Assembly: GCF_031769215.1 (NCBI RefSeq) | Contig: NW_026782088.1 | Location: 310,001 to 374,000 of the forward strand | Reading direction: 5' to 3' | Source of the DNA: Ylistrum balloti | Lineage: Eukaryota | Length of the DNA: 64,000 bases | Shown here: positions 1-64,000 of the stretch, one piece after another | Layout: every line of letters starts with the position of its first letter | Numbering within the stretch: the first letter of the stretch is position 1 | Program-made: the position numbers and the translations under genes | The notes under the pieces: generated by a model | What the model was told of the DNA's origin: nothing | The model's database searches: none | Seen by the model: the letters and a program-made list of their open reading frames with translations, nothing else

Positions 1-11084: not shown

Positions 11085-13504
11085 ATGGATGGTGCCCCAG
11101 AGGGAGAACAAAGAATGCAAAATGATGGAAACCTGCATGCCTCCAATGGGCCTAATTCCATTTCTCATCTCATCATGGCCAGTGCAATAGTGTCTCGAGA
11201 TGTGTCCACTGGTAACTCAGATATCGATGTTACAAACATTGATGACCCCCAAGTCTCACTAGCTGATAATATTCATGCACAACACATGGCCAGTTCAACA
11301 TCTGCAATGGCAGCAGTTCCCCCTCAAATACGGCGTCACTCTGACCCAATGATTTCTGTGGAGCGACAGCCAGTTTCTCAGTCCCCTGGCCAGTCCCCAC
11401 TCCAGTCACGTTTTGCCACCTCTCCCTCCCTGTCTCTGTCAACCCATAGCTCCTCTCCTCCTCCAATCATTATGTCTGATCGAGAATTCTCACACAGCGA
11501 AGATGGCAGCTCCTACATAATCACTGGTGATATGGATGACCCAAGAAAGTATGAACCCATTAACATTGACACAACAGACCATGGTGAGGATGCCACATAT
11601 ACCCTACCAGACTCCTCACCGGAGATGATTGCCTATGACAACGGGACAAAGACACAGTACAAGACTTATAAATGTCGGCTTTGTAATTTCACAGCTACCA
11701 CCTATACACAACTGCAGCTCCACATGCCCAGACATGGAGGTACAGTATTCAAACTGACACAAGTTTAGATATACATTCAAACTTGTGTTAAAGGCCATTT
11801 CTATACAAAGACCACCAAAAATTATTGACATCATTTTTACAACATGTTATTTATTGAAACCTCAAATTTTGACACTATTGAAGTCAGGCATCCCAGTATG
11901 TTGTAGGGAGATGACTGGTAATGCTTAGGTTCATTGTATTTTGCTAAATTTTGTGAATTTTCATTATCATTTCCTTATGATTATTTGTAACCACTATTTG
12001 AGATGTAACAGTTGTAGGTTAATCTGACGACATCAGTAAAACAAGGTTTGGAACTTAACATGATTTTATTTACCCTGTAATTTTAGATGTAATTTGACTT
12101 TCAGGTGTAAAGGCACTGAAATGTCCTCTTTGTGACTATTCAACTAATGACAAGAGCAACTTTCGTAGACATAGAAGACTGCATATCGGCAACAACCCAG
12201 TCAGCGTACTCAAGTGTGAGAAATGTACCTACTCTACAATACTTCCTCGAAAGTTCCGTGAGCACTACAGCCAAGTACACAATGAACAGATTGGTCCAAA
12301 CTACCAATTTCAGACCAGTCCATACAGACCCTCTGGCTACGACACTGCTCAATTTAAGTACAGGCTAGGCCATGTTGACTTGAATCCTGGTCACATCCCC
12401 ACATCCACTGCCCCTCAAAGTATGGCTGCAACCACAGCTCTCCACTCACTTCTAAGAGGAATTCATTCAACACCAGTACACTACACTCATCAACCTGCCC
12501 AACCCCTTCAAGGTCAGTGTTTAGGACAGTACCCAAGCTATGCTGCCCCAGTTAGACGAACAGTTGATGAATCTCACATGGCTTCTAATTACCTTCGATC
12601 CATTGTATCCTCCATTATGAACAATCCTCAGACCGTTTCCATGCCAACACCAAGCAGCACCATATCCTCATCAGGCTTTTACATGGCAGCTGATCCCTCA
12701 CAGCAGCATCAACAACAACAACAACAACAGCAGCATCAACAACAGCAGCAGCAACACATACGTGTAGCACATTCTCCTATACAAGTGGGCATGCAGACAC
12801 TTCAAGGTCATGTCAAGGTGAAAGTTGAGCCCCCTGATCACCCGGACACTCCTGAGACTGCAGATGTGTCCAGTACTGCACCTCCTCCACGACATCAGTT
12901 TTTGTCAGACCAAGAACGTCGGTTAGAGCTGCATCCCTTCTCTCGAAGTTACTCAGAGGTGGAAGATGGTAGCATGGTTATGGAATGTAATGAGGTGGCA
13001 ACATCTGCTGAAATAAGACAAACATTGTCTGCTGACTCTGGCCACTCACAAAGAGGGGACAGGGCAAGTATAGAAGTAAGGACAACAGCCAGTGTGGACG
13101 ACACTGTAAACACCACTGTTAAAATGGAAATGTCCAGTGTAGGCATTCAATGTTCTATACCTATCATCAAAACAGAGTCAAGCATTGTTAGTGACACCCC
13201 ACAAACATTGTCAGCAAGTTGTGTTGAGCGTGGAGTACAGTGTGAGATCATGACATCAGGTCGGTGTTTGAATCAAAGATCTCGTTCGCTGCCAGGAGAG
13301 GCAAGCTTTACAGAGCAGCAAAACTTTCAACTTACAGAGAACAGATGCAATCACTGTGGTATCACGTTTGATGATGAGGTTCTCTTTTCAATTCACATCG
13401 GATGCCACAGTCACACAGATCCATTTGTCTGTAATGTCTGTGGCAAACATTGTGGCAACAAGTATGGCTTTTACTCTCATATAATGAGGGGCCATCACTA
13501 CTGA
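11085..13504 (+). CDS. Ikaros/Hunchback-family C2H2 zinc-finger protein, Pegasus (IKZF5)-like; join(11085..11739,12105..13504), 684 aa
   Basis: The phase-1 intron GGAG|GTACAG...TTTCAG|GTGT joins the two ORFs in frame (2055 nt). N-terminal fingers: YKCRLCNFTATTYTQLQLHMPRH, LKCPLCDYSTNDKSNFRRHRRLH, LKCEKCTYSTILPRKFREHYSQVH. The C-terminal pair CNHCGITFDDEVLFSIHIGCH-SHTDPFVCNVCGKHCGNKYGFYSHIMRGHH is the Ikaros/Hunchback dimerisation-type signature. A 5'UTR acceptor lies at 11068. Confidence 0.9.
12702..12756 (+). repeat. Coding CAA/CAG microsatellite (polyQ with His interruptions)
   Basis: Encodes QQHQQQQQQQQHQQQQQQH in the 12380..13504 ORF. Confidence 0.9.
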
Positions 13505-15429
13505 CAGTAGCTACTGGTCTGTGACTTCACTGGTCCAGGAAATGTTCTCATCAAATGGGAATCTGTATCTGTATATGTGTTATGTAGTTGCTACTCAATC
13601 TTACAGTTGTATTTACTTGTTTGTGATCTCATTGAATGCTGTGCTTTTTACACTGCCAATATAGGTGAAATCGATGAGCTTAATTAAGTTGTTATTGAAA
13701 GTTTCAAAATATTTGATATTTTGTATATCTTTTTTGCTTTTTTTATGTATTTTTATGTCATTGATGATCAACTTGAATGTACTAATGATTGAAGTTCTTA
13801 TTTTCATTGTTATTTTGAATATTCTAGATAGAAGTTTGACATTGTACATATTTATATAAAATGTTCCATTTCAAATTTGTAGCTTTGAACAACAGCATGC
13901 AGGTGTTTGCCATGAATCCTTTTAATTTCAATAACTGTTTTTCATTATGTTACAATGTGTTGAGTTGGCATTCATACAAAGAAACTTCAGAAATGCTTTA
14001 CAAACATATCAGTTATACTTAAAGGTGAACATGAAGGAATTTTCACAACACCGATACATAAAATAATTACATACCCATAATTATTCTTTTGTTGCATATT
14101 ATGATATCAGCCAAATTGTGTTGTTATTGATTAATGTTTCTTTGTTAACACATGTATTCAAACTTTCTTTCTGGAAACTCCAACACTGTTAGAGGAAGAG
14201 AATGGCTGCCGAGACTCTAAGATGTATTCTTCTGTATATAATAATTGTAATTCAGTTATTTCCATGATAGAAACTAATGAAACTAAACATGTATACACAT
14301 ATATCTTCATTTCTATAGCTTTAAATGCAAATTGAGAATCTATTCTAATATACTTAATACAATTTTAAGTGCTTGTTTTGTTGAAACTGTTCCAGTGATA
14401 TTTGGGACTTGTATGATAGATCTTGGATGCATGCGTTTCCTGTGTCAATACACTTTCCTGTTTTGGGAATCCTCAATGTCTCTAAATAATGAGACTCATC
14501 AAAATTTACAAAATGGCAGTGTATTTGTATGAGTTTTGAATTAATGAATTTATATAGATTTATTGTGATGTTTTACACACAACATAGGTTTTCTTCTATT
14601 CATATCATAACCTTGATTCTTCTGTATCACAAGAACGTTTGCATTTTGCTTCTATTTGTAGTTACAGGGAAGGGGATTTGATATTGCTTGAGTTGAGTCT
14701 TATAATAATTTAGAACAAATGTGTTGCTGGAGTTCTAAATCTGTTAGACCAGATAATTGCTTGAAGATTTTAAAGTAATAGATTTATGCTGTGTATACGA
14801 AGATGTACATACAAATAGCAGGTGTATCATCTAATTAAATGACCCTATACCTGTACAAATATGGCTCTGAAAGTGGCAAGTGTTTAAGATTTACATTGAA
14901 TTTATTTAAGTTCTCTCTCTTTTTTTCTTAAATGTTGTGATTTCAACATAATCTTTTGTTCATTATATTATTCCTATATATATTGCAGGTGAGCTTTATT
15001 TTTTTTTAACTTTTTCATGGATCTTCTTTTGACATACTTTTTACCAAAATTGTTGAAAAAATGGAATAGGACTTTTTCAGGATTGTACATTTATGAATTA
15101 TATTTTGCTTTAAGGGTTTTCACATGTTATCAATTATGACAATATGAAGTTGTTGAACAAAAGTATTGGAGTCTGTTACCATGATCTTGTAAAACACAGT
15201 GATGTGCTCAATGAAACTGTAAAAATGATATAATTTCCAGAAATAAAAATAAGACTTTTGCTGCTCAAACAAGGCACAAAGCACTTAAACATAACACACA
15301 GCTAATACCTCAGTACATTAATCAACTTGTAACTAAAAGTTTTGTTACACTGATTTCCTATTTATACTTCAGAGCTCATTAGATACATTACTTTTACAAA
15401 GGATAAAATCACTTGGTGCATAATATAAT

Positions 15430-18060
15430 TACTGGAGATGTAATAAAATTACTAGGGATGTAATACAGTCACTAGGGATGTAATACAATCACTAGGGATG
15501 TAATACAGTCACTAGGGATGTAATACAGTCACTAGGGATGTAATAAAATTACTAGGGATGTATTACAGTCACTAGGGATGTAATACAATCACTAGGGATG
15601 TAATACAATTACTAGGGATGTAATACAGTCACTAGGGATGTAATACAATCACTAGGGATGTAATACAGTCACTAGGGATGTAATACAGTCACTAGGGATG
15701 TAATACAGTTACTAGGGATATAATACAGTCACTAGGGATGTAATACAATCACTAGGGATGTAATACAGTCACTAGGGATGTAATACAGTTACTAGGGATG
15801 TAATACAGTCACTGGGATGTAATACAGTCACTAGGGATGTAATACAGTTACTAGGGATATAATACAGTCACTAGGGATGTAATACAATCACTAGGGATGT
15901 AATACAGTCACTAGGGATGTAATACAGTTACTAGGGATGTAATACAGTCACTGGGATGTAATACAGTCACTAGGGATGTAATACAGTCACTAGGGATGTA
16001 ATACAGTCACTAGGAATGTAGTACAGTCACTAGGGATGTAATACAGTCACTAGGGATGTAATACAGTCACTAGGGATGTAAATAATACAGTCACTAGGGA
16101 TGTAATACAATCACTAGGGATGTAATACAATTACTAGGGATGTAATACAGTCACTAGGGATGTAATACAGTCACTAGGGATGTAATACAGTCACTAGGGA
16201 TGTAATACAGTCACTAGGGATGTAATACAGTTACTAGGGATATAATACAGTCACTAGGGATGTAATACAATCACTAGGGATGTAATACAGTCACTAGGGA
16301 TGTAATACAGTTACTAGGGATGTAATACAGTCACTGGGATGTAATACAGTCACTAGGGATGTAATACAGTCACTAGGGATGTAATACAGTCACTAGGAAT
16401 GTAGTACAGTCACTAGGGATGTAATACAGTCACTAGGGATGTAAATAATACAGTTACTAGGGATGTAATACAGTCACTGGGATGTAATACAGTCACTAGG
16501 GATGTAATACAGTCACTAGGGATGTAATACAGTCACTAGGGATGTAATACAGTCACTAGGGATGTAATACAATCACTAGGGATGTAATACAATTACTAGG
16601 GATGTAATACACTCACTAGGGATGTAATACAGTCACTAGGGATGTAATACAGTCACTAGGGATGTAATACAGTCACTAGGGATGTAATACAATCACTAGG
16701 GATGTAATACAGTCACTAGGGATGTAATACAGTCACTAGGGATGTAATACAGTTACTAGGGATATAATACAGTCACTAGGGATGTAATACAATCACTAGG
16801 GATGTAATACAGTCACTAGGGATGTAATACAGTTACTAGGGATGTAATACAGTCACTGGGATGTAATACAGTCACTAGGGATGTAATACAGTCACTAGGG
16901 ATGTAATACAGTCACTAGGGATGTAAATAATACAGTCACTAGGGATGTAATACAATCACTAGGGATGTAATACAATTACTAGGGATGTAATACACTCACT
17001 AGGGATGTAATACAGTCACTAGGGATGTAATACAGTCACTAGGGATGTAATACAGTCACTAGGGATGTAATACAGTTACTAGGGATGTAATACAGTCACT
17101 GGGATGTAATACAGTCACTAGGGATGTAATACAGTTACTAGGGATGTAATACAGTCACCAGGGATGTAGTACAGTCACTAGGGATGTAATACAGTCACTA
17201 GGGATGTAATACAGTCACTAGGGATGTAAGTAATACAGTCACTAGGGATGTAATACAGTCACTAGGGATGTAATACAGTCACTAGGGATGTAATACAGTC
17301 ACTATGGATGTAATAGTCACTAGGGATGTAATACAGTTACTAGGGATGTAATACAGTCACTAGGGATGTAATACAATCACTAGGGATGTAATACAGTCAC
17401 TAGGGATGTAATACAGTTACTAGGGATGTAATACAGTCACTGGGATGTAATACAGTCACTAGGGATGTAATACAGTTACTAGGGATGTAATACAGTCACT
17501 AGGGATGTAATACAGTTACTAGGGATGTAATACAGTCACCAGGGATGTAGTACAGTCACTAGGGATGTAATACAGTCACTAGGGATGTAAGTAATACAGT
17601 CACTAGGGATGTAAGTAATACAGTCACTAGGGATGTAATACAGTCACTAGGGATGTAATACAGTCACTAGGGATGTAATACAGTTACTAGGGATGTAATA
17701 CAGTCACTATGGATGTAATAGTCACTAGGGATGTAATACAGTTACTAGGGATGTAATACAGTCACTAGGGATGTAATACAATCACTAGGGATGTAATACA
17801 GTCACTAGGGATGTAATACAGTTACTAGGGATGTAATACAGTCACTGGGATGTAATACAGTCACTAGGGATGTAATACAGTTACTAGGGATGTAATACAG
17901 TCACTAGGGATGTAATACAGTTACTAGGGATGTAATACAGTCACTAGGGATGTAATACAGTTTCTGGATGTGTAATACATTTACTGGAGATGTAATACAT
18001 TTACTGGAGATGTAATACATTTACTGGAGATGTAATACATTTACTGGGGATGTAATACAG
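15430..18060. repeat. 20-bp minisatellite (GTAATACAGTCACTAGGGAT), ~130 units
   Basis: Long homogeneous tandem array with recurring variant blocks. Both edges carry the divergent ACTGGAGATGTAATA variant. Confidence 0.97.
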
Positions 18061-18465
18061 TTTTACAACACATTAAAGTTAAAGTTAGTACAGTACTGTA
18101 CAAATTGTATCAGGAAATGGAGGGTTCCTCAGTCTTGTTTTATTGTCTGATAAACAGACACATTATCTCCGCTAGAAACTAACAAGCATGTCTGTGATTA
18201 CTTTATTTCAATGAAAGGTAAAAATCATCAATTAATGTACTTCACTTTATTTTCTTATATCAATATAAGAAATGATGAAAGTTTTTTTCTAAGTATATTA
18301 AGTCTTTTGATTATAGATACTGCAAGGTGTTCTGGAAACAGAAACTCTACAGGTTCTTTGATATTTACTAGAGAAAACAGGCCAAAATAAAGTCTCTTTT
18401 GTATTTCTCTTATTTTATGAATTATTTTTCCTGTAAAAGCAATGGCAAGTCAAAATCCTATACTT

Positions 18466-19070
18466 GTCAGTAGACTTTACAGTTTCTGTTGTCAGTAGAC
18501 TTTACAGTTTCTGTTGTCAGTAGACTTTACAGTTTCTGTTGTCAGTAGACTTTACAGATTATGTTCTCAATAGATGTAATAGTTTCTATTGTCAGTAGAC
18601 TTTACAGATTATGTTCTCAATAGATTTAATAGTTTCTGTTGTCAGTAAACTTAACAGTTTCTGTTGTCAGTGGACTTTACAGATTATGTTCTCAATAGAT
18701 TTAATAGTTTCTGTTGTCAGTAGACTTTACAGTTTCTGTTGTCAGTAGACTTTACAGATTATGTTCTCAATAGATGTAATAGTTTCTGTTGTCAGTAGAC
18801 TTTACAGTTTCTGTTGTCAGTAGACTTTACAGATTATGTTCTCAATAGATTTAATAGTTTCTGTTGTCAGTAGACTTTACAGATTATGTTCTCAATAGAT
18901 GTAATAGTTTCTGTTGTCAGTAGACTTTACAGATTATGTTCTCAATAGATGTAATAGTTTCTGTTGTCAGTAGACTTTACAGATTATATTCTCAATAGAT
19001 GTAGTAGTTTCTGTTGTCAGTAGACAACAATTTCTGTTGTCCCTAGACTTAACAGCTTTTTTGTTGTCAG
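18466..19070. repeat. Compound 25/50-bp minisatellite (GTCAGTAGACTTTACAGTTTCTGTT and a 50-bp dimer)
   Basis: 25-bp and 50-bp units visibly alternate. Confidence 0.9.
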
Positions 19071-20149
19071 TAAACTTTACAGATATAAAAGTACAAGTCC
19101 CAAGAATTTTATCATAAAAATACCAGCTATTATGACTGCTGGGTATTGTTTTGTTATTGAAAGACCTTTTCATGATATTACTGCTGAAATCTAGTATTAA
19201 TGGTTCCATGCTGCAGCTCCTTCAACCAAAGTATTACATTAGTATAAAAATACCAAATATCTATACTAAGTCTTCCTACCATTGATACATCTGTTTGTTC
19301 TTCATAGTTTACTAAATATTGTAGTGTTCAAGGTTTTTTGAAATGAACTCTTGCATCAATGGTTATTCATTATCTTTAGATGGTATGAAGGTTGATTTTT
19401 TCTCCTGTTAGCCATGTGTTATGTACTGAAATACTTTGTGTAGAAATTGTCTATGGCAATCTACAAGAGTGATCTTTTAACCAAACAGTGAACATTCCAA
19501 CCAGGTTCACAATTTTCATTTCCTAACCTGTTGTAGGTATACAGTGACTGGATTTTATGTCCAGATTGTGACATTTCAGTGTGATGACACTATAAAGCAC
19601 ATGCCATTCATCCCATCAACCATGAGCACCATATTCATATGGTCTTTGCTAATACACATACCAGTACATAAAACCCCAAACAAATAAAACCCAAATCTGT
19701 CATTTGACTCATAATCCAGATATCCTTGTAATTTCAGCAAACCACCAGAAATGTCCAGTTGAGGTTTGAAAAGACAAAACATAAATTTATCATATCTCAT
19801 GAAGAGAACCCAAACGAAAGGGTTTGGACACAGATTCATTGTGGTTAGACTGCTGTTCATTGATATCTGCCTGGTTTATACATAATTAACTCGCTGTATA
19901 ATGCCCATGATTATATACAATTATATCACTATATCATGCCCGAATTTTATACACAATTAACTTGGTGTATAATACCCCTGGTGTATACACAATAATGTCA
20001 CTGTATAATGCCCCTGGTTTATATACAATTTTCATATCCCACTTAAAAATATAGATATATGCATAATTGGGTGTATTACCTTCTCTATAAAATTACAAAT
20101 TATCATATATGAAACTTTTGGATATCCAGATAATACAAAATTTTTGATT

Positions 20150-20740
20150 ATTCTGGTATGTAATATTGTGAATTATCCTGGTATATAACAATGTGGATTA
20201 TCCTGGTATATTACATTGTGGATTATCCTGGTATATTACATTGTGGATTATCCTGTTATATAACAATGTAGATTATCCTGGTATATTACATTGTGGATTA
20301 TCCTGGTATATAACAATGTGGATTATCCTGGTATATTACATTGTGGATTATCCTGGTATGTAATATTGTGGATTATCCTGGTATATAACAATGTGGATTA
20401 TCCTGGTATATTACATTGTGGACTATCCTGGTATGTAATATTGTGGATTATCCTGGTATACAACAATGTGGATTATCCTGGTATATAACTATGTGGATTA
20501 TCCTGGTATATTACATTGTGGATTATCCTGGTATATTACATTGTGGATTATCCTGGTATACAACAATGTGGATTATCCTGGTATATAACAATATGGATTA
20601 TCCTGGTATATAACTATGTGGATTTTCATTTGATATAACATTGTGGATTATCCTGGTATATAACAATGTGGATTTCCATTTGATATAACAATGTGGATTA
20701 TCCTGGTATACAACAATTAGGATTGTCCTGGTATCTAACA
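20150..20740. repeat. 25-bp minisatellite (GTGGATTATCCTGGTATATTACATT)
   Basis: About 23 tandem units. It explains the repetitive ORFs at 20291 and 20416. Confidence 0.92.
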
Positions 20741-21839
20741 TCTAAAATGGTGGAAGTATGACCTATTTGTAACATTCAGTGCTATCAAACCATGGATTAT
20801 CCTTCTATGTGACACCACAGATACATTATGGATTTTGTTCTTTATAAACCATGGATTATTTTCAATATAAAACCACTTAGTCCCCATATTTAAAAAGTAT
20901 ATGGATTATTTTCTCTTAAAAATTGTTTACTCCTATATGAGCAGTAGATATTGCACAAAACAAAAAAAGGCATGCTTTATAAATGTTAACTTACTGACTT
21001 TACATGAAATCTCTAACAGTTTGTCATGTTTGATCTGATACATTTTATAGCTTGTAATAAGTATCTCAACTAAGAAAATGAGTCTCCTGACATTCTTATT
21101 TCTCTGATAATATTTCAATTTTGTAATACTTATAATGAGAGTGGTATACCCTTAGAATGGATCACTGGGTCCCGGGTTTGAACAAAAGGGACTTTCGAGG
21201 GTTGGAAACTCATTTTTTAAATCATTTTAGTTTGGCAAATGAAATCAAAGTGCATTGACACCTTGTTGAGAGTGGTTTTGTCTTCATAGTTAGACACATT
21301 GGTGTATATTATTGGTCAATGGTGATAATTAGTCTAATTGATGTATCCTCTTTGATCTCAATAAAGAAAATGACTAGTTCAAGTAGATTATGGAATTTGA
21401 TGCAGCATTTAATACTTTGTACAGAATCATGAGCATTGCCATTCACAGCCATTTTCTTTTCAACTCAGAAGATTTTCATCATATGATCATGTTAATAACC
21501 TTTCTTTTGTTCTGATTGATATGTTTAAAAATTTATTGGTAGCTAGTCCATCACTTAAAAAAAACAAATTTCATTAATTTTATACGCATCATTTTTTTTT
21601 TTTTTCACTACAAATGTTCTCATGTTTTAAATAATTGTTCCACTGGTAAATGTATCTAGATAGAATTCCTCGATGTGTGCCATATCATTCTAGTGCTTTG
21701 TATGTAAACCAATCTGCAATTTTTGAAAAAAAATGTCTGCAATATGTGTTTGGGTAGTTTGCAACTTTTTATGGACAGGATGCTTTTCTGGCAGTAGTGT
21801 CTGTCAAGAGGAGATAATTGTCCTCTGTCTGTCAAGGGG

Positions 21840-23340
21840 AGAGAACTATTATGACAGAACATTATCTATTGTAGGGAGGGAACTGTTATGACAGAACATT
21901 GTCTATATAGGGGAGGGAACTGTTATGACAGAACATTGTCTATTGTGGGGAGGGAACTGTTATGACAGAACATTGTTTATATAGGGGAGGGAACCGTTAT
22001 GACAGAACATTATCAATTGTAGGGAGGGAACTGTTATGACCGAACATTGTCTATATAGGGGAGGGAACCATTATGACAGAACACTGTCTATTATGGGGAG
22101 GGAACCGTTATGACAGAACACTGTCTATTGAGGGGAGGGAACAGTTATGACAGAATACTGTCCATTGTGGGGAGGGAACCGTTATGACAGAACACTGTCT
22201 ATTGAGGGGAGGGAACAGTTATGACAGAACATTGTCTATATAGGGGAGGGAACCGTTATGACAGAACATTATCTATTGTAGGGAGGTAACTGTTATGACA
22301 GAACATTGTCTATATAGGGGAGGGAACCATTATGACAGAACATTATCTATTGTAGGGAGGGAACTGTTATGACAGAACATTGTCTATATAGGGGAGGGAA
22401 CCATTATGACAGAATATTATCTATTGTAGGGAGGGAACTGTTATGACAGAACACTGTCTATTGAGGGGAGGGAACCATTATGACAGAGCACTGTCCATTG
22501 TGGGGAGGGAACCGTTATGACAGAACACTGTCTATTGAGGGGAGGGAACCATTATGACAGACAATTGTCTATTGTGGGGAGGGAACTGTTATGACAAAGT
22601 ATGTCTATTGAGGGGACTGTTATGACAGAACATTGTCTATTGTGGAGAGGGAACTGTTATGACAGAACAATGTCTATTGTGGGAACTGTTATGACAGAAC
22701 ACTGTCTATTGTGGGAACTGTTATGACAGAACACTGTCTATTGTGGGGAGGGAACCGTTATGACAGAACACTGTCTATTGTGGGGAGGGGACCATTATGT
22801 CAGAACACTGTCTATTGTGGGGAGGGGACCATTATGACAGAACACTGTCTATTGTGGGGAGGGGACCATTATGACAGAACATTTTCTATTGTGGGAGGGA
22901 ACTTTTATAACAGAACATTGTCTATTGTGGGGTGGGAACTGTTATGACAGAACATTGTCTATTGTGGGGAGGGAACTGTTATGACAGAACACTGTTTATT
23001 TTGGGGAGCGAACTGTTATGACAGAACATTATCTATTGTGGGAACTGTTATGACAGAGTATGTCTATTGTAGGGAGGGAACTGTCATGACAGAACACTAT
23101 CTATTGTAGGGAGGGAACTGTTATGACAGAACACTGTCTACTGAGGGAACTGTTATGACAGAACACTGTCTACTGAGGGAACTGTTATGACAGAACACTA
23201 TCCATTGTAGGGAGGGAACTGTTATGACAGAACACTATCTATTGTAGGGAGGGAACTGTTATGACAGAACACTATCTATTGTAGGGAGGGAACTGTTATG
23301 ACAGAGTATGTCTTTTGAGGGAAGGGGACTGTTATTACAT
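21840..23340. repeat. 37-bp minisatellite (GGGAGGGAACTGTTATGACAGAACACTGTCTATTGTG)
   Basis: About 40 tandem units. It explains the ORF at 22711. Confidence 0.95.
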
Positions 23341-24856
23341 AACATTATGTTTATTTGGTAGTTTTTTTAAATTATTATCTCAGATCCAATTTTGCAGTAC
23401 AAAAGAAAATAGTTGAAAATTTAGTCAAGTGTATAGCAAACCAGAGGATTTGATTGGTAGTTATTCAATATTAATGTGCAACTTGATGACTATAATTTAT
23501 ATATATGTAGTATGAGTTCACATTTCTTAAGTTCTTACCAAAATTTCTTCCTGTTTACTGTTCTGGTAAAGGAATTTTAGAAATACTTGATTCTGTAATT
23601 AAAAAATGATAAATACATTGAATTCTACCATGGTTCCGTTGTTTACAGGAGGCTGTATGATCTGTATGAGTGCAAACATGACATGAAACCTTCTGGTTCT
23701 TGAGTTAAATCTCACTCTAAACTACATCCATTTCATGTCACAAGTACTGACTAATGCCAGCAATTATTAATGTTGGCATGTTGTGTCTCCGATTAAATAG
23801 GCCAAAACTTTCTCTTTTGTTTGGCCTACACGTGCGGTTTAATTAACATGTGGGATATTTTGCTTCACTCGATTATATGTGTTTACCGTTCTGTATGACG
23901 TTACAGTCTACGCTGTACAACCATAGATTTATATTTTAGCTTGTGTCCAGTGTAAGTTGTCTAGACTGGTAATTTATTGTAGATATTTTATGCATTTTTT
24001 ATATAATAAACTATATGTCTTTTTTTACATTTATTCTGTGTCCTTGTTTGTTAGAGTTAACTGTAGCTACGTTTGTCATCTCCATATCTGTTGTCAATGC
24101 TTTGGCCACCATAACTATATGGTGTTGGTCTAAAATCGGTTGGATATGGTAGAAAAGTGAAATATGGACCACAGGAGACTAGTTATGAAGGCTTAGATGA
24201 CTAACAGAATTTTGATTGTCAAGACCACACCTGAACCCCATCAATTGTATTTAGGAAACAGAAACCAGTTCAGCTTATTATTTAAAACTTTCAAATACCG
24301 TCATGTGCCGAGGGATTCTGCACATATCTTATTTCAAATCCTGTGGTCCGTATGATATGTAGGATAGTCACGAAAATATCTCTTCAGTGCAACCAGTATG
24401 ATCAGTATATCAACTAAATATCTCAGGATTCTAAGCAGAGTCGTTGGGAAATAATGATCTCATATTTAACATGAAGTCAACTTTATTGTCATGGACAGAA
24501 CACTTCCTGCGATGTATTATGATAACATCTAAACAGAGATTTCGTCATGTGTTTTATTATGTGAAGATATCACACAATGTGACATACCATATGGTAAACA
24601 CCTCGACAGAGACCTTGTCATGTGGTTAATTGTGTGTAATAGCACATCATGTGATGTACCACGTGATAAACAACACAACAGTGACCTTGTCATGTGGTTA
24701 ATTAAGTGAGGAGATCACGGCATACCGGAACAGATCTAAGCACGTGCACAAGACAGTACATCTGTAGTCACCGACATACAAGTTGTTCCTGGAACAGCCA
24801 AGGTCATCGTGAAGGCTTTTCTTGTCTCCTTTTTAATTGCGCGAAGATCACCTTTA

Positions 24857-25833
24857 TTACAGCTGGCCTTGGCCAATGGATTTCATTCTGCTCCATGGGG
24901 ATCGTATACATAATTTGAGGTAAAGTGCTAGACTGATGTGGGACGTACGATACTTTGCTGGAATGTCGTCGTACACTTCTCCACTGACGTCATATATATG
25001 ACGTAGAAGTACCTAAAGAAGAAAATGAAAGAAACAGCTCTTAGCGGTGCCTGTGAACAGTCGGATCGTTATCCGGTGATTCTGCGCGTGCGGTTTATGA
25101 CAAATGATAAAATTTTACAAAGTGTCTTATGAAGCAGTCGATTTAAGGAGCGCACTCTCACTGGGCGTGCAGAATCACTGTTCAGCATTACGCATGGTAA
25201 TAGCTGACTGAAAAACTAAGGCAAATACTACTTATTCGATGAGACGTCGTTTGATTCTGACCAATATACCAATAACAATAAAGAAATATAGCACCGTATT
25301 TATAATAAATGATTTGTTATATGCATTAATCATGTGATTTAGAGGATACTAAACATTTTTCATAGATAACATTGATTCTAATACCGTTCAAGTGTAAAAT
25401 GCAAACAGTCAGTTGGTTGCTCTCTGACGTTTAAAACATATCAAGCATATTGTTAACATACCCTCATAGCTTTTCTGTCAGGTATGATCGGTATTCTGTC
25501 AACTTTAGATCCTCGAATTAACCCTACTCGCCTTGCTAAATCGACATCTTCATCTTCTAAAAGATACAGTTCATTAGGTTTGCATTCTTTTACAGTTTCA
25601 AATGGTGAATGTCCTATTTCATCGAAAATATCAGAGACCGTCGCGTCTTCAGTATTGTGTTCAGAATCATCTGTTATCGAAATTTCATTTTCTATTGGTA
25701 TTTGTTCATCCGGAATTAGTATCATATCGGCCTCCTTAACAGTATCGTCAGCTGATACGATTTTCTCTTCGTGTAGACTTCTCTTAACGCGTAACGGAAG
25801 TAGTACTCCACTGGCACTTTCGTCAACGTCCAT
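24857..25833 (-). CDS. Uncharacterised ~175-aa protein, head-to-head with SoxH; complement(join(24857..25012,25462..25833))
   Basis: ATG at 25833. The exon ends KAMR|GTATGT (phase 0, donor at 25461). The acceptor has a strong pyrimidine tract (TTTCTTTCATTTTCTTCTTTAG|G at 25013). The second exon reads VLLRHIYDVSGEVYDDIPAKYRTSHISLALYLKLCIRSPWSRMKSIGQGQL* and is followed directly by AATAAA. I recognised no domain. Confidence 0.6.
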
Positions 25834-25839
25834 TTTCAA

Positions 25840-25993
25840 CTGTAAACCGTCTGTACGCGAAATAATTACACAACTAATTGATGACGTTTACTGACAATTT
25901 AATGACGTCATAATGTACGTTTTAATTGTGACGTCACTATCTGGCGTCATTATTCCTAGAACAATCAAACCGTTGATTGTCGTTCCATGACGC
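25840..25993. promoter_or_regulatory. Candidate bidirectional promoter: two CRE octamers and an inverted SOX-motif pair
   Basis: TGACGTCA at 25903-25910 and 25929-25936. ACAATCAA-ACCG-TTGATTGT palindrome at 25961-25980. These lie between the two divergent start codons. Confidence 0.5.
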
Positions 25994-28900
25994 ATGCAAC
26001 ATAGCTTATTGTGCATTGTTAGCGGAACTAAAATGACAGAACAGATGACAAAGAGGACCATTGGAAGCGTGGACCGTGATGTGTCATACCATGAGGATAT
26101 GTTTCGTTCGAAAAAACTGAAAGTGAACTCAGATGAAGGCACTGAACAGACTGCTAAGCAACAACACAATGAGGACCGAAACAACAGCAACTGTCCTGTG
26201 AAAGTAAAGGTAAATGTTTCTGAATGCAACAAACATCCAAAAGTTACTGGTACTGATCCGACTCCATATAGAATTGTTGTTAGCGAGAATCACAAGGACA
26301 GAAATTTTGACGATGAGGCACAAAAAGCATCAACCATACTAAAAAATATAGTGATGGAAAAGATGAATGATAGAATATCTGATTCACAAGAACATTCAAC
26401 ATCAGCTTTTCAAGGAGTTCAGCAACATAATTATCAACCCATGGTACCGTTGACATGCAAAATTCCATTCTCACGCCCAATAGCACCAATACGCTATCTT
26501 CCTGTCCAGAGCAACGTTTATCCACAATTCGTGAGACACAACGCTACTACGGTCGGAAATCTGGCATCACTACCTGCTCAGGTTGGTATGCCAAGAATGG
26601 TTCAACAGCCGGGAAAAACGATGGTCCAGCCAATTCCACCGGTGTCTTCAGTTACGAGAACTTTGCTACCGACATGCGGGGCATTGCCAACAGTTATTCC
26701 AACGTCAACTGGAACAGCCACCCAATCAACAGGAACCATGACGTCGATAAATGATCCTAGTTTGCCAAGTAATGAATACTTCAGCAATATTACTAGCCCG
26801 GCGATTAAAACTACTGTTCAGGTTATGCCTGGTAAGTACAAACATGACATTGATGATATGTATATCTCATACATTACTGTAAACACATATTACTTTAAGC
26901 ATTCATTGGAAAGTGAACGCAAGATATCGAAAATGTATGGTCAGTGTCTTAAATATAAGCTGTGTTTTGGCGAGAGTAAAGAAAGACAGAAGTGGTGAGC
27001 CTCTGGCAAGCGACTTTTGTCTTTCTGTCTCGAGCTTGGTGGAGTACATGTCACAAGTCACGTGTACAGTAACTGTTGTAAAGCTTGATTTAAGAATTTG
27101 TATGTGTAGCTTTACCAGCATCGGAAATAAGACACATAGTGGACTCACGATTTTGGTTTTAAATTTAGAAACTATGATAATAATATCTGAAATCGAAAAC
27201 GTTCTTAAGGATAAACTTTTTTGAGAAGTAAAAAAAAAAAAGTAAATAAGTTATCATTTTTTCTGGTGATAATTTTTGGAAAGGTTGGATTTGAAAAGAA
27301 AAGTAGAAGCAAAAGCATTATATTGTTGCACTACGTTTTTGATACAGGCGTCAGAAAATGTGAAACAGTAAAAAATAAACGTTCACATATTGAGATAAAG
27401 GTGAAGGGGTGGGATGGGGATAACGGAACCTGGTTCGTCAAACCGGGGTGGGTGGGGATAACGGAACCTGGTATCACTTACGGGGGCGTGTGGTGATAAC
27501 GGAACCTGGTATCACTTACCGGGGCGGGTAGTGATAGCGGAACCTGGTATCACATACAGGTGCTGGCTGGGATAATGGGACCTGGTATCACATACCGGGG
27601 TGGGTGGGGATAACGGAACATGGTTCGTCATACCGGGGCGGGTGGGGATAGCGGAACGTTGTATCACATACGGGTGCTGGTGGGGATAGGTGTCAGTTTT
27701 ACCCCCATGGCGGTAGGAGAAAGGGGTACCTGGTACCACAAACTGGGATACCGGGATACTGGAGGATTTATGACCTTAGTTTCCTACTACTTCCAATGCT
27801 TTGCCAAGTGTTTGAAATGTCAGAACCAGCAGCAGTATATCTAAAACTGTCCATGATTAAACACATCGTATGAATGAAATGCTATGTTTTCCACAATACC
27901 AGGCACATCAATGATGTACAAAACCCCAGGCGCAACTTTCAGAAACCGACATGGCAAAGTCAAACGCCCGATGAACGCGTTCATGGTTTGGGCGCGGAAC
28001 TACCGGAGTCGTCTCTCTGAGGAAATGCCACAAGCTTCTAATGCACAAATCAGCGTGCGACTCGGAGAGATATGGGGAAGTATGTCGCTTGCCGAGAAGG
28101 AAAAGTTCTTCAGGGAAGCGGAACGCATCAAGCTGCAACACAACCGAGATTTTCCAGGTAAATAGCTTATTTATCCTTATATATGTCAAAGACTCGGATG
28201 GTTTAAAGTTCAAAGGTCTCATACCCACCAGACATTCTGAGACTTTGTTCCGAAAACTAGATAGTGTAACATTGAAGACAATGCTGCATTTTTTGGAACA
28301 TTTTCTTCAGGTTGGTAATGTCGATAGAATCGAAGTTCTTATAACACAACCAGAAGCAGATTATAGTTTGATGTTTCGATGATTACACGGTCACCTTCAT
28401 CAGACAAATGACCAGTGTGGAGCGTACTAGCACTGATGTACGTTGTGTACGAGATGGTACAGAATCGACAAACTTTTTAGGTTGCACTATAATCCAATGT
28501 ACACCGAGGTTGAAAATAGTGTGACGAGATGGTTAACAGATTATAGACCAAACAAATACACAAGATGGTAACAATGTACTGTAGTCAATTCGACTACCCT
28601 TTGTTTAACACTTGGTCAGAGTTGTGCGAGTCTTATTAAACAAATCCTCAATTTTTTATAGTTTTCATTGATTCAAAATTAAGGATACACATGTATACAT
28701 ACGTATAAAATTAAATCTTTTCCTGATGTACAAAATTGCTATGGGTTAGGAAACCTGAATATTGTTTCTCTCTTTGAGTCGAAGTGACTGAACATCTAGG
28801 AACAAGATGGCGTTTATATATATTAATTATGCTATATCATAGGCAAGTTGTCTTTTAAAGATATATGTAGCGTTTTGAAATGCTCAGTAAAACACTATTT

Positions 28901-31900
28901 ATTTTTAATTTCCATACTCCAGGTTGGGTATACCAACCCAAACAGAAGAAAGTCCAAATTGAGACCCAGCATGACCGCCTTTGGGCGAGATTTGGATCAA
29001 ACTCATGCAAGGAACATCCGACAGAAATGGCAACCAATCCTCCACATGAAGTAGCAACTCATCAAATTGTCACCCCTACTCCAGTGACCGTGTACCCAAA
29101 AACTTCCATTGTCAACACATCCAATGTATGCGTGACGTCTCCACTTCCTTCCTTTTCCCAGCTGACACAGACAGTTACTGGTCCCAAACCAATATTATCC
29201 ATGGAGACAGAAGGACATCAGACGTCGGGGACTAGAGGCAGGGAGTCATTTGACAAAGAATCGATCGGGAGGCCAACAGCCTTCAAGTCAGTGAGCAGCA
29301 GTCAAACACCGGTCGTTACTAGACAAGTTCTATCCAAGAAGGAACATGGCCCAACACTTCAGTTAACATCATCTGCAGTATGCCAATCTCCACTGAAGAT
29401 GACAGCTTCTTCTTTGACAACTAGAGGAAGTCCTGCTAGCGGGAATGTTAGGTCACTGTCCAGTGCAGTGACGGGATGTCCCTCCCCTAAAGGTCGACCG
29501 CCAAGTATTTCCCGTAGAATTCCTCGTAAGTCATATGAATATGATATATAAACCTATGGTAAGGACGTAAAAGAGCTTTGGAGATAGGATTGATAAAACC
29601 TGCTAAAACAATATCTGAAATCTAGTATGATTCTTTGTCATGTGCTTAGTTGCAAAAAATCTTATTCTTTGCTTGAAATATTTCTGTCTACGTCGCACAG
29701 AAATAAGATTTTACCATCGAACATGTTCAGATGGATTGATATTCGTCTCCAGATCAGTGACTGATTTGTTTTACGAGTGTAATAAACGTAAATAGATTAG
29801 TCATGTCGATACACATATAGCTCACAACATTAGTTACCGAAAATTGACATTTAAAAGTATATATATACAAACTTTCCTCGTACCGCAAAAGTCACATTGT
29901 ATCAGTATTAAATGATAGTTAATATTATATCGATGGTACTCAATTTAGTTTCAAATAGTAAAATTAATCTTATATCAAATGGTAGCCAAGTTTACCTAAT
30001 ATAAATAGAGTGTGTTTATGAAAAACTATGCATGCGGTTGCAACAAAATTTTGAAGTGGGACATTAAAACTGCACAATGTAAGGCACGTGCTAATTGCAT
30101 GCACATTTAGTGAAACACTTATGTAGGCCAAAGGTCACGGTCAAAACAATCGGTACCACCAGAAAGGTCTTGTGACAAGGAACACACTTGCCAAATATGA
30201 AAGCCACACCTCTGATGTTGCAATAGTTATGGTCAATGTTTAACTTTTTTTCAAATGTAGGTCAAAGGCCACGATCAAGTTCATATGGTGAAAACTTATG
30301 GTACTATCAGAAAAGTTTTGTCACAAGGAACACACATGCCAAAAAGGAAAGCCCTACCTCTTACGGTGAAATATGTTTGGAGAAGGTTAAAGTTGACTAC
30401 AGACAAACAAATAGACAAACAGACAACATAAAATCAATATTCACCGATCTATCCTCTTCCTGATTTTAACCACAGCTAAGTTTTTTTTTGCAATATAACT
30501 GTATGAACACACTGAATTATCTGTTTTTTTAGATGCACCAGAGATGCTGATTTCCACACAACGGTCCTACAGGGAAGCGATCTTCACCAAGAGCAATTCC
30601 ATTAGTCCACCCAAAACCAAGTCTGTTTCCTCTGGGTAAGCCATAGTGAACTATTCCGAAATACTCTCGTTAAAAAAATACCACTCAGGTTCCCAATCAT
30701 TTTGATAAGAAAACATAAGTTCTGCGATACTTTGTTTTCATTTTCAATTTAAGATTTATTATATAAAGCTGTTTACAGACCCATTTTGAGTACTTCCACT
30801 TCGGACACGATGCTACAGAAAGCAAACGTCACGCCTCTGACAACGACCAGCGACGTCAGAGTGACGGGATCACATAGGGGTAGCGCGGATCCCGTTGACG
30901 AGTTGTGGCCGTTCCCTCTCCCCTCAGTAGAACAGACGCATCACGTGGATGTGCTATATGATGGTAAGACGTTAACCACTATAACGATCAGTGGCGTAGC
31001 AATGTTTTAAGAGTGTATGCTTTCATGAGAGAGTCCAGGAGCCAAGCCCCTGTGGAAGAAAGAATATCAAGGTCAATATTTTCCGTATGTTTCCTGCTTC
31101 TATAGCATTTGATAAAAGTTCATAAACAACTATATGAAACTTTGCCATCTTGAAGCAAATCCCATATTCGTGAGAAAGTGTTTTTAGACAATATTCATCC
31201 TATGGTTGAATGGCATCAAATCAGGCCATAGTCAGCGGTCAGAGTCTAAACAAAGTACCACATCTTTGAAGCAGCTTCTTAATGTCAAGCACACCTCTAT
31301 TTGTGATGACTGATGTGGTCTATTTTTAGATCATCTCCGTTATGAGCGCGACAGTGGCACGGGATTCATTGATCCCTACAACCCGTTTTATTACGACGGC
31401 AGTTATGACGAAACAAGGTCAGGGTTACAGGTCGACGTAAACAGGTGAGTCACGTGTTTACCCGAATATTATTGGTCGTTTGCTTATGCTATTGATTATT
31501 GTATTGGTTTTGAAACGGTGTCATTATTTAGTGACATTGTGATGGTGAATTACATGTCAATATTATACTTTTAAAACTGTGTTATTTTTAAATCGAAGGG
31601 ACTGAAGTGGTTATCTCGTGTATTTTTAACGATAGTACCTATATATAGGCCTATTTGTCAAGGGTCGTAGGTCATATCTGTTTTTAGATAAGACTGACCA
31701 TGGGTCAGTGAGCATCCACGCATTTCTCTCCCGTACAAGTCGTAGTAGAGATAGGACGTTCTCGAATAGTTTCCTGGAATTTTCTGATTCGATGTGTGGT
31801 AGTGGCGCGTAATCTCACGTACGGGAAGTCTTCCCAAGACCCTCTTCATTTGTGAAGAGATTTTTTTTCATAAACGTATTAAGAGAGCATGTGGCGTTAG

Positions 31901-33355
31901 CGTTTTGTTTCATCACTTGTTATTGAAATTTATTAATATCTGCCTTGTTTAGCCAAAGTATCAGCATTCATTTAATGTGTAAACAGCTAGTAGCATCAAC
32001 ATTTGTACAGTGAATGGGTTCAGTGTCACAACCATTTAGATAAGTTTACTCCAAGACGTCCACTTCTAGAACAATGTCACAACCATTTAAATATGTTTAC
32101 TCACAGAATAGTGTTTCAAAGCTATTGTAAACATATCACAGAAAAAAATTAGCAATTATTTTATAATACGTTCCTCCTCCTTCTCAGCATAATGTCATTA
32201 TCATCGTTCTCGCTTTCTTCACAATGCTTGTTGAAATTTTCAAAATGTCTGTTTGGAAATTTAACGAGTTTCCATGTAATCTGGGACTAATAGATAAGTT
32301 CTGTGCATTTTCCATGTAGACTTACAAGATATTTTTTTCTCAGTTGGCAGAAATATTTGAACTACACAAAGATGCAAAGCGAATCGGAGGACAAGACAAA
32401 TCTGACCAAGTACTTTCCTACGCCGCCACCGCTTAGCAATAGCAGCAGCAGCTGGTGTGACCAGATTCCCACTATTACTGACCATAGTGTCCAGCAAGAA
32501 GTCACTCGTCCTAAACAGACTGGAAATGGATCGGACCACGAACCACGCCGCACATCCTCCGAATCTTGTTTTGCGTCTTCTCTGACTAGTGCTATAAACG
32601 TACTTGATGACGTCAGTAATAGCACCGTCGACTACGCCGACGGAAATCACCGTGGTTACCAGCAGAGCAACACATCACAGCCATCAGCAGACGTCGCAGA
32701 TCTGCAGTATCAAAACAATACTCTTCAAGCTTTAGATCTCAGTTCGGGTACTCGAGCACAAACAAGTGCGTCAAATATTGTTTACCTAGGACAGGAAACC
32801 GCTCATATAGGGTCTGGCGATGGTGTCGGATCTATTCCTATGGAGGCGGGAAGTCCACCAGGTAAATCTGAAGATTCGAGACCATTGAAGAAGAGAATAG
32901 AGCGATACAGGAAGGAATTCATCAACGGAAGGCCTTATGTCACAGCAGGTGATGTTCCGACGGGAACTTATCTCGAAGATGTGGTGTTCCTTACATCCCC
33001 AGAGAAGGCAGCAGAAGAAGAGGTTTTGTCTGGTAACTTGTCAAGGCATGCAAATGGGTATACCTCCACCGATCCAACTAGAGACCCTATCACCTCTCAA
33101 GGGATCGTAATAGATGTAGCACATGACTTTGTCAAATCGCTTAAATCGGGCGCAGTTATCACCGATCTTACTCCCGTAAATATGACAAACGTGAAGTCAA
33201 TCCATATTGATGCCAAAGCTGTTGAACGTGCAACAAACCAGAACCGAGACAACAGTACAGAAAGAATGAGAGATACCGAAAAAGGTTTAGAAGTTGTGAA
33301 TTACACTGAACCTTGTAAAGTCAATATAAAGGAAGAAGTGTTGGGTGATCACTAA
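25994..33355 (+). CDS. SOX30: SoxH / SOX30-like HMG-box transcription factor; join(25994..26831,27903..28157,28923..29525,30533..30635,30779..30963,31330..31444,32344..33355), 1036 aa
   Basis: All six introns are GT-AG and phase-compatible (total 3111 nt). The HMG box VKRPMNAFMVWARNYRSRLSEEMPQASNAQISVRLGEIWGSMSLAEKEKFFREAERIKLQHNRDFPG|WVYQPKQKK ends in the FPGWVYQP motif characteristic of SOX30/group H. AATAAA at 33558. An alternative start ATG lies at 26033. Confidence 0.85.
27405..27700. repeat. G-rich degenerate ~36-bp tandem repeat in SoxH intron 1
   Basis: Recurring GGGATAACGGAACCTGGTATCAC...GGGGTGGGT units. Confidence 0.8.
29990..30420. repeat. Interspersed non-autonomous repeat with two internal units (GGTCAAAGGTCA...AAAGGTCTTGTGACAAGGAACACAC...GAAAGCC) in SoxH intron 3
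   Basis: Two related internal copies at ~30130-30215 and ~30260-30360. The resemblance to mollusc Helentron-like elements is from recall. Confidence 0.5.
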
Positions 33356-33829
33356 ATTTGCTCAGTGACGGTTTATTCAGAAGTGTTAGACATTTATTGA
33401 CACCGTTTCCGTGCTAGTAACATGCATGGATCTTTGTGTCATTTTACATAACTTGTAACTTTACCGTTGTAACCTTATGACGTCACCTGTCATTAGATTG
33501 TTTCAATATTACACCCGTTTCTGGAATTCACATTTCTTTGTTTTCATTCTATGTTTCAATAAATGTTTCGAGTGCCACAGTCCCTTACCTGTAATCGAAC
33601 AATCAACTTAAAAACAATTTACCGCGTTTTTTTTCCTCCGGTTGCCTCTGAGAAGCTAAAAGTCAAGTGATCTCCCTCACAAACATTATGTTAAAGTTTC
33701 TCAGTGCTCACTTGAGTTCGCCATCCAATGAAATTAAATTGAGAATACTCATCTTAATAATACCGGCGACGTTTTCAGATTAATTGTGCACGTCAAGGTA
33801 CGTAGACACGTAGTCATCAAATCACCCGT

Positions 33830-34020
33830 TCATATCTGTATTTTCACGTTGATATCTGTATTTTCACGTTGATATCTGTATTTTCAAGTTAATATCTGTA
33901 TTTTCACATTGATATCTGTATTTTCAAGTTGATATCTGTATTTTCACGTTGATATCTGTATTTTCAAGTTAATATCTTTATTTTCACGGTGATATATGTA
34001 TTTTCACTTTGATATCTCTA
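33830..34020. repeat. 20-bp minisatellite (GATATCTGTATTTTCACGTT)
   Basis: About 9 tandem units. Confidence 0.9.
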
Positions 34021-35584
34021 TTTTGATTTTGTAAGACCTAGAAAGCTATTAAGTAATGTTTCCCATCATCGCTCCTTTCGATTGGCGAACAAGAAACGTA
34101 ATTCTTCCAAGTTTGTATGGAAACTTCGTATGGAAGAATTTGTGAATGAACTGAGCCAGTGAAAACTATTTCGTTCTACTGAAATTGATGAACTAAAGTT
34201 CGAGAAGGACGGAGTAAAGGCTGCACTGGCTATTATCGTATGTGTTTTTGTTCCAAGTTTTCAGGTTAGAGGTGGTAGATATAACTAGTAGACTTAAGTC
34301 TCAGAAGCTTTGCCAAAGCCTGATGCTTGCCATGTTTTAATTAATTAGAATGATGACACGGTTCAGAATATACATACGTACATCATGTTCTTTCCAACTT
34401 TTTAAAAATAATTAAATATTTAAAAAGGATTAAATCCATTGAATTTTGAGGCTAGTGCAACTCCTCATCTACATTTTAATATTTCTTGTGACCTTTCGAC
34501 CCTGACTCGCCTGTTAAGTTTCAAAGCTTTGGGTCCCTAGCATCACCGCCGAGATCTAAAAGGACGAATCAGCTTTATTATGCAGTTTAATTGTGATCAT
34601 TGTTTAGTACTACTGTATCTAGTTCTGTGCATAAAGGTTCTATGATATCATTTTACAATCATTTGTCAACGAGAAAAGACGCTATTTATCATCCGTGGTC
34701 ACATATAATCTAGACATGACAGCTTGAACGGTAACATTGCTTGCTAACTGTTAATTAGGGTCAAAGAAATATATTTGTTTCTCAAGATAACGGAGTTTCC
34801 TCTTCAGTCATGACTGTGTCCTTAGACCAAATATTTCACTGAAATTGCTCTGGATAGCACACGACACGACGCTGCATGATGTTCAATTAAATAACCACCT
34901 AGTTTCAGGATACAGATTACACCATGTAAGTTTTTTGACGGTTAATCGCTGAGACAAACTAATATTTCTGATGTGATCATTTGTTGGCCTTTCCATATCC
35001 TTCCCATTTGTTATACGTTTCGGGTAGGATAGCGTGTCTTTGACACGCCGCTTAACGAAACACTAATGCCATTTATTACTCGCCTGCTACTCATCGACCG
35101 GTCCAAAAGTCAAGACACCACTACGACTTTGTTTTAGGAGTCGCACTTTAAATTAGGCGAGTGTAAAAAAGTACCAGTCGTACCTTGCGAGCATCGCCTC
35201 AGTCGCCAAACTTCCACATTCCTCTCTGGAGATGGCTTACCGAATTGCAATTTCAAGCAACGAGTCTGTTAAAATCGCCCTATATCTGTTATCCGTCTTT
35301 TAAATAATTCTTATCATCGCTAGTTGACAGTGGGGCTGATCATAACAACAAAATGGCTGACAGGGGGCCATGTTTGATTTTGACAATGAAAATTAGTTAT
35401 CGCTATTCTCTATTACCATTAGCGACCTATAATCACTATTTCTTGACAGTAACTGGATGTTTTTTCTCGACTCATAAACAATGTCTAGAATTCTCTATAT
35501 CTTGTACTGCTTTTAATTTCAATCTTCACAACCCTTCTTCTGTAGGAATGCATGCATGGATCATGGATTATGTCTTCATTTAGT

Positions 35585-36330
35585 CTGAAGCATCCTTGGC
35601 TTAAGAGGAATCAAATTTGTATAAATGGCGTGGCTCCCATAGGGGAAATAGAGGATTTTTTTTAAAAATCTGTAAAAATGCCTGCATTCTGTCCTAATTT
35701 GGTCAGATGCCTGATTTGGTAAAGAGAATCAATCTGTCCCCTGAGGCTGGAAGGGCAGGGCCCCATAGAACAAATACTTTAATAACATATCCTTCTTCAG
35801 CAGGAATTCTGTCCCAATTTGGTCTGAAACATTAGGTAAAGCGAACTCAATATTGCATAAATTGTGGCTCACGGCATTTTGCCAAACCTTGGCCAGAGTC
35901 CAATAGAGGAAATAGAGGAATTTCTTTTAAATCCCTCTATAGAAAAGCTTGGCTTCTGTCCCAATTTTGTCTGAAGCATCCATTGGTGAAAGGGAATCAA
36001 CTGTTTGTAAATTGTAGGACTTGGCCGTTTGGGGCGGGGTCCACCAGGAAAATCTTTCTAATGTTTATGTAGTCCTTCCTCTGCTGGAAGAATATCAGGA
36101 TTTAATTCCAATTTGATCTAAAGTACTCTTGGGTGAAGAAGATTTTAAAGAAAATAATTTGGCTGTCCCTCCGGGAAACAGACGGTACAGCCCAAGGGGG
36201 AAAGATATTAATCTTTAGAATTTCTTTTCCGTGAGCAACCTCAGATCAGTGGTAAAGGCCCTTGCCAATTGGCCAATCAAGACCTCTTGTAATTTCGAGA
36301 CTAATCAGAAAAAGCAAAATGGCTGGAAAA
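35585..36330 (+). repeat. Interspersed repeat with degenerate internal tandem units (same family as 1-330 and 50750-51090)
   Basis: Repeated GTCCCAATTT(T)GGTCTGAAGCATCC..GGT(G)AAAG(G)GAATCAA motifs. Confidence 0.55.
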
Positions 36331-37239
36331 CACAATCATCAAGGATTCTGAAAGAGTTAAATTGTAATCACTATCTCTTAAGAACTTCTCAAATCTCAAA
36401 TTCATTCATCGTTCAACTTTGTCCCTATCATAGTTGTACTTTATCAGAAAATAGCATGGAAACAAAATGGTTGACAGGCGACCATTGTTGCTATTTATTC
36501 AGAGGTTCTGTAAAATTTCTTACAATTAAAAGCAAATTTAAGAAACGTAGAGAAAAGATGCAACTTTTTAAGAGTATGTAATGATCATGGTGAGTACCAA
36601 GATCCCTCTGTGATCTCAGCTCTCGCTCGGTATGCTATTGATGAGATGCAAAAAGATAAAAACAATGTACATTAGTTGAAAATTCTTCAAGATTTCATTC
36701 TAACAAGTAATATGAACAGAGATCATCAACAGGGAAAATCATTCTTAAATGAAAACAAAGCATTAAAGATTTACTGTATTACTGGTTTAATAGCACAATT
36801 ATTTGACCACCAATCATATCATTTGAGAATATAGGTGTAGAATACAACATACCACAAACAATTATTCCTGACACTGCAGTCCTTAAAAACAAGTCATCAG
36901 TTGCACTATACTTTCACAAGTGGATGTGACACAGTACAATCTTTCAGTGGCCATATAATGATACAATTCTGTTTTCTTGTAAAAGTGTCTGCAGTTAACT
37001 GATCAAGAATCAAATGCCAGGAAATATCAAAGCATTTTAAATACATTGCTGTATCATTATCAATATTCATCATAATTAATACCAAGAGATCATATCATAA
37101 ACCTTAGATAAAGATTGTTATCTAGAAGTCACGTCAACTCATCACAACACAACTGGTAATCACAGACGAGTCATATTAAGCAAAGTTATCTCTCCAAAAA
37201 AAGAATGTAGAAGTAAAATATGGTTCATTAACTGAAGAA

Positions 37240-37600
37240 ATACTGACTTGGTAGTCAAGTACGGTAGTAGTATAACCAGGTTTTACTGTAAAAAGACAGA
37301 CTTAGTAGTGAAGTACGGTGGTAGTAAAACCAGGTTTTATGGTAGAAATACTGACTCAGTAGTGAAGTACGGTGGTAGTATAACCAGGTTTTATGGTAGA
37401 AATACTGACTTAGTAGTGAAGTACGGTGGTAGTATAACCAGGTTTTATGGTAGAAATACAGACTCAGTAGTGAAGTACGGTGGTAGTATAACCAGGTTTT
37501 ATGGTAGAAATACTGACTCAGTAGTGAAGTACGGTGGTAGTATAACCAGGTTTTATGGTAGAAATACTGACTCAGTAGTGAAGTACGGTGGTAGTGCCCT
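37240..37600. repeat. 54-bp minisatellite
   Basis: About 6.5 units of GTAGTGAAGTACGGTGGTAGTATAACCAGGTTTTATGGTAGAAATACTGACTCA. It explains the ORF at 37248. Confidence 0.92.
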
Positions 37601-38014
37601 ATTTCTGATATCTGGAAAGTAGGATTGCGTAGTGTATCATTCTACTGCATGTAAACACTTCTGAAATGCAGGATCTGAACCCAGTTAACACACCCAGGAG
37701 TATACATGTGTTTGTATGTCTGACTAAAATTTGATGTAAAAAGAATAATTCTCATACATGAAACAGAAAAATTTATCACATTTTGCACTCAATGTGAAAT
37801 CAAACTAAAAAACTTGTAAACAAAAGCAACTCCTTGTTGCAAGAATGCGAGCAAACATCAGCTTTGAAATATTTCTGATGTTTATAACAACTTCTTTGGT
37901 TTTCAGGAACTGTTCAGAAAGATACAATAATGTCAGTATCCTATTATACTTCCTTATGGAAAAATTTCCCTGGTTGGTAGCATCTTGCCATGGCTTCTTC
38001 TGGAATAAGCATGG

Positions 38015-41000
38015 CTAGTCCTGTGGGGGCAGCTGTGTCCAGTCAATAGGAGTCTTGCCTTTACCCTTCAGGTATGTGTTACATTTGGAAAAGTGTTTGC
38101 AGCCCATGAAGCCTCGGTGAGCAGAAAGAGGTGATGGGTGGACACCCTTCAGAACACAGTGCTTTTTCTGAAATGACAAGAAGTGGTGATATCTTTGAGG
38201 TTTAATATCGAGGTACAAAATATTTCAACTTTGAGGTACAAATTATTTGAACTTTGGGGCATGAAACATTTAAACTTTGAGGTTCAAATTATTTTACCTC
38301 AAGGTACAAATCAATTTAAATCTGAGGTACAAATTATTTCAATTCTGATGTACAAATCTTTTAACTTTGATGCTCAAATCACTTCAACTTTGGGGTATGA
38401 ATAATTCTAATGTGCCCAGGTACATACTATTTCAACAAATCATTTTCATTTTGAGCTAAACAAATTTTTTCTTTGAGGTATAAATAATTTTAAACCATTA
38501 AATCTGCCTGATGTACATGTAGACAGATTAGAAACACACAGATACAAGTCTGAGGTTGTGAAGGTAGACTTATTTAATATTTTGCAAATATCTTTCCCCT
38601 GAGTTTTCAATATATAAATTTCAACCGCACACACATACATTTTTATAGATGTTCACAAATATATTTTATAGATTTACACTTACATTTTTATAGATGTTCA
38701 CAAATATATTTTATAGATTTACACTTACATTTTTATAGATGTTCACAAATACATTTTTATAGATGTTCACACATACATTTTTATAGATGTCACACATACA
38801 TTTTTATAGGTGTTCACATATACATTTTTATAGATGTTCACATATACATTTTATAGATGTTCACATATACATTTTTATAGATGTTCACACATACATTTTT
38901 ATAGATGTTCACACATACATTTTATTGATGTTCACACATACATTTTATAGATGTTCACATATACATTTTATAGATGTTCACATATACATTTTTATAGATG
39001 TTCACACATACATTTTTATAGATGTTCACACATACATTTTATAGATGTTCACATATACATTTTATAGATGTTCACACATACATTTTTATAGATGTCACAC
39101 ATACATTTTTATAGATGTTCACATATACATTTCATAGGTGTTCAAATATACATTTTTATAGGTGTTCATATATACATTTTATAGATGTTCACACATACAT
39201 TTTTATAGGTGTTCACATATACATTTTTATAGGTGTTCACACATACATTTTTATAGATGTTCACATATACATTTTTATAGGTGTTCACACATACATTTTA
39301 TAGGTGTTCACACATACATTTTCATAGGTGTTCACATATACATTTTTATAGGTGTTCGCACATACATTTTATAGGTGTTCACATATACATTTTATAGATG
39401 TTCACATATACATTTTTATAGGTGTTCACACATACATTTTATAGGTGTTCACACATACATTTTTATAGGTGTTCACACATACATTTTTATAGGTGTTCAC
39501 ACATACATTTTATAAGTGTTCACATATACATTTTTATAGGTGTTCACACATACATTTTTATAGATGTTCACATATACATTTTATAGATGTTCACATATAC
39601 ATTTTTATAGGTGTTCACACATACATTTTATAGGTGTTCACACATACATTTTTATAGGTGTTCACATATACATTTTTATAGGTGTTCACATATACATTTT
39701 ATAGATGTTCACATATACATTTTTATAGGTGTTCACACATACATTTTATAGGTGTTCACACATACATTTTTATAGGTGTTCACATATACATTTTTATAGG
39801 TGTTCACACATACATTTTATAGGTGTTCACATATACATTTTTATAGATGTTCACACATACATTTTATAGGTGTTCACATATACATTTTATAGATGTTCAC
39901 ATATACATTTATAGGTGTTCACACATACATTTTATAGGTGTTCACACAAACATTTTATAGGTGTTCACACATACATTTTATAGGTGTTCACACATACATT
40001 TTTATAGATGTTCACATATACATTTTTATAGGTGTTCACATATACATTTTTATAGGTGTTCACACATACATTTTATAGGTGTTCACACATACATTTTTTA
40101 AGGTGTACACATACTTTTTTATAGGTGTCAAGCTTTGAAAATGAACTCTACAAATATTAAATCTACAATTCTTCAGAACGTTCAATTCATGAGGACAGCC
40201 CAAATTTCAGGGAGAATAAAAAGATATGATAAAGTAACAAAAGTTTTTAGACAACTGAAAATATTCACTATTTGAATGACATCCCTTGGCACAAGATTAA
40301 AATGATGAGGCATTTTCAATCCCCCTCTATAAATATGAAAAAAAAAAAGAAAACAAATAAAAAATAAATAAATAAAAATTGTCTAAGCTCCCCTAAACCC
40401 GTAACAGCTGAAACTATCTAGAATAAAAACGATGAAACAATTGACACGTAGATCCGGATTTAATTGTCCCAGCTTATGAAAGTCATAACTAGTTGTACAC
40501 CACCAGGAGACCAGATCAATTCCACATACTACACGGGTATGGCCTTGTTTACCTAGGTATATACATGTATGTTTACTATGTGAAGTAGAATTCTGGTTAC
40601 GGTAGATGAACATACCTAGGGCTTACTCACTTTAACTGTAAACTATGTACACAAACTGAAAGTGAGCCTGAATGTATGCAGTTAGTCTGCTATAAGGCTT
40701 GGAAATCTACCGGACTGGTATATTTCCCTTCCCAAGCAACTTACAGGTACATATATTATCAGTATTTTATCATTATTTTGCAATGTTTCCATCAGACTGG
40801 CACAATCTAAGTACAACTAAATGCCATTGCATATCAGTATTTATAAGGACAAATTGATGTCTAGAGTATATACTATCTGTGTAGTTTGTACAGGTTTCAG
40901 TAACATGTATGTAGGTCATGTTATTGGTTATTGTTATTGGTGTATGCTGACACCAATTGTCGGTGGTGGAGCTCCGACTTTAAGTACACATAAATGTAGG

Positions 41001-44000
41001 TATGAGGCATTTGGGAAGACCTGTAGAAACTGTCAAGGTCTGTTAAAATCCCCAGGACTGTATCAGTGTTAAATAAAATCCCCAGGACTGTATCAGTGTT
41101 AAACAAAATCTGCTTTTACTACTTTCGTAGACCAGTAGAAACTCTCAGGGTCTGTTAAAATCCCCAGGACTGTATCAGTGTTAAACAAAATCTGCTTTTA
41201 CTACTTTCGTAGACCAGTAGAAACTCTCAGGGTCTGTTAAAATCCCCAGGACTGTATCAGTGTTAAACAAAATCTGCTTTTACTACTTTCGTAGACCAGT
41301 AGAAACACTCAGCGTCAGTGTTAAACAAAATCCTCAGGACTGTATCAGTGTTAAACAAAATCCTCAGGACTGTATCAGTGTTAAACAAAATCTGCTTTTA
41401 CTACTTTCGTAGACCAGTAGAAACTCTCAGGGTCAGTTAAAATCCTCAGGACTGTATCAGTGTTAAACAAAATCTGCTTTTACTACTTTCGTAGACCAGT
41501 AGAAACTCTCAGGGTCTGTTAAAATCCTCAGGACTTTATCAGTGTTAAACAAAAAAGGCTTTTACTACTTCAGTAGACCCAAAGGAATGCTTAAGGTCTG
41601 TTAAAATCCTCAGGAGTGTATCACTACTATACAAAGATAGACTTTCTGAATTACAAAATGTATCAAATATATATCAAAACTTGATATTCTCAGCTTTGTT
41701 TGGATAGGGGCTCAAGACTGACCATTGCAAATAGACTTTTTTTTATAATGTAGTCCCTTCCTTTAGCATCCAGGGGTTGGAGGTTGGGGTTTGGAGGGTA
41801 AATAAACTGTTTTAGACAATTTCTAAATAAATGAGAAGCAATACGGATGTTTTGTATTCAGCAACCCCATATGTCTTCCCTCTGAATATGAGCCATTTGC
41901 TGTGGCTAGGTTTTGATCCTCACTGTAAGCTGGTAATGACCCAACAGCACCATCATAAAAGTTTTTGAGGTACAAAATAATTTACTTAGAACATGCAATG
42001 TAGGATGTTGGGCAATGGCATTCACAACAGATATGAGTGACACACCTGACCATCAGATTACTAGATAATTGTCCATGAAAACATGCAACCTGATAAAGGT
42101 TACTTATAGAGAAACCTGTGACATAGTCTGAACTATTGTTTACATCCTAATCCTGTTTTGTTACAGACCTGACTAAGGCCATGGCATGTTCCTGTAGGGA
42201 GCTCTCCATACTGCTATCAACGTACCTGGACAGGAGAGTGATCGGAACACAGAGGAATATCAACAATAGGAGAAAGGTCATGGCTATTGAAGAAACAATA
42301 CATAATAAAGGCCAAAACATCAGCACATTTCTGTGTGGGGACGCATCTGATGGCACCAATGTACCAGGCTTGAATAGTGATATCTTGATTGTTTACAATG
42401 ATGTGATGGTTTTGTCTCCTGAACACAACGTTCCTCCGACAGATAAAACGACACTCACCATAAACGAAGATGACAGTCGACCTGGGTACGTAGCTCTACA
42501 ACTAACACAAACAGGAAAGATGTGTAGTACAGTGCTACAAAACTCATTTGTTCATGTTGGGAACGCTGTATTTGTGTCAAGCGACATCTTTCAGGAACAA
42601 ACCACCATCCATCACAGTGACATGGGTTTGCCAGGTAAATCAAATGTACCAAGAAGTACCCAGATTAAAACAGACTACCTGCACAGCTTTCAATGTAACA
42701 GTTGGCCTAAGAGGGCAAAAGAATGGGAAAGGCGTATACGTCTGTCTGGATGGCCATCACAAACTTTGATTGACAGAATTGTTCAAAAAGGTTGTCATCT
42801 TGTCCCGATAAGGGAAAGATTTTTTATGGATAAAACGTCGCAATGGAAGATATCATTTGCATCTGCAGAAAGATTTTTAATTCATTCCTTCAGCAATGTT
42901 CAGTTGAAAGTTTATTGTTTAATGAAATATTTTTTTGAAGAAATTAGAGATACCCTGACAAAAATAACTGGAGAAGACAGTATCCTACCATCTGATTCCT
43001 TAAAAACAGTCATGTTTTTTGCATTAGAAAATGCTCATCAAAATGTGTGGCAAGAACAAAATCTATTTTACTGTTTCTGGTTTTGCTTTAATATTCTGCT
43101 ATCATTTGTCAAGACAGGACACTTGCCCAACTATTTCATTCCAGCCAACAACATGTTCCTGGGAAAGGTAAATCATCAAAACAGAAAGAAACTCTTTCAT
43201 ATTCTAAATTATTTCCATAAGAATAAGTTACTTTGTTTATCATTCGGAAAATTTTTTCAACCACCTTTATTGGAAAGGATTTGTAATTCAAAAACACAAA
43301 AGGAACTGAAGTGTTCACAACATGTAAGCGAAGTCGAGTATCAAGACGATGCAAGCATCTTTTTCGGATCAGTGTCTGTCTCAAATCAGTGCACCTCTAT
43401 GAGACCAGCGATGAGTTTACTCATGAAATCACAGTCAGAGGTGGAGGAAGCCATTGCATATGGATATACACTAAGGAACATCTCTTTATTTGCACAGCAT
43501 GATTATTGTCACCACATAGCTGGATCTTCACACAACAAGACCAGATACAAAAGGACAAGAAAATGTAGACACCAGATAATACTTTGTGCTGCTATGGGAA
43601 CATGTACTGAACTCTTGTACTTAGCAACATTTTATTTCCTGACAGGCAACTATTCTAAGTCTCTAGAGATATGTAGAAATGTCTTGTCACAGCCTTCTTA
43701 TTACACAGAGGGAACCACAGATCTACCACCAAAACAAAGAATATCATATTTACAGGAATACTGTGGAAAAGGTTACACATTAATATACAAACTTAAAAAA
43801 ACACTGACAAAATCAATTGGTTTTGGAAAAGAAAGTCTGTTTCTTCCTTGTCTTCAACCAGAGGTTGTAAAGTGTCCATCGGGCCTGTACATACCCCCAC
43901 TACCCTACACCATCTTTCTATCCTTCCTCTGCTGTAAGGAACTAGGAGACATCAAAGGATATGAAGCCGCTCTACACAGTCTGATTGTAGTGAAATATGA

Positions 44001-47000
44001 TGATCTACAGGGAGCACACAGACACTGGATAGTTCACACACTCCTGGGACTCTGCTATGAAACTTTGGATGACCATACACGAGCTGTCCGAGCTTACATG
44101 GAGTCAGCACAAACAAAGACAAGATACCATGACTTCAATCCTGCCCCAGAGAGAATAGAGGCTCTACAGAGGTTAGACACTGGATAGCAGAAAAAAAACT
44201 AGATGTCTAGCTAACAAGCTAGCACACTGTAGATAACTGAGACTCTACAGAGGTCGGACACTGGATAGCAGAATAGATTTGATGTCTAGCTAGCCAGCAT
44301 ACTGTTAGTGACCACTGACCACTACAGAGAATTGAGGCTCTACAGAGGTCAGACACCTGATAGCAGAATAAATTATCCTCGGTAGATGCCTAGCTAGCAC
44401 ACTGTATTGTTAGTGACCACTGACTGCTAGTTATACTCGTCAGATTATGTTAGGCATGTTCAAGAAGGAACATTACCGATTGGCACTTTATTTTTGATAT
44501 TTCGTGATTTTGATGACACTCTTAGCTCCTCTCAATGTGTAATAAGTTACTGTGATGGAGACATTGTGTATTATGGGACTTTTAAGGATGTGGTTGAACC
44601 TGTTGATGTCAAATTCAACATCCACTTGTATCCATTGTCCATCAGATCTAATATAAGAATCATTGTAGCGTATCAAATCTCCAATACATTTACTCTCCGA
44701 TAAGGAATTCTTAACATGGAGTTGGCTGCCTGATTAAATGACCTTTGCATTATCAATTTGACCAAAATGTTTTCGTGTCTTTTATTATAAAACACGGGCT
44801 TAAGGTTCTAAAACTTGACATTGGTGATAATATCCATTGTAAGGTACTAACTCATAACCTATGTTTAACTAGAAGTAAAAAAATGTGAAAAGAGGATTTA
44901 TATGGGAAAACTTATGAAAAAAGCAGTATAAATTGTATTATCATTCGATACTGCACAACAGCAGTGTAGTTTTAATCAATTTAGCTTGCTTCTGGAAGTT
45001 TGTAATTGGAAAAAGATTTAATGACTTTTTTGATAAATTACAATTACCCTTTTTGGAGTTTCTTAATTTAGATATAATCATTAAGTTTATGTCAAACCAA
45101 GGAAAATGTGACTAAACATTTGAAGACTTATCCATTTGCATGATGTTGATGATGTTGATGTTGTGTATATACATGTTATCCTTCCCATCATATACACTAG
45201 TAATGATAACAAATCATGATTTCAATAGACCAGAAACATTGATAATGAAGATTTCTAACTTGATGAAAAACCTGAACAGCAACTGTTTAATGGCATACAC
45301 ATGTATCATTGGTTTCTTAAATGAGAGCTGATGTTACAAATGGTAATTGAGGATGAAATATACTTACAAAAGTTTTTCAATAAGTACAAATCAAAGTGAA
45401 AGTACCTTTTAACTTGTATGTATATGGCAAAATATAACATCCTAGATTATTTATTTCACATCTAAAACGTATTTATATGATATCATTATAAGCCTGACTT
45501 GCCACAATAATTTATATTATCACAACAGCCTTTTATCATTGGTCAGTTCACTTGGAGTGGTTGATCTGTTAGGCTTAAGATTTCAGTTAAATGTTGATAT
45601 TTTAGGCTTCAGGTTTCAATTAAATGTTGATATTTTTGGTTTCTGGTTTCAGTTAAATGTTGATATTTTAGGATTCTGGTTTCAGTTCAATGTTGATCTG
45701 TTAGGTTTCATGTTTCAGTTCATTGTCAATCTAAGATTTTTATTCAGTTCAATGTTGATCTGATAGGTTACAGGATTTCAATTTAATGTTGATCTGTAAG
45801 GTTTTAGTTAAACATTGATCTGCAAGGTTTTAGTTCAATGTTGATCTGCTATTTTTCAGTTCAATGTTTTTAGCTAGGTTTCAGTTCAATGTTGATTTCC
45901 TAAGTTTAGTACAATGTCATAATATAAGACAACAAATCAATGGAACAAAATTCACATCAATATTATAACAAAAATAAAATTAAATATAATTCCAATTTCA
46001 CATGAATATTATTATTGCAAAAATAAATTATCATTCCTGATTTTTTTTAATCATTATTAAAACGGTTTCTTCTGATAAACATTTTCCCTGTATTCCATCC
46101 ATGTAGAATATTTGATCATACCACATCTAGGTATTGAGAAGTTTCTTGAAATATGGGTCAGTCTAACTCTTTTTGGCCCAACCTATCAATCCCTTAGGAC
46201 CGGATCTCAACCAAGAATTTATTGATACAAGGCTGCATATCGTATTTCATCAAAATCTGTTCATCTTTACTCAAAACTATTGTGTTCACAAGTTCCACTG
46301 GGAATGAATTATAAAGGGTCACAACTGTCAGTTACGATCAAATCTGTTCCATTTATTCAAATTCTTCCTCAGATCTCGTATATATAGGGCTGTATACAAA
46401 GTCATCAAAATCTGTTGATATTTATTTAATTTATTGTGTTTACAAGATTCCATGGTAATAAAACTGCAAAGGGCCATAACACTGTTTTGGTATGAAGGTT
46501 TTACCTGGTCTATACAAGCTCCCTTTTTCTGTGCATATGACCCCCACAAAATAAACACCAGCTCTGTTTGACTTTTGTTGAGCCATGATATGACAGCATC
46601 AGTGAATTTCTCCCAGCCTTTATCTTTGTGAGAGTTGGCCTGGTGTTCACGCACCGTCAGACAGGAATTCAGTAGAAGCACACCTTAAATAGAATCACAA
46701 AACAACAGATGTACCAGAAAGTGATGTTATATCCAGAACTGGGTCTCTTGATTAAAGAGAAAAGCAATATAAATATTTAAAATTTTAGCAACCTAGACCC
46801 AGCTTTGACCATGTATATAGGTCAAGGTCATTCATGTGAACAACCTTGGTACCCATTATCCAGGCATGCTTTTGCTCCAATAGTAAGAACTCTGAACTCT
46901 TGGTTATTAAAAAGCCATGAAAAAGACAATTTGACCCCTGTGACTTTGAAAAGTCTAAGTTGCTCCTTTTAACAGTCTTAAGAATTCTTCATTGCAGCAG

Positions 47001-50000
47001 GATAAGGGCCCTATATCATGACCAAGGACCTTATGTTTATTAAGATATAGTTGTTTGAAGGGAAAAGTTGACACCAGACAGACACTGCTCCTTTATACTT
47101 AAGCTCACTTGCCATTCGAGAAGATGAGCAAAAAACCTGATCAGTGTACTGTGACCATGCTGGTGGAATCCTTTTGTTTCACCTACCTTGTTCAGCCCAG
47201 CCTATCAGTGTACCATGACCAGGGTGCTGGAATCCCTCTATATCAGATATTAGCTCCTTATACATGTTCTCTAAGCTGTAACAAACAAGATAAACTATCC
47301 AGTTTGATTGGATGGCTATGTCTTAGGGAGGATAGTTTGTGTTCTGTTGAGTTCTGCAGTGGTCCACAGTCTGATCCCAATCAGTAGAGTGTAAGTATAG
47401 TAAATCTGCAGTGGTCCACAGTCTGATCCCAATCAGTAGAGTGTAAGATTAGTAAATCTGCAGTGGTCCACAGTCTGATCCCAATCAGTAGAGTGTAAGA
47501 TTAGTAAACCTGCAGTGGTCCACAGTCTGATCCCAATCAGTAGAGTGTAAGATTAGTAAATCTGCAGTGGTCCACAGTCTGATCCCAATCAGTAGAGTGT
47601 AAGATTAGTAAATCTGCAGTGGTCCACAGTCTGATCCCAATCAGTAGAGTCCTTTATCATCCCTTAAAAACTTTGTCACAGTCGTAGGATAACACAATGC
47701 ACCAATAAAAAGGACTTAACCTTCTTACTGAGACTAAAGAGAATTTTCATGCAAAATTTGTAGAGTGCAAGAACTGAAAAAGTCTAGGCTCTGATCCCAG
47801 TCAGTAGAGTGTAAGATTAGTAAATCTGCAGTGGTCCAGAGTCTGATACCTAGGAAAGACACAGAAAATCAATTACCTCCCTTTTATATAATGGAGGAAC
47901 TTGGGAAGTATTGAATCAAATTCTAGCCATTACAGAGAATTTCTCTTTAGCTGTGTTTTAGTATTTAAATCTACTAAGCCACAGGTTTGGCACCTAGAAT
48001 GACCATGGTATTTACAGTCAGTAGGGTTGTACATATATAGAGGTAATTTCTACTATCTCACCTTGGTGGTGGTTTCACTCCTTTCTGTACACTGAAACAC
48101 AGACCTGTAAAATAACACAAATGTCAGAATGAAATCACTCTTCATTGACGAAATATTGATACTGAGCTGCTCAAAATGTTTCATATAAATCTTTTCCTAT
48201 CTACTTTCATGTTCACAAGGTCAAATAGTAAGGCAATTGCGAAGGGCCATACCTCAGTAACTTAAAATTGAATCTGTCCCATTGTGTAAAACACACGAGA
48301 TCTTATTGATAGAAGGCTGCATACTAAAGTTTCATCAAAATCTATCCTTATTTACTCAACTTAAGGTCATGTTAACAAGAAAAGCAAGATGCCCAATGAC
48401 ATACCTATAGTCAGGTGACCTAACATGTTCTTACCACTTCAAGGTTTTGGTATGACTGCAAAAATTTGAACCATTTGAAATCAAATATTTATTGATTTAA
48501 TCTATAACTTACTGTGAGCTTATTGTGGTTGGATCTATAACTTACTGTGAGCTTATTGGGGTTGGATCTATAACTTACTGTGAGCTTATTGGGGTTGGAG
48601 CTATAGCTTACTTGGAGCTTATTGGGGTTGGGTCTGTAGACCTATCATGAGCTTGCTTTGGTCAGGTCTGGTCTAGTCTGTAGACCAATCATGAGCTTGC
48701 TTTGGTCAAGTTTGGTCTGGTCAGGGGTCAGGTCTATAGACTTACCATGAGCTTGTTCCGGTCAAATCTGGTCTGATTAGGTCTGTAGACATACCATGAG
48801 CTTGTTCTGGTCAGGTCTGATCTGGTCTGGTCTGTATACTTACCATGAGCATGTTCTGGTCAGGTCTGATCTGTCAGGTCTGTAGACTTACCATGAGCTT
48901 GTTTTGATCAGGTCTGATCTGTCAGGTCTGGTGGGGTCTATAGACTTACCATGAGCTTGTTTTGATCAGGTCTGGTCTGTAGACTTACAATGAGCTTGAT
49001 TTGATTAGGTCTGGTGGGGTCTATAGACTTACCATGAGCTTGTTTGATCAGGTTTGGTGAGGTCTGTAGACTTACCATGAGCTTGTTTTGATCAGGTCTG
49101 GTGGGTCTGTAGACTTACCATGAGCTTGTTTTGGTCCATGGTATGGATCCTGTCCCAATATCACAACCTTCACCTATAATATAGACATTGTGTTAGACAA
49201 AACAGAGTCAGACAATGCATATAATGGCTGAACCAAGAAATGCTCACAAGGCAACGTATGATTATGATAATTCGCTTCAAACAATGTGTTAAAAGTTTTC
49301 CAAAGTTTAAGTTAATATCAACGCTGAATGAGTCATATATACCCAGCAATAACCCAGTAATACACCAATACACTAATTCTTTCTACATCTATGTAAACTT
49401 ACAGACTAAGTCATATCTAACCCACCAATATACCTAGACATCTAATTCTACATCTATGTAAACTTACAGATTAAGTCATATCTAACCCACAAATATACCT
49501 AGACATCTAATTCTACATCTATGTAAACTTACAGATTAAGTCATATATAACCCACCAATATACCTAGACATCTAATTCTACATCTATGTAAACTTACAGT
49601 CACCAATATACCTAGACATCTAATTCTACATCTATGTAAACTTACAGATTAAGTCATATCTAACCCACCAATATACCTAGACATCTAATTCTACGTCTAT
49701 GTAAACTTACTGAGTCCAATGTGCAATACTGTGTCCAGGAGAACACTTGGTTAGCAGGTGGATATATTGTGTGTTTAGCTCTCTCTGCCTCCACAAACTT
49801 TGTCAGCTAAAATATAACACATTCATTATTCATGTTCCAAACACTTAAATTGTATCAGAATAGTTTCACTTTTTCTAAACAATCATTGTCCTTAAAAAAA
49901 CTCATAGAATATCAAAGTGTTACGATTTAAATGATGCATCAGACCCATTTGGTGATGGTTATCCTAGAGTATGGTACTTATACATCATCAAACAGTCAAA

Positions 50001-52600
50001 TCCATCTCCTGATACCAAAATGATCAAGAAATGGATTACTTCACTCGCCTTTTATTTACTAATGAGGTAACAGAGGGTATAACCATATAAAGCTAGTAGG
50101 GACAAGATGATGCTGGTGTTACTTCAAATTCAAAGTTCTATTTATATAAAAGACAAAACAATACAGGAAACTGAAAAAACTATCACTACTTTGCAACAAT
50201 TTACAAGAAACAGATAAAGAATTTAGGTAATTTGACGCATTAATATTCTTCCAAGGAGGGTCAATGTACAGGAACTGACCTTGAAACTGATCACTATGGG
50301 ATGTGTAGTAGTTTCATTACTGGAGATGACCTTGACACTGGTCACAGAGGTCTATGTACTGGAACTGACCCTGACACTGATCACTATAAGGTTTATGTTG
50401 TGGTGCCTACCTTGATACCGAGAGTCTATCTACTGTAACTGAAATGGACAGCTCACTAGAGTTTATTTCTGCAGCTGACCTTGACACAGATCACTAATGT
50501 TTATTACTGGAGCTGGTGCATTGACTTAGATACATTTTGGTTTACAGACCTTTGATAGAATTTCAAACTATTTTCAGACAATAACAGACAACCAATTAAA
50601 TACAGGTCCTTTATCACTCATCTAGCTTTGTTCGACTGAAATTAATTCATTCAATCCAAAGAAAAAGGATTTTTTTAAGGTTTATATTGATTTCTTAATT
50701 GGGTCCAATACCTATACCCCAGAGTGTCAACAAAACCACTGATACAAGTTTCCTTCACCAAAGAATTCTTCAGATATAACTGGGACAGAAACCTGATATT
50801 CTTATAGACAAAATAAGGATTTTAAAGAATTTGCACCTACTTACCCAATAATGCCTCAAAAATCCTGCCCCAGGGGGCCAAGACCAATCGTTTATGTAAA
50901 TTTGATTCCCTTCACACAGGAATGGTTTAGACTAAATATGGGCCAAATCAAATCATTCCTATAGCAGAAGTAATATCTTACAGAAATTGTTCTATTTCCC
51001 CTTTTAGACTTGCCCCGCTTGGCCGAGAGGGGGCTGAAACCCATCGTATATACAAAATTGCTTCCCTTCCTCAAGAATGCTTCAGGTCAAATTTAGGCAA
51101 CAACTGCTAAGTTTTTCAAGACAAGTAGCAATTTGTTTAAAAAAAAAGCTGACAAACCAGGTAAGCTAATAATTATTTTTCATTTTTCTCAGAGAGTTGA
51201 AAAGCCATACAAAAATCTGGAAAGCCATGGAATTAATTCATTAAGATATATCAGGTATGCACTGTATCTGCAGCACAGTTGTATTAGGATCATGCGTAAC
51301 ATTTGCTTGAAATTTAATTCATCCAGATATAAAAGATATTAAATGATTAAGTATTACCTCTAGGAAATAATTCTTTGAAAATTCTTTCTCCAATGCATTT
51401 TTCCAGGTCTCCCCAAAGTTGACGACAAGACCTTTAGAGTTGGCAGTTTTAGAATGAAGCTTTGCTATGGCTTTTATTCTATTCTGTTCCATTCGGGCCT
51501 TCTGTTCTGGTGACAAAGCTGTGGATGTACCATCTGCACTTGACTTTGTTTCTGGAGTCAATTCTTGCTTCTCTGTTTTGGTCTTCTTAGATGGTGTAAT
51601 ATTCTACAATTTGAACAAGATATTGACAAACAAAAGAAACCTAACCATCCAATTTTAAGTAATATAGTAAATATTTACAAATTTTGTTGAAGTAACAGCC
51701 ATTATAGTAAGTTAAAGATGAACAACTGTTTTATAAGACAACTCTGTCAAATAACCACTATATGTAGTAATGATCACTTTGACAAGGGAAGTCAATTAAG
51801 TACTGCGGAGGAGGAAAGGTATGGAAAAGGAATACATAGCACCAAAGGAGTCATGTTTGGACAGTGTCTCTTTAAACCATTGGAGTCTGCAATCATATCA
51901 ATGACAGGTCAGAAGCATTCCCACTTCAATAGAAGATGCCTTTAAAGTCATATTGATATTTATTCCTGGAGTTTTTGGCCCTAGAGTCACTTTTTTTCTA
52001 TTGTGCAGCTCTGAAATGTATGAAAATATTTCTAAGAAAGCAAATAGGAAGTTTGAGGGAAGCTGGTCAATTTGAAAGTGATCGGCATGGACTTGGATAT
52101 GGGTAAGGCAAAAATACTAGTTATTTTTCAAAGATCCAAGAAAACACCAACATTTTGAATCCGTCTCTGTTATATTGTTATTACATATATATATATATAT
52201 CCTTTTGTGTTATCACACATGACGTCATGGCGACATGGAGTTATCTACACGGTGTTGTCACCAAGGAAATTCAGAATACATAATTATATTTATATCAGTC
52301 CAATTAAATGTTTCAAGAATACTTGCAAAATAATTATGTCACAAAATACATAGATCTAATTTCGAATGCATATTACAAATGAATGAACTAGTCACGATTT
52401 TGAGTGTGTGCAGTACTTAGTTTGATTATAAAGTTGATTTTATTTTGACTATTGTGTGTTTACTTCGACGACCCAATGTGCCGCTGATGTGTGCCTGATG
52501 TAAACATCAATACCTGTTCGTCCTGTGTCATTTCTGTTGAACGCTTATTGGGTGTTGGTCCAGTCTTAAAAAATGCTGAAATTTTAGATTGACCTATCAT
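38015..52600 (-). CDS. UNG: Uracil-DNA glycosylase (family 1); complement(join(38015..38167,46505..46683,47187..47275,48062..48104,49119..49173,49711..49806,51358..51603,52514..52600)), 315 aa
   Basis: Eight phase-compatible GT-AG exons (948 nt). The N-terminal PIP-box-like [11 protein letters not shown] resembles human UNG2 MIGQKTLYSFF. It also has the RPA-binding-type helix [13 protein letters not shown], catalytic motif A GQDPYH, GLCFSV, HPGHG, GVLLLN, VFILWG and motif [12 protein letters not shown]. Confidence 0.96.
38630..40125. repeat. 23-24-bp minisatellite (ATAGGTGTTCACACATACATTTTT) in the last UNG intron
   Basis: About 60 units. It explains the ORFs at 38787, 39115 and 39162. Confidence 0.95.
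41040..41620. repeat. 82-bp compound tandem repeat with 30-bp subunits
   Basis: TCCCCAGGACTGTATCAGTGTTAAACAAAATC recurs at an 82-bp period (41161, 41243) and in shorter units. Confidence 0.88.
42181..44187 (+). CDS. Mab-21/cGAS-like nucleotidyltransferase-fold protein (cGLR type) with C-terminal TPR-like helices, 668 aa; nested antisense in UNG intron 7
   Basis: Uninterrupted 2007-nt ORF with a GCCATGG start and an upstream acceptor TTTGTTACAG at 42166. Mab-21 family motifs: [63 protein letters not shown]-like segments [18 protein letters not shown] and [19 protein letters not shown]. Confidence 0.88.
   Translation: MACSCRELSILLSTYLDRRVIGTQRNINNRRKVMAIEETIHNKGQNISTFLCGDASDGTNVPGLNSDILIVYNDVMVLSPEHNVPPTDKTTLTINEDDSRPGYVALQLTQTGKMCSTVLQNSFVHVGNAVFVSSDIFQEQTTIHHSDMGLPGKSNVPRSTQIKTDYLHSFQCNSWPKRAKEWERRIRLSGWPSQTLIDRIVQKGCHLVPIRERFFMDKTSQWKISFASAERFLIHSFSNVQLKVYCLMKYFFEEIRDTLTKITGEDSILPSDSLKTVMFFALENAHQNVWQEQNLFYCFWFCFNILLSFVKTGHLPNYFIPANNMFLGKVNHQNRKKLFHILNYFHKNKLLCLSFGKFFQPPLLERICNSKTQKELKCSQHVSEVEYQDDASIFFGSVSVSNQCTSMRPAMSLLMKSQSEVEEAIAYGYTLRNISLFAQHDYCHHIAGSSHNKTRYKRTRKCRHQIILCAAMGTCTELLYLATFYFLTGNYSKSLEICRNVLSQPSYYTEGTTDLPPKQRISYLQEYCGKGYTLIYKLKKTLTKSIGFGKESLFLPCLQPEVVKCPSGLYIPPLPYTIFLSFLCCKELGDIKGYEAALHSLIVVKYDDLQGAHRHWIVHTLLGLCYETLDDHTRAVRAYMESAQTKTRYHDFNPAPERIEALQRLDTG
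44158..44410 (+). repeat. Three degenerate tandem copies of the Mab-21 gene stop-codon region
   Basis: CTCTACAGAGGT(T/C)(A/G)GACAC(T/C)(G/T)GATAGCAGAA occurs at ~44162, ~44243 and ~44338. Confidence 0.8.
45555..45920. repeat. Degenerate ~30-bp tandem repeat (TTTCAGTTCAATGTTGAT core)
   Basis: Recurring core. It explains the ORF at 45539. Confidence 0.8.
47348..47850. repeat. 52-bp minisatellite in UNG intron 5
   Basis: CTGCAGTGGTCCACAGTCTGATCCCAATCAGTAGAGTGTAAGATTAGTAAAT occurs about 6 times, with a partial copy at ~47790-47850. Confidence 0.92.
48495..49135 (-). repeat. Minisatellite containing copies of the UNG exon-4 3' end and splice donor
   Basis: Repeated GACTTACCATGAGCTTGTT is the reverse complement of exon 4 AACAAGCTCATG|GTAAGTC. 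Confidence 0.88.
49375..49710 (-). repeat. 65-bp tandem repeat starting at the UNG exon-3 splice donor
   Basis: ATGTAAACTTAC (minus strand GTAAGTTTACAT) occurs six times. The period is 65 bp (49442, 49507, 49572), with one shorter unit. Confidence 0.9.
50750..51090 (-). repeat. Interspersed repeat in UNG intron 2 (same family as 1-330 and 35585-36330)
   Basis: CCCTTC(A/C)...AAG(A/G)AT(G/T)CTTCAG...AAAT(A/T)TGG motifs, inverted relative to 35585-36330. Confidence 0.45.
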
Positions 52601-53581
52601 AACTGGTATTTTTGCCAACTTTCCTGTCTGATGGAATGGAGACTGTAATCTTGTAAACATAAATATCGCCGCTATTCGTCTCCCGCGCTTGATGGTAATG
52701 AGGCTTCTTTCTGTGCACATGCGCGTTACCAACCTGGGGCACTTTCATTTTTCCGGTCGTAACGGCACGGAGGAGTAACAATTTCTTTCCGCATAAAAGA
52801 CCGCATGTTATCTATGTAAACTATGATATAAGTTTTTGAAAGTATCAAGTACATAGTTACTTGTGTATCATGATTTACATGTATCTGATAAAGTGGCTAC
52901 ATTCTCAAATAAAGGTTTATGTTTTTTCAACTCGCTTTACTCATAAAACAATGACCGAGAGCCTGCTTTTTTCTATTAACAACATATTAAATTTAATGAC
53001 TTGTGTTTTATTCCTGAAAGCTGAAAAAATATCGCCAATACAGATCAAACAACGCCTTCAAATTAGAATTAGGCGAACTTTTCATGTCTGCTTGAAATGA
53101 CCATATACAGTTGTTGAAGACATGCCGCGCATGCGTAGATTTCTCGTTCCATGTGAAGATTTTTTTACAATAGATTATCAGAGACGTATGTAACGTGTTA
53201 TATACGTCGCTGAGATTATATAACGGCATTTCAGAAAAAAAATATAGATATATCGTTGAGTTTAAACATATTTTATTGCCAAAATAAATTTGAACAAGGG
53301 AATTGGGCACAAGTTATTGCAACGTATTGGAGCCCTCTCCCATCATACATTTTCAAATACAAGTAGATACCTTTTACGGATAATGTCGTGGAGGACAGAA
53401 GGACACCCCTCCGTGGAGGACAGTCAAAGGGAGGGAACTCCCTTCCGTCCTCCTTCTACATATAGTCTATACGCCCTCCTTCTCCACGGAGTACATGCTT
53501 ATAAAGATATAGGTTTAAACATATATTATACATATTAAGCATTTACACACAAACATAAATACATCATCGTATAAGAATCTT

Positions 53582-54470
53582 TTAAAGCCTTTTGCTGGAT
53601 TTAATGAAATTTTGTACATGTGTAAAGACAAAATAGTTTAGGTCCTCAGAAAGATCAATACTACCAAACAAAAGAAGTTCTAAATTCAAATCTACTTCAA
53701 ATTCAGCCAAATTATGAAACAAATGCGTCTTTCATTTCTGAAAGTTTGACACTCAAAGAAGAAGTGAAAGGCATTCTCACAAGGATGTCCACAGGAGCAA
53801 ACTGGATTTTCAGCAAATTTACTCGATAAAGATCGTATTTAAGGGAACTACAACTGTGTCTAAGTTTAGTATGTATTATGTTTAACTTACGTTCACCATA
53901 ACTAAAATAGATAGGTGGGGATTGTTGTGTATTTAAAGTAAGTGAGGTTTTAAACAAATTTATGGAAGGCAGTGACCGTACAGAGAAATCGAACAAATTC
54001 CAGCTACGAAGTGTAGAAGGTATAAAAGAGAGGTTTGTAAGAGAAAGCCCAAATAGAGGAACTCTATAATCATTGTTATTTCTAAGATTGTATCTCTTAT
54101 TACCTGCAACAATAGGTGGCAAGAGAGTGTTTAAATTATCTGGAGTTAGCTTGTTATGCATTTTAAATAAAAGTTGAAGTTTTCTTTCATTTTCGACGAT
54201 TCGAAAGTGTATCTAAACCAGTTTCAAAATATAAATCTTCTATACGTGCATAAGAAGGAAGGCCAGTTATAATACGAGCAGCTTCTCTTTGGGCTTTCTC
54301 TTAATTATCTGATTCAGTATTAGTGCAACCGTCCCAAAATTCACACGCATACTCTAAAATTGGTAAAATAAAAGTTTTGTAAATTTTTAAGAGACTGTTT
54401 CTATTTAACAAATATTCCAACCTTCTTAAGGCATTGGTTTTCTTCATAACAGATATATATGTAGCATTGA
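53582..54470 (-). mobile_element. 5'-truncated, degenerate CR1-type LINE ORF2 3' fragment
   Basis: Translations IYKTFILPILEYACEFWDGCT, RYNLRNNNDY..SFIPSTLRSWN, GERKLNIIHTKLRHSCSSLKYDL and a terminal LLFGSIDLSEDLNYFVFTHVQNFIKSSKRL* resemble the post-RT C-terminus of invertebrate CR1-clade ORF2. Stops and frameshifts are present. Confidence 0.75.
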
Positions 54471-54959
54471 TATGAACCCCCCTATATATATATATATAGG
54501 TGAAAATTAGTTGTGTCATTTTTTAGTTGAAATTTACACATGAATCCCTTTCATAGTCTTATCAATTTTTAACAAAACGACTGTTTTGACAACTTCAGTG
54601 TGAGATAAAAGCAATATTGTGTATAAATTTCTAAATGTATGCCTCTGACTATCAAGTATAGTAACTTTCCAACACATTGACATATGGCTTGACAAACTTG
54701 AATTAAAAATTAGTTGTGTCATTGTTTAGGTGAAAATAACACATACATGTAATTTCAGTTCATAGTCCCAACGCTGTACATGTAAACACGGCATCACTGT
54801 ACGTGTATCGATGAGTCATTAAGACGGACTGCTGTTTATAGATTTCAGATTTTATTTCTCACTCAGACATACAAACGGTATGTTACAGGAGGCCAAAACT
54901 GATAGCAATTCTTCACGTGGCGGACAAGTATCATGAAACATTAAAATACGTACATCTAG

Positions 54960-55440
54960 ACGTTTTTCAAGCTTTTTCAAGATTTTTAAAAAATTGATAA
55001 AACTTTAACTTTACAAATTAAGAATAATCCATGCATTTTATTTAGTCTAGAATTCACACAATAATAATTAGGGATAAATATATCTCTAATTCTTTTGATC
55101 GATGTATGCTCACGTTTAAATAAATAATGAAATTCATTACCGATATTATTACTACAACATATATTACAAGTTCTGTTTTCCTTAGGTATTCCGATCCATC
55201 TACCAGTTTCCATTGGTAGATTTGTATTTGACGTTCTAAACTTAACAATAATCTGTCTTTCTCTTGGTTTTAGTATCGAAAAGTCTTTTTTCCATCTCGA
55301 AATTCAACTTCATTATAGAATATGTATTTCCACGAGAGGAATTTTCAATATCATTACTTGACCCATTTTTTAATAAACTGATCTTTTAATCTTCGCTTTA
55401 CAATAAGTTTAATATAATCTGACATAAATGTACCTACTTT
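54960..55440 (-). mobile_element. Second degenerate LINE ORF2 3' fragment (different family)
   Basis: ETGRWIGIPKENRTCNICCSNNIGNEFHYLF is a CCHC-knuckle-like terminal motif typical of non-LTR retroelement ORF2 ends. Frameshifts lie upstream. Confidence 0.65.
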
Positions 55441-57494
55441 TTGATAATCCCAGAGAAAATTAATACAAGTTTCTATCGGTATATTAGTGAGGAATAAAAT
55501 GTACGAGTTCAATAATCAATTTCTAATCAATGTTCATCTTTTCGATAGTGTAAGTGGTTACGATAAGATATAGTTAACCGTAGATGTTGTAGACCCTTTC
55601 CGATCCGAATCCTTGATCAAGTGTTTTTAACTGTTAATCTTCAAATTTTAATTGTTCTGTTCAAATGTATTTTCAAATTCTAGATCTTCTCGCATTTTTA
55701 GTTGTTTTAACTAAAGTAAGGAGTGTCAGATGATTTCTTCGTATATTGAATCTGTGAAATCACAAAGGACATAGAGTCGGACGATAAGAGATTAGCCCAC
55801 TTGTACCTGTCCAGGTAAATTACTGAGGTTTACTGGCGCGTCCTTCGAAATAACTGACCTTATGAACTCATATAATAAAGTGTGATGTTTTAATTCAAAA
55901 GATCTTGTTAAACTGAGTTGTAACACTCTGATTTTTTATAATAATCATTGAAGGTGGTTATTTTTTGTTTGTGATTTTGAACATGGATATTTATGCTATC
56001 ACGGATTTAAATTCAAAACGAGTCCGATATGTACCGAACTATTACGGACTAGCAGATGATACCTATGTCACCATGACTGTACCGGTCTTCCGAGTAAAAG
56101 AGTACATACTAAGTCCGAACTAGTAAAGAGTATAATTCGATAAAATTACTCATCCATGTCTGGCCCCATTCTACATGTGGTCTCTCGTGCCTTCGACTCG
56201 ATAACGCTAAGGGGACGTAACCCATGGTATCTCTTATGTAGTAAATTCTAGTACCGAATTATAAATATACATTTATGTTTTACTAGTGACTGATGGAAAC
56301 TGATGAATGCACCAACTCCTCTACAAGATTACATCCAAATACCGTGTTATAAATAAGTCAAAGATCACTAGACTCTTGTAGTTACTTTCTGAAGTTCCAA
56401 TAACAGAAAGTTATGGAAACTGATTAATGCACCAATTTCTCTATTACAAGATCACATCTAAATACCTTGTTATAAATATACTAGATATTACTAGAGACTT
56501 ATATAAACAATTTTTTCCTTGGTAAGTTATTAATGGAAACTGGTCAAAATATCGTGTCACCAATACAAGGGAAATAACTCCTACTGACAAAGCGCTACCA
56601 ATCTCCCATCATCCGATGCTACAATTGCCGGAATTTATATTCTCAGTGCCTCCAGCTTCCCATACGAGTAAATTTGAAGGCAAGAACAACCAAATTACTC
56701 ACATATGTCGTGTTCTGTCACCGGCTCTGCAAGATAGTGTCAGAAAATGGAAATGTACAGAAAAACCTAATATAAACATTGCAATTTTTTAATGATATTA
56801 ATTTATTCTATTGTATTAATTCACATAATTATTAATTTTCTTTTACAAGCAATATTTAAAAGTAAAATAAAACAGACTGAAGATGTAATAAAAACAACCG
56901 TTCCAAGACTACAAGTACCAACCAAACGTGTGATTGACACTATGATCTAATCTGTCGTTGTGTGAAGTTATGTAATTGTCTATTACACTTACGTGAGCGA
57001 AATATAGAATTTGGATTCTATCCGCGTTCTACAGTAATTAAACCAATATGGCGGCGGCCGCATAGTGATACGCTGTAGGCAAACTACGAAAATAGATACA
57101 ATCGACACATCACTTACATCTAACAACACCCATCAATGTAAAACATATATACTCTAATATACATGTGTACAAAAGTGAAATTTCCCTAGTGTCTACACGT
57201 AGTCATGTTGTAAAGGCGTTTTGAGTTGGAATTTGCGAAAACGTACAAGTTACCAGGACAGTGCCGTTAATTTCTAGACAGGTGTTCAGAAATTTATTTG
57301 AAGTTGTAATTTTTGTTGAAATTAGTGATATTTTTGCATGTTTAGCATTTTTTTTATTTGGTAACCATGGCAATCACAAGTCAAAAATCAAGGGGAAATA
57401 TTTTGTTTACACAATTTTATTTCTCTAATGTTACTACAATTACTATGTAGTTTATATATAAATAATATATATACATATAAGTGTGCATTTTTCA

Positions 57495-57660
57495 TAACCG
57501 ATCCACTATACCTGTATATCTCAAACATGTCTTATGTTTTAAGGAAAAATGCAAATTAGATGTTCCTGATACCCAAGACCGATCCACCATACCTGCATAT
57601 CTCAAACATGTCTTATGTTTTCAGGAAAAATGCAAATGAGATGTTCCTGATACCCAAGCA
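57495..57660. repeat. ~81-bp direct tandem duplication
   Basis: CCGATCCAC(T/C)ATACCTG(T/C)ATATCTCAAACATGTCTTATGTTTT..GGAAAAATGCAAAT.AGATGTTCCTGATACCCAAG occurs twice. Confidence 0.85.
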
Positions 57661-57859
57661 TGTCCAGTGCTACATTTATTGATCTAAACACAATTAATTA
57701 ATTCATTACTGTAAATATATTAAATAACGATACACTTATGACTTTTCAAGGTATGTTTTATTCATGGAATTTGCTGCTTCTTGGAAACAATGTTAAGAAC
57801 AAGATGAAAATATTACTGTACTTGATATAGGTCGCCCTGAACACAGTTGAATAGTCTTT

Positions 57860-59040
57860 ATAGTGTAATGGAACACTACAAAGGAGAGTGTGGTGGGGAT
57901 AGATGGGGTGTAATGGAACACTTCAAAGGAGAGTGTGGTTGGGACAGATGGGGTGTGATGGAACACTAAAGGAGAGTGCGGTGGGGACAGATAGGGTGTG
58001 ATGGAACACTAAAGGAGAGTGTGGTGGGGATAGATAGGATGTGATGGAACACTAAATGGGAGTGTGGTGAGGACAGATGGGGTGTGATAGAACACTAAAT
58101 GAGAGTGTGGTGGGGACAGGTAGGGTGTAATGGAACACTGAAGGAGAGTGTGTTGGGGACAGATAGGGTGTGATGGAACATTAAATGGGAGTGTGGTGAG
58201 GACAGATGGGGTGTGATGGAACACTAAATGGGAGTGTGGTGAGGACAGATGGGGTGTGATGGAACACTAAAGGAGAGTGTGGTGGGGACAGATAGGGTGT
58301 GATGGAACACTAAATGAGAGTGTGGTGGGGACAGATAGGGTGTGATGGAACACTAAAGAAGAGTGTGGTGGGGACAGATGGGGTGTGATGGAACACTAAA
58401 AGAGAGCGTGGTGGGGACAGATGGGGTGTAATGGAACACTACAAAGGAGAGTGTGGAGGGGACAGATAGGGTGTGAAGGAACACTAAAGGAGAGTGTAGT
58501 GGGGACAGATAGGGTGTGATAGACACTAAAGCAGAGTGTTGTGGGGACAGATGGGGCGTGATGGTGGAAACGGATAGGGTGGTATTGAACAGTAAAATAA
58601 GAGAGTTTGGTGGGAACCTATAGCGTGGCATTGAACTGTAAAATAAGAGAGTGTGGTGGAAACGGATAGGGTGGTATTGAACTGTAAAATAAGAGAGTGT
58701 GGTGGAAACGGATAGGGTGGTATTGAACAGTAAAATAAGAGAGTGCATTGGGGACGAAAGGGGTAAGATGGAAAACTTCAATAGGAAAGTGTGGTGGGGA
58801 CGGATGGGGAGAGATGGAAACATAAATAGGGAAATGTGGTTAGGACGGGTAGGGTGTGATGAAAAATTTTAAATAGGAGAGTGTGATCGGGGCGGATCGG
58901 GTGTGATAAAACATCATAATAGGAGAATGTGGTGGGGACGGATGAGGTGCGATGGAACACTTAAAAAGGAGAGTTTGGTGTGGACGCAAGAGGTAAGAAC
59001 ACTTTAACAGAAGGGTGTGGTGGGGGAGGATAGGGTGTGA
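57860..59040. repeat. G-rich ~42-bp minisatellite (GATGGAACACTAAAGGAGAGTGTGGTGGGGACAGATAGGGTGT) and diverged continuation
   Basis: Tandem units. They explain the minus-strand ORFs at 58009, 58353 and 58778. Confidence 0.9.
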
Positions 59041-59345
59041 TGGAACACTTCAACAGGAGATGTGATGGAACACTTCAATAGGAGATGTGATGGAACGCTT
59101 CAATAGAAGATGTGGTGGAACGCTTCAATAGAAGATGTGGTGGAACGCTTCAATAGGAGATGTGATGGAACGCTTCAATAGGAGATGTGATGGAACACTT
59201 CAATAAGAGATGTGATGGAACACTTCAATAAGAGATGTGATGGAACACTTAAATAGGAAATGTGATGGAACACTTCAATAGGAGATGTCATGGAACACTT
59301 CAATAAGAGATGTGATGGAACATTTCAATAAGAGATGTGATGGAA
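59040..59345. repeat. 24-bp minisatellite (GTGATGGAACACTTCAATAGGAGAT core)
   Basis: About 12 tandem units. Confidence 0.9.
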
Positions 59346-59504
59346 CACCTAAATGCGAGAACACGGTGGAGCAGTTGCAGAGCGCGATGTAAACGGGATG
59401 TGATAGAACATTCGGAGAAGATGTGATACAGCATAGGATGAGGACGGTATGAAAGTTGTGTGAGCACGGTGGGGACGACTGAGGTGGAATATTGGGAAAG
59501 GACG

Positions 59505-60310
59505 ATGGGAATGGGATGTGATAGATCACTTGGAGAAGATATAATAGAACTAAGGAAGAACGTGATGGAGATGGGATGTGATGGGACATTGGGGGAGCGC
59601 TCTCGGAATGGGATGTGATGGGACATTGGGAGGGCGCTCTCGGAATGGGATGTGATGGGACATTGGAAGGGCGCTCTCGCAATGGGATGTGATGGGACAT
59701 TGAGAGAGCGCTCTCGGATTGGTATGTGATGGGACATTGAGAGGGATCTCTCGGAATGGGATCTGAAGGGACATTGGGAGGGCGCTCTCGGGATGGGATG
59801 TGATGGAAAATTGAGAGGGCGCTCTCGGAATGGTATGTGATGGGACATTGAAAGGGCGCTCTCGGAATGGGATCTGATGGGACATTGGGAGGGCGCTCTC
59901 GGAATGGGATGTGATAGATCACTTGGAGAAGATATAATAGAACTAAGGAAGAACGTGATGGAGACGGGATGTGATGGGACATTGGGGGAGCGCTCTCGGA
60001 ATGGGATGTGATGGGACATTGGGAGGGCTCTCTCGGAGTGGGATGTGATGGGACATTGGGAGGGCGCTCTCGCAATGGGATGTGATGGGACATTGAGAGA
60101 GCGCTCTCGGATTGGTATGTGATGGGACATTGAGAGGGATCTCTCGGAATGGGATCTGAAGGGACATTGGGAGGGCGCTCTCGGAATGGGATGTGATGGA
60201 AAATTGAGAGGGCGCTCTCGGAATGGTATGTGATGGGACATTGAGAGGGCGCTCTCGGAATGGGATCTGATGGGACATTGGGAGGGCGCTCTCGGAGTGG
60301 GATGTGATGG
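59505..60310. repeat. 37-bp minisatellite (GGGATGTGATGGGACATTGGGAGGGCGCTCTCGGAAT) organised as a 393-bp higher-order duplication
   Basis: The marker GATAGATCACTTGGAGAAG occurs at 59520 and 59913. The ORFs at 59550 and 59943 are offset by 393 nt. Confidence 0.92.
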
Positions 60311-61419
60311 AATATTTTGAGAATGCAGCCGGGATGGAGTGTGAAATAAAATGAGACCGCGTTGGGGCCAGTATGTGATAAAACCGTGGAAGGGTATGTA
60401 TGGGCCGTGATGGTTCACATTATTGTGATAAAATCATTCTAAACATATTGCAACTGTAGTCATTTGAAATGCACTTTTTGTTCCATAAAAAATGGGAGTT
60501 GCCTCCCCTTACCTAATGGATGGCTATAATGTAATGCAAAAAGTCTGCATTGTATTCTTCATTTGGAAATGACATACATAGGCATAGCTTGTTATCTGAT
60601 CATATTAGAGTATGAAAAGTTAATAAAACCTTATGAGAACAAAGTGTGTTGGAGTATGAGGATAATGCGATGGGGACAGTGGATGTAAATAAAAGATGAG
60701 GTGATTATCGTAATATGGTCGTGGATTCATGGAGGGTGGGTCGAGTTAGGGACTGGATTGGGTGTGGCCTCTCGAGGAGAGAATGAACCGGTATCATATC
60801 TATATTATATCATATGGTCATGGTTCGCTAATAACATAACATAACTATTGTTTATACAATGCTGTACAGTCAAAAATATAATTATCACACAAATCATGTA
60901 CGGACCTATCCTATTCAGGCAATCATTCCGTCCGTCCGATTTCATATCCTCGTTACCTACACCGCGAAGTACCAGATATATGACCCTCTGTGTTATAACT
61001 CGAACCCGTCCTCTAACACGAAACCTTAATACCGCCTCCCCCGGTCTTATGTAGGATGTTATGGGATCAAACAACCAGTTAATTAAGTCTAGAATGTATT
61101 TTTATCTTTCCGGATTTTCCTCTTATAGACTAATAAGGCGACATAGAAAACTACTTGTCCGCCAACACACTATTGTTAATGACGTGTCAACATCTACTTC
61201 CGTAATAATGAAACGACAAATGCTTGTTTTAAAAAAGACACAAACAACAACGAGAAACGTTCTTCACATAAGTTAACCGATATGGAGATCATGAAAGCGT
61301 CACAGTTTGTTCAAAGCGAATACTTTTTATCGAATAAGCTTGTCAGTATCTGGAAGGATGGTGGACACAAGGGGTTGACTTGCTTCAGTAATAACGGTAG
61401 GCAACATGATCGTGTAGCG

Positions 61420-62615
61420 ATGATTACGGTAAGTGACCAGATGATGGATACTGGTAATGACGGTGGTGTGGGTGATACTGTAACGGTAATTACACTTGAC
61501 CAGGTGACGGATACTGGTAATCACGGTGGTGAAGGTGATACTGTAATGGTATTTACATGTGACAAAGTGATGGATACTGGTAATTACGGTGGTATGGGTG
61601 ATACTGTAACGGTAATTACATGTGTCCAGGTGACGGATACTGGTAATCACGGTGGTGTGGGTGATACTGTAACGATGATTACACTTGACCAGGTGACGTA
61701 TACTGGTAATTACGGTGGTGTGGGTGATACTGTGACGGTAATTACATGTGGCAATTACACTTGACCTGGTGACGGATACTGGTAATCACGGTGGTGTGGG
61801 TGATACTGTAACGGTAATTACATGTGGTAATTACACTTGACCTGGTGACGGATACTGGTAATTACAGTGGTGAAGGTGATACTGTAACGGTTGTTACACG
61901 TGACTAGGCGACGGATACTGGTAATGACGGTGGTGTTGGTGATACTGTAACGGTAATTACATGTGACATGGTGATGGATACTGGCAATTACGGTGGTGTG
62001 GGTGATACTGTAACGGTAATTACATGTGGTAATTACACTTGACCTGGTGACGGATGCTGGTAATTACGATGGTATGGGAGATACCGTAACGGTAATTACA
62101 TGTGTCCAGGTGACGGATACTGGTAATTACGGCGGATACTGGTAATACTGTAACAGTAATTACAAGTGACTAGGTGACGGATACTGGTAATCACGGTGGT
62201 GAAGGTGATACTGTAACGGTATTTACATGTGACAAAGTGATGGATACTGGTAATTACGGTGGTGTGGGTGATACTGTGACGGTAATTACATGTGGTAATT
62301 ACACTTGACCTGGTGACGGATGCTGGTAATCATGGTGGTGTGGGTGATACTGTAACGGTAATTACATGTGTCCAGGTGACAGATACTGGTAATCACGGTG
62401 GTGTGGGTGATGCTGTAACGATAATTACACTTGACCAGGTGACGGATACTGGTAATTACGGTGGTGTGGGTGATACTGTGACGGTAATAACATGTGGTAA
62501 TTACACTTGACCTGGTGACGGATACTGGTAATTACGATGGTGTGGGTGATACTGTAACGGTTGTTACACGTGACTAGGTGACGGATACTGGTAATTACGT
62601 TGGTGTAGGTGATGA
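61420..62615. repeat. 63-bp minisatellite (GTGACGGATACTGGTAAT(C/T)ACGGTGGTGTGGGTGATACTGTAACGGTAATTACA...)
   Basis: About 18 units, some with a 14-nt internal duplication. It explains the ORFs at 61282 and 62292. Confidence 0.92.
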
Positions 62616-62618
62616 TGT

Positions 62619-64000
62619 TGTCACGCACACCTGTATGTTTACCTGTGCATTGTTATTGAGTTGGTCACGTGAGCGGGTATGCGAGTGTGAGCGGAACAGT
62701 GGACATTGACTGTCCAGGTGACCAGCACGCCTTTGTTCTGTTTTCGTCACCTGTTTGCCGATTTTATGGCGTGAGTGACTTTGTTTAGTCGTGGAAATGA
62801 AGCCCAGACATCTGACTGGGGTAAGTATTCTGTCTTTCTTTCGTAATATGCTGTTTTATGTGGTTGTTTATTGCCATATTTACGATGTCCTTCTTATAGG
62901 TCAAGCTATCTATTGTCGGTGCGTGTTCGTTCATGCGTAGCTTTCAGTGTTTACGATGCATGTTTATTTTCTAGGATTTAACGTTGAATTAGGCTGGATA
63001 CATTTGAAAATTGTTATTGTACATCTAGAGTGGCTATTTTGTCAGTTATTTAGTCGTTGTAAAACCGTAAAGTACACGTAGAAATGTGGTTACGTTCGTG
63101 TTAAAAAAAGTATGGAAGCCGTGAGTGGAAGTCGTGTGCGCATGAACCGTTGTGAGAGCGTCACGGTATAAATTCTATAGAAGGCCGTTAGCGTCGTGTA
63201 TGTTTCGCGTAACGATATGGTTGTTTTGTTGAATTTTGATATTGTGTATTTTATCACGCACCGTAGAATTGTAAAATGTAGTCGTGTATTCCCATTGTAT
63301 TACACAAACAAATAATAGAGTATTGATTATAAATAATGTTAATTTACTGGTTAGTTGTAAGAAACTTTGTGAGTTATATGTAATTGTAGTCATGGGTGGA
63401 AGGATGAACGTTTAGTGGTCTTTTGTTTTTGTTTTAAGCTTCACATGATGGGTAAATCACCATAGAGCCTACAGAAGGTCAGCACCGCTGGAGCGCCAGG
63501 TCTTCGCCGTGCAGTAACGGGACCGACCAACGTTACATTTCAGTCACTCAGGATCTAGGTCAACTGCAAAGAAGGATTGTCTCCAGGGACAGGCTGTCAT
63601 GTAGCGACTCGGCTGTAATATATAAGCTAGTCACCGCCCTATCAGTGAGGGAGTTTCAGGATACGGTTGCTTTGTCAGCAATTCGTCTTGGTGTTGGGAA
63701 CTGAGCGAGTCGTTCCTTTACAACTCGGACTTTGTCAGTCCACGGAAGCTGTTTTGCGTGCACCCTCCGTGTGCACTATTCGACACATTGGAGATGTTGA
63801 TTGTGAGACCACCTTGTACCTTGTCTGTGAAGAGACTGTAGCCATCTTTACTGTTAAAGTGTATGAATGGAGAGTGATTGTGAGTGTGACTGGGTGTCTG
63901 TAGTTTTCATGTTTTCTATGTTAATAAATTTGTGTATATGTTCATTTGTTGCATTCTTGTGTTGATTTCCTGATATACTGCACAGAGGCCCGTCCCACGT
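62619..64000 (+). mobile_element. Probable LTR (Gypsy-like), right end at or just beyond the window edge
   Basis: It starts TGTCACG at 62619, abutting the minisatellite. TATATAAG at ~63619 and AATAAA at ~63923. The window ends ...CCCGTCCCACGT, which is compatible with an inverted terminal CGTGACA. An internal donor GGG|GTAAGT lies at ~62820. Confidence 0.5.

What the first reader, a model, noticed from the sequence alone, without database searches (positions are those of the whole stretch)
24857..25839. Unrecognised two-exon gene head-to-head with SoxH/SOX30
Seen: a 124-codon acidic exon (MDVDESASG...DRKAMR) with a consensus GTATGT donor splices in phase 0 to a 52-codon exon. That exon has a very strong acceptor and AATAAA at its stop. 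The ORF track shows only the first exon. Its ATG is 160 bp from the SoxH ATG. The C-terminal half (LLEDEDVDLARRVGLIRGSKVDRIPIIPDRKAMRVLLRHIYDVSGEVYDDIP) looks like a folded module, but I cannot assign it. Recalled knowledge: human SOX30 is also head-to-head with a small testis-expressed uncharacterised gene (C5orf52). I see no evidence of homology here. Inference: this is a co-regulated, probably male-germline partner of SoxH, either an ancient divergent pair or a convergent arrangement.
Basis: partly seen in the sequence, partly recalled or inferred. Interest (0 to 1): 0.7.

Follow-up and report, generated by a model that had tools for sequence, protein, structure and literature searches.

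The report
Conserved small gene sharing SoxH promoter
A small two-exon gene of unknown family sits back to back with the sperm-development regulator SoxH in this scallop. It shares with SoxH a roughly 200-base promoter that has been kept in scallops, pearl oysters and true oysters, which makes it a good but untested candidate sperm-development gene.

Summary
The two exons (25833-25462 and 25012-24860, minus strand), the GTATGT donor, the strong acceptor and the stop overlapping AATAAA are all there. Together the exons give exactly NCBI's 175-aa "uncharacterized LOC132548619" of Ylistrum balloti, which is a scallop, not an oyster.

The gene is real:
- It is single-copy.
- Orthologues occur in four scallops, Pinctada, Saccostrea, Magallana and Mytilus.
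- All share an identical phase-0 intron position.
- dN/dS is 0.07-0.16 in the conserved C-terminal module.
- Three oyster runs hold spliced contigs.

In seven species of three orders the gene starts 134-223 bp from SoxH. Mytilus lacks this pairing. The intergenic DNA is 82% identical among scallops although synonymous sites are near saturation. It carries invariant CRE boxes and Sox-core motifs. A published testis-enriched ATAC peak and "SoxH promoter" fragment in Argopecten covers this whole spacer plus the first 114 bp of the small gene.

No Pfam family, solved structure or fold match was found, and no relative outside pteriomorph bivalves. Nothing supports homology to C5orf52.

No RNA data exist for this species, so expression, and male-germline expression in particular, is inferred, not shown. 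The scan had not noted this gene before.

The parts
25462..25833 (-). Coding exon 1, 124 codons. Residues 1-88 form an acidic, predicted-disordered tail. The last 36 codons begin the conserved module.
25013..25461 (-). Intron of 449 bp (GTATGT...TTTAG), phase 0, lying after the residues A-M-R. Its position is identical in all 8 species examined.
24857..25012 (-). Coding exon 2, 51 codons plus the TAA stop. It holds the second half of the conserved module, the most constrained part of the protein.
24853..24858 (-). AATAAA overlapping the stop codon. It is a possible poly(A) signal, but its use is not shown.
25834..26032 (.). 199-bp spacer between the two conserved ATGs, read as a shared bidirectional promoter. 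It is 82% identical among 4 scallops.
25929..25936 (.). Full CRE palindrome TGACGTCA, invariant in the 4 scallops. With the half-CRE at 25945-25949 it forms the ATGACG...AGTGACG block that is also kept in Pinctada and Saccostrea.
25903..25910 (.). Second full CRE, TGACGTCA. The other scallops keep TGACGTC here.
25961..25980 (.). Perfect inverted repeat ACAATCAA-CGGT-TTGATTGT, that is, two Sox-core motifs facing each other. It is invariant in three scallops and differs at one base in Argopecten.
26008..26019 (.). ACAATGCACAAT, two tandem Sox cores just upstream of the SoxH ATG. Invariant in the 4 scallops.
26033..33355 (+). The SoxH (Sox30-type) gene, the divergent partner. Its first coding exon starts at 26033 and the HMG box starts in the exon at 27884-28162. 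The last exon is the ORF ending at 33355. Exon boundaries were not refined.
   Evidence: PMC13219418

Best explanation
This is a real protein-coding gene, NCBI's uncharacterized LOC132548619 of Ylistrum balloti. It founds a so far undescribed protein family that I could detect only in pteriomorph bivalves (scallops, pearl oysters, true oysters, mussels).

The family is defined by a C-terminal module of about 75 residues. In the model this module is a short helix followed by a confident helix-loop-helix core with invariant Pro, His, Gly, Tyr, Asp and Cys positions. A phase-0 intron splits it at the same place in every species. The acidic, disordered N-terminal tail varies in length and evolves faster.

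The gene is transcribed divergently from SoxH. The two share a promoter of about 200 bp packed with conserved CRE boxes and Sox-core motifs.

Inferred, not shown: the shared promoter opens in spermatids, so the small protein is made together with SoxH. There it probably acts as a small protein-binding or oligomerising helical factor in spermiogenesis. The Sox motifs may allow SoxH to feed back on both genes.
For: Gene reality:
- The exons match NCBI model P0001 exactly.
- The gene is single-copy in its own genome.
- The ORF is intact in an independent DNA run, with one N87D difference.
- Orthologues exist in Pecten, Mizuhopecten, Argopecten, Pinctada, two Saccostrea, two Magallana and three Mytilus species.
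- The intron position and phase are identical in all 8 loci.
- dN/dS is 0.07-0.16 in the module and 0.21-0.55 in the tail, at dS 0.6-1.9.
- Three oyster contigs from different runs join exon 1 to exon 2 exactly at the predicted junction.

Pairing:
- An HMG-box gene starts 134-223 bp away on the opposite strand in six other species.
- The Argopecten neighbour is the published 1,010-aa AiSoxH.
- The window gene is collinear with AiSoxH.

Promoter:
- The spacer is 82% identical among scallops.
- The tandem CRE block is also kept in Pinctada and Saccostrea, and CRE-like boxes occur in Magallana.
- TGACGTCA occurs 6 times in the window against 0.61 expected.
- The spacer holds 7 half-CREs and 6 Sox cores, against window means of 0.23 and 0.91 per 199 bp.

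Testis link:
- AiSoxH is testis-specific and expressed in spermatids and spermatozoa.
- A testis-enriched ATAC peak lies 1-324 bp upstream of the AiSoxH ATG and has promoter activity (PMC13219418).
- In L010 that interval is 9791-10114. It covers the whole 210-bp spacer plus 114 bp of the small gene's CDS.

Fold:
- In the module-only AF2 model the core has pLDDT 88-94.
Against: - There is no RNA evidence from this species. The only run holding the locus is DNA.
- The tissue of the three oyster runs with spliced contigs is unknown.
- The Argopecten paper never mentions the neighbour, so its co-expression has not been measured.
- Mytilus keeps the gene without SoxH beside it and without CREs. 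The protein therefore does not depend on the pairing.
A CRE alone does not imply testis expression.
- The proposed biochemical role rests only on a small helical model with no significant structural neighbour.
Confidence: 0.6

Rival explanations
1. The gene is real and conserved but not specific to the male germline. It is a broadly expressed small gene that merely abuts SoxH in a compact region. The conserved spacer would then serve mainly one of the two genes.
For: - Spliced transcripts were assembled in three unrelated oyster runs of unknown tissue.
- Mytilus keeps the gene next to an IBR-domain gene with no CREs.
- CRE is a general promoter element, seen at other places in this window.
Against: - With a spacer of about 200 bp and both ATGs inside or next to one testis-enriched ATAC peak in Argopecten, independent regulation is hard to arrange.
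- The adjacency has been kept in seven species of three orders, while the flanking genes on the far side differ.
Confidence: 0.25
2. It is the bivalve orthologue of vertebrate C5orf52, so SOX30 and its partner would form an ancient bilaterian head-to-head unit.
For: Small, fast-evolving proteins can drift beyond detection by sequence.
Against: - Exhaustive phmmer against 1.84 billion representatives found only bivalve proteins, plus one repeat-inflated fish hit worth 20 bits per unit.
- Two profile searches found only bivalves.
- None of the 9 members touches any Pfam family at E<=10.
- PF17666 (DUF5528) does not hit this locus in a six-frame search of the genome. I recall PF17666 as the C5orf52 family but could not verify that.
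Confidence: 0.05
3. It is a by-product of divergent transcription from the SoxH promoter: an upstream antisense RNA whose ORF is incidental.
For: The transcript starts inside the SoxH promoter region. No domain or fold could be assigned.
Against: - dN/dS is 0.07-0.16 in the module.
- The ORF and the intron phase are kept across four orders.
- The gene is retained in Mytilus away from SoxH.
Confidence: 0.02
4. It is a domesticated fragment of a mobile element or a virus.
For: The Atlas language-model neighbours include DUF6589 clusters, but at a score of 0.82, which is chance level.
Against: - The gene is single-copy in the genome.
- It sits at a syntenic position in all species.
- It has no Pfam match.
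Confidence: 0.03

Closest known systems
The 'testis-enriched promoter' of Argopecten irradians SoxH (Zhang et al., Commun Biol 2026, PMC13219418)
   Same: It is the orthologous DNA. The 1-324 bp fragment upstream of the AiSoxH ATG contains the spacer that aligns at 82% identity with window 25834-26032. It was shown to be more open in testis than in ovary and to drive a reporter.
   Different: The paper treats it as a one-directional SoxH promoter. It does not mention the divergent gene, whose first 38 codons lie inside the cloned fragment, and it does not mention the CRE and Sox-core motifs.
Vertebrate SOX30 with its head-to-head neighbour C5orf52 (recalled knowledge, not verified here)
   Same: A small uncharacterised gene is divergently paired with the SoxH/Sox30 orthologue.
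   Different: No sequence, profile or family similarity was found. The bivalve family could not be traced outside Pteriomorphia.
CRE-driven post-meiotic promoters of mammals (CREM-dependent genes such as those for protamines and transition proteins; established knowledge)
   Same: CRE boxes lie within about 100 bp of the start in a compact promoter with no evident TATA box, beside a gene expressed in spermatids.
   Different: No CREB or CREM binding was tested. CREs are also common at other promoters in this genome. This promoter serves two genes and also carries Sox motifs.
Conserved bidirectional gene pairs with spacers under 1 kb (a general class)
   Same: Divergent orientation, a short conserved spacer, and an arrangement maintained across long evolutionary distance.
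   Different: One partner is a lineage-restricted orphan protein. The pair is broken exactly at the spacer in Mytilus.

Membership tests
C5orf52 / DUF5528 (PF17666; the equation of the two is from memory) | Sequence match to the family profile | tested here: not met
   No member of alignment A2 hits any Pfam family at E<=10. A six-frame search of the whole genome with PF17666 gives three sub-threshold hits on other contigs and none at this locus.
C5orf52 / DUF5528 (PF17666; the equation of the two is from memory) | Detectable vertebrate relatives | tested here: not met
   phmmer against 1.84 billion representatives gave only bivalves plus one repeat-inflated fish protein. Profile searches gave only bivalves.
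C5orf52 / DUF5528 (PF17666; the equation of the two is from memory) | Head-to-head position next to the Sox30 orthologue | tested here: met
   This holds on the bivalve side. The vertebrate side is recalled only.
Conserved bidirectional-promoter gene pair | Divergent genes with starts less than 1 kb apart | tested here: met
   The ATG-to-ATG spacer is 199 bp here and 134-223 bp in six other species.
Conserved bidirectional-promoter gene pair | Arrangement and spacer sequence conserved between species | tested here: met
   The spacer is 82% identical in 4 scallops, against dS of 0.6-1.9 in the adjacent coding sequence. The CRE block is shared with Pinctada and Saccostrea. Mytilus is the exception.
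Conserved bidirectional-promoter gene pair | Co-expression of the two genes | not testable with these tools
   No RNA run exists for this species. The only indirect evidence is the testis-enriched ATAC peak covering both starts in Argopecten (together).
SoxH / Sox30 (identity of the neighbouring gene) | Sox-type HMG box and orthology to a characterised SoxH | tested here: met
   HMG_box match at E=4e-20. SOX30 structure 7JJK is among the top PDB hits. The gene is collinear with AiSoxH across its exons, with 84% identity in the HMG exon. AiSoxH was placed in group H by the authors' phylogeny.
CREB/CREM-regulated promoter | Consensus CRE (TGACGTCA) close to the start sites | tested here: met
   Two full and three further half CREs lie within 120 bp of the small gene's ATG, and they are conserved.
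CREB/CREM-regulated promoter | Binding and activation by a CREB-family factor | not testable with these tools
   This needs ChIP or DAP-seq, or reporter mutagenesis.

The most novel reading that the evidence does not exclude
The small protein is a dedicated partner or modulator of SoxH, and the pair is the bivalve form of an ancient Sox30-plus-small-neighbour unit that vertebrates keep as SOX30 and C5orf52. On this reading the partner has diverged beyond recognition by sequence, and the shared CRE/Sox promoter is the conserved core of a post-meiotic switch.
Probability: 0.07. Interest if true: 0.75.

Novelty: new member of a known kind. Interest (0 to 1): 0.5.

Why it matters
SoxH/Sox30 is the best-supported regulator of spermiogenesis in bivalves and has been proposed as a target for fertility control in farmed scallops. 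This work shows three things.
- The published "SoxH promoter" is a bidirectional promoter that also heads a conserved orphan gene.
- That promoter has been conserved across three bivalve orders.
- It contains discrete, testable elements: two CREs and a palindromic pair of Sox cores.

This yields a new candidate spermiogenesis gene, a caution for anyone using or editing that promoter, and a compact model for how a germline bidirectional promoter is built in molluscs. The protein itself defines a family with no Pfam entry and no structural neighbour.

Tried and rejected
Searches that assigned no family or fold:
- Pfam on the single exons, on P0001 and on 9 orthologues gave nothing.
- Profile searches of PDB sequences gave nothing. 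The best hits were E=1.4 and E=0.11.
- The ESM Atlas lookup by features and by structure gave only chance-level rows.
- Foldseek against the PDB gave no hit at E<=0.001 for either the full model or the module model.
- The exhaustive VIA search gave only generic helical hairpins for the full model (Z<=6.5, below the noise level for helical proteins). The module model reached a best Z of 4.4.
- The Atlas shape search gave nothing consistent.

RNA evidence in this species:
- The one run found is DNA contigs that include the intron.

Literature:
- No paper holds any of the LOC or XP identifiers of the orthologues. None holds DUF5528 or the run id SRR16709591.
- The supplements of one oyster gonad transcriptome paper do not list the gene.
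- The 15 papers that mention C5orf52 looked uninformative by title and abstract, and I did not read them.

Rejected leads:
- The fish protein P0008 (E=5e-5) is a six-fold repeat, with each unit matching at only 20 bits.
- The bacterial promoter and terminator scan is irrelevant for a eukaryotic locus.
- The look-up of encoding contigs does not serve this genome's own record.

- Whole-protein searches and folds used the database record P0001 returned.
- dN/dS was summed exon by exon.

Full report
**What is in the sequence**

The gene lies on the minus strand.
- An ATG at 25833 opens a 124-codon exon that ends at 25462 with AGG|GTATGT.
- After a 449-bp intron, a long pyrimidine tract and TTTAG|G open a second exon at 25012 in phase 0.
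- That exon runs for 51 codons to TAA at 24859-24857, which overlaps an AATAAA.
- The first 87 residues carry a net charge of -16. The remainder is mildly basic.
- A word search with exon 1 alone returned one protein, P0001. NCBI lists it as "uncharacterized protein LOC132548619 [Ylistrum balloti]", 175 aa.
- The sequence of P0001 is exactly exon 1 followed by exon 2.

The animal is a scallop, not an oyster. All whole-protein steps used the database record P0001, and the selection analysis was summed exon by exon.

**Is the gene real?**

Yes.
- It is single-copy in its own genome.
- The one public run that holds the locus is DNA. Its contig includes the intron, so it says nothing about splicing. 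It differs at 10 positions over 3 kb, and the ORF is intact with one substitution, N87D.
- An exhaustive phmmer search of 1.84 billion representatives found Pecten maximus (61% identity, E=2e-53), Pinctada imbricata, Saccostrea echinata, Mytilus and Magallana gigas.
- Profile searches added Mizuhopecten yessoensis, Argopecten irradians, Saccostrea cucullata, Magallana angulata and many oyster contigs.
- In all eight loci I could read, the coding sequence has two exons split in phase 0 after A-M-[R/K/S], inside the most conserved stretch, with GT...AG borders.
- Among the four scallops, dN/dS is 0.07-0.16 for the module (residues 89-163) and 0.21-0.55 for the acidic tail, at dS 0.6-1.9.
- Three oyster contigs from three different runs read straight from the end of exon 1 into exon 2 at the predicted junction. 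They are L008 from SRR16709591, L012 from SRR14803155 and L013 from SRR13374883. L013 carries 60 exon-1 codons behind a sequencing adapter.

Neither is met, although the junction is seen in oysters and not in this species.

**The pairing with SoxH**

- The divergent neighbour has a Sox-type HMG box.
- It is collinear, exon by exon, with the Argopecten gene in L010.
- That Argopecten gene matches the published AiSoxH in length (1,010 aa) and in span.
- The SoxH start conserved in three other scallops aligns with the ATG at 26033, not 25994. The spacer is therefore 199 bp.
- The orthologue of the small gene starts 134-223 bp from an HMG-box gene on the opposite strand in Pecten, Mizuhopecten, Argopecten, Pinctada, Saccostrea and Magallana angulata.
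- In two Mytilus assemblies the upstream neighbour is an IBR-domain gene 755 bp away, and no HMG box lies within 10 kb.
- The downstream RING gene is shared by Mytilus and the oysters, so the break falls at the spacer.
- A C2H2 zinc-finger gene lies tail-to-tail downstream here (11085-13504). The same is seen in Argopecten and Magallana. In Pecten a gene of similar size and position lies there but has no Pfam hit on record.

**The spacer**

- Among the four scallops the spacer is 82% identical, although synonymous sites next door are close to saturation.
- The invariant blocks are:
  - two CREs (TGACGTCA at 25929-25936; TGACGTCA here and TGACGTC in the others at 25903-25910);
  - further half-CREs;
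  - a perfect inverted repeat of two Sox cores (ACAATCAA-CGGT-TTGATTGT, 25961-25980);
  - ACAATGCACAAT next to the SoxH ATG.
- The tandem block ATGACG...AGTGACG is also present in Pinctada and Saccostrea. CRE-like boxes are present in Magallana, and none in Mytilus.
- TGACGTCA occurs 6 times in the window against 0.61 expected.
- The spacer's 7 half-CREs and 6 Sox cores fall in the top 0.2% and 1.8% of 199-bp windows.

**Link to the testis**

Zhang et al. 2026 (PMC13219418) report the following.
- AiSoxH is testis-specific and is expressed in spermatids and spermatozoa.
- Its knock-down impairs spermiogenesis.
- A fragment 1-324 bp upstream of its ATG is 2.76-fold more open in testis than in ovary and has promoter activity.

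In L010 that fragment is 9791-10114. It covers the whole 210-bp spacer plus the first 114 bp of the small gene's coding sequence. The paper does not contain the words bidirectional, neighbor, head-to-head or uncharacterized. This is the best available evidence that the small gene's start lies in chromatin that opens in the testis. It is indirect, and it comes from another scallop.

**What the protein is**

- No Pfam family matches any of nine orthologues at E<=10.
- No PDB sequence matches.
- AlphaFold2 with the orthologue alignment gives a disordered tail for residues 1-89. For the module it gives a short helix followed by two longer helices.
- Folded alone, the module has mean pLDDT 70 and 88-94 in the core, which corresponds to residues about 116-160 of P0001.
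- Foldseek, the exhaustive VIA search and the Atlas shape search return only generic helical hairpins below the stated noise level.
- The invariant residues are P118, M123, L127, H129, G135, Y138, D140, P142, H149, L152, A153, Y155, L156, K157 and C159.

I therefore read the protein as a small helical protein-binding or oligomerising module with a variable acidic tail. That reading is inference only.

**The C5orf52 idea**

- Only bivalves are found by phmmer and by two profile searches.
- The single fish hit is a six-fold repeat worth 20 bits per unit.
- PF17666 (DUF5528) does not touch this locus in a six-frame search of the genome. I recall PF17666 as the C5orf52 family but could not confirm that.
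- I could not fetch a C5orf52 sequence by reference, so no direct profile-profile comparison was run.

**Verdict**

- Shown: a selected gene, a pairing conserved in three orders (Pectinida, Pteriida, Ostreida), and a shared, strongly constrained promoter.
- Inferred: male-germline co-expression and any molecular role.
- Unsupported: kinship with the vertebrate SOX30 neighbour.

The scan's earlier notes do not cover this gene.

Noticed in passing
window 24985-24992 (exon 2): A third full CRE, TGACGTCA, lies inside the coding sequence, in the codons for Y-D-V-S/T. The same codons, TAT GAC GTC A, are kept in all four scallops and in Pinctada, although synonymous sites are near saturation. This could be chance or a second constraint.
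   Followed up: partly
window 32608, 33478, 52220: Three more perfect CRE palindromes occur in the window. One lies in the last SoxH exon, one about 120 bp past the SoxH stop and one at 52220. Their roles are unknown.
   Followed up: no
The conserved start is 26033.
   Followed up: yes
L006 and L007 (Mytilus), 9245-10000: In Mytilus the synteny break falls exactly between the small gene and SoxH. An IBR-domain gene takes the head-to-head place, the spacer grows to 755 bp, it carries a poly-G run and it has no full CRE.
   Followed up: partly
window 11085-13504 (+): A C2H2 zinc-finger gene lies tail-to-tail downstream of the small gene. A similar gene lies in the same place in Argopecten and Magallana angulata. 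A gene of similar size and position in Pecten has no Pfam hit on record.
   Followed up: partly
P0007 (UniProt K1RTS8, Magallana gigas) and L011 (M. angulata isoform X1): The old M. gigas model has a wrong C-terminus compared with XP_011415856. The M. angulata gene range spans 31 kb across two other genes. Both look like annotation artefacts.
   Followed up: no
window 25575: A second individual's DNA (run X1) carries T>C on the plus strand. This changes Asn87 to Asp, the residue found at that position in the other scallops.
   Followed up: yes
G000:C938:169389-169583: This is the best genome-wide hit to PF17666 (DUF5528). It scores E=0.01, below the cut-off, and lies inside a 449-aa open frame on another contig.
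   Followed up: no

What the first reader, a model, noticed from the sequence alone, without database searches (positions are those of the whole stretch)
38168..46504. Innate-immune-type Mab-21/cGLR gene nested antisense inside the last intron of the DNA-repair gene UNG
Seen: UNG exon 7 ends at 46505 and exon 8, which carries the essential HPSPLS motif, starts at 38167. The 8.3-kb intron between them contains an intact 668-codon opposite-strand ORF with an intronless CDS. All other UNG introns are under 1.6 kb. Known: Mab-21/cGAS-like receptors make cyclic-dinucleotide signals after nucleic-acid sensing and are strongly expanded in bivalves. UNG is a conserved housekeeping base-excision repair enzyme. 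Inference: a mobile or duplicated cGLR copy landed in UNG. Convergent transcription could couple or oppose their expression, with readthrough needed to make functional UNG, and the insertion may be a presence/absence variant.
Basis: partly seen in the sequence, partly recalled or inferred. Interest (0 to 1): 0.7.

Follow-up and report, generated by a model that had tools for sequence, protein, structure and literature searches.

The report
Mab21-TPR gene inside scallop UNG intron
A scallop's uracil-repair gene UNG really does carry an intact immune-type Mab21 gene, pointing backwards, inside its last intron; the arrangement is old and conserved, so it is an ordinary gene-within-a-gene and not a recent insertion.

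Summary
UNG lies on the minus strand in 8 coding exons. Exon 7 ends at 46505 and exon 8 (HPSPLS) starts at 38167. The intron between them is 8337 nt; the other six are 503-1551 nt. Inside it, on the plus strand, is an intact 668-codon ORF (42181-44187) with a cGAS/Mab21 fold and a TPR-like tail.

- The ORF belongs to a large scallop Mab21-TPR family.
- Its orthologue in Pecten maximus sits in the same place and orientation next to UNG exon 7. Its orthologue in Argopecten irradians sits next to the same SOX30-like gene.
- dS is above 1 and dN/dS is about 0.2, so the nest is ancient and the gene is under selection.
- It was present in all four DNA runs laid, and no mobile-element hallmarks were found.
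- Its catalytic signature is eroded (GS to GD; the first acid is N in the assembly and D in the runs). It is probably a non-catalytic Mab21 paralogue, not a working cGLR enzyme.

No RNA data were available, so expression and any interference with UNG remain untested. Sister paralogues also sit antisense in introns of other genes. Verdict: real, ordinary, mildly interesting.

The parts
52514..52600 (-). UNG coding exon 1 ([11 protein letters not shown]..., 29 codons; Q-x-x-I-x-x-F-F, a PCNA-box-like N-terminus of the UNG2 type)
   Evidence: the PCNA-box reading comes from established knowledge of UNG2 and was not tested
51358..51603 (-). UNG coding exon 2 (82 codons)
   Evidence: TAG|AAT acceptor, GAG|GTAATA donor
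49711..49806 (-). UNG coding exon 3
   Evidence: (TIGR00628 positions 25-52)
49119..49173 (-). UNG coding exon 4 with the GQDPYHG water-activating loop
   Evidence: (TIGR00628 positions 52-72)
48062..48104 (-). UNG coding exon 5 ([14 protein letters not shown])
   Evidence: conserved in P. maximus L001 17040-17110
47187..47275 (-). UNG coding exon 6
   Evidence: (TIGR00628 positions 83-114)
46505..46683 (-). UNG coding exon 7 (60 codons), equivalent to human UNG 118-177
38168..46504 (-). UNG intron 7, 8337 nt, GTAAAA...TTTCAG; holds the nested gene, a 1.5-kb 24-nt minisatellite (38630-40128) and an 82-nt tandem array (41044-41623)
38015..38167 (-). UNG coding exon 8 (50 codons plus TAG) with HPSPLS, equivalent to human UNG 178-223
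42181..44187 (+). Nested single-exon CDS, 668 codons: Mab21/cGAS-fold domain plus a TPR-like C-terminal domain
42337..42381 (+). Degenerate nucleotidyltransferase signature G53-D54 ... N65-S66-D67 (family consensus GS ... D-x-D)
42373..42375 (+). Codon 65: AAT (Asn) in the assembly, GAT (Asp) in all four DNA runs; this is the first catalytic acid position
42673..42675 (+). Codon 165, third catalytic Asp, retained here (Asn in P0001-P0004)
43216..44184 (+). C-terminal alpha-helical TPR-like domain (residues 346-668)
44144..44374 (+). Three direct copies of the last codons plus the stop-codon region; AATAAA at 44367-44372 is the likely poly(A) signal

Best explanation
This is an ordinary but genuine nested gene pair in a scallop genome. 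The host is a complete family-1 uracil-DNA glycosylase gene with 8 coding exons and 315 codons. Its last intron has to be transcribed across 8.3 kb to reach the essential HPSPLS exon. The guest, on the opposite strand, is a single-exon member of a scallop-wide Mab21(cGAS-fold)+TPR family. It belongs to an old orthogroup that was already beside UNG exon 7 before the window species and Pecten diverged, and it has been kept by purifying selection. In this orthogroup and its sister the catalytic residues are being lost piecemeal. The protein therefore most likely works as a non-catalytic Mab21 protein (a binder, scaffold or regulator acting through its cGAS-like body and TPR tail) and not as a cyclic-nucleotide synthase. 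Shown here: the gene structures, the fold, orthology and synteny, the selective constraint, and presence in independent DNA samples. Inferred: that both genes are transcribed, that they simply coexist as most antisense nested pairs do, and that the guest has lost catalysis.
For: Host structure:
- Every UNG exon has GT-AG borders and consistent phases.
- Exons 7 and 8 align end to end with human UNG 118-177 and 178-223.

Guest protein:
- Pfam Mab-21 and Mab-21_C; best solved relatives are cGAS and cGLR1.
- The AlphaFold model has pLDDT 90.5. Foldseek finds cGAS, cGLR, MAB21L1 and MB21D2 over about 380 residues.
- The C-terminal domain matches only TPR proteins, Z 10-11.7.

Family and orthology:
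- 68 relatives, nearly all scallop proteins of about 680 aa.
- The window protein groups with P. maximus LOC117320590 and an A. irradians protein at 100% SH-aLRT.

Synteny:
- In P. maximus the order is Mab21(+) then UNG exons 7, 6, 5 and 4 (-), with no HPSPLS exon between them.
- In A. irradians the order is the SOX30-like gene then Mab21, as in the window.

Selection:
- dN/dS is 0.16-0.21 with dS 1.1-1.7, and the ORF is open in all three species.
- Within the species there are 4 synonymous and 1 non-synonymous differences.

Catalytic sites:
- Ser of GS is kept in 59 of 61 family members (window D, Argopecten N).
- The first Asp is kept in 60 of 62 (window reference N, Argopecten N).
- The third Asp is Asn in P0001-P0004.

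Nesting is common in this clade: P0003 and P0009 lie antisense inside a cadherin/adhesion-GPCR gene, and P0005 lies inside another gene.
Against: - No RNA evidence for either gene or for the 46505>38167 junction: no RNA run holds the stretch.
- The ORF is not on record as a called gene anywhere, and its best database relative is 66% identical. Annotation pipelines have therefore not picked it up, which could mean low or no expression.
- The allele in the DNA runs restores D-x-D (N65D), and the third Asp is intact. Only GS>GD then separates that allele from the active-site pattern, so residual enzyme activity is not excluded.
- The P. maximus scaffold ends before a terminal UNG exon is seen, so nesting there is inferred and not observed.
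- A. irradians has no UNG exons around its orthologue.
- dS is saturated, so the ratios are approximate.
- The tree is the quick version.
Confidence: 0.7

Rival explanations
1. Recent insertion: a mobile or freshly duplicated cGLR copy landed in UNG and may still be a presence/absence variant.
For: The CDS is a single exon in a multi-copy family with at least 15 paralogues per scallop genome. The intron is five times longer than any other UNG intron.
Against: The orthologue occupies the same position and orientation next to UNG exon 7 in P. maximus, and sits next to the same SOX30-like gene in A. irradians. dS is 1.1-1.7 between orthologues. There are no terminal inverted, long terminal or flanking direct repeats. 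The ORF is present in all four DNA runs from two studies, and no contig skips it.
Confidence: 0.04
2. Silent relic: the ORF is not expressed and is an unannotated, slowly decaying copy whose catalytic site is already gone.
For: No RNA run was found. The ORF is not on record as a gene product. It carries GS>GD and D65N.
Against: The frame has stayed open for 668-773 codons in three genera at dS above 1, with dN/dS 0.16-0.21 in every domain. Polymorphism is 4 synonymous to 1 non-synonymous. The model is very confident (pLDDT 90.5), which is typical of a well-constrained family. The P. maximus orthologue is an annotated RefSeq gene.
Confidence: 0.08
3. Functional sense-antisense unit: transcription of the guest modulates UNG 3'-end formation (polymerase collision, intron retention, cryptic terminal exons). 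Active UNG output would then depend on guest activity, for example during infection.
For: The essential exon lies beyond the guest, so every productive UNG transcript must traverse it. Nested genes are reported to cause intron retention, exonization and cryptic polyadenylation in hosts (PMC3192792, title and abstract). The P. maximus RefSeq UNG model ends in a cryptic terminal exon between exon 7 and the guest. The arrangement is conserved between two genera.
Against: There are no expression data at all. The P. maximus model sits on a truncated 20-kb scaffold and may be an annotation artefact. UNG-sense AATAAA hexamers in the intron occur at the chance expectation, 13 against 11.7. A. irradians keeps the guest without the host, so the guest does not need UNG.
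Confidence: 0.12
4. Working cGLR enzyme: the D65 allele seen in the DNA runs is the normal one, and the protein still makes a nucleotide signal, with the TPR tail acting as sensor or regulator.
For: In the runs codon 65 is GAT, which gives D-S-D. D67 and D165 are intact. Most family members keep GS, D-x-D and D. cGLR-TPR fusions are a listed architecture (PMC9980059).
Against: Ser of the GS motif is Asp here, where 59 of 61 relatives have Ser. The two orthologues and the sister orthogroup have each lost other catalytic residues. This argues that catalysis stopped being selected in this clade.
Confidence: 0.15

Closest known systems
cGLR-TPR proteins of the bivalve cGLR radiation (Li et al. 2023, PMC9980059)
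   Same: cGAS/Mab21 fold followed by a TPR-like helical domain. It belongs to a lineage-expanded bivalve family, and most paralogues keep the GS / D-x-D / D signature.
   Different: This copy has GD in place of GS and, in the assembly, Asn at the first acid. It fails the published active-site pattern, and its orthogroup shows mosaic loss of catalytic residues.
MAB21L1/MAB21L2 (vertebrate Mab21 proteins without a predicted functional active site; PDB 5eom/5eog)
   Same: Same fold (Foldseek E about 1e-9). Conserved under selection despite an incomplete catalytic site. Li et al. note that Mab21L1/2/3 lack a predicted functional active site.
   Different: It is not orthologous: it is a scallop-specific paralogue with an added TPR domain. 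There is no evidence for a developmental role.
Antisense intronic (nested) protein-coding genes, e.g. Drosophila 2mit in intron 11 of timeless2 (PMC3786989); nested genes and transcriptional interference in mammals (PMC3192792)
   Same: The guest CDS lies wholly inside one host intron on the opposite strand. According to the PMC3786989 abstract, intronic genes make up about 6% of D. melanogaster genes.
   Different: Here the host is a small housekeeping repair gene and the guest sits in front of its catalytically essential last exon. Expression relations are unknown.
Crustacean Mab21 proteins that signal outside the canonical nucleic-acid/cyclic-dinucleotide route (PMC12928593)
   Same: A precedent for invertebrate Mab21-family proteins acting in immunity without canonical cGLR chemistry (abstract).
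   Different: A different phylum and no TPR tail is reported there. The paper was not read beyond its abstract, and no functional data exist for the scallop protein.

Membership tests
cGLR (cGAS-like receptor) as defined by Li et al. 2023 | cGAS/Mab21 nucleotidyltransferase fold | tested here: met
   Pfam Mab-21 and Mab-21_C above gathering scores. phmmer to cGLR1 8gjy and cGAS, E about 1e-9. Foldseek to cGAS and cGLRs, probability 1.00, TM (target) 0.6-0.7.
cGLR (cGAS-like receptor) as defined by Li et al. 2023 | h[QT]GS motif | tested here: not met
   The window has L-C-G53-D54. Ser is present in 59 of 61 aligned relatives. The motif is quoted from PMC9980059.
cGLR (cGAS-like receptor) as defined by Li et al. 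2023 | [DE]h[DE]h metal-binding pair | tested here: inconclusive
   The assembly reads N65-S-D67-I, so the first acid is lost. All four DNA runs read D65-S-D67-I.
cGLR (cGAS-like receptor) as defined by Li et al. 2023 | third acidic residue, h[DE]h | tested here: met
   T-D165-Y, aligned to the cGAS V-D-I site. The spacing from D67 is 97 residues, slightly above the published 50-90.
cGLR (cGAS-like receptor) as defined by Li et al. 2023 | ligand-activated synthesis of a nucleotide second messenger | not testable with these tools
   Needs a biochemical assay.
Nested (intronic) gene pair | guest coding sequence wholly within a single host intron | tested here: met
   ORF 42181-44187 lies inside intron 38168-46504. 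UTR extents are unknown.
Nested (intronic) gene pair | the host exons on both sides form one functional reading frame | tested here: met
   GT-AG borders, phase 0, and contiguous alignment to human UNG 118-177 and 178-223. This is sequence evidence only.
Nested (intronic) gene pair | both genes transcribed | not testable with these tools
Family-1 uracil-DNA glycosylase (UNG), the host | GQDPYH water-activating loop and HPSPLS leucine-intercalation loop | tested here: met
   GQDPYHG in exon 4 and HPSPLS in exon 8. NCBIfam ung equivalog models match the exons in order. Exons were searched one by one; the joined protein was not built.
Transposon-borne gene or recent retrocopy | terminal repeats, target-site duplications or a poly(A) remnant flanking the copy | tested here: not met
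   No TIR, LTR or flanking direct repeats in 40100-46500. There is only an A8 run after the stop codon. The position is orthologous in other genera.

The most novel reading that the evidence does not exclude
A catalytically eroding sub-clade of scallop Mab21-TPR genes lives, orthogroup after orthogroup, antisense inside introns of unrelated host genes: UNG here, a cadherin/adhesion-GPCR gene, and a third gene. The nests have been kept for a very long time. In the UNG case the guest sits in front of the essential last exon, so its transcription could gate production of active UNG. That would link an immune-type sensor-like gene to uracil-DNA repair. In Argopecten the guest seems to have outlived its host at this locus.
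Probability: 0.07. Interest if true: 0.6.

Novelty: new member of a known kind. Interest (0 to 1): 0.28.

Why it matters
As it stands this is an annotation point. An intact, selected, apparently unannotated Mab21-TPR gene sits in the last intron of UNG, and gene callers may truncate or split hosts around such guests, as the P. maximus UNG model and the split Y. balloti adhesion-GPCR models suggest.

It also adds a clean example of a cGAS-fold paralogue that stays under selection while it loses catalytic residues. One of those residues (N65/D65) appears to be polymorphic.

If expression data showed that guest transcription controls how often UNG reaches its HPSPLS exon, it would become a simple natural model of regulation by antisense nesting. 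Nothing here shows that.

Tried and rejected
The single read-laying run was therefore spent on four DNA runs.
- Pfam did not recognise the UNG exon 7 fragment, so I used NCBIfam and PDB sequence searches instead.
- Mobile-element hallmarks around the ORF: none.
- The sigma-70/terminator scan does not apply to a eukaryote and was ignored.
- The HPSPLS exon in the P. maximus scaffold was not found in 18.5 kb. 1.7 kb of that scaffold was not fetched.
- UNG remnants in the A. irradians locus: none, even at E = 5.
- Premature poly(A) signals: UNG-sense AATAAA hexamers occur at the chance level, 13 against 11.7 expected.
- SNP density in the ORF against the flanks: lower, but not significant (5/2007 against 16/2822, p = 0.12).
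- Species identity: other agents' notes name Ylistrum balloti. My checks were inconclusive. A 334-aa window ORF had no close database hit, and there were no shared repeats or k-mers with a Y. balloti locus.
- The careful tree did not finish, so the quick IQ-TREE result was used.
Full report
**Observation.** The window carries a complete UNG gene on the minus strand. I mapped eight coding exons: 52600-52514, 51603-51358, 49806-49711, 49173-49119, 48104-48062, 47275-47187, 46683-46505 and 38167-38015. Together they make 948 nt, or 315 codons. All introns are GT-AG and the phases are consistent. NCBIfam uracil-DNA glycosylase models match the exon fragments in collinear order. Exon 7 aligns to human UNG catalytic-domain residues 118-177 and exon 8 to 178-223, so the join 46505>38167 rebuilds an uninterrupted enzyme. 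Exon 8 is the only HPSPLS-coding stretch in the window. Intron 7 is 8337 nt and the other six are 503-1551 nt.

**The guest.** ORF 42181-44187 (+) is 668 codons.
- It hits Pfam Mab-21 and Mab-21_C above their gathering scores, plus sub-threshold TPR models near the C-terminus.
- Its best solved relatives by sequence are a cGLR1 (8gjy) and cGAS.
- An AlphaFold model built on a 59-sequence family alignment has pLDDT 90.5 and pTM 0.90.
- Foldseek matches cGAS, cGLRs, MAB21L1 and MB21D2 over about 380 residues.
- Residues 346-668 folded alone (pLDDT 90.2) match only TPR proteins, at Z 10-11.7. That range supports "TPR-like solenoid" and nothing more specific.
- AATAAA lies 180 nt after the stop codon.

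**Family and age.** The word search found 68 relatives. Nearly all are scallop proteins of about 680 aa with the same architecture, at least 15 per species. The best is Pecten maximus LOC117320590 at 66% identity. A quick ML tree puts the window protein with that protein and one Argopecten irradians protein (100% SH-aLRT). The sister orthogroup has members in four scallop genera.

Synteny in the two other species:
- In the P. maximus scaffold, Mab21(+) is followed about 3 kb later by UNG exon 7 and then exons 6, 5 and 4 on the minus strand. No HPSPLS exon is present anywhere in the 18.5 kb fetched.
- In A. irradians the orthologue lies 5 kb downstream of the same SOX30-like gene that ends at 33355 in the window. 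No UNG exons lie within 10 kb on either side.

Among the three orthologues dS is 1.1-1.7 and dN/dS is 0.16-0.21, similar in all three domains, and all three frames are open. The nest therefore predates the split of the window species from Pecten, and the guest is a selected protein-coding gene. In the gene tree the window protein branches outside Pecten+Argopecten. The simplest reading is that the UNG association is ancestral and that Argopecten lost or moved UNG. That last step is inference.

**Population and assembly check.** No RNA run holds the stretch. Contigs from four DNA runs (two studies) tile 41650-43095, 43069-46478 and 46451-47100 at about 99.5% identity. No contig skips the ORF, and none shows a frameshift or stop. 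The contigs of three runs have identical lengths, so they may not be independent. The fourth run differs. Five differences fall in the ORF. Four are synonymous. The fifth (42373 A>G) changes codon 65 from Asn to Asp.

**Catalytic site.** The family consensus is GS-x2-EG ... SD-x-D-x-M plus a third Asp.

| Protein | GS motif | First acid | Second acid | Third Asp |
|---|---|---|---|---|
| Window | G-D | N65 in the assembly, D65 in the runs | D67 | D165 kept |
| P. maximus orthologue | GS | D | D | N |
| A. irradians orthologue | G-N | N | D | N |
| P0003 and P0004 (sister orthogroup) | not tabulated | not tabulated | not tabulated | N |

Against the cGLR pattern of Li et al. (h[QT]GS ... [DE]h[DE]h ... 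h[DE]h), this protein fails the GS element. In this clade catalysis seems to be no longer selected while the protein is. It is best described as a probable Mab21 pseudo-enzyme with a TPR tail. Residual activity of the D65 allele is not excluded. This agrees with the scan's separate note s1-237105.

**How ordinary is the nest?** Antisense intronic genes are common in animals. Within this very clade, P0003 (Mizuhopecten) and P0009 (Argopecten) lie antisense inside a cadherin/adhesion-GPCR gene. P0005 lies antisense inside another gene, while P0019 is intergenic. No repeats typical of mobile elements flank the ORF. UNG-sense poly(A) hexamers in the intron occur at the chance level. The idea that convergent transcription modulates UNG is possible. 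The P. maximus RefSeq UNG model ends in a cryptic exon between exon 7 and the guest, but that model sits on a truncated scaffold and there are no expression data.

**Annotation status.** The ORF is not on record as a called gene, and no identical or near-identical protein exists in the 5.8-billion-sequence collection. Other agents' notes name the genome as Ylistrum balloti. I could not confirm this. If it is true, the RefSeq annotation of that species lacks this gene.

**Verdict.** The feature is a new member of two known kinds: nested genes and bivalve Mab21/cGLR-TPR paralogues. It is of modest interest.

Noticed in passing
window 48654-49127 (-), UNG exon 4 donor and intron 4: The exon 4 donor junction AAGCTCATG|GTAAGTCTACAGAC is repeated 11 times at a period of about 44-58 nt, running into intron 4. 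This is a splice-junction-seeded minisatellite that offers a series of cryptic donors. Earlier notes describe the same repeat type elsewhere in this genome.
   Followed up: partly
window 44144-44374 (+): The last codons and the stop codon of the Mab21 ORF (...CTCTACAGAGGTTAGACACTGGATAGCAG) recur three times in tandem at 81-95 nt spacing. The third copy carries the AATAAA.
   Followed up: partly
window 42373: The only non-synonymous difference between the assembly and four DNA runs falls exactly on the first catalytic acid (N65 in the assembly, D65 in the runs). It may be an allele or an assembly error.
   Followed up: partly
L002 (Argopecten irradians CM084274.1) 1-22322: The orthologous Mab21 gene lies between the SOX30-like gene and an RNA polymerase Rpb2 gene with no trace of UNG exons. 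The host gene seems to have gone from this locus while the guest stayed. The protein also has an insertion of about 90 residues.
   Followed up: partly
L001 (Pecten maximus CACRWE010003442.1) 12530-12570 (-): The RefSeq UNG model (134 aa, on a truncated scaffold) ends in a short cryptic exon (...AGGERNENQSRK*) between exon 7 and the Mab21 gene, and lacks HPSPLS.
   Followed up: partly
L003, L006, L005, L004: Sister paralogues are also nested antisense. P0003 and P0009 lie in a cadherin/GAIN/7tm_2 adhesion-GPCR gene, and P0005 in a gene with a 411-aa product. In Y. balloti the adhesion-GPCR host looks split into two models around P0004.
   Followed up: partly
window 46746-46927 (UNG intron 6): A short interspersed repeat of very high copy number: summed contig depth is about 13,000-21,000 against about 15 for the flanks. 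A second moderately repeated element lies at 46200-46563, next to the exon 7 donor.
   Followed up: no
window 38630-40128: A 1.5-kb minisatellite (24-nt unit, about 64 copies, 90% matches) makes up 18% of intron 7. An 82-nt tandem array at 41044-41623 lies about 560 nt upstream of the Mab21 start codon.
   Followed up: no
window 35331-35407; L001 14-1017 and 6933-8233: One unit of a 155-bp satellite that forms long arrays to the left of the Mab21 gene in P. maximus. There it is annotated within a 'Hobbit'-domain gene model that may be spurious.
   Followed up: no
window 25994-26998 (+): A 334-aa ORF with a single database relative (41% identity, from an assembled sequencing run) and no Pfam domain.
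   Followed up: no
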